64,000 nucleotides of DNA. Origin: Paraspadella gotoi. Taxonomy: Eukaryota; Animalia; Chaetognatha. Each line of letters starts with the position of its first letter. The stretch's first letter is position 1. Shown piece after piece: positions 1 through 64,000 of the stretch. Both the position numbers and the translations under genes were made by a program. The notes beneath the pieces are model-generated. The model was not told where the DNA came from, made no database searches, and saw only the letters and a program-made list of their open reading frames with translations. Location: the NCBI GenBank assembly GCA_051294375.1, contig CM119263.1:8025935-8089934 (forward strand), read 5' to 3'.

Positions 1-106
1 CCACGGCTGCAAGCGGCCGCCGTCTCCTGCGCCGTTGTCAAACGCAAGATGGAGACGCATCCGACGGCCACGTTCAAGCGGATCCTCGAATTCATAGACG
101 TCGACG
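1..106 (+). CDS. Probable upstream (extracellular-domain) exon of the class B GPCR, 5'-truncated by the window edge
   Basis: GC-rich segment ending at a GTGAG donor (107). Frame 3 reads TAASGRRLLRRC, resembling the CWPxxxxGxxxxxPC part of the class B hormone-binding domain. The frame is not certain. Confidence 0.4.
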
Positions 107-779
107 GTGAGAACTGTTGACGGGCTAACAGATGATTGGGGAACTGTTGAAAATCTCGACGAATGGTACATTGGGGTAACCTGACTTGCAAGCAAAAGGC
201 TTGCTTTAGCTGGGGAACGAATGTCTTCGGTCGCAGGATTAGAAAAAAAGAAACCGTAACTGATTCGAGGGGTAAATTACGACGTCTTGCCTTCTCCATC
301 TCTATCTTTTAATTCTCTCCTTTCTATTTTTTTTTCTTTTCTTTCTTTTTTTTTCGTCTCTTCTAATAAAATAAATCTACTCTACTTTTTTGCAATTCAT
401 GGCCTTAAATAAAGGTTCCGCTAATTGAATTGAATGTTTCTTTCAAATATAAAATCAGATGAGCTTTAGATAATAAAATTGTAATAGATATGACTCGAAT
501 AAATATTTGCAAAAGTTAAGACCCATTTACCAAAGAAACCATTACTTACATTTTAAGCCTTAACCTTAGATTATGGCGTCGTTTTATTTATTTATCTATT
601 TATTGCTTTTTTAATCGACACTGGCTCAATTTACGATTCCTCCACTAACTTCCTTTTCTTCGTCCCCGAAACCATTACCGCTTCATGCAAATTTTTCTCA
701 TTGTCTCCGTCTCACTCTTTGTTTGTTGTTTTGAGCCTCATTTCCTACGAGGAGATCTTTTTTCTCCTCGTTGATCTTT

Positions 780-1280
780 CTTCCTTAGATCAAAAACCAA
801 ATTCTCTCTTTTCTTTTTTTGATCCAACTCTCCTTTCATTTTTGGATTAATTTCTCTTTTCTTTTTTATATTTAACTCTCTTTTCTTTTTTCAACAAACT
901 CTTTTTTCTTTTTTGATCAAAATCTCTTTTCTTTTTTTTATGAAAGTTTATTTTCTTTTTTGAATAAAATTCTGTTGTCTTTTTTTGATCAAACTTTATT
1001 TCCTTTTTTTAACAATTTTTTTATTTTATTTTTATGAATTTCTCTTTTTTTTATCAAACTCTCTTTTCTTTTCTTTTTTCTTTTTATGATCCAACTCTTT
1101 ATTTTTATTACATTTTTTTGTTTTGTTCAAACTATCTTTTCTTCTATTATCAAACTCCCTCTTTTTGGATCAAAACCTATTTTTATTTTCTTTATATGAC
1201 AAAACTCTCTTTTCTATTTCACTTTCTTCTTCTTTATTCAAACTCTCTTTTCTTTTTCTTTTCAACGTTATTTCTTTCTG
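780..1280. repeat. Degenerate T-rich minisatellite (~28-30 bp unit, core TTTTTGATCAAACTCTCTTTTC)
   Basis: The motif gatcaaactctcttttc recurs through the first GPCR intron. It explains the spurious F/L/S-rich ORFs at 1034-1599. Confidence 0.7.
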
Positions 1281-2487
1281 GATCAGAGTTTCCTCGTCTT
1301 ATCTTGCATTTTATAACCGCTTCATTCCCATCATATCCAAACGATATCGCCAGATTTCTTTCAAGATCCAATCAGACTTCTTTCGCCTTTTTCCTTTTTC
1401 CCTTTTAATTTCACCTCTGACTTTGTCCCTCCATTCATTTTTCGCTCTTGCGTTTCTTTTCATATTATTGGTTCTTTCTTTTTTCTCATATCAACATCGC
1501 TTTTCCTTCGCGTTTCGATGGCTCATTTATTCCTCCCAGTCTATTTTTAGCTTCTTTTCCTCGTCTAGCAATATTCCTTGCCTGAGAACATTCGATTAAT
1601 TATCTCCCGAGTATCAGTTTAATTCCCCTTTTTTTACGTTTTACTCGATTCTGATTGTGATGCTACGACTCACTCTGTTTGATTGTTATCATTTCAAAGA
1701 AATGAATTTTTTTTTTCTCCGATACTTGCGGCAACTTCGAATGAGAAAATTAATCTCGTCTTTTCACTTTCCAATGGTTTCCAAAATCAACTTTCTACTG
1801 CTCAATTCTTGGAATCATTTCATCACCTGATGGGAAATTCCTATTTGTCATTGTCATTGTTACTGTAATTTTCATTTTCACTGTCACTATTCCTGCTGCT
1901 TTTTTCAATCATATTCTTTGTTAATATTTTTTTCTTACATTATAATCTTCCTTTATAACCAAATATCGTTGGGATTTAATCTAATTTAATCCCTTCAGAT
2001 AATCCAATCAAGTAAAATATAATAGAGAATTGCCATCGTTTGCCGATCGAAAATTGCTACGGCGCCAATTCCATATTGTGTGAATGAGAGCGATCGGAAA
2101 TCCCCATTAACCGAGAAAATGGAAGAGGAAGAAGGAAACAAAAGGGAAAGACTCATGAATTTGTGAGAAGGATTTTTGGTGAAAGTCATCGATGAATGAG
2201 GAGGAGGAGGAGGAGGAGGAGGAAGAAACTGAAGGGGCACATTTGGCGCGAAGACGAATCCATCTTTCTATTCATTTCATTTCTTCGTCTCTCCTCAGAC
2301 CCTGGAATTCCTTAGTACCTTTTCCTCAATATTTTTCTAGCTTAATGCACAATTATTTACATATAATTTGTACATAAATATTTATTTATTCCCTTTCTTT
2401 TTCGTTGATTCGTCCATTTCACTCTCTTTTCTCTTGTATCGCCATTTTGTAAAATTAATAACGCTCAGCGATCTTTTACTTCCACAG

Positions 2488-2981
2488 TCAACGTGACACG
2501 CGAATGCGACGTCAATGGTTCCTGGTTCAAAGCCAATTACTCTCGATGCACAGATTACTCAAACGTAAGAGAATCTTTATGTATACTTACTCTTTTTTTT
2601 TCTTTTTGCCCCTTTTGTGACGTGGGTTTTGTTAGGATTCCAAGTTTTTTTTTTTGTGACGACGCCCTATCGTTTCATGTTATTAGTGTCTATCTGATGT
2701 TTATCTTATGTTTATCTGATGTTTTTATCTGATGTTTTATTTTTATTCATTGTTTTTTTTTTGTTTAAATTATTTTACAGTCACATTTGCTTTGTGATAA
2801 CCCCTTACGATTTTAATGATTTTCTATTTTTTTTTGTGATGACCCCTTAATTCCAGCGGGATTTCTACTCGAGAAATTACAGCGCGGCTGAGGTGATCTA
2901 CTTGACGGGCAACAGCGTCTCTCTTGCCGCTTGCCTTGTCGCCCTCTTTATTTTTCTTTACTTCAAGTGAGATGAGAGAGA

Positions 2982-3048
<67 letters not shown>

Positions 3049-3643
3049 GGAGGGGAAATAAAAGATTGTACAATTTCAGGCCTTAAGTGAATCACTAAAG
3101 TGATTTACAATAAAGTGATTTACAATAAATAAAAACGGAAAGAAAATCACGTATTTTTTACGAGTTTACCATCGACTAATGATGAGCAAATGTTCGTCGT
3201 CTCTGGCTGAAGTTTCCATGAAGAATAATGGAACCTTGTAATGCACCTTTAAACATCATAAAAAAAAAGGAGAGACACTATATCCTTCTCCATAAACAAA
3301 ACATTAAGGCGACTAAGCAATCTCATTTTCTCTTGTTTATACCTCCCACTCAGGAGTTTGCGATGTTTGCGCAACCGAATTCACTCCAACTTAATCATCA
3401 CGTTCATCCTGAAAAACATCTGCTTCTTTCTTCTCTTCGCCATTGGTTCGTTCATGAATAATGAGTTTATGCGGGGATTTATATTGGATAGAGACGTTTA
3501 ATGTTGCGTCCCGTCAAATTAGTCGTTCAGTATTAGTGGAATGAGCTGATTTCACATCTTTGTATCTGATAGCCCTGGGTTACAGGCCGGTTAAACCACC
3601 GGTAGCAAGCCTCCTAAGATACGGCATCCAAGGCAACTGGCAA

Positions 3644-3691
<48 letters not shown>

Positions 3692-4104
3692 TTGGGGCAG
3701 GCCTCACCGTCAGAGCTTTTTGGCAACCCCCTCTCCTCTCGGTCACTATTTTTTTTTATCTAACTTCAAGTCTTAATATATTTAAATTTATTGTTTTTTT
3801 TTATTATGTCAGGAGAAGTTTCATCGAAGGAAACGTCTTCCAGCGTCGCGGGAGTCTGTTGCAGGTTTGTTTGTTTGTTTTATCTTTTTGATTGTTTGTT
3901 TGTCGTCGTAGTTGTTGTTGTGGTCGCGAAAGACAAAATGCGCTGATGTTTTGAATTTTTCAAGTGCGCCGAGTCATCAATCATTTTTCCTTTGTTCCTG
4001 AAAGTCAGTTCGATTTCCATGGAGAGTGAATTTTTAAAAAAAGGAACAACGAAAGGTTATCAACGAAGTTTGACGAGAAAATGATGAAAGTGACGATGAT
4101 GTGA

Positions 4105-4183
<79 letters not shown>

Positions 4184-5131
4184 CGATGATGACTTTTTTT
4201 GAAAGTTAAAAAAAAGTGTCGTCGTTGTTTTCGTTTTCTGTGTTTTGACCTCGCGCGATCCAAAAATTGTATATGTATAATTGTATATATATGTAATATT
4301 TATAACTCGTGCAATGATTTTTGAGTTCACTCGTAATAATGACGTCTTTTTTTTCTTCTCCTCAGCGTGTTCATTTCCTTTTATCACTACATCCGGATGA
4401 CCAACTTCGGGTGGATGTTCGTCGAGGGACTCTATCTCTATCTCGTCGTCGTCTGGACTTTCACGGGATCCAGGATTAAGAGATTCTGGTTCTTCGTCCT
4501 CATCGGATGGTGTAAGACAATGAATCATGTAAACAAACTAAATAACTGGGAGGAAAAAAAAAAAGAAGGAGCGCTTGGGCGAAGAGAAAGGAGGGAATGT
4601 GTTCGCTGAGGCGGAGCTCTCCTGTCGTTGAGTCGGAAAATCGTTGTTACCGGAGAAAACTCGTAAAAACGGCGAGGAGACTGACGAAAGAGTTACACGT
4701 GCGGAGAATTGAATCGTCGTCGTTGTCGTCGTTGTCGTTCCAGTTGTACCTTGCAAGACGATGATGAATTTTCGGACGAAATTTGTACAAACTATGTAAA
4801 AACTAGCCATTCATAATAAAGCTACATAGTCATAAACTAGGAACTTGCCGTCTGGCTTCGGACCGACTATATTCGGTTAAGGCCTCAGTCCCTCTTACAC
4901 GATGATAACGTAGCAAGAAGCTTCGAATCCCCATTGTCACAAGAAATGATTTAAGTGGCATTAAATAATAAAATAAAGTGAAGGAAACCTCACGATTTTG
5001 CTCACTGCCCCCCCCCCGCTCTCCTTATCTCCATGAGCCGAAGAATTCACGTGAAACCGACGTGATCCGTTTTTTTTTCGTCTCAAGAAGAAGGAAGATT
5101 AAAAAAGGAGGAATAGCAGGAGACAGAACAC

Positions 5132-5207
<76 letters not shown>

Positions 5208-6669
5208 CTACGCATCTGTTATAACATTTTCTGGTCAGTTCATAGTCATCATCCATTTCTCATTCTCTTTTCTTCAACTTAAGTTTTCATACATCAGTTA
5301 TTACATAATAGTTCACATGTAGTGCATTATTATTTGTCTCCCCATCTCTCGCTCTTTTCAAAGGTTTCCCCATTATTCCCATGACGGCTTGGGTGATGGC
5401 GCGGGCTCTGAACGGCATCCATCTTTGCTCATTTCCCGACTTAAAACTCGGCAACCAATCGGGTGAGTTCAAGACGGATGCCTCCAGTTGAGCGTCACTA
5501 ATAGGACACACCAAAGTGACATCTCGTTGGCGAAAGAAGAAAGAATTTTCTTTTCACTCTTTTGAGTTATTTTTTTTTGTTCAGGAGAAATAAATCAAGA
5601 GATGAACGAATTCCATTCTGTTTACGACTATATATACATTACTCCGCTGTTATTGTCACTTTTGGTAAGCAATTTGACGATTGAAAGATTGTTTGACATC
5701 AATTTTAGTTAAACCGTTGATGTATTTATTTGTATTTTTTCAGATAAATCTCATATTTTTGTTGTCGATTCTCTGGATTTTGTTGACGAAATTGCGATCA
5801 TCAAATACAGTCGAAACTCGTCAGTACAGGTAATTTTCAATTTCAAAAAATGAATAAATTTATAAAGAAATTGAACAACGAAAGACTTTAAATATGAACG
5901 CAAAAGTTTTCTTGAATGTCCTATAACGAAAAGAGTATATCGACACTGAAAAGGGCGGAAGTGCTCTCGTTCAGGTTCGATCCGCTTCATCGCCGAATCT
6001 CCCTCTTCAACGTCATTTATAATTACGATGCGAGTCTCCACTTAGCGAATTTCCAGTCCTTGATTAACTAAATTATTGCTAGCGACGATTTTGAACGAAG
6101 TTGACATTTTTTTCCCACCACTTGAATTTGAACACTTTTTATTATCCCCACTCGCCACTTCCCTACCTCCCCCCCCGAATTTCCCGCGCGCAACAGGAAA
6201 GCCTTCAAAGGAATGTTTTTCATCATTCATCTCTTCGGCCTCACCTTTATCCTCTTCCTCACCCATTCGTCGGACGACCCCAGAGTCAAAACCGCCTTCG
6301 ACGTTACTAACGCCATCTTGGAATCCTTTCAAGTACTAGTATACACTTTCGCACGCCCGCAAATCGCAAACAAAATATAAAAAAAAATAAATAAAAACAA
6401 AGTTTTATCGCTGTTTCACTCGAATGAAGCCTCAAAACGACAGAGAAAGTTCAAATTAAAAAAAAAAAGGAATCTAAAATACGATTGGAAAGTATTAAAA
6501 ATTGTTTCCTTTTTTCTTTTTTTTTCTTCCAATTTCTGAGTTTTGAAAATCCTGAATTAGTTTTTTCGTTCAAACAGGTTTTTATCCTTTGATCTTTTCT
6601 TCATCTTTTTCTTTTTTCTTTTAGGGTCTCTGCGTTTCGTTTTTTTTCTGCTTCGCTAATAAAGAGGTA

Positions 6670-6714
<45 letters not shown>

Positions 6715-7256
6715 TCTCTCTCTCTCTCTCTCTTTCTCTCTCTGACAATTCTTAGTTTCAATGTCTTCTCCAGGTGAGATCGGCCATTTGTCGAAGAGTC
6801 AATCACTGGCGCCAATCAAAAGCAATCAGCGGCAGAAGAAGAGATTCCAGGCGAAACACTCAGGTTCGTTGATTCAGATTCAATTACTTTAAACTTTAAA
6901 GACAATTATATCATCGCATTGTACTATATTATTATTGTATTTTTGTCATGTTGAATAAGGAATATCCAAACTGTTCATTTGTTTAGACAGCGATGTCACT
7001 CCGTCTGTCGCGAGCAGATGACTCCTCATCCGGGACCCAGGCATTCTATCTTCGTTTTTATTCCAACAAAGTAACAACACTTTTTCTTAATAAATTTATA
7101 TCCTGATTGACCGATTGTTTATAACTTTTTTGACCATTCGTTATTTCTTTATCTAAATAAATCAATAAATTAATTAATTATTTTTTTATTTATTTATTTA
7201 TCTTTTTTTCTTTTTTTCTTTCTTTCTTTCTTTCTTTCTTNNNNNNNNNNNNNNNN

Positions 7257-7288
<32 letters not shown>

Positions 7289-7916
7289 TCAATTTTGCAA
7301 CCGTCCATTACTAACCCCGATATTTTTTTATTGATTGCAATCATAAACTAAGTCACATGATTTAAAACACTACATATAGTCACATATAATATATAGTAGT
7401 AGTATTTCCGTTGTATTTTCTTCAGCACCGAAATTCTCGGAAGGCGTCGGACGGTTCCGTCGACTCGATGCCGATCGGAGCGACGAGACATTCCAGCGTG
7501 TGAGTCTAAAGGCATTTAAATCTCTGATATTTTAAAACTGGTTTAATTTAATGTAACATTATTAAACTTTTAAATTAAACAACTCAAAAAGTTAATTCAA
7601 ATTCCTCGAACTCTTTGTATAATTAAAAAATCATTAGTATAAAAGTAAAGATAAAGATGTGAAAGTAAAGATAAACCTCTATCGTTAACTCTCCCCTTCC
7701 CCCCCTCATAAATTCAGATGCTCCAAAGACGTGGATTCTCGTCGCGTCTCACGCAGCTCGTCGAACGGAAACGATCGACGCTCGGCCTCCGCGCGCAATG
7801 CCGCCGTCAACGCCGCCGTCAGCGCCGTCTCCACAGTGCGCGAGGAGACCGAGAGCTTGACCGACAACTGTGTCGACGAATCCGCGCCCGACCGCCCGGG
7901 CGCACCTAGAGCCTGA
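2488..7916 (+). CDS. Class B1 (secretin-family) GPCR, CRF/diuretic hormone 44 receptor-like; multi-exon
   Basis: Phase-compatible GT-AG exons at approx. 2488-2564 (NVTRECDVNGSWFKANYSRC), 2857-2966 (TM1), 3354-3445 (SLRCLRNRIHSNL), 3813-3864, 4366-4511 (TNFGWMFVEGLYL...IGW), 5364-5462, 5585-5664, 5744-5829 (TKLRSSNTVETRQYR), 6197-6332 (TM6/7, ESFQ), 6625-6666 (GLCVSFFFCFANKE), 6774-6863 (VRSAI), ~6987-7040, 7426-7499 and 7718-7916 (stop). These are CRFR/DH44R signature motifs. Confidence 0.92.
4086..4192. repeat. (GAT)n microsatellite
   Basis: Long run of gat triplets in a GPCR intron. Confidence 0.95.
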
Positions 7917-8433
7917 CCTCGTCGGAAGAAAAAACGGCGCCGACAACCCAATCTTCAAGATGAAGTACGCGGGGTTTTTGTGTTTTTTTAGCGTCTGGGG
8001 ACCGGAGATGACGCCAGCTAATATTTCTCACGGCGGTGTGCCGTTATACCCTCGTGAGTCGTGACCCTTGCCAGTGATACTCACTCTCTCCGTCTCTCTC
8101 TTATTTAATTTTTATGTTAGTAACTTTACCCTCATATTATCGTAAGCTCATAACTTCATATTGTGTTTTCATATTGATCTACAAATGTTCCAAAACAGAG
8201 ACTAATAGCTGTGAACCCAAATGTGAAAATATGATTGTGATTAATATTGTTTCACTGATTGTTACTACATAAAAAGATTACAAACGAAAGACTATCAGTT
8301 GAGTTAATTTACGATTTATGTTAGGGTTAGGCAAAAATGTTGATCTCGAATCGATTTCTCATTTCGATGACGTTTTCTCATCGACAAATCGACAATGAAT
8401 TTGCAGTTTTCCCTTTTGTTTAGCCTCAAAACT

Positions 8434-8462
8434 TGCCGAGTCATGCAGAGAATGAATCAGCA
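8434..8462. promoter_or_regulatory. Pair of antioxidant-response-element-like sites upstream of SQSTM1
   Basis: TGCCGAGTCAT (reverse complement ATGACTCGGCA, 8434-8444) and ATGAATCAGCA (8452-8462), followed by CCAAT at 8471. p62 is an established NRF2/CncC target. Confidence 0.4.
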
Positions 8463-9008
8463 GATTTTGACCAATCAGAAAGGTTTAAAAATTATCTCCA
8501 AACAAAGAGCTGCACCGGAACCAAACGATGTTATTTGTGCTCTACCATTGAAAAACAAGGTCCCCGGATGAATGGTTTGTAATTATAAGAAGTTATTAGT
8601 AAATTTTACCAGAAAAAACCTTTTGTTTTGTTTATTTCATAAAAAGAATGTTCATAGTTCAATATCATTTGCTATATCATGATTCAAGTCATCGCCCACG
8701 AGTATAGTTCTTTATGCTAATTCTACTGCCCGAACCTCTTTCGCAATTCTTCCCGATTATAATTCAAAATAAGTGATAATTCTAAAAAGACTTAAGTTAA
8801 GACCCAAACATTAATCTTTTTTTTTCTTCAACCGACCAGAATATTGACGATCAGATTTTGCACGCAACTCAACCCTGTTCCAGTGGACTCCGCTCCACCA
8901 CATTCTTCTCGCTCCATCTCGTTCCTTCTTTTCGCTCAGTTGTTCTTGCGCTCAGTTTCGAAATTTTCTCCGAGCTTTTCCAGGTCCCTGGATTTTCGAA
9001 CTGCGGAG

Positions 9009-9016
9009 TATAAAAG
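9009..9016 (+). promoter_or_regulatory. TATA box of SQSTM1
   Basis: TATAAAAG about 270 bp upstream of the first candidate ATG (9284), with a pyrimidine-rich initiator-like sequence ~30-40 bp downstream. Confidence 0.55.
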
Positions 9017-9283
9017 GGAGGAGAACGAATACGAGATCAAACGCTTCTCAACTCTCAACTCTACGCGATACGGAAAAATAAATTTTTCTCGCCAACCAAA
9101 CACAATAAAATATATATATAAATATAAATCAACCGATAATCCTAACATCGAAACGTCAGAAAACAACAAATCAATCTTATTCTCTCGAGTCTGCAGTCTT
9201 TCAGATTCTCTCTAATAATTTACAATACGACGAAATTTCTTTTTTTTACAAAAAAGAAAGATTTTTTCATTGAATTTCGCAAA

Positions 9284-11877
9284 ATGAATTCGTCTCGAGC
9301 TTCGTCGTCGGCGGGTTTCCAGGCGGGCAGGGTGGGTTGATTGACTGAGTCTGACCTTTTTGGTGATTGTTTTCCAGGCTGGACAGGTGGGTTGATTGAC
9401 TGATTCTGAACCTTTTTGGTGATTGTTTCCAGGCTGGACAGGTGGGTTGATTGACTGATCTGACCTTTTTGGTGATTGTTTCCAGGCTGGACAGGTGGGT
9501 TGATTGACTGATCTGACCTTTTTGGTGATTGTTTTCCAGGCTGGACAGGTGGGTTGATTGACTGATTCTGACCTTTTTGGTGATTGTTTCCAGGCTGGAC
9601 AGGTGGGTTGATTGATGATTCTGACCTTTTTGGTGATTGTTTCCAGGCTGGACAGGTGGGTTGATTGACTGATTCTGACCTTTTTGGTGATTGTTTCCAG
9701 GCTGGACAGGTGGGTTGATTGATTGATTCTGACCTTTTTGGTGATTGTTTCCAGGCTGGACAGGTGGGTTGATTGACTGATTCTGACCTTTTTGGTGATT
9801 GTTTCCAGGCTGGACAAGCGTGATTGATTGTCTGATTCTGACCTTTTTTGGTGATTGTTCCGCGATTTTTCAAAAAATCCTAATTATTGGTAATTTTTAG
9901 ATAAGTTGTACGGTTTGTCTGATCTTTTTGAAAACTCATGTTACAATTTTTTTTTCTAATCTCACGCCCCCGATACCTTCACAATCACAATCACAGATGA
10001 GCGTGAAAGCCTTTCTCTACTCCGACGTGGCCCGAGTTGGAGAAGGCGACCCGGAGGTACGTCGCTTCCCCGTCGACGAGTCGGCCGCCACCAGCTTCAC
10101 TTACCTGAAGGAGAAGGTCAAGCAGTACTTTCCGCAGCTGCAGCGGCGGGAATTTCAACTGTACTGGAAGGGTGAGTTTACTATCGGTCATCGACATGTT
10201 AAATGTATCGAATGGACTTAGTTAAAATGGATTAAACAATTAATCAATAAACCGATTAACCAAATTCAGATTCTGACGGAGATTTCGTCTCTTTCTCTTC
10301 GGACGACGAACTCGTGGAAATCCTGACTGAAATGACGGCGGCGGAGAAACCGGATCCGATGCAGGTGATCAATCAATCAATCACATGATTTAATCACTCA
10401 AGCGAAAAATCATTTCATTTTTCTTGTCAATCTTTCAAAGCCGTTGCTGAATTGAGACAGTCAAATCTATTCACAAAGAAGTCAATCAATCAATAATGTA
10501 ATAATCAATCAATCTATTAACCATTCTATCAATCTTCATTCTTAAGGATAACCCCACTCAACTGCTATTGAGAATTTTCATCTTGGCGCCGCTATCTTCG
10601 ACATCCGGTCAGCAATCCGCGCCGCAAGGCGCCGCCCAATCGGTTCCGCAAGGCGAGCCTCAGAATCCGCTGCAGGACGTCCTCTTCAACTTTTTTAGCG
10701 CCTTCAATCCTGACGGCGCCGCGCACTCCGCCGCGCACAACGCCGCCCACGCCGCCGGTCATGCAGCCGGAGCTGCAGCCGCCGCGGCCTCCGCGTCCAA
10801 AGCCGCCAGCGCCGCCGCCGACGCTCCGGCGCCGGAGCCCGCCTCATCGGCGCCGGCGGGAGACAACGGAACCGGAAACGAAGAGCGCAGACATATCGGC
10901 GTCGTTTGCGACGGATGCGAGGGACCCATCATCGGTAAGATTTTGTCGTCGTCGCTGTTGTTGTTGTTATTGATGTAGCCTTTATCGGTAAAGGTCGTCA
11001 TTGTCATTGTCTTGCTCATCATCGTAAATTACATGGTCTTTTTAGTAGTATTATTGTTGATTTTCAAATTTATCGCCAGGAATCCGCTACAAGTGCATGG
11101 ACTGCCCCGACTACGACCTTTGCTCGGCCTGCTTCGGGAAGAACCTCCACAGCGAGCACGCCATGATGACGATCCAGCGCCCGGGAGACGGGAGGTGAGT
11201 CTGAGACTGAGAAGCAAAATCAAGAATAAAGAAAGTGAGGCGCCGTACAATACCGCTCTTTCTCAAACTTACCGAAAAATTGGTATCCCGTTTTGTTCAA
11301 AAGTCATTAAAGATCAGTGCTTATTTAAGAATAAAAATCAAGTTATCTATGGAATCATTTCGTTTTTTCTTTATCGTATTGATATTTAAAGACCAAATAA
11401 ATTCCTTATCAACAACTCTCTTTCTCTATATTCTTTTTNNNNNNNNNNNNNCCCCCTATTTTTTCTCTTTTTCCAAAGTTTTATTTCTCGGTAATTAAAT
11501 TTCTGCAGGTTACGGTTCCTCGATGCCGCAATGCCGTAATGCCGCGATGCTTTACTCTTTTCCTTCATTCCCCTTCTCCCATTCGCGCTAGGTTCAAAGC
11601 CCACCCGTTTTTCTTCGGAGGACGCCGTGGCGGAGGATGGGGTTGCCGCTTCGGACGCAGTCACCCGTACAAGGAGCACGGACCGCACGGGCACGGACCG
11701 AACGGGCACGGACCGCACGGGCACGGACCGAAAGGGCACGGACCGAAAGTGCACCTTCCACACTGCGCAAAAGGGCAAAGGCGCCAAAAGAAGATGCAGG
11801 AGATGGAAGAGATGATGAGGAATGTGGTGAGTCGAGTGGAGAAATTGCACAAATTGCAAAAATGCTATTGATGGAAA

Positions 11878-11923
<46 letters not shown>

Positions 11924-13916
11924 CGATGATGATGATCTACCGAGAAGATTGTAATAGTCATTTCTTTAAAATTTTTACAGTTGCAACAGTGTCTCGCGGA
12001 TCCGGCCGCCGCCGCTGCCACGGCAGCTGCAGCAGCCAACGTGGCCAGCGAGGCTTTTGGGTTCAGCCCGAACGAGGAACAGAATCCTGGTGAGAGGAAT
12101 TTATTTTGATAATGCACTCAGGCTTACGGAATGTCTACTGTCTTGTCTTGTTTGTTTTTTTGTTCATTGTCTCAAATCGCATTTTTTCCTCACGACAGAT
12201 TTCTCGATGGGCGATGGAATGTCGTCCGGCGATAACCCAACTTCCGACGCCGACAAATCCGCTTCCGCCCAAAGCGGCGCCGACAAATCGAACGCGGAAT
12301 CGACGGCGCAGAAGGGAAACGAGGAATACCTCAAATACGTCGGCCAAAGCGTAGCCGCCATGTTGGATCCGCTCGGCATCGACGTCTTGGTAAGAGTCTG
12401 CTTGACATCTCCCGTTACCACGGTTTTCGTTTTGAATAGTTGATTGAATTTGATTGATTGAATTTTATTTGTTTATTTTTTTTTGGTTTATTGATAGATT
12501 TATTGATTAATATAACAGTTTTTTAACATTTTATTTCTCTGTTCAAATCCTAGATCGACGTTGAGACTCCAGCCGGGCGTCGCGAAAAAGCCGCGGAAAC
12601 AAAGAAGAAAAACGAGGAAGAAACAAGCATGGAGGCCGACGTCGCTAAAGTAACCAATCAATTGTATTTTGAATATTTTATTTTGTTGCAAGTGCATTAC
12701 CTTCTCGATTGTTTTTTCATAAATCGTTATTAAAAAAAAAAGGAATTATTTCGCCAGTAGGATTGCCGACGACTCTAAAACTGCCCTTTATGGCAACGGG
12801 AGGATAGCCTGTGATACCGGGGCGCGGGGTATCTCACCAACTGGCGTAGGGGCTGCGGACCCTCAGTGACCGCCTCCTGTCACTGGCATGTTTATACCGG
12901 CACCGTCACATTTAAGCCAGAACGGGATACCCGGGATTGAACCCGGGACGCACGGATGGAATGAGATGATTTAGCCTGCTCAGCCAATGAGACGAGGCTG
13001 AGGACGGACAGCAGGGAGGCAGCTTTAAGTCTTGCTGCCACACCTTCTCCTTTTCCATTTCAGGTGACGACCGAAGTCTCGAAATTGACGACCACCGACT
13101 CCGAAACTGGACAGGCTACAACGTCTACAACGACAACGACAACAACGACAACTGATCCCGATGTCGCCGTCGCCGGCGCCAACGACGATGACGACGACGA
13201 GGTGATGCTGGAAGACGGCGCCGCCGCTACCAGCGACGCCGCGGCGAAGGACTCCAGCGATGACGAGTGGCACGTTATCCCGCCGGCGATGACGCCCGCT
13301 TATTCCGAGAAAGCGGGCAAGGGAAAAGGTGAGGCGGGGGAAGAGGAAAAAGGTGGGTCGGGCAAAGGGGGAAAGGTTGAGGCGGGCCAATGAAAAGATA
13401 AGGCGGGCATACGGGCGAAAATTAATGAAGAAATTCGATTAACCAAAACGAGGCCGATTATTAGTTTTTGAATAAGAATGTTGGGTTATTTTTAATGATT
13501 TTATGAGTTTAAGATAAGGTTGGTTCGTTTTTAATTTTAGCTGACTTGTATTTGTCCATTTTTTAGGCGCAATCCCCAAAGGAAACAAATCTAATAACGA
13601 AAGCCCAAACAAAAAGGGGCTACCACCCCACGTGGCCAAGAGCCTTTATCAGGTATTGTCATTCATCGGAAATAAAATTTGAACCTTATTTTAATTATAA
13701 TAAAGACTGACTTTCGGAACCAATTATTTATATTTTCTTCACACATTCGCTAACATTTTTTTTTCTTTATTTCATCGCCAGATGCAGTCGATGGGGTTCA
13801 GCAACGAAGGCCATTGGTTGGAACGACTCCTGTTGGCCAAAGACGGAAACATCTCGATGGCACTGGACGCCATCAACCCGAACAAGCCGGCAGCGGGCCA
13901 CGCCCATCACCAGTGA
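9284..13916 (+). CDS. SQSTM1: Sequestosome-1/p62 (ref(2)P) autophagy receptor: PB1-ZZ-LIR-UBA
   Basis: Possible leader exon 9284-9331. Exons 9997-10171 (MSVKAFL...EVRRF, PB1), 10270-10364 ([19 protein letters not shown] motif), 10547-10934 and 11080-11194 (ZZ finger [32 protein letters not shown]), 11592-11826, 11981-12089, 12199-12389 ([20 protein letters not shown]), 12554-12649, 13064-13328 (LIR DDEWHVI), 13567-13652 and 13782-13916 ([20 protein letters not shown]...ALDAI, stop). Confidence 0.95.
9317..9860 (+). repeat. 54-bp tandem repeat, ~10 copies, in SQSTM1 intron 1
   Basis: Unit TTCCAG GCTGGACAG GTGGGTTGATTGACTGATTCTGACCTTTTTGGTGATTGT. Copies are near-identical with no spacers. Confidence 0.95.
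12780..12995 (-). mobile_element. tRNA-derived SINE in an SQSTM1 intron
   Basis: The minus strand has an A-box-like TGGCTGAGCAGG (~12975-12986) and a B-box GGTTCAATCCC (~12933-12943). A diverged homologous copy lies at 58702-58884. Confidence 0.65.
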
Positions 13917-14587
13917 ACAGTTTTTTCGATCGTGAACATGGAAAAGTGAACAAAATGGACATTTTAAAGTCTTGCTTTCAAGGGATTAACTATTTTATCA
14001 CTTTGCCGTGGTGGTTGGAATTATGATATCCCCTAATTTGATTTGTCACAAATTGTCTTTTTAAGCGTCACCGTCATCAATCAATCTGTCCCGATTTAAG
14101 AAAGCTATATTATTTTTCTTACCTTCGCTTGTAGTAGATTTATGTGTTTCATAGGCTTAGATTTGTAAACATTACGCAAACCAAGTTCGTTGTCTGTCCT
14201 AGTCTTTGCTATCACAGTGATGTAATCAATTCTTGAATTTTACGTTTTACTCCAGATAAACATTGGAGGATTTTTAGATTTGCTTCACTCTATCCTTACT
14301 AATAGTGAATGTATGAATCGAGTATTAATAAAATAATAAAAAAAACCATTGTGTTGTATTCTAAAACTTTTCTTCATTTCTGGTAACGAACGATGGCGGC
14401 CAATTATTAATTTTACGCATTTATACCATTTATATCATCAAGAAATTAAGCTTCTGCATTAGTTTTGATGATTATTTGATCGGATCGTTCGTCAGTTTAG
14501 TCATCCTAGTCTAAACAAGACTGATTGTCGAGAAAGAGAAATTTAATATCCAACTAATTATCCGACAAAAAAAAAAATCAATAAATC

Positions 14588-16486
14588 TCATTGGATGTGA
14601 CGTTGAATCCACCCGAGGAAAGGCTCCACCCTGTAGTATCCGCTGGGAAGAAGTAGACAGTGTGGTTCGGAGGCGAAATGAGCCACGCCGACGACCACGA
14701 ACCTATCGCCTCTTTTGACCACGAGAGGGCCACCGCTGTCACCGCCGCAGGCTCCGTAACTGCGTCCGTCTGAGAGAAAAGGACGGTGGACAAGGAGGGA
14801 AGGGTTGCGAAGTTGGAAGACGGTTGAGTCAACACTCTCCATCTTTGGACTTGACAAAAATATTTTTTTTACCAGTATGTCCGAAACAATAGATGTTGTC
14901 GTTAAAGGCGACGTCTGTTCATGAAGTAAAAATATAATTATTTTTTTAATTACTATTTCCTTTTTATTTATCTTAGCAAACAGGTATAAAATAGTAGTTA
15001 CCTCTCGCTTGAAATATTTTCTCCCACTTGGCTCTGCATTCGCTCAATTTCCAAATCGGTCCCGCTGTTTCAAGAAGAAACAAACAAAAAAACAACGCGT
15101 TAATTGGTTGGCTTCTTAGTGAAATGATATACAACATGCTTATTACAATTATGTTGCTGCTTAATTCGCAGGCGGCGTTTTGAACTCACCCGCTTGCTGC
15201 AAAAATCTCGGTTTGTTGGCGCGATTCTTCGTCTTGCTTGTGAAGCCGTAACCAGAGATGAAGCCCATTTCCCCTACGATAAACGTATTGGCGTAATATG
15301 ATCAAAATTTACGATCTTTAATTATATTATTATTCGTACCTTCAAAAGTTTCTCCTTTATTAGGCAGGCAAACCGGCCTCACGTATTTGGTTATTTTGGC
15401 CGGTTGTTTTAACTAAAAACAAGTATGTAGCAAAATTAAACACACATCTGGTAAAAAAAATATTTTTCTAGAAATTTTTTAAATGTTAAAATCTACGACT
15501 TTCATGTCACCCTGATGAGAGCAATGTCATTCAGGTTGAAGCCTTCCTTTTGAGCGCCTTCCACGTAATTTTCGTGAATGACAATTTTGTCCACATCGAG
15601 TCTTTGCTCTCCGGACTCTGGCATGTACTGATCACGGTCGCCTAACATCACTCTGAAAAAAACAGTGCAACCATCAGTATTAAACAAGGGATTAGTTTAG
15701 CGTGACAGACACTTTCCCGTAAGAGCAATCCAAACAACAGTAATTTGAATGATAGAAAAATCGCAACGCCAGTATGAATGCCGTGCTGTCAGATTAGTAC
15801 GAGAATCATATCAGCGATTACGCGAATTTCGAAGGGTCCTTGGTCGCCTTGAAACAGTGCGCTGCAGTAAGAATCCATCTGTCATTTAGCAGTGATCCGC
15901 CGCACAAATGCTGAAAAGTGCTGAAGGAGAAAAAAAAATCAGGTTCAGCAATTCGCGAAGATTCACTTACCTAAATCTTTAGCAATATTCGATCCTTACA
16001 CATCGCCCATGAATCTGACTTTCGTTTTAAGTCCCGCCTGCCAAGGCCACGCCCCTTCCGGCGCGATCTTCCCGCCGACGACGAAAGGCTCCACCGCGTC
16101 GGCCGCGTCCGTCAAAAGCGCCGCCTCGCTTTCCTCAGGATGAAGCTGAGGAAAAGGGAGATTAAACAAAAGAACAGCGCTCTATTTTAATTCTTACTTC
16201 TCGATCCTCACCTTTCTTTGCGCGGTTTCGTAGTCGGCGGTGAGTTGGGCCAAGGAGGTGAGGCGGAACCTCGGATCTTCGAATCCTCTCTTCTCGGAGT
16301 AGCTGATGACGCGATCTCCGCAAGCATCCCCTTGTAAAAAAAAATAAAGAAAAAAAAGAAGAAAAAAATAAAGTAATAAAAAAAAAGGCAAAACAATTTT
16401 AAAAAGTCGAAGACAAAGACAGAAATTGAACTTACCTTCGCTGAGAAGCGAACCGAAAATAAAAAGGAGGGACGTCAAAAACAAAT
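14588..16486 (-). CDS. Secreted S1A (chymotrypsin-clan) serine protease; start codon falls in an N gap
   Basis: Signal peptide ([15 protein letters not shown]), activation site F-VVGG...[42 protein letters not shown] and stop at 14588. About 10 phase-compatible exons; the catalytic triad is intact. Confidence 0.93.
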
Positions 16487-17070
16487 NNNNNNNNNNNNNN
16501 NNNNNNNNNNNNNNNNNNNNNNNNNNNNNNNNNNNNNNNNNNNNNNNNNNNNNNNNNNNNNNNNNNNNNNNNNNNNNNNNNNNNNNNNNNNNNNNNNNNN
16601 NNNNNNNNNNNNNNNNNNNNNNNNNNNNNNNNNNNNNNNNNNNNNNNNNNNNNNNNNNNNNNNNNNNNNNNNNNNNACTGTCGCTGGAAGCTTATCTATT
16701 TTTTGATACAAGGACTTGTTTTGTTTCATTTTAATCAAATCTGTCACTTTTTTCTCCACGAATCTTCATTAAAAAAGAAAACCAAGGAAAAAAAATATTG
16801 ATAAAATGGCTCGCGAGAATTAAATCGCTTTTTAATGAACAAAAAAAAATTGCGCTAATACATATGTACATTGATAAAAAAAGATCATAGGTTAAGGTGA
16901 AAGCAGTAATTACAATTATTTACATATTAAACACCTATTTAACTTTTAACAGTCGTCATTCAGAAGAACTTAATTCATTTTAAAAGGACCGAGTGATTGT
17001 CCGAAGTTTCTCTTCAAGCACGCCTCATGACAGAGAGACAACTTCACCAACCACACTTCCCATTTCCGTT

Positions 17071-18950
17071 TCAAGAGTCTCCACGACGCAGAAACTCTTT
17101 GACGTTCTCGTTTTCGTCCAGGCCTTCGAACTCTTCGTCCGCCGTCGGCTCCTCCAGCACGATCTTCGGCACACTCGTCCAACCGCTCGTCGACGCTGCC
17201 GTCGAACCTCGGAAGCGAGAAGCGTCTTCAGTCGAGGCAGCGTAGCTGCAGTCTGCCGGCGTTGCGGAGGCATTGGCTGCGGCGGCCTTGGTTGAGAAGC
17301 AGCGCTGCGAAAAAATAATTTTTACATTGTTTTGAGTCGTATACTTCAAAACTCAAAAACAAATTCAAATCTTTATATTCGAGTTAACTCATTATAAAAA
17401 TTATCTGCGTAAGTATCCATTTTATTTAATTCTGAATCATAAAAAGTTAAAAAAGACTCAACAGCATCTCCATTGAGAAAAATTATGACAGCGGATCTCT
17501 TCTTACCTCGATGCATCGGATTGGAAAAAATATGGCGCACTGATGGCCATCAACGATCAGGCGAAGTAAAATGTGGCGTTGTAATTTTGGTGAGATGTCG
17601 TAAACGAATCCTGCCGAACGAGAAAACAGAATCAAACTTTTTTGGTGAAAGTTATTTTCAGTAATCTTTTACTATAAAAATTAGATTTACGAGTCACAAA
17701 GTGTAAGTATTTAATTTTCTTAGTGATTTTTTTCCCAAATCTCACACTGGCACTCCAGCCAATTCTCCCTCACCAGCCATAGGGGCTCCGATAATTGTGG
17801 CGATGCCCTGGAACAACGAAAGCAGGCCAAACGAACTGGCCAATCTTTCCAGACCCAAAATGTCAGCCAGAATCGGGGTTCGAAGAGAGATAAAGATGGC
17901 TGTCAAAAACAAACCCGGGAAAAAGTGGGAAAAAAATTAAGAATATTTTTGTTTTTTATAGAAAAAACCTAACTAACATAATCTAATATTAATAATATAG
18001 AATAACTCAACCCTGATAAGAATGAACAAGAACTGAAATTATGTTAACTGCACGCCAAACTATAATTGCTATAACCCCGCATAACGACTTTCTAGCAACA
18101 AGGGAACCTGCAAAAGAAATTGATAAAGGGGTCCGAAATTTCTTAGCACGGCCCTGAGATTCAAAAGACCGTAATTACCTATGCACAACCCGAACACGAC
18201 TCCGTAAATGATTAAACTGACGTAAGTCGTGCAGAATGGAACCAAAATGGTAGCCACGCCCCCTGGAAACAAAAGAAGCAGAATCTGACGTCGTTGATAG
18301 CGAGTGGACAATGAGATGTCGCTTTTATGTACTTATTTTTTTATGTTTTTCATATATTTGATAAATTAATTGACCGATAAAGAGGGCAGCGCTGTTGAAG
18401 TAGAGTTTATCGGTGCAGGGAAGATCGGCGATGAATCCTGAGCCGATTCGGCCAACAGTGTTTGCTATTCCCATCACCTGAAGCGTCGAGTTTCGATGGA
18501 TTAATTATTAAACATTTTTTTAAAGGTTTTTAACGTCCCAAAAACTTTCTCATAAAGGCCGAATTAATTCTTGCTGGTAAAGATTTTAACCTGAATGATA
18601 AAATCTCCTTCGGCTTTACCCAGATTAATTTCCCCGGCGTAACTCGGAACGTAGAAAAAAGGGATGAAAAATCCTNNNNNNNNNNNNNNNNNNNNNNNNN
18701 TCATCAGCGAACGAAGTTTTAATATTAATAATTAATTATATTAACATTAAGGACTAATTTCCTGCATTTTCAACCGACTACTTCCTTCTCACACGGACCG
18801 TCATGCTTAGAAAGCTGGAGACGCAAATGATGCAGAAGACCGGACTCTTTGAACAGCGTCCACGGTCCATACATGATCATCAATGTCGCGTTAAGGCGTT
18901 CGACATCAGGGCCGCAGAAAGTCCGGGTTGAGCCGTGACTTGAAAAACGT
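17071..18950 (-). CDS. C-terminal exons of a monocarboxylate transporter (SLC16, MCT12/14-like, MFS)
   Basis: Exons read GFFIPFFYVP, VMGIANTVGRIGSGFIAD, GGVATILVPFCTTYVSLIIYGVVFGLCI, AIFISLRTPILADILGLERLASSFGLLSLFQGIATIIGAPMAG and GFVYD, with a last exon ending at 17071. A few single-base errors are present. Confidence 0.85.
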
Positions 18951-21470
18951 GAGTAATTCTGCAAAGAAATTCGTCGCTACCATTCAAATTGGGATTCCTG
19001 TATCGAAGAGAGCCTGACTGAACAATAGGTCAATTCTGGCAAAATTCGTCCATTCAAATTGGGATTCCTGTATAATCAAAGAGAGCTGACTGAAAACACG
19101 TAATACATGCACAAAATTCCAATTCTAAAATTGCATTCAACAACAAGAGAGCGAGAAAAAGAAAACTCGTAAGCCCAGGCATTAAGCTACATCCTTTAAT
19201 CTCACATTCAAAAGAACAGAGGCGAAATCTCGTGAGGCAGCCTATAAGTCCGCCCTAATCCATTAGCGCCTGGGACCGCATGAGTTGAGGGACATCGATT
19301 GCTGACAGATCGTCTGGTGACGTCCCTTGACTCCCTGTAAGGGGAGTTCCTACGCTAGGAATTGATGATGGCTCCCCGACGAAGTAGAGTTCGCGACGGG
19401 ATGGTGACTCGAGACGCATCCTCGACAGATAGAAATTGAAGGGTAGTCCTAAGAGAGATTAGAAAATTGTAGTAGTAGCCTGATGCAGAATTTGGACCCC
19501 CGCAGGTAGTTGATGAGACATGATCCTAAGTAGAGCGCTAAGTGAAAGATAGAAATTGAGGTTAGTCTGCAAGCAATGAATTGCGGTACATTGGAGAGAG
19601 ATGTAGAAATTGAGGTAATAGTTGTAATGAGCATAAATAGAACATTGAGGTAGGTTGAAGAGAATTTAGAAAATTTTCGTAAGTGCTAAAGGAAGATAAT
19701 GAGAGTTGAGAGATTAAGAAATTGAAGGTAGTTCGAATAGATTAGAAATTGGAGAGTTGAGCAGGAGTATTAGAAAAAGAGGGATGACTTTTTAAAATAT
19801 ATGTTGATTTCCCTCTTCAGGCCGCAGGGCATATCTATTATAAATCTAGGGGAAACAAGAATCGCCTAATTCGTTATTAAAAAAGGTAAAAATACATCAC
19901 GTCTAGGATGTTTCAATTAGGTACATTGCGTTTTTGTTCTTAGGTTAGTAAAAGTCATTAATGATAGAATATCCAGCAAAAAAAAAAAAAAAAAGAGTTT
20001 GGTTTAACTGAGATGATGAAAAATAGGATATGGCAATAAGATTTAAAATTTAAGAAAAATGGTTCAAATTATAAAAAGGTTGCGTCTTTTTCAAAGAGAT
20101 GTCGTCTACCCTCTGCTTCGTCGTCAGATCGCCGCCTCCGACATTTGCGCGACACCCAATGACTTTCGCTCACTGACTCGTCCCCAGTCTTCGTCAACGC
20201 CTCCGCCGCCGTCGCGCCCACGCCTCGCGCACGCCGCCCCCGCCAACCGTCCCTCGATTCCCAGGGATTCCCCTAGAAAAATCCCGTCGGGTCGTGCTTC
20301 GAGGCGGCGTGGGTTGGAAAGACGTTTGTGGCGACGAGTGATGTCCCAGCTTCGGAGATTTTTTGAATCTCCTCGTCGACTGATGTTTCTGGAAATCGAT
20401 GACATGATGGAGAGGGTGAGAGAGAAGAGAGGAAGAGAGAAGAGAGAGAAAGAACGAATTACTGGAAATACTATGATCAGCTATTTTTTTAATCTATGTG
20501 GCACCTCCTGCTTTTGATATCTTGATCCATGATTTGTTGGAACCCGGTCGGATTGCTGGCGCGAGCTCTGCAGTGAGCCAAGAAACGAGTGTAACCATAA
20601 TAAGCCAAATTAGGTGAAATTTTGGAAAATATCCGATGATAATTAATCATTTGTCGCGTGGTATATTCACACCATCACACGTTCCATCGCCGTTCAGCCC
20701 AATACCTAGTTTGCTTCATGAGGGGGAACACAACCATCCCAGGCGTCCGTGTTTTCATCCACAGTCCTAACGATTCATCTACGTTGGCAAAGCGCAACCG
20801 TCCTGGGTACCGCGTTACTGAGGGTCGGAAGCCTCGAGTGACGGCTGTTGCCATCATATTCATTAATTAATCATGCTATAAAAAGTTATTGCAAATTTTT
20901 GGATGGGTTTTTTTTTTTTCCAAATAAAGAATATAGGATTGACCAAAAAACTTTACTACCGCGTAATTGGTTGATCCAGAGATTTGTTCGATTTTTTTAA
21001 AATTAAGAAATTGGCCTTGATTGACCTGATTCAGCTGAAAAAGCATTAGTGAATAAGAATTTGGGGGAAAAATGGAATGAAAGAAAAAAAGGTTATTATG
21101 AATATTATCATTTTGTTTATTAAGCTATTTTTTCAGTCACCACGTTTTTGTCGTTGGTTATCAATAACTCACCCCACGTAAGGTTTTTCGATCGTTGCCA
21201 CCGTATCTCTCCCAGTTGATCGCGTTGACTTCGCTAACACTTACACCAGCAAGCGTGAAACGTTCGGTTGAGCCGAATTCCCCCCGACTGAGTTGCCCTG
21301 ACCCGCTCCCTGCCCTGCCGGGGAAATTAGATGGTTCCTTGAATCGAGAAGCCCGAGGAAAGAAGAGAGACAGACCCGACTTACGACCGTATTACACCGA
21401 GGAATGTCTCCACTGGGGATTTTTTATGATTCTTTTTTTTATTGAACAGATAGACAACCACCAGATATAA
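18750..21470 (-). other. Error-rich copy of the middle MCT exons (loop region), equivalent to ~27820-30800
   Basis: Same exons and the same 25-bp intronic repeat as 27.8-30.8 kb, but with dense indels. Confidence 0.75.
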
Positions 21471-21559
21471 AACAAAAAAGCATAATCGCAAACCAAGTAG
21501 TGCGACTCGTCAGACCGACGCCGAGACCACCAAACACGGTGAAACAATCTAAACATAAG

Positions 21560-24500
21560 TTAATCGAGTCAAACGCGGATCACTTGGAAGAGATCGGGGC
21601 AGTGCCGGATCGAAACCTTCACATGTAATGTTGAAGTTTATTAGAATAACAAACGACAAATAACAACACGTATAGATCCACTGAGGATATTACAAAAAAA
21701 AATAAGTAAAAGAAAAAATACGGTAAGATAACATCTTGAAACTGACAAAAATAATTACATACAAAAAATGATAATATTCATAATAACCTTTTCATTCAAT
21801 TCCCATTTATTACCCACCCATTTCCTATTCACATAAATTGTTATCACTGACACTCCAATCATAGATAGGCCAATGCTTAATTTTAAAATCGAACAAATTC
21901 TCTGGATCAAACCAATCTTCAAGGTAGTAGTTTTTGTGTCAATCCTATAATATCCTTTCATCTTTTGGAGAATAAAACCCCAAAATTGCAAACTTTTTAG
22001 CAGATTAATAATTACATGAATAATGGGATGGCAACAGCCGTCAACTGAGGGCTAATCCGACCCTCAGTAAACTGCGAGTTACTACTGAGGACGTGCGCTT
22101 GCACAATCGTAAGAGTGAAGTCGTAGGACTGTGCGAATGCTAACACGACGCCTGGGAATGAAGTGCTTGTTTCCCCCTATGAGCCAATAGTATTGTGGCC
22201 TGAACGCAGCATGGACGTGACGGTGGTGTGAATATTACCCACCACAATGATTAATTATCATTCGATAATTTTCAAAATCATTATTTTGCTTATTATGCGT
22301 TTACACTTCTCTTTCTTGCTCTACGCAGAGCTCCCGCCAAGAGCAACTCGGACCGGGTATCCAACAAATCATTGCGATCAATATCAAAACCGAAGGGTGG
22401 CCACAATAGATTAAAAAATAATAGGTCCTGATCAATTTATTCAGTTAATTCGTTCTTTCTCTCTTTTCTCTCTTTCTCTTTCCTCCTCTCTCTCCAATCC
22501 CTCTCCATCATGTTCATCGATTTCAACATTCATCAGTCGACGAGGAGATTTCAAAATCTCCGATAGTGGACATCCACTCGTGGCCACAACGTCTCCAACC
22601 ACGACGCCCTCGAAGCACCGACCCGCGATTTTCGGGGAATCCTCGGGAGAACCGTTGGCGGCGCGGCTGATGGCGCGACGCGCGGCAAGGGATAGGTGGC
22701 GGTCAGGAAACGGCTGCGCGTATCGGCGGCGAGGCCGGGGAGGGGCTAGAACGACACTTGACGAAGACGGCGACCGGAGGTCAATGGAGCCGAACAGTAA
22801 TTGGTATTGTCGCAAAATGTCGGAGGCGCGCGATCGGACGACGGAAGCAGAGGGGAGAGACCGACATCTTCTTTTTGAAAAAGAGACAGGTCACTTTTTA
22901 TACTTGACCATTTTTTTTAATTTTAAATAATCTTAAATTGCCATATCCTTTTCATCATCTCCAGTTAACCACAAACTTCCTTTTTTTTTTTTTTTTTTTA
23001 GCTGAATAATTTCATATTCATTATGACTTTTAAACCTAAGACAAAAAAAACGCAATATTACCTAATTTTGAAAATCTAGACCGTGATTATTTTTACCATT
23101 TTTTTTAACCTCGAATTAGCCGATTTCTCTGTTTTCCAACTAATAAATTTCAATAGATTGCCTCCTGAAAGGAAATTCAACATATATTTTAAAAAGTTCA
23201 TCCCTCTTTTTCTAATCTCCTCAACTCTCTCAATTTCTAAATCTATTCAACTACCTCAATTTCTAATCTCCTCAACTCCCTCAATTTCTAATCTCTTCAA
23301 CTACCTCAATTTCTAATCTCTTCAACTAACTCAATTTCTAATCTCTTCAATTACCTCAATTTCTAATCTCTTCAACTACCTCAATCTCTTAATCTCATCA
23401 AAATACCTCAAATTTTCTAATCTCATCAACTACCTCAATTCTAATCGCATCAACTACCTAAATTTCTAATTCTTTCCAACTACCTCAATTTCTAAATCTC
23501 GTCAGGATCGTCTCGAGTCACCATCCCGTCGCGAACTCTACTTCGTCGGAGCCCTCAATCAGATTCCCTACAATAGGATCACGATCTGACATCAAGTCCA
23601 ACATCGCCAGCATGATTATGCCTTCATTCAGGCGGCCTCCAGGCCTAATGGAATTTAACAGGTGACGGGACGATTAGAGCCTGGCCTTGACGAGTTTTTT
23701 TCTCTCTTGTTGCTTTTTGTTGATTAAAAATTATTTTGTCATGTTTACTTCATTTTCAGTCAGGCTCTCTTTGATAAAGGAATCCCAATTTTGAATTGGA
23801 CGAATTTTTGCAGCAATTACTTTCAGTCAGAGCTCTTTTGATACAGGAATCCCAATTTCTGAATAGGACGAATTTTTGCAGAATTACACATTGACCTGTT
23901 TTTCAGTACAGGCTCTCCTTCGATACAGGTGAATCCCCCATTTGAATAGGACGAATTTTTGCAGAAAATTGACCTGTTTTCAGTTCAGGCTCAAACCCGG
24001 ATTTCGCGACGCGAACCTCGAGTGATACGCATCTACGCGGACATTGAGATCAATGAATGGACGTGACGCTGTTTCAAGAAAGTCCCGTCTTCGTCATCAT
24101 TTGCGTCTCCAGCTCTTCTAAGCATAGACGGAGTGTGAGAAGGACGAGTCGGTATGAAAATAGGAAATTAGTCAGTTAAATTAATTAATTAATTAAATTA
24201 ATTAATTAAATTAAACCTTCGTTTCGCAGGATTTTTCATCCCTTTTTTCCTACGTTCCGAAGTTACGCCGGGAAATTAATCTGGGAAAAAGCGAAGGAGA
24301 CTTTATCATTCAGGTTAAAAGTCTTTACCAGCGAAAAATTAATTCGGCCATTATGAGAGAAAGGTTTTTGGGGACGTTAAAAACCTTTTTAAAAAAACGT
24401 TTAATAATTAATCCATCGAAACTCGACGCTTCAGGTTGATGGGAATAGCAAACACTGTTGGCCGAATCGGCTCAGGATTCATCGCCGGATCTTCCCTGCA

Positions 24501-27228
24501 CCGATTAAACTCTACTTCAACAGCGCTTCCCTCTTTACGGTCAATTAATTATTTATATAATATCTATGAATCAGTAAAAAATAATAAATAACTAAAGTAG
24601 CATAAAGCACATCTCATTGTCCATCGCTATCAACTCGACTGTCAGATTCTGCTTCTTTTGTTTCCAGGGGGCGTGGGCTACCATTTGGTTCCATTCTGCA
24701 CGACTTTACGTCAGTTTAATCATTTACGGAGTCGTGTTCGCGGTTGTGCATAGGTAATTTACGGTTCTTTTGAATCTCAGGCCGTGCTAAGAAAATTCGG
24801 ACCCCTTTATCAATTTCTTTTGCAGGTTCCCTTGTTGCTTGACAGTCGTTATGCGGGTGTAATAGCAATTATAGTTTGGCGTGCAGTTAACATAATTTCA
24901 GTTCTTGTTCATTCTTATCAGGGTTGAGTTATTCTATATTATAATATTAGATTATGTTAGTTAGGTTTTTTTTCTATACAAAAACAAAAATAATTCTTAA
25001 TTTCTTTCCACTCTTTTTTCCCGGGTTTGTTTTGGACAGCCATCTTTATCTCTCTTCGAACCCCGATTCTTGGCTGACATTATTTGGGTCTGGAAAGATT
25101 GGCCAAGTTCGTTTGGCCTGCTTTCGTTGTTCCAGGGCATTCGCCCACAATTATCGGAGCCCCTATGGCTGGTGAGGGAGAATTGGCTGGAGTGCCAGTG
25201 TCTGGAGATTTTTCGGGAAAAAAAACCACATCACTAAGAAAATTAAATACTTACACTTTGTGACTCGTAAATCTAATTTTTTCTCATAGTAACAAACATT
25301 ACTGAAAATAACTTTCACCAAAAAAGTTTTGATTCTGTTTTCTCGTTCGGCAGGATTCGTTTACGACATCTCACAAAATTACAACGCCACATTTTACTTC
25401 GCCGGATCGTTGATGGCCATCAGTGGCGCCATATTTTTTCCAAATCCGATGCATCCGAGTAAGAAAGAGATCCGCTGTTCATAATTTTTCTCAATGGAGA
25501 TGCTGTTGAGTCTCTTTTTAACTTTTTTATTTGATTCAGAATTAAATAAAAGGATACTTACGCAGATCAATTTTTATAATGATTAACTCGAATATAAAAG
25601 ATTTGATTTGTTTTTGAGTTTTGAAGTATACGACTCAAAACAATGTAAAAAATTATTTTTCGCAGCGCTGCTTCTCAACCAAGGGCCGCCGCACGCCAAT
25701 GCCTCCGCAACGCGCGCAGACTGCGAGCTACGCTGCCTCGACTGAAGACGCTTCTCGCTTCGAGGTTCGACGGCAGCCGTCGACGAAGCGGTTGGACGAG
25801 TGTGCCGAAGATCGTGCTGGAGGAGCCGACGGCGGACGAAGAGTTCGAAGGCCCTGACGAAAACGAGAACGTCAAAGAGTTTCTTGCGTCGTGGAGACTC
25901 TTGAAACGGAAATGGGAAGTGTGAGTTGGTGAAGTTGTCTCTCTGTCATGAGGCGTGCATTAAGAGAAACTTCGGACAATCACTCGGTCCTTTTAAAATG
26001 AATTAAGTTTCTTCTGAATGACGACTGTTTAAAAGTTAAATAGGTGTTTAATATTGTAAATAATTGTAATTACTGCTTTCACTCTGCTATGATTCTTAAT
26101 CGTGTGAATTTTTATCAATGTACATATGTATTACGCGCAATTTTTTTTGTTCATTAAAAAGCGATTTAATTCTCGCGAGCCATTTTATCAATATTTTTTT
26201 TCCTTGGTTTTTCTTTTTTAATGAAGATTCGTGGAGAAAAAGTGACAGATTTGATTAAAATGAAACAAAAACAAGTCCTTGTATCAAAAAATAGATAAGC
26301 TTCCAGCGACAGTATTTAAACTTTTACTCGTCGACATATTTTGCAAAATTTTTGGAAAAAAAAATGGATTTGTTTTTGACGTCCCTCCTTTTTATTTTCG
26401 CGTTCGCTTCTCAGCGAGGTAAGTTCAATTTCTGTTCTTGTTCTTTCGACTTTTTTAATTTGTTTTGCCTTTTTTTTATTACTTTATTTTTTTCTTCTTT
26501 TTTTTCTTTATTTTTTTTTTACAAGGGGATGCTTGCGTGAGATCGCGTCATCAGCTACTCCGAGAAGAGAGATTCGAAGATCCGAGGTTCCGCCTCACCT
26601 CCTTGGCCCCAACTCACCGCCGACTACGAAACCGCGCAAAGGAAAGGTGAGGATTCGAAGAAGTAAGAATTAAAATAGAGCGCTGTTCTTTTGTTTAATC
26701 TCCCTTTCCTCAGCTTCACTCCTGAGGAAAGCGAGGCGGCGCTTTTGACGGACGCGGCCGACGCGGTGGAGCCTTTCGTCGTCGGCGGAAGATCGCGCCG
26801 GAAAGGGGCGTGGCCTTGGCAGGCGGGACTTTAACGAAAGTCAGAGTTTCATGGGCCGATGTATTGTAGGATCGAATATTGGCTAAAAGATTTAGGTAAG
26901 TGAATCTTCGCGAATTGCTGAACCTGATTTTTTTCTTCCTTCAGCACTTTTCAGCATTTGTGCGGCGGATCACTGCTAAATGACAGATGGATTCTTACTG
27001 CAGCGCACTGTTTCAAGGCGACCAAAGGACCCTTCGAAATTCGCGTAATCGCTGATATGATTCTCGGTTACTATCTGACAGCACGGCATTCATACTCGCG
27101 TTTGCGATTTTCTATCATTCAAATTACTGTTGTATTGGGATTGCCTTCTTACGGGAAAGTGTCTGTCACGCTAAACTAATCCTTTTTAATACGATGCGTT
27201 GCTAAGTGTTTTTTTCAGAGTGATGTTA
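21560..27228 (+). other. Inverted, indel-rich duplicate of ~15644-21240 (MCT 3' exons plus protease 5' exons), likely fold-back assembly artefact
   Basis: Reverse-complement match throughout, e.g. 25660-25990 vs 16990-17310 and 26360-27228 vs 15644-16486. Differences are mostly single-base indels. Confidence 0.85.
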
Positions 27229-27934
27229 ATTAGAGGGGGGCGGGGAAACCCCCCCGTTTGGAGAGAGAGAGAAAGAGAGAAAGAGAGAAAGAGAGAAAGA
27301 ACGAATTACTGAAATAATTGATCAGCTATTTTTTTAATCTATTGTGCCACCTCGTTTTGATATTGATCCANNNNNNNNNNNNNNNNNNNNNNNNNNNNNN
27401 NNNNNNNNNNNNNNNNNNNNNNNNNNNNNNNNNNNNNNNNNNNNNNNNNNNNNNNNNNNNNNNNNNNNNNNNNNNNNNNNNNNNNNNNNNNNNNNNNNNN
27501 NNNNNNNNNNNNNNNNNNNNNNNNNNNNNNNNNNNNNNNNNNNNNNNNNNNNNNNNNNNNNNNNNNNNNNNNNNNNNNNNNNNNNNNNNNNNNNNNNNNN
27601 NNNNNNNNNNNNNNNNNNNNNNNNNNNNNNNNNNNNNNNNNNNNNNNNNNNNNNNNNNNNNNNNNNNNNNNNNNNNNNNNNNNNNNNNATCATTTGTGGT
27701 GGTATATTCACACCACCTCACGTCCATGCTCGTTCAGCCAATACTATTGGCTCATAGGGGGAACACACCATCCCAGGCGTCGTGTTACATCCACAGTCCT
27801 AACGACTTCACTNNNNNNNNNNGATTCAAAATTGGGATTCCTTTATCAAAGAGAGCCTGACTGAAAATGAAGTAAACATGACAAAAATAATTTAATCAAC
27901 AAAAAGCAACAAGAGAGAAAAAAAACTCGTCAGG

Positions 27935-30900
27935 CCAGGCTCTAATCGTCCCGTCACCTGTTAATTCCATTCGGCCTGGAGGCCGCCTGATGAAGGCTAA
28001 TCATGCTGGCGATGTTGGACTTGATGTCAGATCGTGATCCGATGTAGGGAATCTGATTGAGGCTCCCGACGAAGTAGAGTTCGCGACGGGATGGTGACTC
28101 GAGACGATCCTGACGAGATTAGAAATTGAGGTAGTTGAAGAGATTAGAAATTTAGGTAGTTGATGCGATTAGAAATTGAGGTAGTTGATGAGATTAGAAA
28201 TTGAGGTAGTTGATGAGATTAGAAATTGAGGTAGTTGAAGAGATTAGAAATTGAGGTAATTGAAGAGATTAGAAATTGAGTTAGTTGAAGAGATTAGAAA
28301 TTGAGGTAGTTGAAGAGATTAGAAATTGAGGGAGTTGAGGAGATTAGAAATTGAGGTAGTTGAATAGATTAGAAATTGAGAGAGTTGAGGAGATTAGAAA
28401 AAGAGGGATGAACTTTTTAAAATATATGTTGAATTTCCTTTCAGGAGGCATCTTATGCAAGATTACGGTCGAAAACAAGATAGCTAATTCGATTAAAAAA
28501 AATGGTAAAAATAATCACGTCTAGATTTTCAATTAGGTAATTTGCGTTTTTTTGTCTTAGGTTTAAAATCATAATGTATAGAATTATCAGCAAAAAAAAA
28601 AAAAAAAAAGAGTTGGTTTTAACTGAAGATGATGATAAAGGATATGGCCAATAAGATTTAAAATTTAAAAAAATGGTCAAATATAAAAAGTGACCTGTGC
28701 TGGCGTATAGTTCACACCGCTCACGTCCACCATCCGTCAGCCAAATCCATTGGCTCAGAGGGGGAACACACCATCGCCAGGCGTAGTGTTCCATCACAGT
28801 CTAACGACTTCCCTCTGGCGTTGGCAAAGCCGAGACCGTCTAGCCGGCTAGGGTAACCGCGCCAGTGACTGGAGGCGGTTCCACTGAGGGTCGGAGCCCC
28901 CACGCCACACGTGAGATGCCCCCATCCCTTGCCGGCACCTCACAGGCCAACCCGGCTGTTGCCATAAGTGGTGAGCCCTACTATCGAACACGCAACCTCT
29001 CAGGCGTACGCCTACGACAAACGCCTAGCCCTGCCCGACTTCGTCGGTTACGCTAACGACAAATGGCCTATGCCCCTGGGTACGCCTTACAACAAAACGC
29101 CTATGCCCCCACAACTCGCGCTCTCTCTCTCTTCTCCACTATGGTAACAGTCTTGTTCACGACACCTCTCAGGCTTAAGGAACCTGACGTGATGTCTTGG
29201 CCCGGGGATCCGTGCCGGTATATTCACACCCCTCACGCTCCCAACCATCCGCTACAGCCAAATCCATTAGGCTCAGAGGGGGAACACAGCCATCCCAGGC
29301 GTTAGTGTTCCATCCAGTCCTAACGACTTTCCCTCTGGCGTTGGCCATAAGCGTGAAGACCGTCCTAGGTAACCGCCGCGAGTGACTTGCGAGGCGTCAT
29401 TTTGAGGGTCTGGAAGCCCCCCAAGCCAACAGTGAGATCGCCCATCCCAATGAGCATCACAGGCCAACCCGGCTGTTGACCCATACCTGTCTCTTTTTTC
29501 AAAGAGATGTCGCGTCTCCCCTCTGCTTCGGTCGTCGATCGCCGCCTCCGACATTTGCGACACCAATACTTTCGCTCATGACTCCGTCCCCGTCTTCGTC
29601 AACGCCTCCGCCGCCGTCGCCCGCCACCGCCATCACGCCGTCGCCAACGTCTCGTCCCAGGGATTCCCCGAAAAATCGCGGGTCGTGCTTCGGAGGCGTT
29701 CGTGGTTGGAAGACGTTGTGGCCACGAGTGATGTCCACTTCGGAGATTTTGAATCTCCTCGTCGACTGTATGTGTTGAAATCGATGACATGATGGAGAGG
29801 GATGAGAGAGAAAGAGAGAAGAGAGAGAAAGACACGAATATTGAAACAATTACGATAATGTGAATTTTTTTAATCTATTGCCCACCTCGTTTTGATATTG
29901 ATCCAATGATTTGTTGGAACCCCGGTCGAGTTGCTGGGCGGGAGCTCTGCGTGAGCAAGAAAGAGGTCTGTAACCATATAAGCAAAATTATGATTTTGAA
30001 AATTATCGATGATAATGTAATTTCATTTGCTGGTGTATATTCACACCACCTCACGTCCATGATCGTTCAGCCAAAACCATTGGCTCAGAGGGGGAACACA
30101 ACATCACAGGCGTTGTGTTCCATCCACAGTCCTAACTCCTAACGACTTCACTCTACGTTGGCAAAGCGCAACCGTCCTAGGGTAACCTCGCCAGTGACTG
30201 GATGCGTCACTGAGGGTCGGGAGCCCCCGAAGCCAACGGTGAAATGCCCCATCTCAATGGGCATCACAGGCAACCCGGCTGTTGCCATCCATTAATCATA
30301 AATTAAGCTAAAATTTATTTCAATTTGGGTTTTTTTTTAATCCAAAATGAAAGGAATAATAGGATTGACCAAAAACTTACTACCGAATTGGTTTGATCCA
30401 GAGATTTGTTCGATTTTAAAATTAAAGAAATTGGCCTTGATTGACTGATCAACTGAAAAAGCATTTAGTGAATAAGGAAATGGGGGAAAATGGGAATTGA
30501 AGAAAAAAGGTTATTATGAATATTATCATTTTGTTTATTAATATTTTTGTCAGTCACAACGTTTTTGTCGTTGTTATCAATAACTCACCAGTGAAGGTTT
30601 CGATCCGCTGCCAACCGATCTCTCACGTGATCGCGTTGACTCGACTGTGAAACTTCGGTTGGAGCGAATTCCGACTGGAGTTGCCTGACCGCTCCTGCCT
30701 GGCGGGAAATTAGAGGTTCCTGAATCGAGAGCGAGGAGAGAGAGAGAGAGACAGACCGACTTACCGACGCTATTACAACGAGGAATGTTCACTCCGCCGG
30801 ATTCCTTTCCTGATAAATAAAACGGAATTAATATTAATAATATTAATTTTGTTTTAACTTTTTTATCAATATACGTTGGAAGTTGAAAAGCGTCGCAAAA

Positions 30901-32686
30901 TATCATCTGTTCCTGACTTTTGCATATCTTTTCACGTGAATAGGATCGACATTTGCTACTCTCTCTCGCGCAGGCGCTACCACCCATCCGCCTCGCCGTC
31001 TCTCACCATCTGTCCATCTCTCACCGTTTTCATCGCCCCAGATGATTGCGTACTCTCCCATTTCGTTGACAATGTCGTCGTCGCCGTGAAGGGTGATCTT
31101 CCGGTCGCGTTTCGCCTTCGCCATCAGTTGGAGGAGACCCTTGACTCGCCCATCCTCCAAGGATGTGCGCCTGAGGTGGAAAATGTGACGTTCAAAAGAT
31201 TATATTTTTTAATGAATGTCAACGTAAAACTTCAAGTCTAATCATCTTAATTTTCTTTTCATTCAATAATCCATTCTTTTTGTCAGCAGTGATTACATCT
31301 TATAAATACATGGTGTGCTTACTGCTTACTGCTTACTGCTTAGTGCTCACCCCTTTCGTCGGCTTTTTATGGAGGCTCTCTCTCTCTCTCATCCTCTCTC
31401 TCTCTCTCATCTCTCTTCTCTTCTCTCTCTCTCCTCTCTTTCTTCGTCTTTCTCTCGCTCTCTCTCTGCATTTCTCTCTCTCTCTCTCTCTCATCTCTCT
31501 CTCCACATCCAAGCAACCTCCTCCGGGCCGTCTCGGGCGTCCTGTCTCGGCGGGTCGGAAGAGAGCGCCGAAGACGCAACCGTTGAGAATGATGCCAGCG
31601 ATGATCCAGTTGGCGCCGCGGACGCCGTATTCGTTGAGGAGAAGCCTTTGTTAGAGAGTGGTCGTTCTTGGTTGATTGGTTTGAATTTATTTGCTTCGTT
31701 TTTTATCGCATTGTTGCTAAATTTACTGCAACTTATAAATCAAGTAAAAATAACATACGATTCTAAGCTTCCTCTCGTATTGCACATGTTCCTTTTCGAG
31801 CGCGCACCTGGACAAAGGAGCGAAGACGAAAGCGCCGATGCCGGATCCGCAAACGGCGATGCCGGTGGCGAGAGCGCGGTGCTTTTCGAACCAGAGGCCG
31901 ACGATGAGAACGGCGGGTAAGTAAACGAGCCCGAAGCAGATGCCTGGCAATGGTAGATGCAATTAAGTATACGGGTCTGAAGCATATGCCTGTAAATGTA
32001 ATATGAAATTAGGTATAAGAGTTCAAAACGGATGTAAAGAAATGGGAGATGCAATTAAGAATATGAGTCTAAAGCAGATGCCTGGGAATGGAAGGTGCAA
32101 TTATCGATTTAAATGAATTTTCCAATTATTTGTCTTCATTACGTGGTGCATAAAAATTTGAATAAAGAAATCAATAGAGTTTATTTCCAACTGTTCGGTC
32201 GATACCTCCTAGGGTCCCGTAAGTGAAGATGAGCATATCCACGGAGGTGCTGTAGGTGCTGGCGACGAAGGTGATGCAACCGAGGAGACTTCCGGCGACG
32301 GTCACCGAGCGGAACCCGTAGCGGTTGCAGAGCGTCGAAGAGATGGGGCCTGATTGGGACAAGACGGGCGAGATTGTGGAAGTCCAGTTTTCCTAAAAAA
32401 AGAGACTTACCCAAGGTAAGGTAGAACCCGGCCAAAAGAGATCCCACCCAGGCCATCTTGGATTTGCTGCATCCGACGAAATGTTCCATGAAGGCCACGT
32501 TGAAGATTCCGAAGGAGAAGCATACACCGTCGACGATCACCTCGGGGGAGATGGAGAAAGATTTTTTTTTTGGTAGAAATATTGTTGTGAGCGACATCTT
32601 TTACTTGACACAAAAGCGAAGCCACAACGATGGCCCAACCGAAACCCCCATCCGGAGGTGGATGGCGCCCCAGGTCGTTCCATTCT

Positions 32687-32757
<71 letters not shown>

Positions 32758-32961
32758 AGTAGCACCAGGTAATATTGGTTTGAAAAAGAGAAGTAGGAAG
32801 AACCGGAAGGTATCGATTAAAGTAAAAAAGAATTCACCTGTATTTTATACGTGGATTTCAATTCCTTCGTATTCATCATCGTCGTCGTCTTCGTCATCGT
32901 CGTCGGCGATGGTCATTCCCGCTGCGGCCATTACATCCGGGTCTTCTTCCAATGAGCTCAT
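27935..32961 (-). CDS. N-terminal and loop exons of the same SLC16/MCT gene
   Basis: ATG at 32961 (MSSLEEDPD...). Exons read HPPPDGGFGWAIVVASLLCQ, VIVDGVCFSFGIF, GPISSTLCNRYGFRSVTVAG, GICFGLVYLPAVLIVGLWFEKHRALATGIAVCGSGIG, LLLNEYGVRGANWIIAGIILNGCVFGALFRP, and the loop motif RRELYFVGSLNQIPY. Confidence 0.9.
28116..28400 (-). repeat. 25-bp tandem repeat (~11 copies) in an MCT intron; noisy copies at ~19430-19780 and ~23210-23500
   Basis: Unit AGATTAGAAATTGAGGTAGTTGAAG (gene strand CTTCAACTACCTCAATTTCTAATCT). Confidence 0.92.
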
Positions 32962-35900
32962 TTTCTGCGGCCAAAGAAAAGTCGCAATCGTAAAAAAATC
33001 TTTTGAAAATAAATACAATTTTGAGTGAATAATTGATATTTACTACCTTTTGCAAATCAAAAACGAAAATAATAGTGCCTGGTGCGCCAGATTTAAAGTT
33101 TCAAAAAGTTTTGAATAACTGTAGTTTTCAAAATCCTCTATTTGGGTTTTTGTAAAATATTTTAATTTCTCAAAGATTTATGAAAACAAAATAGAAAAAT
33201 AAATCTGGAGGAATTAAATAGAGGCGAGGAAAAAACACAGGCTTTCGTCTTTATCAGATAATTACTATATGATTCATAAAATGACAAAAAAATTTTTGTT
33301 GAACTTGAGCGTTTCTTGTAATGAAGATAAGGTAAAATGTTAAAAAGATAAGAGAAGTCAAAATGAACGGGAGTTCGAAATTTTAAACATATTTGTTATT
33401 GATATTAACAAATTAATAAAATGCAAAATAAACGCCGGCAGTCGACTTCAAGAAAGAAAAAGTTCGAAAATGATATTTCATTTCCAGACTCGAAGAAAAA
33501 AGTTTTTCTTTATCTAAAAGTGAGATTAGATTAATCGAAGCGACTTTTTAATCGGACGAATTGACGCGATGGCTCGCTCCGTTCTTTGTCAGTCATCAAC
33601 CCAGAAAGCTCCTTAACTCCTGTATGTTCACTCCAACAGTTTTCCGCAATGCCTTATCACTATCCATGTAAGATGTAAACCGATTTAACTTCGCCAATTG
33701 GATTTAAATTTAATATTTAAGTTAATTTTAAAAATAGAGAATACAAATAGATAGAGACGAATCGAATTAACGAAATTGATATATATTGAAAAAAATTTTA
33801 GTTGTAAAAATGATATATATGTCGAGCTTGAAGACGATAGTGGGCATTAAAGTGATATGAAAATAATAAAATTTTAGAAACTTAAAATTTAGCATATAAA
33901 ACATTAAAATAAAAACCAATAAAAATACTATGGTAACTTTATTTTTTAATTTTATACATTAGTGGGCACCAGTGAGCTATATTTATATATAATAATAAGT
34001 ATATAATTAGCTAAAATTTCAAAATATAATTTTTTAAATTTTAAGATTGGATTTGGATTCCTTGCAAAAAGTTGATATAAGAAAGTATAATTCTTTTTTA
34101 AAAATTCTTTTATTAAGTTATAACGCCAATTTTTAATTTCCAGCTTAAAAATATATTTTTTTGTAATTTTAACCTTAATGACATAATTTTTGAAAAAAGT
34201 TTATATTTTCTTATTTCAACTTTTTATGAGAAATCGGAATCTGTTCTTAGAATTAAAAAAAAAACCATTTTGAAATTTTTACATTATATAAGGGTAGTAC
34301 TATATACAAAATAAGCTGACTGGGCTACTATATTTTTTTTAAAAAAATTACAGATTAGTATTTAGTAATATGATAGTTTTCAAGATATAACTGCTCAATT
34401 TTGATTCTAAACTTTCACTTCACCCTAGTGGGCATGTACTAGCTGAGGACGAGACGGAAGAGACAGTTAAGATTTTATTTCAGTTTGTTTAAAAAAAAAT
34501 GATTCTTTTTTAAATGCCTTCCGCCAGGCGCGTCGCACATCTCGTTTCCAACAAAGGGATCAAAAACTACAGGGTGATAACAAGCCATAACAATACATTT
34601 CGTGACACCCGGTAGACAAAAAAAGTACTGGATCAGCAATAGAGACTTAAGTCACAGCTTAAGCAATTCTAGTGACATTTCTCCGAATTGGAATTCAAAA
34701 GCCTTTCACCCAAACGGGAGTGGAGATCCGCCTTCTCTCTCTCCTTCTACCCCACCTCCTCTTTTGTTTGCGCAAAAAGATAAAAGGGAACATTTTTGAG
34801 GCCCAAATTCGACTTTTCGCCTTTTAATTTTTTTTTTTTTTTCAAAGAACGACAGTCCAAAGTTGACGCAGTAAAAGTTTTACGGGTCAAAAACCGTTTT
34901 TCTTCGTCTTTTCTTTCTCTTACCTTTTTTTTCTTTTTCTTTTTTTTTTTCAGGTCGTCTTCGTTTTCGTCGTTGTTGTTGTCGCTTTTCAAAGAGATAA
35001 AAGGCGAACGAGGGTTAGAACGAGAGAGATATCGCGCTCGTTCAATTGATAACGGCGACATTTTGATTTCAGCTAATGCGAGGATAATGAGACGCCGAAC
35101 CCATTTTTGGACCACACCGACTTTTTCTTAGATAAAATCTCAGTTTTATTGCTCGAATATTATCGCCTTATTAACCATTTTAAATGATAAAAGGTTGATA
35201 GATTTCGTGGCACTATTAAAAGATTAAAATTAAGTTTTGAAAATACTACAACCACAAACGAATGAGTACATATATCTGGAACATTATGAATTTAATTATT
35301 TTTACCTCTCATGATCAAGAAGATGACGACCCAATATTTTTATTTTTTATAAAATAAGTTTTAGATTCACTTTCACGTTATAAACTATAAGAGGTATCAT
35401 ATTTAACTAACAACGCACGTTTTAGACGATCAAATTAGCTAGGTAGGGCCAAAGTTAAAAAAAAGTGATTCGCGTTTTGACGAATTTTCATATCTTATAT
35501 TTGATGATGAAAATTTGAGTCTTGTTAATAATAGAAATGAAAATAGAAACAAGTGTACAAAGATGAATCGTATAAATTTTGTTTTTTTAAAGAGTAGCAC
35601 CAAAACGACGAACGTTCGCTGTTACAAAGTCCAATCACCTTGTTCTCTATAGATTGAGTTGTGATTTTTAATCGCCGAATTTCTAATCACAGCGATCACC
35701 TTTAAAAAAAAAAAAAAAAAAAAAAAAAACTTTTTTTTTTTCACAGTCCTTTTTTTTGTTCTAAAACCGCATTTAAAATTAATTAGAAATAATAAAAAAA
35801 GAGAATTGGAAAAAAGCCAAGAAAGCGTTTGATTGTTTGTCTGCGAGCAAGCTAATAGGATGACCAAAGAGCAGCGAGGGACGGGGGGGGGGAAGGTGGC

Positions 35901-36215
35901 TCAAGATGTTGAAAGAAAAGGGTATGGGCGAAATATCGGGGAACGGAGGGTTAGGAATTCTCTCTATGGGTCAGAAAATATGAGAGATATGAGATGAAAT
36001 TGATGGATTTATGAGAGATTTATTCGGTTGCGGTCCTCTTTGGAGAATTCCGGGGAAGATACTAAAATAAGGGAAAGAAGTGAAGACGTTACTGAAAAAA
36101 TCCGGATAAAAATTCCATATAATTGCAAAAGGAGACCGTTTTTGGGACAAAGAGGAGATTTTGGAGATTGAAGAAAAGATTTAGGGAGAAAAAAATTGAG
36201 GAAACCCAAAAAAAA

Positions 36216-39200
36216 TCAAGGAGGCAAAAATTTGAGGCAAAAATGAGGTGAAGCAGATTCGTTGACGGAGCAGCAAATGTCGCCATCCTGGAATACGAGT
36301 CGACGGCAGGAAAATAGAAAATAGAAAATAGAAAGATAAAGAAAGAAGTGGAAAAATGAGAGAAAACGCGAAAAAAAAACTTTTATCTCCTTTCTTTAAA
36401 AAATCATTAGTCCTTCGCGCACGAATTGCATCTGCCAACCTTATCCTACACCTGCCCTTCCAACTAACCTTGCACCGGCAGACAATGCAATGGTTGGCGC
36501 CGATGGTCCACTCGTCCGAATCTCGATGGAAGATCTCGTGATAAACGCAGCCTTTCGTTCCAACGGGACCGTTTTCCGACCGCTAGGGGGATCAAGGTTA
36601 ATTTTTTTATTTCTTTTGTAATTTTTTTTTATTTTTCCCACACGATTTTTGCTATCCATCAATTTTTTTTCTTTTATATACATATGTACTTTATAGTTAA
36701 TTTATTACTTTTTATTTATTTATTTTTTTGTTTCCTAATTTCATTGTCTTTTTGTTTCTTTCTTCCTTTTTTCTCTTTTTCTCTTTTTTTTTTCTATCTT
36801 TCTTTCTTTTTTCACCCCCCCCCAATCTCACCCGATCGCTCTCGTTCCCGTTCCTCCGCGCCTTGATCTCGCAAGGGTTGTTGACCCGGTTTTTGACGAG
36901 GCCTGGATCGAGCATTTGAACCCCGCCGTCATCGCCGATAGAGGCACCGTTTGGAAGGCAGCGAGGGCAGCATTCTCCGCGGGGCAGGACGGGGTAGGGG
37001 CAGGAGAACGGGTGGCAGTCGATAGCCAAACAATGAACGTCACCGTTCTGAAAGGAAAAAAAAATCAATTTCCTTAAACATACTTATTGCAGAATGCTTA
37101 TCGTGAATAATTTGCAACAGTTGCATTCGCGCTTCCAGTGATAACTGAATACCATTTGCCTAGATTTAACAGTACTATTTACAATATCATAAGATAATCC
37201 TCATTTTTATACTTATGCCAGTACGTCTGTACTCACATTGCACTCGCACCGCCGGCACCGGTTATGCCAGACTTGCCCGGACTCTCGTTTCTCCCCATTC
37301 CGCAGGAGACAGCGTCGTTGATGGCGGAACCGGCATTGCGGGCAGCAAGCTTCGCTGGGGGAGCGATTGACCACGCTGCAATCGCTGGAAGAAATAATAC
37401 TTGAAACTCAAGTCTGTTTTTGTTTTTTAAATTCGGTTGAATCCATTAGAATACATTGTACATGGCCTATTTTGTTGCAAGACAACCTGCAATCCTTGGG
37501 CTTGCAGTTGATGACGCCGTTGGCACACGCGCATAAGGTGCAATGGTCAGTCGGTAGTTCCCATTCACTCCCGTTTCTATAACGATTGTCCTTGGTGTAG
37601 CAGTCTGCCGCAAAGAGGGAATGTCACGTGAGAAGCGATATGGTCAGGAATTCTTTTTTAACATTTTTGCCCGTAGAAAGTAGTCGGCACATAATTTCAC
37701 CAACATCGGAGGAACAGAAAAAGGACCTCACCCATGGTGCACTTGTCCGGTCGATTTTCCTCGGCGCATCGGCACCGGAAGCCGCCGTCAACATTGAGGC
37801 ATTCCGCCCAAGGGTCGCAGGTGGCCGAGCCATCGAGGCACTCGTCCACGTCGGTGCAGAGGCGGCCGTAGAGGTTGTCGCCCGGCTGGCTGGCGAACCC
37901 GCGACGGCATTTGCAGTGGAACCAACCTGAAAGGAGATTTATTTACAGAATTTTGAATTAATTAGCTTTACTTTTATGTCCATTTAAAAGGTCAAAATGT
38001 TAAAAATGTTCAGATTGTTCAAAACGTTTTAAATCTTAAATATTAAATATTTTTAACAGTTTTAAAGTTTCAAACAATTTGAAAATTTCTGATTGACCGA
38101 TTGATTGATTCATTACCCGGAGTGTTGACACAGATGGATTTTTCGTCGCAAGTTGGCGTCACGGCGCGACTGATTAAGGACTCGTCGCCTGGCAACGGAA
38201 ACGACGACGACGACGACGACGACGAGGACGGCGTCATGGACATCAATGAATGCCATTGTTTTTTGTACCACGGGATCGAGGAAGGAAAAGATCGCGAGAT
38301 GCTGGAAACGAGAAGAGGAGGAGGAGGAGGAGGAGGAGGAGGAGGAGGAAGAGGAGCGGGTTTGGGGAAACATTCGGTCAAAGACGAAAAGCTTTTTAGA
38401 TATATTCTTTTTTTTTCCTCGCAGAAAATTAGTATATTTTTAAATTGCGTTTATAAATCATGTTCTTTAAATAATATTCTTTAGTTTTTCACTATTCGCA
38501 TTATGACCATTGAGTCAACTGTTGCAACTGTGCCTCCTGACGCTGGCCCCAGTCAACCCCCCCCCCTTTTACCTGATTCGAGCGGGAGAGAACGAGGGTT
38601 TCGAGAATCGCGATCGAGCGAACCGGTCACGTGACCTGGACCTGACCCGCGAACGCGAGCGACCGAGTCTGTCGGAAGTGCGGAGGCGAGAGCGGCTGAG
38701 GGGGTAAGGCTTCGGCATGCTGTCGCCTGAAAAAAAAAGGGGGGAAAAGTAAGTTATCATAACGACATTTAAGGAAAAACTCATGAATTTCCAGGTTCAA
38801 ATCAACTCGATTTTATTTTGAGTAAATAAAGGTGACGGTGAGACGCACGCAGGAGTCTGAATCAATTCTACTGAAACTAAGAGAGAACTAAAGCTATTTA
38901 TAACAAAAGACAGGATCAGAGGCAAGAGTGATTTTGACAATTCCATCGTTCCTGCAAGCTGATTGGTCGGGTCCGGTTCCGTCTCGGCCAATCAGCGTTC
39001 AATGATTCTATTCAGGCGGCGATCGCCCGATTGAGATTGATCTCCTGCGATGACAACAACGAAACAACGAAAATTACAAATACAACAATAAACCACAAGG
39101 AAAACAACAACGACGACAAAGATAACAACAACAGCGGCCTGACCCAAATGATAACGGATCTTCTCCGCCTTTTCGCACTCGTCCACATCGTCTTCGCACA

Positions 39201-39294
39201 ACTCGCCCGCGAATCCGGGCGGACACGCGCATGTGTTCGGACTCGTGCACGTACCGCCGTTCTCGCACCGGTGCGCGCAGATGGCTGGGGCGAG

Positions 39295-39373
<79 letters not shown>

Positions 39374-39463
39374 TGGGGAGTTGGAGAAAGAGAGATATAG
39401 TAATTGATAATCAGGCGGTCCTTGAAATGAATAAATTAATTTAATTAACTATTAAGATAAAAC

Positions 39464-39515
<52 letters not shown>

Positions 39516-39633
39516 AAGAGAGAAGAGAGAGAGAGAGAAAGGATGGGGAGTTGGAGAAGAGAGATATAGTAATTGATAAATCAAGCGGTCCTTAGAATGA
39601 ATAAATTAAATTTAATTAAATATTAAGATAAAA

Positions 39634-39679
<46 letters not shown>

Positions 39680-42600
39680 GGAGAAGAGAAGAGGGAGAGA
39701 GAGAGAGATGTTGTCTTACGTTTACAAATTTTCCCGTCTCCACCGACGTCTCTGAAACCGGAAGGGCAGAGACAACGGAACGATCCGAGGGTGTTCTGGC
39801 ATTTAGAGAGAGGACCGCAGGAGGCGGAATAGGAGCACTCGTCCACGTCTGGTGAGTAAGGACAAGGGTAAGAAAAATAAACCTAGAATAAAAAATTAAT
39901 AATATAATCTAACGAAAATCCCCACGATGACAAAAGATTTTGAAGCGAATTCGGCATCAAAATGTTGCGCAATATCCAATTTAAATCGTTCAGAATGTTT
40001 TTTTAGCACAGTATACATAACAAATGTAATGTATAAAAAGCAACGAGACAAAAACGAGAGAAAAGTATATTAAGGCGTAACAACAATAGCAATTGAAAAC
40101 ACACACTGAGAAAAATAACAATAAAGTTCAATTGACTCTTGGTCGTGTTTGTCGTCGTCGTAGTGGTTGTTGTTGTTGTAGTTGTCGTTTTCTAAGCTAA
40201 ATTGCACCTAACCTTCGCATTCGTTTGGATTCCGCTCAGCGCGACGAAAGCCTCGACGACATTTGCAGGTGTAGCCGCCGACGGTGTTGACGCAACGCAT
40301 CCAGGACGGACAATGGAACTGTCCTCGATCACACTCATTCACGTCTGAAAAACCGCGAGAGAGAATAATTTGTGACCCTCGTAAGGTTATTGTTTATTAA
40401 ACCCGTGAAGGTGGATGCCTTACCCTGACAATGAGACCCGTTGCCGACGAATCCCCTATTGCACATGCACTGTGAGTTGTAGCCCGGAAGACACGTGGCG
40501 TTCACGTGACAAATCGTCCCTCCGTTCACGGATCCGCAGACGTTGGAATCTTTCAGTGGGAAGGCTTTGATAATGACAAGCTCAAATAGTTTGGAATGAG
40601 ACATTTTCTTTTTGAATTAATTAAAATCAATTAAAATAATTGTATTTCTGAGTTTAGAAAAAACAAACAAATTCATCTGCTCTGTTTTTTGAGTTATTCA
40701 AAAATTCAATACCAGAAAGAATAGAATCACTTGAATTCATATTTCAACGACTCACCTTTATGGGGCTGTTGCTTGCACTCCGGACAGCAGGGACTGCGGT
40801 GCTGCGCTCGTCGACAGTCGCAGCGAACCCTTCGACAATCCCGTCGAGGCCTTCCGCCCGCTCGCTGAAAGGAAAATTACACATTTTTCGATGTTTCTAA
40901 ATCTATTTCTAATTTTTTAAAGTTTCTTTTTTTTTCGTTGTTTCTGCCTTAGGACCGAATAAATAGTGTTTCAAAATTTAGATAACAATTCTTACATAAT
41001 TACATTCAGTAATCTTGCAATTTTTCATAAACTAGAAAACGAAGCAGATCAAAATTTAATCTAAAATTCATTTGAACGTTTCTGAGGCTTTACATATTTA
41101 TTTTTGGATTCCATTGACGCCCTACAAAAGGCAATTGCAAACAAAATGTGAATCGAACAATTTAATCATTTTAAGTTTTTTGGTGGGGTTTGTTCGGTTG
41201 CTAACTTTTTTGCTTTCGGAAGAAAAGTAAGGAATACTTTCATTCATTTCTGGTCGGTTTACCGTAAAACATTTGAAAAATAATTACATCGGGAATCGAA
41301 GATCAAAGTCAAGTACTAGAGAGTGGCCTAAACTCTCCCTACTTTCCGATCACATTTCAGAGAAAACAGGTATTCTCTGCCTTTGATTATTTTTAGAAGA
41401 AAACCAAACACAGGAATAAAAATGTATAGATTTAAATCTATTTCCACTAATTTAGACAACTAATATTCAACGACAGCCGATGACGTCTTTAATGGTTTTT
41501 TTATTGTCTTTATTAACTTTATTAACTGTTCCATTGAAACCGTCAAACCAAATCTAAAGTAATAAGACAGTAACTAAAAATTAGTAATTAATAATTAATT
41601 ATCTACGCGATTTGAAATAAAGATCAGGATTTTAGTTTTCGAAATAAAAATAACATTTTTTGTTTCCAATGAAAGCCATTGCAGTCGGAGATTTGGACGT
41701 CGCTGCCATCTGAGCAACCCTGCCCTCAAATTACGCCATAGTAGTGGCCACACTTTCGCCACTCCGCCATGAATCTCATTGATATTTTTTTTCTCATGTC
41801 GATGAACTTTTGTTGGTGCTACATCTACGTTTTGGTCGACGTTTGTCTCAAACTCGATTGGTTGACTTCTCTCTCCTTCATGACCATCTCTTCCAGCTTC
41901 TTCTCCGGCTTCTTGGCTTTCATCTTCCGGAAATCGCCCCTCGGCCGGGACGCCGAGTCGCCGTTATCAGCATGGCAACGCCTCAACCTTGTAGCGGCGC
42001 CCGCTGTCGAAGCTGCCTTCAAGCCCGTAGTGTTTCTGGCCGTTCGTCGCGGGATGACCGGAGACGCAGTGACGCTGTGGAATCTTAGCGTGGTTTGGGT
42101 GGCTCTGACATTGGCGTGCGCGCGCCGGAAACTGCCGGATCCGGTCGTCGCCGGCTCCGTTCTCGTTCTCACTTGCCGCGCCGTTCTTATCAGCAAGCCG
42201 AGATTGATCTTTGGCGACGACGCAAACGACGACGACGATCACGACGACACCAGATTTTCTATCCTGATGGCGCTGGTGGTTTCCTTCAGCCAGCCTACTT
42301 CATTCTGGGCAATCACGTCATCCAACGAAGCGGCGTTCATTGAGTCTCTACCACATCAACTTCTCCTTCGTCGCCGTCGTCATCATCGCCGTCGGGTGGG
42401 CGTGGCGGGCCGCTTCCGGACGCGATCGCCCATTCTCGATTGGGGCCGCTCTTGACACGGTTGGGGCGGCGCTGGTCGGCGTCTTCGATCTCCTCATGCG
42501 GCTCGGCTTTGTCTTTGCATCCCGCGGCGTCAGCGGCGACGTTATCGCCGTCTTCGCCACTCTCGAGATTCCGATCTCTTACTTGTTTTCGTTCCTCTTC

Positions 42601-43298
42601 GCCAAAGAAACGCCGGACGCTTTGGGACTTGGAGGAGCGGCGCTAATTTTCGGCGCCGTCGTCGCCATCTCGCTCAAGAAGGTCGTGGATGGGCGGGACG
42701 ACGTGGAAAAGGACAAGGACGCCACTGATTATGAATTGCGCGAAAAAGAAAATGAAGCGCTCGTCTCGGATATAAAGAGATGATAAGTCGAACATTTTGA
42801 CTATCAAATTATTGGGCAATGAACATGGGACATTGGACTATGGACAATGGACATGGCTTAAGAAACTTTATAATTAGTTTTCATCATTCATTCGTTTATC
42901 AACTTAAAATTTTAGATAGAATATTAGACATTGTGTTTCATTTCTCTTTTCGTTAGATCGTTTGATTAAAGAAGAAATTTTAAGATTTCTGAAATTATTT
43001 AAGATACATAATAATTTTAAACTTTTGATAAATATGATTATAATATGATTAAAATATAAACCGTCGTTCCCAATATCTACGAATCCTACGATTAGTTCTA
43101 AACTTCTAATAAAGAAAAAATCGTACAATACAATAACAATAAAATAGAAAAATTTCTCTCACTCACTTTTCAAGAAATTATATTTTCAATCCACAGTCGA
43201 TTTTATTGTCCTATTTTTTCATCACCCTTTTACATTTACTTTTGGGTATTTTATTTATTTTTTCTTAAACCTCCTCGCCAATTTCCCCCCCAACCTTT

Positions 43299-43346
<48 letters not shown>

Positions 43347-46300
43347 TCCCCTTCCCCCCCATTTTTTTCCCTAATCTTTCCCGTTACTGACTCCATTATC
43401 CTTTTATCTCTCCTCCATTTTTTCTCATCTCCTTTATATAATCAGTTTATCTTTTTTTATTTTTTTTTTCTCGGCCGAACAGATTTTTTCTTTCAGAAGA
43501 CTCGCTGGGAGTTCATTCATTCTTTTAGGCTTAAAGATTCTAATAAACAACTGGTAGAATACTTGAACAAGTGGTAGAATATTAGAAAATCTCATTTCTG
43601 TTTACTTTATTAGTTTACCGTCATTAAGTATCTATGTTTAATTTGTGGTATCGCTTACAATCGATAAATATTGTGATTAATATTGAAAAAAAAAAATTCT
43701 TTCCAACTGTCTCGTGGTATCTGTAAAATATTGCTGTGACATTTTGAAAGGCCGGGAGTGGGGGTTTAGAATTACAACGTCGCTTAAAAGGAAAGATGAG
43801 TGGAACCGTTCCAAAGATGTCCGAACGTCAGAATCATCATAACCAAAAGATGAAACGAAAAGCAAAACTTAGCTTTTAAAGTTGCGTCTACTTTTTTGTA
43901 ACTTTTTCCGAACTTACCATAGTACAGGTGCAGCAAAAATCTCTGATCCTCCTCCTCTCTCCGACTTTGAGCGGAGGGTACTTGGAGTCTGATCCGAAGG
44001 AGCACACCTTGGATGGAATCGCCGGTCGACGCGTCGTCGCTGTAGTCGCAAACGTTTAGTTTGTAGCAAATTTGAAAATTTATTTATGTATAAGGCCAAA
44101 AAAACAAAAAAAAACAGACGATATACAGAGATGACTGTTGATAATACTTAAAATAAAATCGCCACGGTATAGGTTAAATGACGATTTTACTTGATACACG
44201 AAGCATATCAATAATAGTAAGGGAAAGAAACAGAAGAAGCAAAAGAGAACTCACCCAGTGGCGGCGGCGAAGGACAGGCTCGTTTCTTGCAGTTGAGCTC
44301 TCCGTTGAAGCAGCGGCACGAGGAGCATGTTCCCTGAAGAAAGACAAATATTAAACTTTGTAGTCGATTACGTTTGGTGCAAGAAAACCCCGGATGTAAG
44401 TGGTGATGTAAGTCTTACCTTAGGATCTGACACGACGGAGTTGTGACTGATTTTCTTTCCCTGATGATAACAGGGAAGTTTGCATTTGCAGTCCGCCAAG
44501 TCCGTCAACGCCTGCTCTGTCTTTTCCAACTGAAATATTACAAATAGGATGGAATGGAATCAAATAACTCAAAAAATGAATATGTATGTAATACTTATAC
44601 AAACAATGTATGTATGTATGACTGAATTAATATGTATGTATGACTGTATGTATGTATGTATGTTTGACTGAATTAACTTACCCGGACTGTCATCTGCAGT
44701 ACGGTGACGCTTAGATCTTGCATCGCTCCTTTTAATTCTTGGTAGCGACCGCAAGAGGGACAGACTGTGAAAACAAAATCTTCATACTACATAAGATTGG
44801 TAGTGCCTCAATAAACCTATTTAAATATTTTTGTAAATATATATCATATTAAAATGATAGAGTGTGAAATAAAAGGAATAAAAGCTTAAGGAAAATTAAT
44901 GATACTGTGGCGAAACCTAAATTTGCCTCCCGTATAGCTTGGTAAAATTCTGTTCGTCCCATTGGCTTGGACAGCTTAGTACTCGTTCACCAACCGTGAG
45001 TTCCGTCTTTAATCCCCTTACGGTCACGCTGGTTAAGTGGTCTTGGAATAAACTCGACAGTCACTGCAGGTCCAAAGCCCAGAGCGCCAGCTGTCGCGAG
45101 ATGCCTCACACCCTGCGCATCATTCACGTCTCCCCGATGGCATAATACTTTGAATCGGCGAATCAAAGCATTAGATAAAGTCCCGACCGACTGAAGATCC
45201 TTTGAATCCTCACCCGAGAGCGCGGCATCTAAGAGATCGTTGACCTTCTTCGTCTGCAGCAAGACGGCGTTGGGCGAGGGGCTCCGCGACTCTTTGTCTA
45301 GCAGCACCGATTGGAAGTTTCGACGAGGCGATCGACGGATGGCGGAGGTCGTCGTTCCCGTTGAAACGAGGAACATCAAGAGGACGAAATGAAAACTTGT
45401 CGTCGTCGTCGTAGTAGTATTTCTCGATCGACGTCGTCTGCTACGAAGCCAAAAATTCCGCGGTTTAACCGACGTTGCGACAGAGAGAGTGGCCGGTCGA
45501 AACGCGCGGCGCTTGACCCGCGGCGCGTACGATCGACTGTTTTCGTGCCAACGAAGAGCCGCGTTGCCGAAGCACCGCACGTCGTCAAAAAGCTCTCGTC
45601 CGTTGTCACAGCGGTCGCCTCCGTTGTTAAGCCGTTCGCGTCCGTCGCTAGGGCCTTTGATAGGGCGGTCGCCACTATTCCTCAAGGTTCTGCCAGACGT
45701 TTTAGATCTACCAGGGCAAAGGTTGGAAAAAATTTGAAAGAAAAAGGACGCGATGGCGATGAAACAAAGAGGGAGTTTTCGAGTCGAGTAAAGTTGGTCG
45801 AGTTGAGTCGAGTTGAGAGGTTGTATCGAGTGATGACAGCCGTTTTGGGTCGAGTTGAGAGGCCGAAATTGGTAGGAGTAGAGATGAGATGGGGTCGAGC
45901 TGAGATCGCGAGGCGGGAGGGAAGAGTAAGGTTCGCTCTGATGAAGAACTGAGTCGCGGAAGTGAAGATTTGAAAATGAAGAGTTGAGATGAGATTCGTA
46001 GAAAGGGATTCGCCCTCTCGTCGGGCAACGAACTCGCGAAAAGTTGAGAGCTTGCGAGTTGTCGATTGTAAAGTTGGTCCAATGGCAGATAGAAAGTATG
46101 TCGGCCGAGGGGAGGGAAAGTGAGTCGCTAAAACTCCCATAAAATGAGTCGCATGAATCGAAAAGGCAGGAATTGGTCGAACAGCTCACGGAAAAGTTAA
46201 AATAGACAAGCCACGAACCCGTTGGGGCAATAACCGCGTTGTTATGGCTGTTCAAAGAACAGGAATGACTAACGTGGAAGTGAATAGAGATATTTGCACC

Positions 46301-47805
46301 GGAGTTGGTCGTAGAGAGGCAAAAATATTTTGGAGAGTATTCAAGTAATGTTGATGATGATGATGATGACAATGATGAAGATGAAACGTTTCTATCTAAA
46401 TTGCGTTGGATAATAAAAATAGTTTTTTTGAAAAACGCCGACGCACTGCCGGGTAGAGGCGACGCACTGCCGGGTAGAGCTGACGCGCAAAGTCGCCCCG
46501 ACGCTTTCAGTCTGTCACCAGCAGCGTCGGAATTGGCGCCACTACATCTGGAGTGGCGACAGAGGCGGCGTGGCGCAATATCACAGTTTCCGTCATCGTC
46601 CGACTGGAGGGAAAGGGGTGGCGGCAAAGGCATCGTCGTCGTCGTCGTTTTCGTCGTCGTCGTCCGGAAAATCCCTAAAATCGCCGGCGTCAGAATCCAG
46701 GATAAAAAAGGGAAGGAAATTAGAAAATCCTTTTGGAGGAAAATCCAGTTCGACTTTTGGTGAACCTCAGATTCGCAATGTGAACCGAGAATCCGCCAAC
46801 GTCTTTCCTCCACCTCCGCCTCATTCTTTTTCTCCCACCTCTCCCTCTTTTCTTCCTCCGTTCTTTTCTTCTTTTCCTCCAGCCTCTCCCTCTTTTCTTC
46901 CTCCATTCTTTTCTTCTTTTTCTCCCACCTCTCCCTCTTTTCTTCCTCCATTCTTTTCTTCTTTTCCTCCAGCCTCTCCCTCTTTTCTTCCTCCATTCTT
47001 TTCTTCTTTTCCTCCAGCCTCTCCCTCTTTTCTTCCTCCATTCTTTTCTTCTTTTTCTCCCACCTCTCCCTCTTTTCCTCCTCCATCCTTTTCTTCTTTT
47101 CCTCCAGCCTCTCCCCTTTCCCTTCCTCCTCCGCAACCCTTTCGTCTTCCTCCGTTCTCTCTTCTTTTCCTTCGTTTTGTTTGTCGATGTCCAAATCTTT
47201 TCTTTTTTCCATTTCCATTTTCTTTCCTTTCTCCTCCGGACCTGCCTCCCGTTTTTTTCCTCGCTCCTCTCTTTTTTCGGACTCAATCTTTTGGTTCTTT
47301 TCTCTGACGCCCTCCGGTCCTTCTTTCTCCTTTCCTTTTTTCGTACTGTCAATCGTCTTACTTTTTGATTTTTGTAATTGCCCATTCCTTCTCGCTTTCG
47401 TACATTTCTCTTCGTCTTTCTTTTCTTTTTCTTTCTCTTCTTTTCTTTTTGACTTTCCCCTTTTCTCCTTTTCCTCCCTTTTCTCCAATGCGTTCGGATC
47501 TTCTCTCTCCTTTTCGTCTTTTCTTTTCGATTCCATTTCGGTAACGGACGAGTTTTTCGCTTTTCCTTCTCTTCTCTCGATCTCGGCGCTGAAAGTCTGC
47601 GTCGTCCGGAACGTCGAGTTTTTCCGGCGCTTTTGCCGAGTCTCTGATCTTCTCCCGGCGTCGTCCTCGACTCGTTCGTGCGCTCCCCAAATTCGGCGTC
47701 GATCGATAATGACGCCGCTTAGGATTCGACGTCGTTTTCGATAAGGCAAAAGCGGCGTCGTATCGCGAGGGCGACGATTCCTTTGGGGAACGATTTTCGA
47801 GGGAA

Positions 47806-47843
<38 letters not shown>

Positions 47844-48490
47844 TTGGATCCTCCGTCCCCGCCCTTCACTCCGTAATCTCTTCCCGATTCGCCGTCTCCT
47901 CCGACGCGGCGTCCATGGTCCCCGGCGTCGGGGTCGTCGTCCGCGTCGTCGTCCCCGCCGTTACGCCCCACTTCCGGTTCGCGGGGCGTGGCGCCGGTAA
48001 CTTTGGTTTTTCTCTTCCATGGGCGTCCTTCCCTGGCGCGGCCGGCGGTCCATTCATCACGCGCCGCGCACGCGATATAAAAAGCGGGCGCGCCGGTCTG
48101 GCTCGTGCCGCGAGACCGCGTGCGCGCATGAACGCTTCCGGGAGACCGCGCGCGCGGATGCGAACACGCCGGACACGGGGGAGGGCGGAACGGAGAAGAG
48201 AGGGAGGAAGGAGGGAAAGAAAAGAGAGGATGGGTGAGTGAAGAAAGAAGAGGCGAGAGAAATAGGGGCGGGTAAGGAAAGGTAGGATGCGGAGAGTCGG
48301 TCGTAGGAGGGTAAGGAAGGAACGAAAGGTAAAAGTAGACACCGCGGCGGTCAATCCAGTTTTGGCCCATGAACTCCTGACTTGGCGGCGGTGGCAGCGT
48401 AGACGGATGCGGCGACGGCGGCGGCGGGATTCGCGTCACTGTCTGCCGCGTTTCAAGCGTCGCTTTTTGACGAGAATGACCCGACGTCAT
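36216..48490 (-). CDS. NELL: NELL-family (NELL1/2-like) protein: coiled coil, vWC, 6 EGF, 3 vWC; atypical N-terminus
   Basis: Exons ~44680-44765 (CPSCGRYQEL... coiled coil), 44419-44530, 44255-44333, 43918-44040, 40757-40865, EGF exons 40424-40550, 40213-40345, 39720-39848 and ~39145-39283, then 38572-38726, 38118-38301, 37732-37926 (GWFHCKCRRGF...DVDEC), vWC exons 37487-37604, 37235-37385, 36830-37047 and 36470-36582, and last exon 36216-36287 (DGDICCSV...stop). The order matches NELL. The true start within ORF 44987-48490 is uncertain. Confidence 0.88.
41769..42783 (+). pseudogene. Intronless SLC35G-like (EamA/DMT) transporter nested antisense in a NELL intron, with one frameshift near 42335
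   Basis: ORF 41769-42455 (GDAVTLWNLSVVWVAL...VLISKPRLIFG) and ORF 42340-42783 (VIAVFATLEIPISYLFSFLFAKETPDALGLGGAALI) are the two EamA halves in different frames. No usable intron spans the junction. This is either a pseudogene or a sequence error. Confidence 0.7.
46830..47125 (-). repeat. 45-bp coding tandem repeat (EEKKKRMEEEKRERL/W, ~6 copies)
   Basis: In-frame repeat within ORF 44987-48490. Confidence 0.9.
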
Positions 48491-48877
48491 CGTCTGTCCA
48501 TTCGCATAAATTCAAATCTGTTTGCATTTTTTTGTTAATTTTAAAATGGTAATCTGTTTATGCGTTTGTTAATTCCTAAGGAAAAAGAAACAAAAGCGTT
48601 AGAATTAATTATAAAAAAAAAGTTTTGTCGATTCTTTTTCTTTTGATCCCATCGACATAAATTAAAAGAAAAGCGACAAAAAAAGTAAATTAACTCGAAC
48701 ATAAGGTGAAAATTAATATATTCTAATTTTAAACATAGTAAATGAAAGAAAACTTTTGATATTGGTTGTAAGAATTTCATACAATACAATATTACTAGGA
48801 ACAAAGTTTAACTACGAGCAAAATTTGAACTCAAGCTCACTGCCTGGCGCGCGATACCGAGATGGCATGAAAACGTA

Positions 48878-49395
48878 GTGAAGTGAAGTGAAGTGAAGTG
48901 AAGTGAAGTGAAGTGAAGTGAAGTGAAGTGAAGTGAAGTGACGTGAATTTCAATAAAGTGTGGTAGAGTGAAGTGAAGTGAATATAAATAAAATGAAGTA
49001 TAAGTAAAGGGAATTTAAATTTAGTGATTTAAAATGAAGTGAAATGAAGTAAGTTTAAGTAAGTATAATTCAAGTGAAGTGAAGTAAAGAGAAGTGAAAA
49101 AAAGATAATTTAATTGAAGTGAACTGAAATAAAGTAAAGTGAATACAAATGAAGTGAAGTAAAATAAAGGGAATAGAAGGGGTGTGAGGTGAAGTGAAGC
49201 AAAGTAAAGTTTGTGAAAGTTAGGGAAGTTTTGAATGGTGAAGGGAAGTTTAATTAAATAAATTGAAGTAAATTGAAGTGAAGATAATTAATTTGAAGGG
49301 AAGTGAGTTTAAATGAGGTGAAGTAAGGTGAAGTGAAAAGAAGGTAAGTGAGGTGAAGTCAACTGAAACAAAGTGAAGTTTGTCTAGTGAAGTGA
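48878..49395. repeat. (AGTGA)n pentamer satellite, perfect then degenerate
   Basis: Perfect agtga run at 48878-48940 that decays downstream. Confidence 0.9.
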
Positions 49396-50073
49396 TGATT
49401 ACTTGTTTCACTATTTTAAGTTTTAGATTTTATAATATTTATCAAAATTATTTATTATTTGTCGCGGACATTGACGAAGTTCAAGCCCCAAACACGTCCC
49501 TTTGCTTCAAGATGAGGCTAAAGTAGTTATTAATAGTCATTTTCAGCCCACTTGGCGTCTTATCCACAGATTGAACTGTTTCGACGAGAAGTCTATTAAA
49601 GTATAAAAAATGATATGAGTTTATCAAAGTATGTAAAAGAAATTTCGAAAATCTAGAACAGTGAGATGAACCAAAATTAATTTGGTTAGTGAGTTGAAAC
49701 GAAATTCACTTTCATATGATGATAAATTTCCGAGAAAAATGCGCTGAGTTTCTCCCAATTTCCATTGTCGTTTTTTTTTTTCAATGTTTATTTTGAATTC
49801 TGCCTTTAAAAAATAAAGCTGTTTGGGACACGTGCCAATTTTTTCTGCTTTTTTTATTAGTTATTTTCTTCTAGTTCCATGTGAGGCCAAAATTGCGAAA
49901 GCATTGCTCCAAAAATTGGTCCGAAGTTTTGCTAAAAANNNNNNNNNNCCCTTTTCGGAGGAGATTAACGTCGAAAAAAAAATGCGTTGAGAGTGAAGAA
50001 GGCATGCGAATCACACGCAGTCACATGTAGGTGCGTTCGGCGGTTTGGGATATTTTCCGAAACCGTCTAGCGT

Positions 50074-51467
<1,394 letters not shown>

Positions 51468-52990
51468 TCCGTCCAGAAACTGGAAGAGGCTTTGGAAGAA
51501 GGAAAGAAAGAAGGAAGGAGGAGGAAGAGGAAGAAGGAGTCCCCTTCTGGGAAATGATTCGCGCACTGAGAGGAAACGACATGGGCCTATCCCATATAAG
51601 AAAACTGAGGTGGAGGAAAGGGAGGAAATATGTGCGGGGAGGAAAAGGAGGAAATGTGAGAGGAAAGAAGGAGAAAATAGAGGAAATATGCCAGGAGGAA
51701 TAAGAAGAAATATGCGAGGGAGAGAAAAGAGTATGGATGAGAGGAGTGAATAAGTGTTAAAGTGAAAGAGAATAAAGAAAAAAAAGACGAACAAAAGGAC
51801 ATGAAGGAATAATTAAAAAAAAAAAAAGAATGACATGGGGCTCATTCAAGAACTGGGACGGGTTAAAAGAGAGAAAAACTGCATTCTTGCATAGAAAAAA
51901 CAAAAGACAAAGAGAAGCGGAGAAAAGAAAATGGGGTTGAGCTCAAGCAAGAAAAAAAACTCAGGGTGGAGAATGAGGTTCAATTGGGGTGAGGTCGAGG
52001 AAAGGAATGGAAGACGCGGGAGGAAAAAAAAAGGATGACCTGCGCCTCCCAATTACCGATAAAAAGTGGAGGAAGGAGGAAGAAGAAGAAAAGGAAGACC
52101 AGAACGATGGAAATGGAACGATGGCGAAATGGCGGGAAAAGGAGACAACATCGAATCTGCTAAAAAAAAGGATAAACTTTGCAAACTTTTTGGACAACGA
52201 ATGAAAGATAAGATTTTGAGATTGCGAGAAAGAGAAGGAAAGGTAAGGACAGGTAAGGACAGGAAAGGGATTTTAAGATTGAAAGTTGATTCAAATTTTT
52301 TTCCTCCGTTTAAACTCCAACGTTAACCTTTGAATAATTTACGAAATTTAAAAATTTAAAAATTTACCTTTGAATAATTTACGAAATTTAAAAACAAAAT
52401 TTAGAAAGAAAGAAAACGAAAGAAATAATTCAAAAGAGGGAAATAAAGAAAAATTAAACGAAAGAAAAATTTAAATTAAATTAAATTAATTAAATTAAAA
52501 ATAAAAAAAAGAAAAATTAAACGATTGTAATTAATAATAAAAAAAACAAGGAAAACGGAAACGAAGAAAAAGGAAACATTGCGACATAATAAAAATAAAC
52601 TAATAAACTAGAAAAACAAACAACGACGGAGACCAACCAATGTTATTCAGCATATATACGTAAATATGTATTTTAAATTAATCAACCAACAAAAATGTAA
52701 CCTTCGTGAATGGCTTTACAAACTCAGACTGTTAATTGGAGAAAGAATCAAATCAAATCCCTTTTCACTGATCGAACGACGCTCAATTAACGTCGCGATT
52801 TCTGCTGGTTCATCGTCGTCGTTGTTGTTGTTGTAGTTATTCAATATATTCAGGGCGTTGAAACATTTTTTTAAAAAATAAAAAAATCTTTCTTTTCAAA
52901 ATCCTAAACGCATCTAATTTTCAAAGTGTTATTGCAAACAAAGAATTGTTTTTTTTTTTGTTTTTTTTAATTCAAACCAACATAAACAAA

Positions 52991-55194
<2,204 letters not shown>

Positions 55195-55845
55195 CGACGA
55201 AGGGGCGTCTCACAGCCGAAAAATGGTATCATGTCACGTCACATTTGCAGAACCCAGGATTAATCGTCGAAGCGGTGCAACAATGTTTGGAAGAAAATGG
55301 GCTTCGAATCAGTCAATCAATCATTCTTTTAAGTATTTGACTAAGACTAGCTTTTGTCCGGAAAAAAAATTGGCAATTTTATTGTCGTCATCTTTATTCT
55401 ATACTAAATCCTATCAATTTTTGTAAACACTACCCCAAAATAATGAGAAAACAAAAAAACGAACAAAAGTCGGTTGGATGCGAATATATTGAGTATGCAA
55501 GGCCAATTTCAAAATCTTATCTTTCCATTTACCCTCTTTGGTAAAGATTGTAATTTGTTGTCCAATTAATTTTCAAATTGAACAAGCAAGAAAGTGGTTA
55601 TCATAATTGAAATATTGTCGAACGATAAACATTTTCGTTACGAAAGAACCGTGTTAATTTTGTTTACGAAGAATCTCATGAACGTTTTCCAATCTTTCTG
55701 TATAAACTTGTCTCGTTTGGCAGAATTGAAACTTCTCAGCAGAGAAAGAAATAGAATTGATTTGCTCCATTAAACTGTTGCAATCCATCGAACCAGCTCC
55801 ACCCAACGAGATGCGACGCCGGGAAAGGAATGAGTCTCGCATTCC

Positions 55846-58308
55846 CTACTTTTTCTTCCGTTTGCCGCTAGACGTTTTGGTGGCGGGAGGCGCGGGCGGT
55901 GGCGGCGTGGATGCGGCGGCGGCGGCCGCCGCAATCCTGGCGCTCTCTCCTCTGCTCGCGCTCTCCCGCTTCCGGCGTGGCGGCGGCGGAACCGCCTCCT
56001 CCTCCCGCTCATCTTCCTCCTCTTCCTCCTCCTCTTCCTCGTCCCCGGGATCCGTCGCGTTGTCCTGGAAAAAGAATTATGAGTCATTAATGAAAAGAAT
56101 CGGGAAAAACAAAAGACACTTATTCATCCCCCTGGACAAGGCGGCACGGAGACGTTGGACAAAGATTGGAACTCAAATCAGGGACTGCGGGATGAAATGG
56201 GAGAAGGGGAAAGAGACGGACAGGGTTTGACACGGTTGTCAAGAAGATAACTTGACAATGATGTCATGGATCATTAATTATGTCGAGGGTCAATAACAGT
56301 GTATTAAACAAAGAATGGAAGGAAGAGGGCAAGAGAGAAAAGCCTCTTTCAGCGAAGAAAGAAAGCTTTTGTATTTGAAGCAATGTATTGGCAATGGAAT
56401 AACAATTGCAAGGGGAATAACGTATCGCGTCGGAAGAAAGCAAAGAGAGAAAAAAAGAAAATATCTCGAAAAATCAGGACTCGGCTGCGTGACAAAGCAG
56501 CAGAAGGACAAAGGGTTGTTCAAAGAGAATAGCGTTAGCTTCGGCAACTCTAAAACAGTGTATTGACCTAATATTGAAAAAAAATAAAACAAAACAAAAA
56601 AGTTAATTAAATCTGAATCGAGCCACATTTATCAAAAGCTCCTCGTTCAGAGTTTTTTTTCTTCGGTGGGACATCATTTCTGAGACGAAGAAAAATCTAA
56701 GAAAAGTCCAGAAATGAAATTAAATGAACGAAAAAATGAATTCCTATTCGCGATAAATTTGAATATGAATAAATTTGGGCCCCATTTCTCTTCATGACAA
56801 ACTATATACATTTCAGACGTGGAGAAAGTTATTTGGGATACCTCGTCGTCGTCCCGCTCCGTATTTAACGCAGCCACGGTCGTCGTCGTCGTAGTCGTCG
56901 TTTTCTTTTTCTTCTTCTTCTTTTTCTTTTTCTCCGCGGGGTTTTCGTCGCTCGTTTCGCGATTGGAAACGCGTTTCATTTGACCTTTAATCAATTAATT
57001 AAACTATATTCTAGCTCGATACAAAAATTAACAATATAAAAAGTATCAATTGATATCATAGAAAATAAATGAATTGGCGACACATCCTCGGCGCCGCCCA
57101 GTCCCTTCTCCTTCAACTCACCCTTCACATCCTTGGCGCCGTTTTTTCCCGAGGTCGGCGCGATTTTTCCCGCGGCGCCTTTTCCGAGAGAGGCGCCGGC
57201 GTCGTCGTCGACGCCTTTGAAGTCGGTGGGTTTGGCGGCGCGGTGTCGACTTCGCTTCTCTTCCTCTTGAAGTTTTCGCGCGAGTGTCTCGTCGTCGACC
57301 TGGTTGGATCACAAACGAGGCTTCGTTTTTTTACAGTTCAGATCGGATAGAATTCGCCGAGGATTCTCTCATTGGACCAATCACCATCGGAACGGACCAA
57401 TGAGAAGAAGTGCTTCTTGCCATTCATTTAATAAATAAGCTATCTTGCCCCTGACTTTGGACAGGCTTTGGTGGTATAAGGTTTCCATCACTCTTACAAG
57501 ATAATGACATAGCAGGTCAGCTAAGTATTATTTAGTACATTCTTCATATAAAATCGAATTTGAGTAGGAACTTCGGTGATTCGGCTATCAGTAGGTACGT
57601 TATTACCACAACTAATATCTTCATCAACTATTTGGTTTAAAAATTATTAATTTTAATGACATCGTTGTGGACACAAGAAACTTGTTGCGTCCACATCGTA
57701 TCAATTATATATTTATATATATATCAAAAGTTATATATTTTGGTTATCCGTAAGTCACTCACGCCCTGTATTTCTTCTTTCCGCTTATTTACGTCATTTT
57801 TGTTCGTCTTCGCCACTTTCCAGCTGCTTGCCGAGGCGGCTGCAGCGCCGGTGGCGACTGCTGAGGCGGAGGCTGGGGTCGAACTGCCGAGGGAGACGGA
57901 GAGGGAAGCGACAACGGTGGGGGCGGCAGCAGCCGAGGCCGCGGGGGTTGCGGAGGTGACGGCGGGGGTAGAGGGAGCGGCGGTGGCGCTGCTGTTGTTG
58001 CTGCTACTGCTGCTGCTGCTGGAACTGGTCGTGCTTTGGTTGGTTCCGCTGCTGTAGCTTTTGCTGCTTTTGACGTCGTCGTTTTCGGTCTCCGTCTCTG
58101 CGTCGTCGTCGCCTTCGACTGGAATTATTAGTAAAATATAATTAAATAGTAGAATTAATACTAAACAGTACACTGAGTACAGTAATTAATGAATAAACAG
58201 TCTTTATTTATGTTATGGAATCAGTGCATTAAATCCTTTTAGCAGGATCATTTTTCAAGGCCAGCAATTTACAAAAATTATCAGGTAGAAATGAGATATC
58301 GTGAAGTG

Positions 58309-58386
<78 letters not shown>

Positions 58387-59627
58387 AGAAGAGAGAGAGA
58401 GAGAGAGGAAGGTGCCTGCGAAGTTCTTCACACTTAGAATACAGTAAAAACGAATTTAATTACCGTATAGTATATATATTCCAAGCTCATAGTGAACTTA
58501 TTTTATGAACATACTAAGAAATATTAGTTTCTAGAAGCTCATAATAATAATTCAAATTGTTACTTGAAATTTACGAACCAAATGCGTACATTATTTTCTC
58601 AGTAACAAATCCCGGAATTAGGATAAAATGCCGAATCGACCCAATTGGCCAAATACTAAAAATCCACAACTAACCCGAGTCCACATTGTGAGTTATCGAC
58701 ATGTGATACCCAGGCCAATGGGGATTTTACCAACTGGTGTAATGGTTGCGGACCTTCAGTGATCACCTCCTTTCTACTGGTGTGTGTAAACTGGTCGTGT
58801 CAAATTTTAACTAGAATTAGGATTAACAGAGATTTAAACCAAGGATGCACAGTGGAGACGAGCTGATTTAGCCATTAGGATGAGAAAGATATACAAAAGC
58901 TCATAATAATAACTCAAAACTCGATTAGCCTCTAATTGGCCAAATACTAAAAATCCACGACTAACCCGATTCCGCGTTGGGAGCGACCGACGGTCGACCG
59001 ACTTCCGTCGGCAAAGGAGCCGACAACGGGGGCGCGATGTTCGAAGGATGAGCGGTGATTGAAGGAGGGGCGCCGAAGGAGGCGCAGACGGCGGCGGCGG
59101 AGGCGGCGGCGGATTGAGAAGTGAGAGAGGAATGGGGAGAGGCGGAGGAAATGGTTGGGGTGGAGGACAGAGAAAGGGCCGAGGAGGAATGACCGAGAGT
59201 GGGAGTGGCGACGGCGGTGACGTTGGCGCTAGAGTTCGACAGGGGCGCGGAGATGGAGGAGGCTGCGGCAGCGGCAGCGGCTGCGGCGGAGACGTGGGCG
59301 ATCGATTCCCGATTCTCGACGATCTTCGTCTTCGGCGTTTTGACTTTGTGTTGCTTCGGAGATTTCGTCGTCGTCGTCGTCGTCGTCGTCAGCGACGTTA
59401 ATTGATTAGACGCGACGGACGAGTGGAGCAACGGCATTTGTGGCGTTAGCGTCGGCGGAGCTGATGTCGCCGCCGACGGCGCTGAAGACGCAGTCACTGT
59501 TTCGGGAATCGTCGTCGCCGTTGTCGCTTTCGTCGTCAGCGTCATAACCGACGGAGCAGTCGTGACGCCTCCCGTCGAAGGGACGAACGACGCCGGGGTA
59601 GAGATCGACGCCGCCGCCGACGCCGCC

Positions 59628-59660
<33 letters not shown>

Positions 59661-62310
59661 GCCGAAACCTTGGGACTGAGATTCTGTTTCTTCTTCTTCT
59701 TCGGCGTCGCTTGAATCGGAGTCGTAGACGCCGGCGCCGAGGAAATCGGCGTCGCCGAGACCGGCGTCACGATTCCGCCAATAACGCCGCTTTGGACGGC
59801 GCCGCCCGTCGTTAAGACGACGCCGACTCCGCCAGGGATGTTCGGTGACGCCACGACCGGCGCCGACGATGCCGGCGTCAAGTTTGAAGTCATGATGATT
59901 TGCTGTGTCTGTTGCGGGTGTTGTTGTTGTTGTTGGGTTTGTTGTTGTTGTTGTTGCTGTTGCTGTTGCTGTTGAAGCGCTGCCGATTTGTTGTGAGCCA
60001 ATTTGGGACTCGAACCCGTTCGTGATTTTTTCTTTGGTGAAGGCTAAAAGGGGAAGGGGGGGCGTTAAGGAGGAAAGACAAGAGAAAATAAGGAAAAAAA
60101 GAAAAAAGAAAGAAAGAAATAGCAAAAGAATGAAAAAAAGAATAAGAAAGAGACAAATCGGGAAAGAATAAAAGGGAAAAAGGAGGGAAAAACGATTGAA
60201 AGAAAGAAAGAAGAACAAAAAATAAAGAAAGTAGCAGAATTGCTGAAGAAAGAAAGAAATAACCAATCCACAACAACAACAAGAACATTTCATTCTTTGC
60301 CTTCGCGCCGTCGTTCTCTTCCTCCGACTCTTGCTCCCCGAAATCGTAAACGTTCGCGTTTGCCTCCGTCACTTGCTGCATCAATGGCTGCTGCTGCTGT
60401 AATTGTTGCTGCAAAGCCTGTTGTTGGGCCGCTTGTTGCTGCAGGTGAAGTTGAAGCAGCTGTTGAGATTGCTGTTGAATCGTTTGAAGTTGGGCTTCGT
60501 TGAGTCCTTAAGACAAAAAGGAAAGTTTTAACCTTTTTTTTCCCGCAATGGAGATGCCGGTCGTACAATAACTGGCGTCACCTGGTAGATGCTGTCGAAG
60601 CTGATCGGCGGTGACGCCAGGAGGAATCTGGATGATCTGCTGTTGGCCGCCGACGTTGGTGGTGATGAGATGACCCGAGGGCAATGCTACAGTTTGAGGT
60701 GGACCTGGCATTGTTTGACTTCCTGATGATCAAACCGTTGGAATTCGTTTTACGGTATAAACCGATATTTTTGGTTCCCAGATTCTTTTGTTTAAACGGT
60801 GAAGTGTAACAATGGAAGAATCACAGGACATTGGAACAGATTTTAAAAAATACAATCGGTTTTACCTTGGCCAGAAAAGATAACTCCATGAATATTATTG
60901 TAAAAAAAATTAAAATTATGTATAAATTATGCACTCTAACCAATCAATTATGAACGAATAAAAAATAACAAACAATCAATCAATCAGTTTATAATGCAAA
61001 CAAATAATCGAAATATCCATCAATCAACCATTCAACCAATCAGTTTTCAAATCCAATCCAATGAAAGAAATGGAACAACATGTCCCTTACCGGCGCCGGG
61101 AACTTGAATAGACATGGTCCTTCCGTTGGGTGGCGCCGCCATTAGCACCGGCGCGGTCGGTAGAATGGTCGCCGTGGGAGCTCCGACGCCCATTGAGCCA
61201 ATCACGGCGCCGCTTTGAACTACGCCGCCCTGAACAACGCCGCCTTGAACAACGCCGCCTTGTACGACGCCGGTAGTTTGCGCGGGAATAGCGCCGGCGG
61301 CGATCATCGACGCCGTGGTTGTTTGAGAAGCCAACGCCGTTTGACCTTTATAGATATTTAAACAAGTCTCGTCAGAACAAGTCTTGTCACGTGACGCAAA
61401 TATCCCTTGTCTCACCCGTCTGCCCGGCGTCGGCCGCGACGCCGTAAACAATATTGGCGGCGCCGGCGGCAGCGGCGTCTGCGGCCACGCCGTAGACGAT
61501 GTTGGTTCTTCCGCCGACGGTCGCCGCCATCGGCGTCAAAGCCGCGGCCGATGCCGACGACGCCGTCACGTAGGCTACGGTGGGCGTGGCGACGGCGCCG
61601 GCGCCGGCGCCGCCCACAACGTCGTCTTCGTCGTCGTCGTCTTCCTCCGTCGACTTCTTCTTCTTCCTCTTTCGTCGAAAGTCCGCCTCCCAATCGGGAC
61701 TCGGGAAAGTGATCGGGTTGGGAGTTGTTTTCAGCGGATTGGCTGATGAGGGTAAGAAAAGGTAAGTAATTCATTTTTATGTGTTTTTATGGTTTTTTTG
61801 GTTCTTGTCGATCAACAATATGAATAAATGACCCGCGAAAATTATTTTCGTATAAAATCATCATCGCTGGCAAATAGTAAATATACGCCTCTGAATATAA
61901 AAGGATTTCAATAAACTTGACAATCTCTACAATCTACATATTAACCAGAATTAACCATTCTCACCAGCTCTCTCCTCTGCATTGCTTGATGGATATCAAT
62001 ACAATCTCATCGATCTCCTCTTTCCTAACTCCCATGTCCAGTTGATACTTTTCTTCCAATAGTTGGCGAATTTTTCTCGACGTCAAAATGTTGAGGTCCG
62101 CTCCCGACACCATATCTGCAATATATAAAAACAAAAAATTTTTGAACTTGTAAATAGCATATATACCGGTTTATAAATACAAAAAGGAAGGAAAAGTCAA
62201 TAAAGTAGTTTTTTTATACACAGGTTTAAAACGAGATGTTTGTCACCCATTTTACCTTTGATTGATCTCTCCAGTTCTGCCCTTGATATCTCGTCAGGAG
62301 TGTCCGCCAT
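55846..62310 (-). CDS. DEK_C-domain protein (UAF30/spp27-like N-terminus) with long Q/A/S/T low-complexity region and basic NLS-like tracts
   Basis: ATG 62310 MADTPDEISRAELERSIK|DMVSGADLNILTSRKIRQxLEEKYQLDMGVRKEEIDEIV (DEK_C). Further exons ~61416-61743, 61091-61345, 60582-60722, 60301-60507, 58966-60043, 57763-58119, 57122-57299 (DDETLARKLQEEE), 56842-56983 and 55846-56065 (ends GKRKKK*). Confidence 0.8.
58702..58884 (-). mobile_element. Diverged copy of the SINE at 12780-12995
   Basis: Colinear similarity: tgtgatacc...accaactgg...gcggacc.tcagtga...gatttagcc. Confidence 0.6.
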
Positions 62311-62439
62311 TCTTTGTCATAAAATAACAAAACATAGACGAAATTAACTATATCGATTTTCTTCAGCATTAGGCCATTTGGAAAGCATAAGATGTTCTTC
62401 TGTTTTCTCGTTGTGTATCGTGAAGCGACGTCTGCTATG

Positions 62440-63187
62440 TTAGGCCTGAAATTCGATGATAAACAAAAGATATAAGATTTTTTAAATACTGATGTAATAT
62501 TAAACCTCTATTCTACGTTTGTGATGTCGATACTAGAATATAGTATGTCTTGTTATTGTATCATGTCCAAAGCTCTTTGAAAAAACTTGAAATTATTGAA
62601 TATCGTTTTTTTGAAAAGATTCTTTGTATCCCTAGAGCGAGTGCTAATGAATTAGCCTTAAGACTTAGTCGGTCTAGAACCATTAGAATTAGAATTAGAA
62701 AAAGGGCAAAAATACAAATGGGCAAATTAATGGATAATACGCCCCTATTACCGAAGTATATCGGTGATATGAATAACTATCGTAGTAACAATAGAGTGAT
62801 TTGTCCAATCGAGTATTTAGCGGAGACAATTTAAAAGTTTGTTTTTGTTTTTTTTTAGAAACATTTTTGTAAGATTTAAACACATTTTGGTATTATATAT
62901 ATAGAGGTTACCATTTATCTTCGAATTCACAAGGGAAAAGATTGATGTATTATTGGATGATAAGTAAAAGCTAATTTTGTTTCCTCACTGTGACGGTATC
63001 ATTACGCATGGACATATTGAATTAATATCCTTTCTGAAATTTGCCTTCTATTGACAGTTGGAGAAGTTGAATCTGTACTATTCTGTTTTGTACTGTGATT
63101 ATTTGTATTGATGTGACTTTTTGTATTACTTCGACCCATGGCCTCTCCGGCCCGTCCAATGAATAAAACCTATTAAACCTATTAAAA
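62440..63187 (+). mobile_element. 5'-truncated, decayed non-LTR retrotransposon (LINE) remnant
   Basis: LGLKFDDK resembles the RT YLGxxFDxKL motif. LYSTFVMSILEYS and KKLEIIEYRFFEKILCIP resemble the post-RT region, with a frameshift and stop. The 3' end has AATAAA plus a CCTATTAAA short-repeat tail. Confidence 0.6.
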
Positions 63188-63430
63188 CTTTTTTTCTCAT
63201 TTTTAGAAAAAATTTAAATTATGATATACAAAAGAACAATTAGATGTTTAGCAGTATTAATTTTGGTGACCCAACCCTTTGGACATTATATTATTAAGAT
63301 TTAGCTCGAACCGTAACAGGAAAATGACTGAGAATGATAAATTTATTAAATATGTCTAAAAATATTTACGCGTGATCTAGTTAAGTTTATCATTATTCCT
63401 CAGATGTTTTGATAAGCACANNNNNNNNNN

Positions 63431-64000
63431 TAAACTTGACAATATCTACAAACTACATATTAACCAGAATTAACCATTCTCACCAGCTCTCTCCTTCTGC
63501 AATTGCTTGATGGATATCAATACAATCTCATCGATCTCCTCTTTCCTAACTCCCATGTCCAGTTGATACTTTTCTTCCAAATGTTGGCGAATTTTTCTCG
63601 ACGTCAAAATGTTGAGGTCCGCTCCCGACACCATATCTGCAATATATAAAAACAAAAAATTTTTGAACTTGTAAATAGCATATATACCGGTTTATAAATA
63701 CAAAAAGGAAGGAAAAGTCAATAAAGTAGTTTTTTATACACAGGTTTAAAACGAGATGTTTGTCACCCATTTTACCTTTGATTGATCTCTCCAGTTCTGC
63801 CCTTGATATCTCGTCAGGAGTGTCCGCCATTCTTTGTCATAAAATAACAAAACATAGACGAAATTAACTATATCGATTTTCTTCAGCATTAGGCCATTTG
63901 GAAAGCATAAGATGTTCTTCTGTTTCTCGTTGTGTATCGTGAAGCGACGTCTGCTATGTTAGGCCTGAAATTCGATGATAAACAAAAGATATAAGATTTT
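63431..64000 (-). other. Near-identical duplicate of 61911-62480 (first two exons of the DEK_C gene) starting right after an N gap
   Basis: Direct repeat differing by a few single-base changes. This copy keeps the reading frame (KQLQKERA) where the first does not. Confidence 0.85.

What the first reader, a model, noticed from the sequence alone, without database searches (positions are those of the whole stretch)
9284..9996. 54-bp array in p62 intron 1 reads as a ladder of in-frame 9-nt micro-exons and ~45-nt mini-introns
Seen in sequence: an upstream ATG (9284) gives [16 protein letters not shown] and ends at a phase-0 donor (GTGGGT, 9332). The PB1 exon acceptor sits immediately before its ATG (9997), so the two join in frame. 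The repeat unit is the end of that leader exon plus the start of the intron. Each copy therefore reads acceptor (TTGTTTCCAG), then GCT GGA CAG (Ala-Gly-Gln), then donor GTGGGT, branch-like CTGAC and a T-tract. Eight copies have both sites intact (9378, 9433, 9486, 9540, 9594, 9647, 9701, 9755) and a ninth has lost its donor. The 9-nt core is invariant in those eight, and all length variation (44-46 nt) falls in the intron-like part. Inference: this may be intron gain by tandem duplication caught in progress, a variable (AGQ)n N-terminal extension in front of the polymerising PB1 domain, or a recursive-splicing ladder. Caveat: the shortest other intron candidates I inferred here are ~56-65 nt.
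Basis: partly seen in the sequence, partly recalled or inferred. Interest (0 to 1): 0.78.

Follow-up and report, generated by a model that had tools for sequence, protein, structure and literature searches.

The report
Splice-donor minisatellite in invertebrate p62 intron
In an invertebrate p62 (autophagy receptor) gene, the end of exon 1 and its splice signal are copied nine times into intron 1, but the one assembled transcript available joins exon 1 straight to exon 2 with none of the proposed 9-base mini-exons, so this is likely a tolerated repeat of a kind already known from human F7 and lancelet genes.

Summary
The array is real: 54-bp unit, about 10 copies, 9315-9859, eight with AG, 9-nt core and GT intact. 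The unit is the last 17 nt of exon 1 plus the first 37 nt of intron 1, so the 'acceptor' is a copied exon triplet. In run X1 one spliced contig (depth 112.5) runs through the leader exon and joins it directly to the PB1 exon with no core inserted; a relative's spliced protein P0004 also has leader then PB1, no repeats. A second X1 contig holds the unit unspliced (84 nt, depth 69.2). Core invariance is not beyond chance (P 0.40). This matches known exon-intron-boundary minisatellites (human F7, CBS; amphioxus 'mirages'); the scan has noted this kind in 20 findings from at least 16 genomes. The leader exon is confirmed and ATG 9284 is its only ATG. Limits: one run, contigs only, array laid as one unit only, so minor micro-exon or downstream-donor isoforms and recursive splicing are not excluded. 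Ordinary; interest 0.2.

The parts
8902..9331 (+). Exon 1: 5' leader plus 16 coding codons from ATG 9284 (only ATG in 8902-9331). 5' end is where the contig starts, not a mapped start site
   Evidence: X1 contig lies on 8902-9327 with 0 other letters; ATG scan
9315..9859 (+). 54-bp minisatellite, 10.1 copies; unit = last 17 nt of exon 1 + first 37 nt of intron 1
   Evidence: unit present unspliced in X1 as an 84-nt contig
9332..9996 (+). Intron 1, 665 nt, GT..AG, removed whole in the dominant transcript
   Evidence: loose ends on both sides of the same 1342-nt contig
9378..9763 (+). Eight AG / 9-nt core / GT cassettes (pseudo-donors with a copied exonic CAG in front); no use seen
   Evidence: absent from the spliced contig
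9809..9859 (+). Ninth, decayed terminal copy without GT
9997..10171 (+). Exon 2, first part of PB1 domain
   Evidence: Pfam PB1 E 0.086, below cut-off; 72-76% identical to P0001, P0003, P0004; spliced in X1
10270..10364 (+). Exon 3, rest of PB1
   Evidence: joints 10170>10269 and 10362>10545
10547..10934 (+). Exon 4
11080..11196 (+). Exon 5, ZZ zinc finger (3' end approximate)
   Evidence: Pfam ZZ E 1.4e-9
13785..13916 (+). Last coding exon, UBA domain (not RNA-checked)
   Evidence: Pfam UBA_5 E 6.7e-9

Best explanation
The array is a tandem amplification of the exon 1/intron 1 boundary of p62, the assembled transcript splices from the first donor straight to the PB1 exon, and the later copies are likely silent decoy sites with no role of their own. 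Shown: unit anatomy, direct junction in the dominant contig, presence of the unspliced unit in the run. Inferred: the array arose by slippage or unequal crossing-over and is homogenised in its middle while both edge copies diverge; the most upstream donor wins as in human F7; the 'acceptor' exists only because exon 1 happens to read TTC CAG nine bases before its end; copy number probably varies between animals.
For: One 1342-nt contig of X1 (depth 112.5) covers 8902-9327, then continues into exon 2 with no added letters relative to a 9331-to-9997 splice, and goes on through three GT..AG joints. It is the only contig with a loose end at either side of intron 1. P0004, a spliced protein of a relative (74% identical over exon 2, runs on into exon 3), has a 15-aa leader ending in GQ directly before MSVKAF; 0 of 120 stored proteins have tandem xGQ in their first 130 aa (only 4 of them are close relatives). 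The same TTTCCAG at 9316-9322 is read through as exon in X1. A YAG lies within the last 17 nt in 23% of 596 positions of the p62 exons, in frame in 7.7%; YTRAY occurs in 32% and CTRAC in 5.7% of random 45-mers. Core invariance P 0.40. Introns with support in this window are longer: 98, 182, 145 nt (RNA), 66 and 79 nt (frame-supported, trypsin gene; the 50, 52 and 60 nt look-alikes failed). No unusual RNA fold (z 0.43, -0.94, 0.22). Precedent: F7, CBS, 6-16, LAMIN B2, PDGF (PMC1557585), amphioxus mirages (PMC3087553).
Against: One run, one study, contigs only; contigs drop rare forms. The array contig is deeper than other unspliced pieces: 69.2 in all, about 15 per window copy (13.5% of the mRNA contig), against 2.8 and 3.75 for other intronic or upstream contigs; this fits retention, a longer array in that animal or DNA in the run, but also use of downstream donors. 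The array's acceptors are more pyrimidine-rich than the true one and its donors match consensus at 7 of 9 positions. Skipping every second copy gives introns of about 99 nt, the size of intron 2, so 45-nt introns are not required for one to four micro-exons. In CBS and 6-16 two pseudo-donors are used (PMC1557585 introduction). The junction in X1 differs from the window on both sides (see full report), which is only partly explained. The two differences between the X1 exon end and the core are both synonymous (expected anyway if they arose in the coding exon).
Confidence: 0.8

Rival explanations
1. Leaky downstream donors: a share of transcripts splice from a later copy to the PB1 acceptor, keep 55-432 nt of array and hit the stop at 9338-9340, so the array lowers p62 output in proportion to copy number.
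For: Donors are strong (7 of 9); every such form has an in-frame TGA three codons into the kept part; array contig depth is above background while 9862-9993 has no cover; CBS and 6-16 precedents; in X1 the second ATG reads ATA, so such forms could not restart there.
Against: No contig joins a core to exon 2 (only one loose end at 9994); a hole in contig cover proves nothing; depth of contigs is no measure of copy number or level; in F7 only the first donor is used.
Confidence: 0.11
2. Micro-exon ladder: some copies are included as 9-nt exons and give p62 forms with (Ala-Gly-Gln)n between leader and PB1, perhaps in one tissue.
For: All cassettes are in frame and stop-free; acceptors look better than the true one; alternate copies give normal-sized introns; introns under 50 nt exist in some animals (PMC13644364 passages); one 45-nt candidate at 30764-30720 (minus) leaves one frame open, as does its 66-nt alternative, in a noisy duplicated stretch.
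Against: Dominant contig has no core and is unbroken across the junction; P0004 has none; no sign of selection on the core; the branch-like A lies at spacer position 23, only 22 nt behind the donor, shorter than the 5' site-to-branch minimum of about 38-50 nt that I recall for flies and mammals (recalled, no call).
Confidence: 0.06
3. Recursive splicing: each CAG|GT serves as a zero-length acceptor-donor, and intron 1 is removed in steps.
For: Every copy has CAG directly before GT with a T-rich stretch upstream; the end product would be the junction seen.
Against: Any copied CAG|GT exon end has this motif; a nearer-branch AG lies 9 nt earlier and is followed by GC, not GT; the intron is only 665 nt, whereas recursive splicing is known from long introns (recalled).
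Confidence: 0.03

Closest known systems
Human F7 intron 7 37-bp VNTR (Borensztajn et al. 2006, PMC1557585; abstract, Introduction and first Results section read)
   Same: First unit spans the exon-intron boundary; donor repeated identically (also GTGGGT); five to nine copies; the first donor is the one used.
   Different: Unit here is 54 bp with 17 exonic bases (F7: 4), which happen to hold a YAG 9 nt before the donor, so each copy also reads as an in-frame cassette; polymorphism and latent function of the pseudo-sites are shown for F7 and untested here.
Amphioxus 'mirage' minisatellites (Adh3, globins BflGb6, BflGb9; PMC3087553, 7 passages read)
   Same: Invertebrate tandem duplication of an exon-intron boundary; many copies carry AG/GT signals; regular splicing not disturbed; edge copies excluded from homogenisation; the authors already propose intron or exon gain from such copies.
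   Different: Other phylum; shorter unit than the globin cases (150-160 bp); length instability not tested here.
Human CBS intron 13 and 6-16 intron 2 minisatellites (as summarised in PMC1557585 Introduction; originals not read)
   Same: Same architecture.
   Different: There two pseudo-donors are used; here no such use was seen, at contig resolution.
Minisatellite-driven intron formation in human segmental duplications (PMC2812944, 7 passages read)
   Same: Tandem units carrying cryptic splice sites near gene-structure boundaries.
   Different: There transcripts support new introns; here the dominant transcript shows no new exon or intron.

Membership tests
Exon-intron-boundary minisatellite (F7-type VNTR / mirage) | Tandem array whose first unit spans a true exon-intron boundary | tested here: met
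Exon-intron-boundary minisatellite (F7-type VNTR / mirage) | Splice donor reiterated in the intron | tested here: met
   eight CAG|GTGGGT copies
Exon-intron-boundary minisatellite (F7-type VNTR / mirage) | Normal splicing from the first donor dominates | tested here: met
   one contig, one run; minor forms not resolved
Exon-intron-boundary minisatellite (F7-type VNTR / mirage) | Copy number varies between alleles | not testable with these tools
   no DNA run listed, no genome held; contig depth is no copy number
Micro-exon array | 9-nt exons present in spliced transcripts | tested here: not met
   dominant contig and P0004 lack them; applies to the dominant form only
Micro-exon array | Core and splice sites more conserved than spacer | tested here: inconclusive
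   P 0.40 for core, 0.07 for the 22-nt block
Recursive splice sites | AG|GT motif with upstream pyrimidines | tested here: met
   follows trivially from copying a CAG|GT exon end
Recursive splice sites | Stepwise intermediates or lariats | not testable with these tools
   intermediates would look like a shorter array allele
Intron gain by tandem duplication (Rogers model, cited in PMC3087553) | New intron absent from relatives and made of the duplicated unit | tested here: inconclusive
   P0001 and P0003 read into intron 2 yet start at the PB1 Met, which suggests intron 1 exists in relatives; their DNA could not be fetched
p62/SQSTM1 (ref(2)P) family | PB1, ZZ and UBA domains in this order | tested here: met
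   homologue named ref(2)P

The most novel reading that the evidence does not exclude
A young splice-boundary minisatellite whose copies are by accident in-frame cassettes is already read at low level as a micro-exon array: one to four alternate copies, flanked by ordinary 99-nt introns, add (Ala-Gly-Gln)n in front of the polymerising PB1 domain, so repeat copy number sets the range of p62 N-termini. It would be a direct case of exon birth from a mirage, proposed for amphioxus but only as a model in the passages I read.
Probability: 0.07. Interest if true: 0.6.

Novelty: new member of a known kind. Interest (0 to 1): 0.2.

Why it matters
As it stands it is one more natural example that a row of identical donors does not disturb splicing, here in a small-intron invertebrate. 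Its one special feature, an in-frame AG in each unit, makes it a convenient test of whether such repeats can seed micro-exons: a single junction count in raw reads answers it. A by-product is a corrected p62 gene model with a coding first exon that gene callers starting at the PB1 Met would miss.

Tried and rejected
No genome is held for the window, so no genome-wide intron minimum and no search for other copies of the unit. The look-up of sequencing runs listed 3 runs, none on record as RNA, 1 holding the stretch; X1's GT..AG joints show it behaves as RNA; X2 and X3 laid only short unspecific pieces. The array was laid as a single unit only (9315-9386), so joints inside it were not examined. 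No cover on 9862-9993 in X1: no evidence either way. JGI metagenomes: 0 of 308 pattern matches encode a relative; 0 matches to the 22-nt acceptor-core-donor motif. Homologue searches found no full-length close relative; the four close proteins are singleton clusters. BLASTP finds no alignment between the window's leader and P0004's leader, so their homology rests on position, length (16 and 15 aa), Ser/Gly make-up and the GQ end only. RNA structure masking the donors: rejected. Antisense gene: the long minus-strand frames over the array have no ATG that opens them across the array; rejected as a repeat effect. Trans-splicing at the PB1 acceptor was considered because it is common in arrow worms (PMC12460157, passages), but the X1 contig is cis-spliced. 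That paper's 3 'intron' passages give no length figures. Literature searches for a described micro-exon ladder from a minisatellite (4 papers listed, listing only) and for p62 N-terminal extensions (8 listed, listing only) showed nothing on point; these two searches are the only basis for 'not found in print'. No supplements were read.

Full report
Observation. TRF gives 9315-9859, period 54, 10.1 copies, 95% matches. Eight copies have TTTCCAG, the core GCTGGACAG and GTGGGT; spacers are 44-46 nt; the ninth core at 9809 lacks GT. ATG 9284 opens 16 codons that end in phase 0 at 9331, and exon 2 starts at 9997.

Anatomy. The unit begins at 9315, inside exon 1: 17 exonic bases plus the first 37 bases of intron 1. 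The 'acceptor' of each copy is therefore a copy of exon 1's TTC CAG, which the transcript reads through as exon. How much luck is needed: a YAG lies within the last 17 nt at 23% of 596 positions of the p62 exons, in frame at 7.7%; CTRAC occurs in 5.7% and YTRAY in 32% of 5000 random 45-mers of the window. The full look is thus uncommon for a single array but expected now and then among many; the scan's notes list 20 findings of boundary minisatellites in at least 16 genomes. The invariance of the core is not significant: 5 variant types among eight units, P 0.40 for none in the core and 0.07 for none in the 22-nt block (spacer 0 and copy 9 were not in this count). Four of the five are single-base indels, and duplicated segments elsewhere in the window differ mainly by gaps, so some may be assembly noise.

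RNA. Of 3 runs listed, X1 holds the gene. One 1342-nt contig of depth 112.5 lies on 8902-9327 without a difference and on 9994-10170, 10269-10362, 10545-10933 and 11079-11196, joined by GT..AG introns of 98, 182 and 145 nt. Its loose ends on the two sides of intron 1 are each other's exon, and record positions 426 and 428 are adjacent but for one letter, so exon 1 is joined to exon 2 with no core between. No other contig has a loose end at either site. A second contig of 84 nt (54 + 30, what one collapsed unit would give; inference) holds two cores with an intact spacer between them, at depth 69.2: the array exists in that sample with the same consensus and is seen unspliced. Per window copy this is about 15, or 13.5% of the mRNA contig, above the 2.8 and 3.75 of other unspliced pieces. 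Retained intron, a longer array, DNA in the run or use of later donors all fit; the tool warns that contig depth ranks none of these. Contigs drop rare forms and only one unit of the array was laid, so minor isoforms remain open.

The junction differs from the window. X1 ends exon 1 with GCG GGG CAG (Ala-Gly-Gln) where the window has GCG GGC AGG, one G moved between two G runs, and reads ATA where the window has ATG at 9997-9999. These are the only differences in about 1200 laid letters. For the first, X1 is probably right: it restores CAG|GT, lines up with the repeat core without a gap (two synonymous changes), and P0004's leader ends in GQ; a homopolymer slip in the window is likely. For the second, relatives have Met (P0001, P0003, P0004), so ATA is probably a variant of that sample. 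That both fall within 7 letters of the junction is not fully explained. With ATA, and no other ATG in 8902-9331, ATG 9284 is the only plausible start for a PB1-containing protein in X1.

Relatives. P0004 (122 aa, from a Logan contig, 74% identical over exon 2, continuing into exon 3) has 15 residues, Ser/Gly-rich and ending in GQ, directly before MSVKAF; BLASTP does not align that leader with the window's. P0001 and P0003 read into intron 2 yet start at the PB1 Met, which suggests that intron 1 is older than the array (inference; their DNA could not be fetched). None of 120 stored proteins has tandem xGQ near its start, but only four are close relatives. JGI metagenomes gave nothing.

Can 45-nt introns be spliced here? 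Supported introns in the window are 98, 145, 182 nt (RNA) and 66, 79 nt (trypsin gene, frame test; the 50, 52 and 60 nt alternatives failed). One 45-nt candidate at 30764-30720 keeps a frame open, as does its 66-nt alternative, in a noisy duplicate. PMC13644364 (passages) puts the shortest animal introns typically at 50-90 bp, with under 30 bp in two parasitic lineages. The branch-like A sits at spacer position 23. So adjacent copies are unlikely to be spliced, but alternate copies give 99-nt introns, so size alone does not exclude one to four micro-exons. Folding shows nothing special.

Mechanism and rivals. Most likely (0.8): a boundary minisatellite, first donor used, copies silent. In F7 the pseudo-sites work only when upstream ones are destroyed (PMC1557585, first Results section); in CBS and 6-16 two are used, in LAMIN B2 and PDGF none (its Introduction). 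Amphioxus mirages do not disturb splicing, exclude edge copies from homogenisation, and have already been proposed as seeds of new exons and introns (PMC3087553, passages). Rival 1 (0.11): later donors leak; all such forms meet TGA at 9338-9340 and would be unproductive. Rival 2 (0.06): micro-exon ladder as minor or tissue-specific forms. Rival 3 (0.03): recursive splicing at CAG|GT, which would give the junction seen and cannot be told from a shorter allele without lariats.

Verdict. Observation confirmed; interpretation partly supported (leader exon yes, ladder no in the dominant form). New member of a known kind; interest 0.2; the novel reading keeps a probability of about 0.07.

Noticed in passing
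window 9323-9331 and 9997-9999: X1 contig differs from the window only at the exon 1/exon 2 junction: one G shifted at the exon 1 end and ATA for the PB1 ATG. Probably an assembly slip plus a variant, but the clustering is unexplained.
   Followed up: partly
window 9816-9824: The decayed donor of copy 9 shares 7 letters (8 with the X1 version) with the start of exon 2, as if an mRNA-like junction had been patched in; 0.5% of random 15-mers do this, post hoc.
   Followed up: partly
window 15643-21137 vs 21741-27228; 22886-23796 vs 27824-28698; 20087-21407 vs 29495-30788: Inverted and direct duplicates of the trypsin gene and its neighbour that differ mostly by single-base gaps: likely noisy long-read patches or false duplications, so findings in these stretches need care.
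   Followed up: partly
window 31917-32103: A 46-bp x 4 array starts one base into a GG|GTAAGT donor-like site; later copies have lost the G. Possibly a second, decayed donor-boundary repeat; not RNA-checked.
   Followed up: partly
window 23754-23992: Three 67-83 bp copies with acceptor-like TTTTCAG, one with a 22-nt stretch ending CAG|GTGAAT, inside a noisy duplicated region.
   Followed up: no
window 8618-8620: A low-depth X1 contig has 59 letters where the window has one (record positions 29 to 89): insertion variant or collapsed assembly upstream of p62.
   Followed up: no
window 8902-9040: The contig starts about 110 nt upstream of a TATAAAA at 9009, so the TATA-like site is not the only start, or the contig includes upstream read-through.
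   Followed up: no
window 44987-48511 (minus): 1174-codon open frame with a 45-bp coding-like repeat and no Pfam match at E 0.01.
   Followed up: partly
window 9972-9996, 10245-10269: True p62 acceptors are A/C-rich with little polypyrimidine tract, unlike the array's T-rich decoys, so pyrimidine content may be a poor guide to acceptors in this animal.
   Followed up: no
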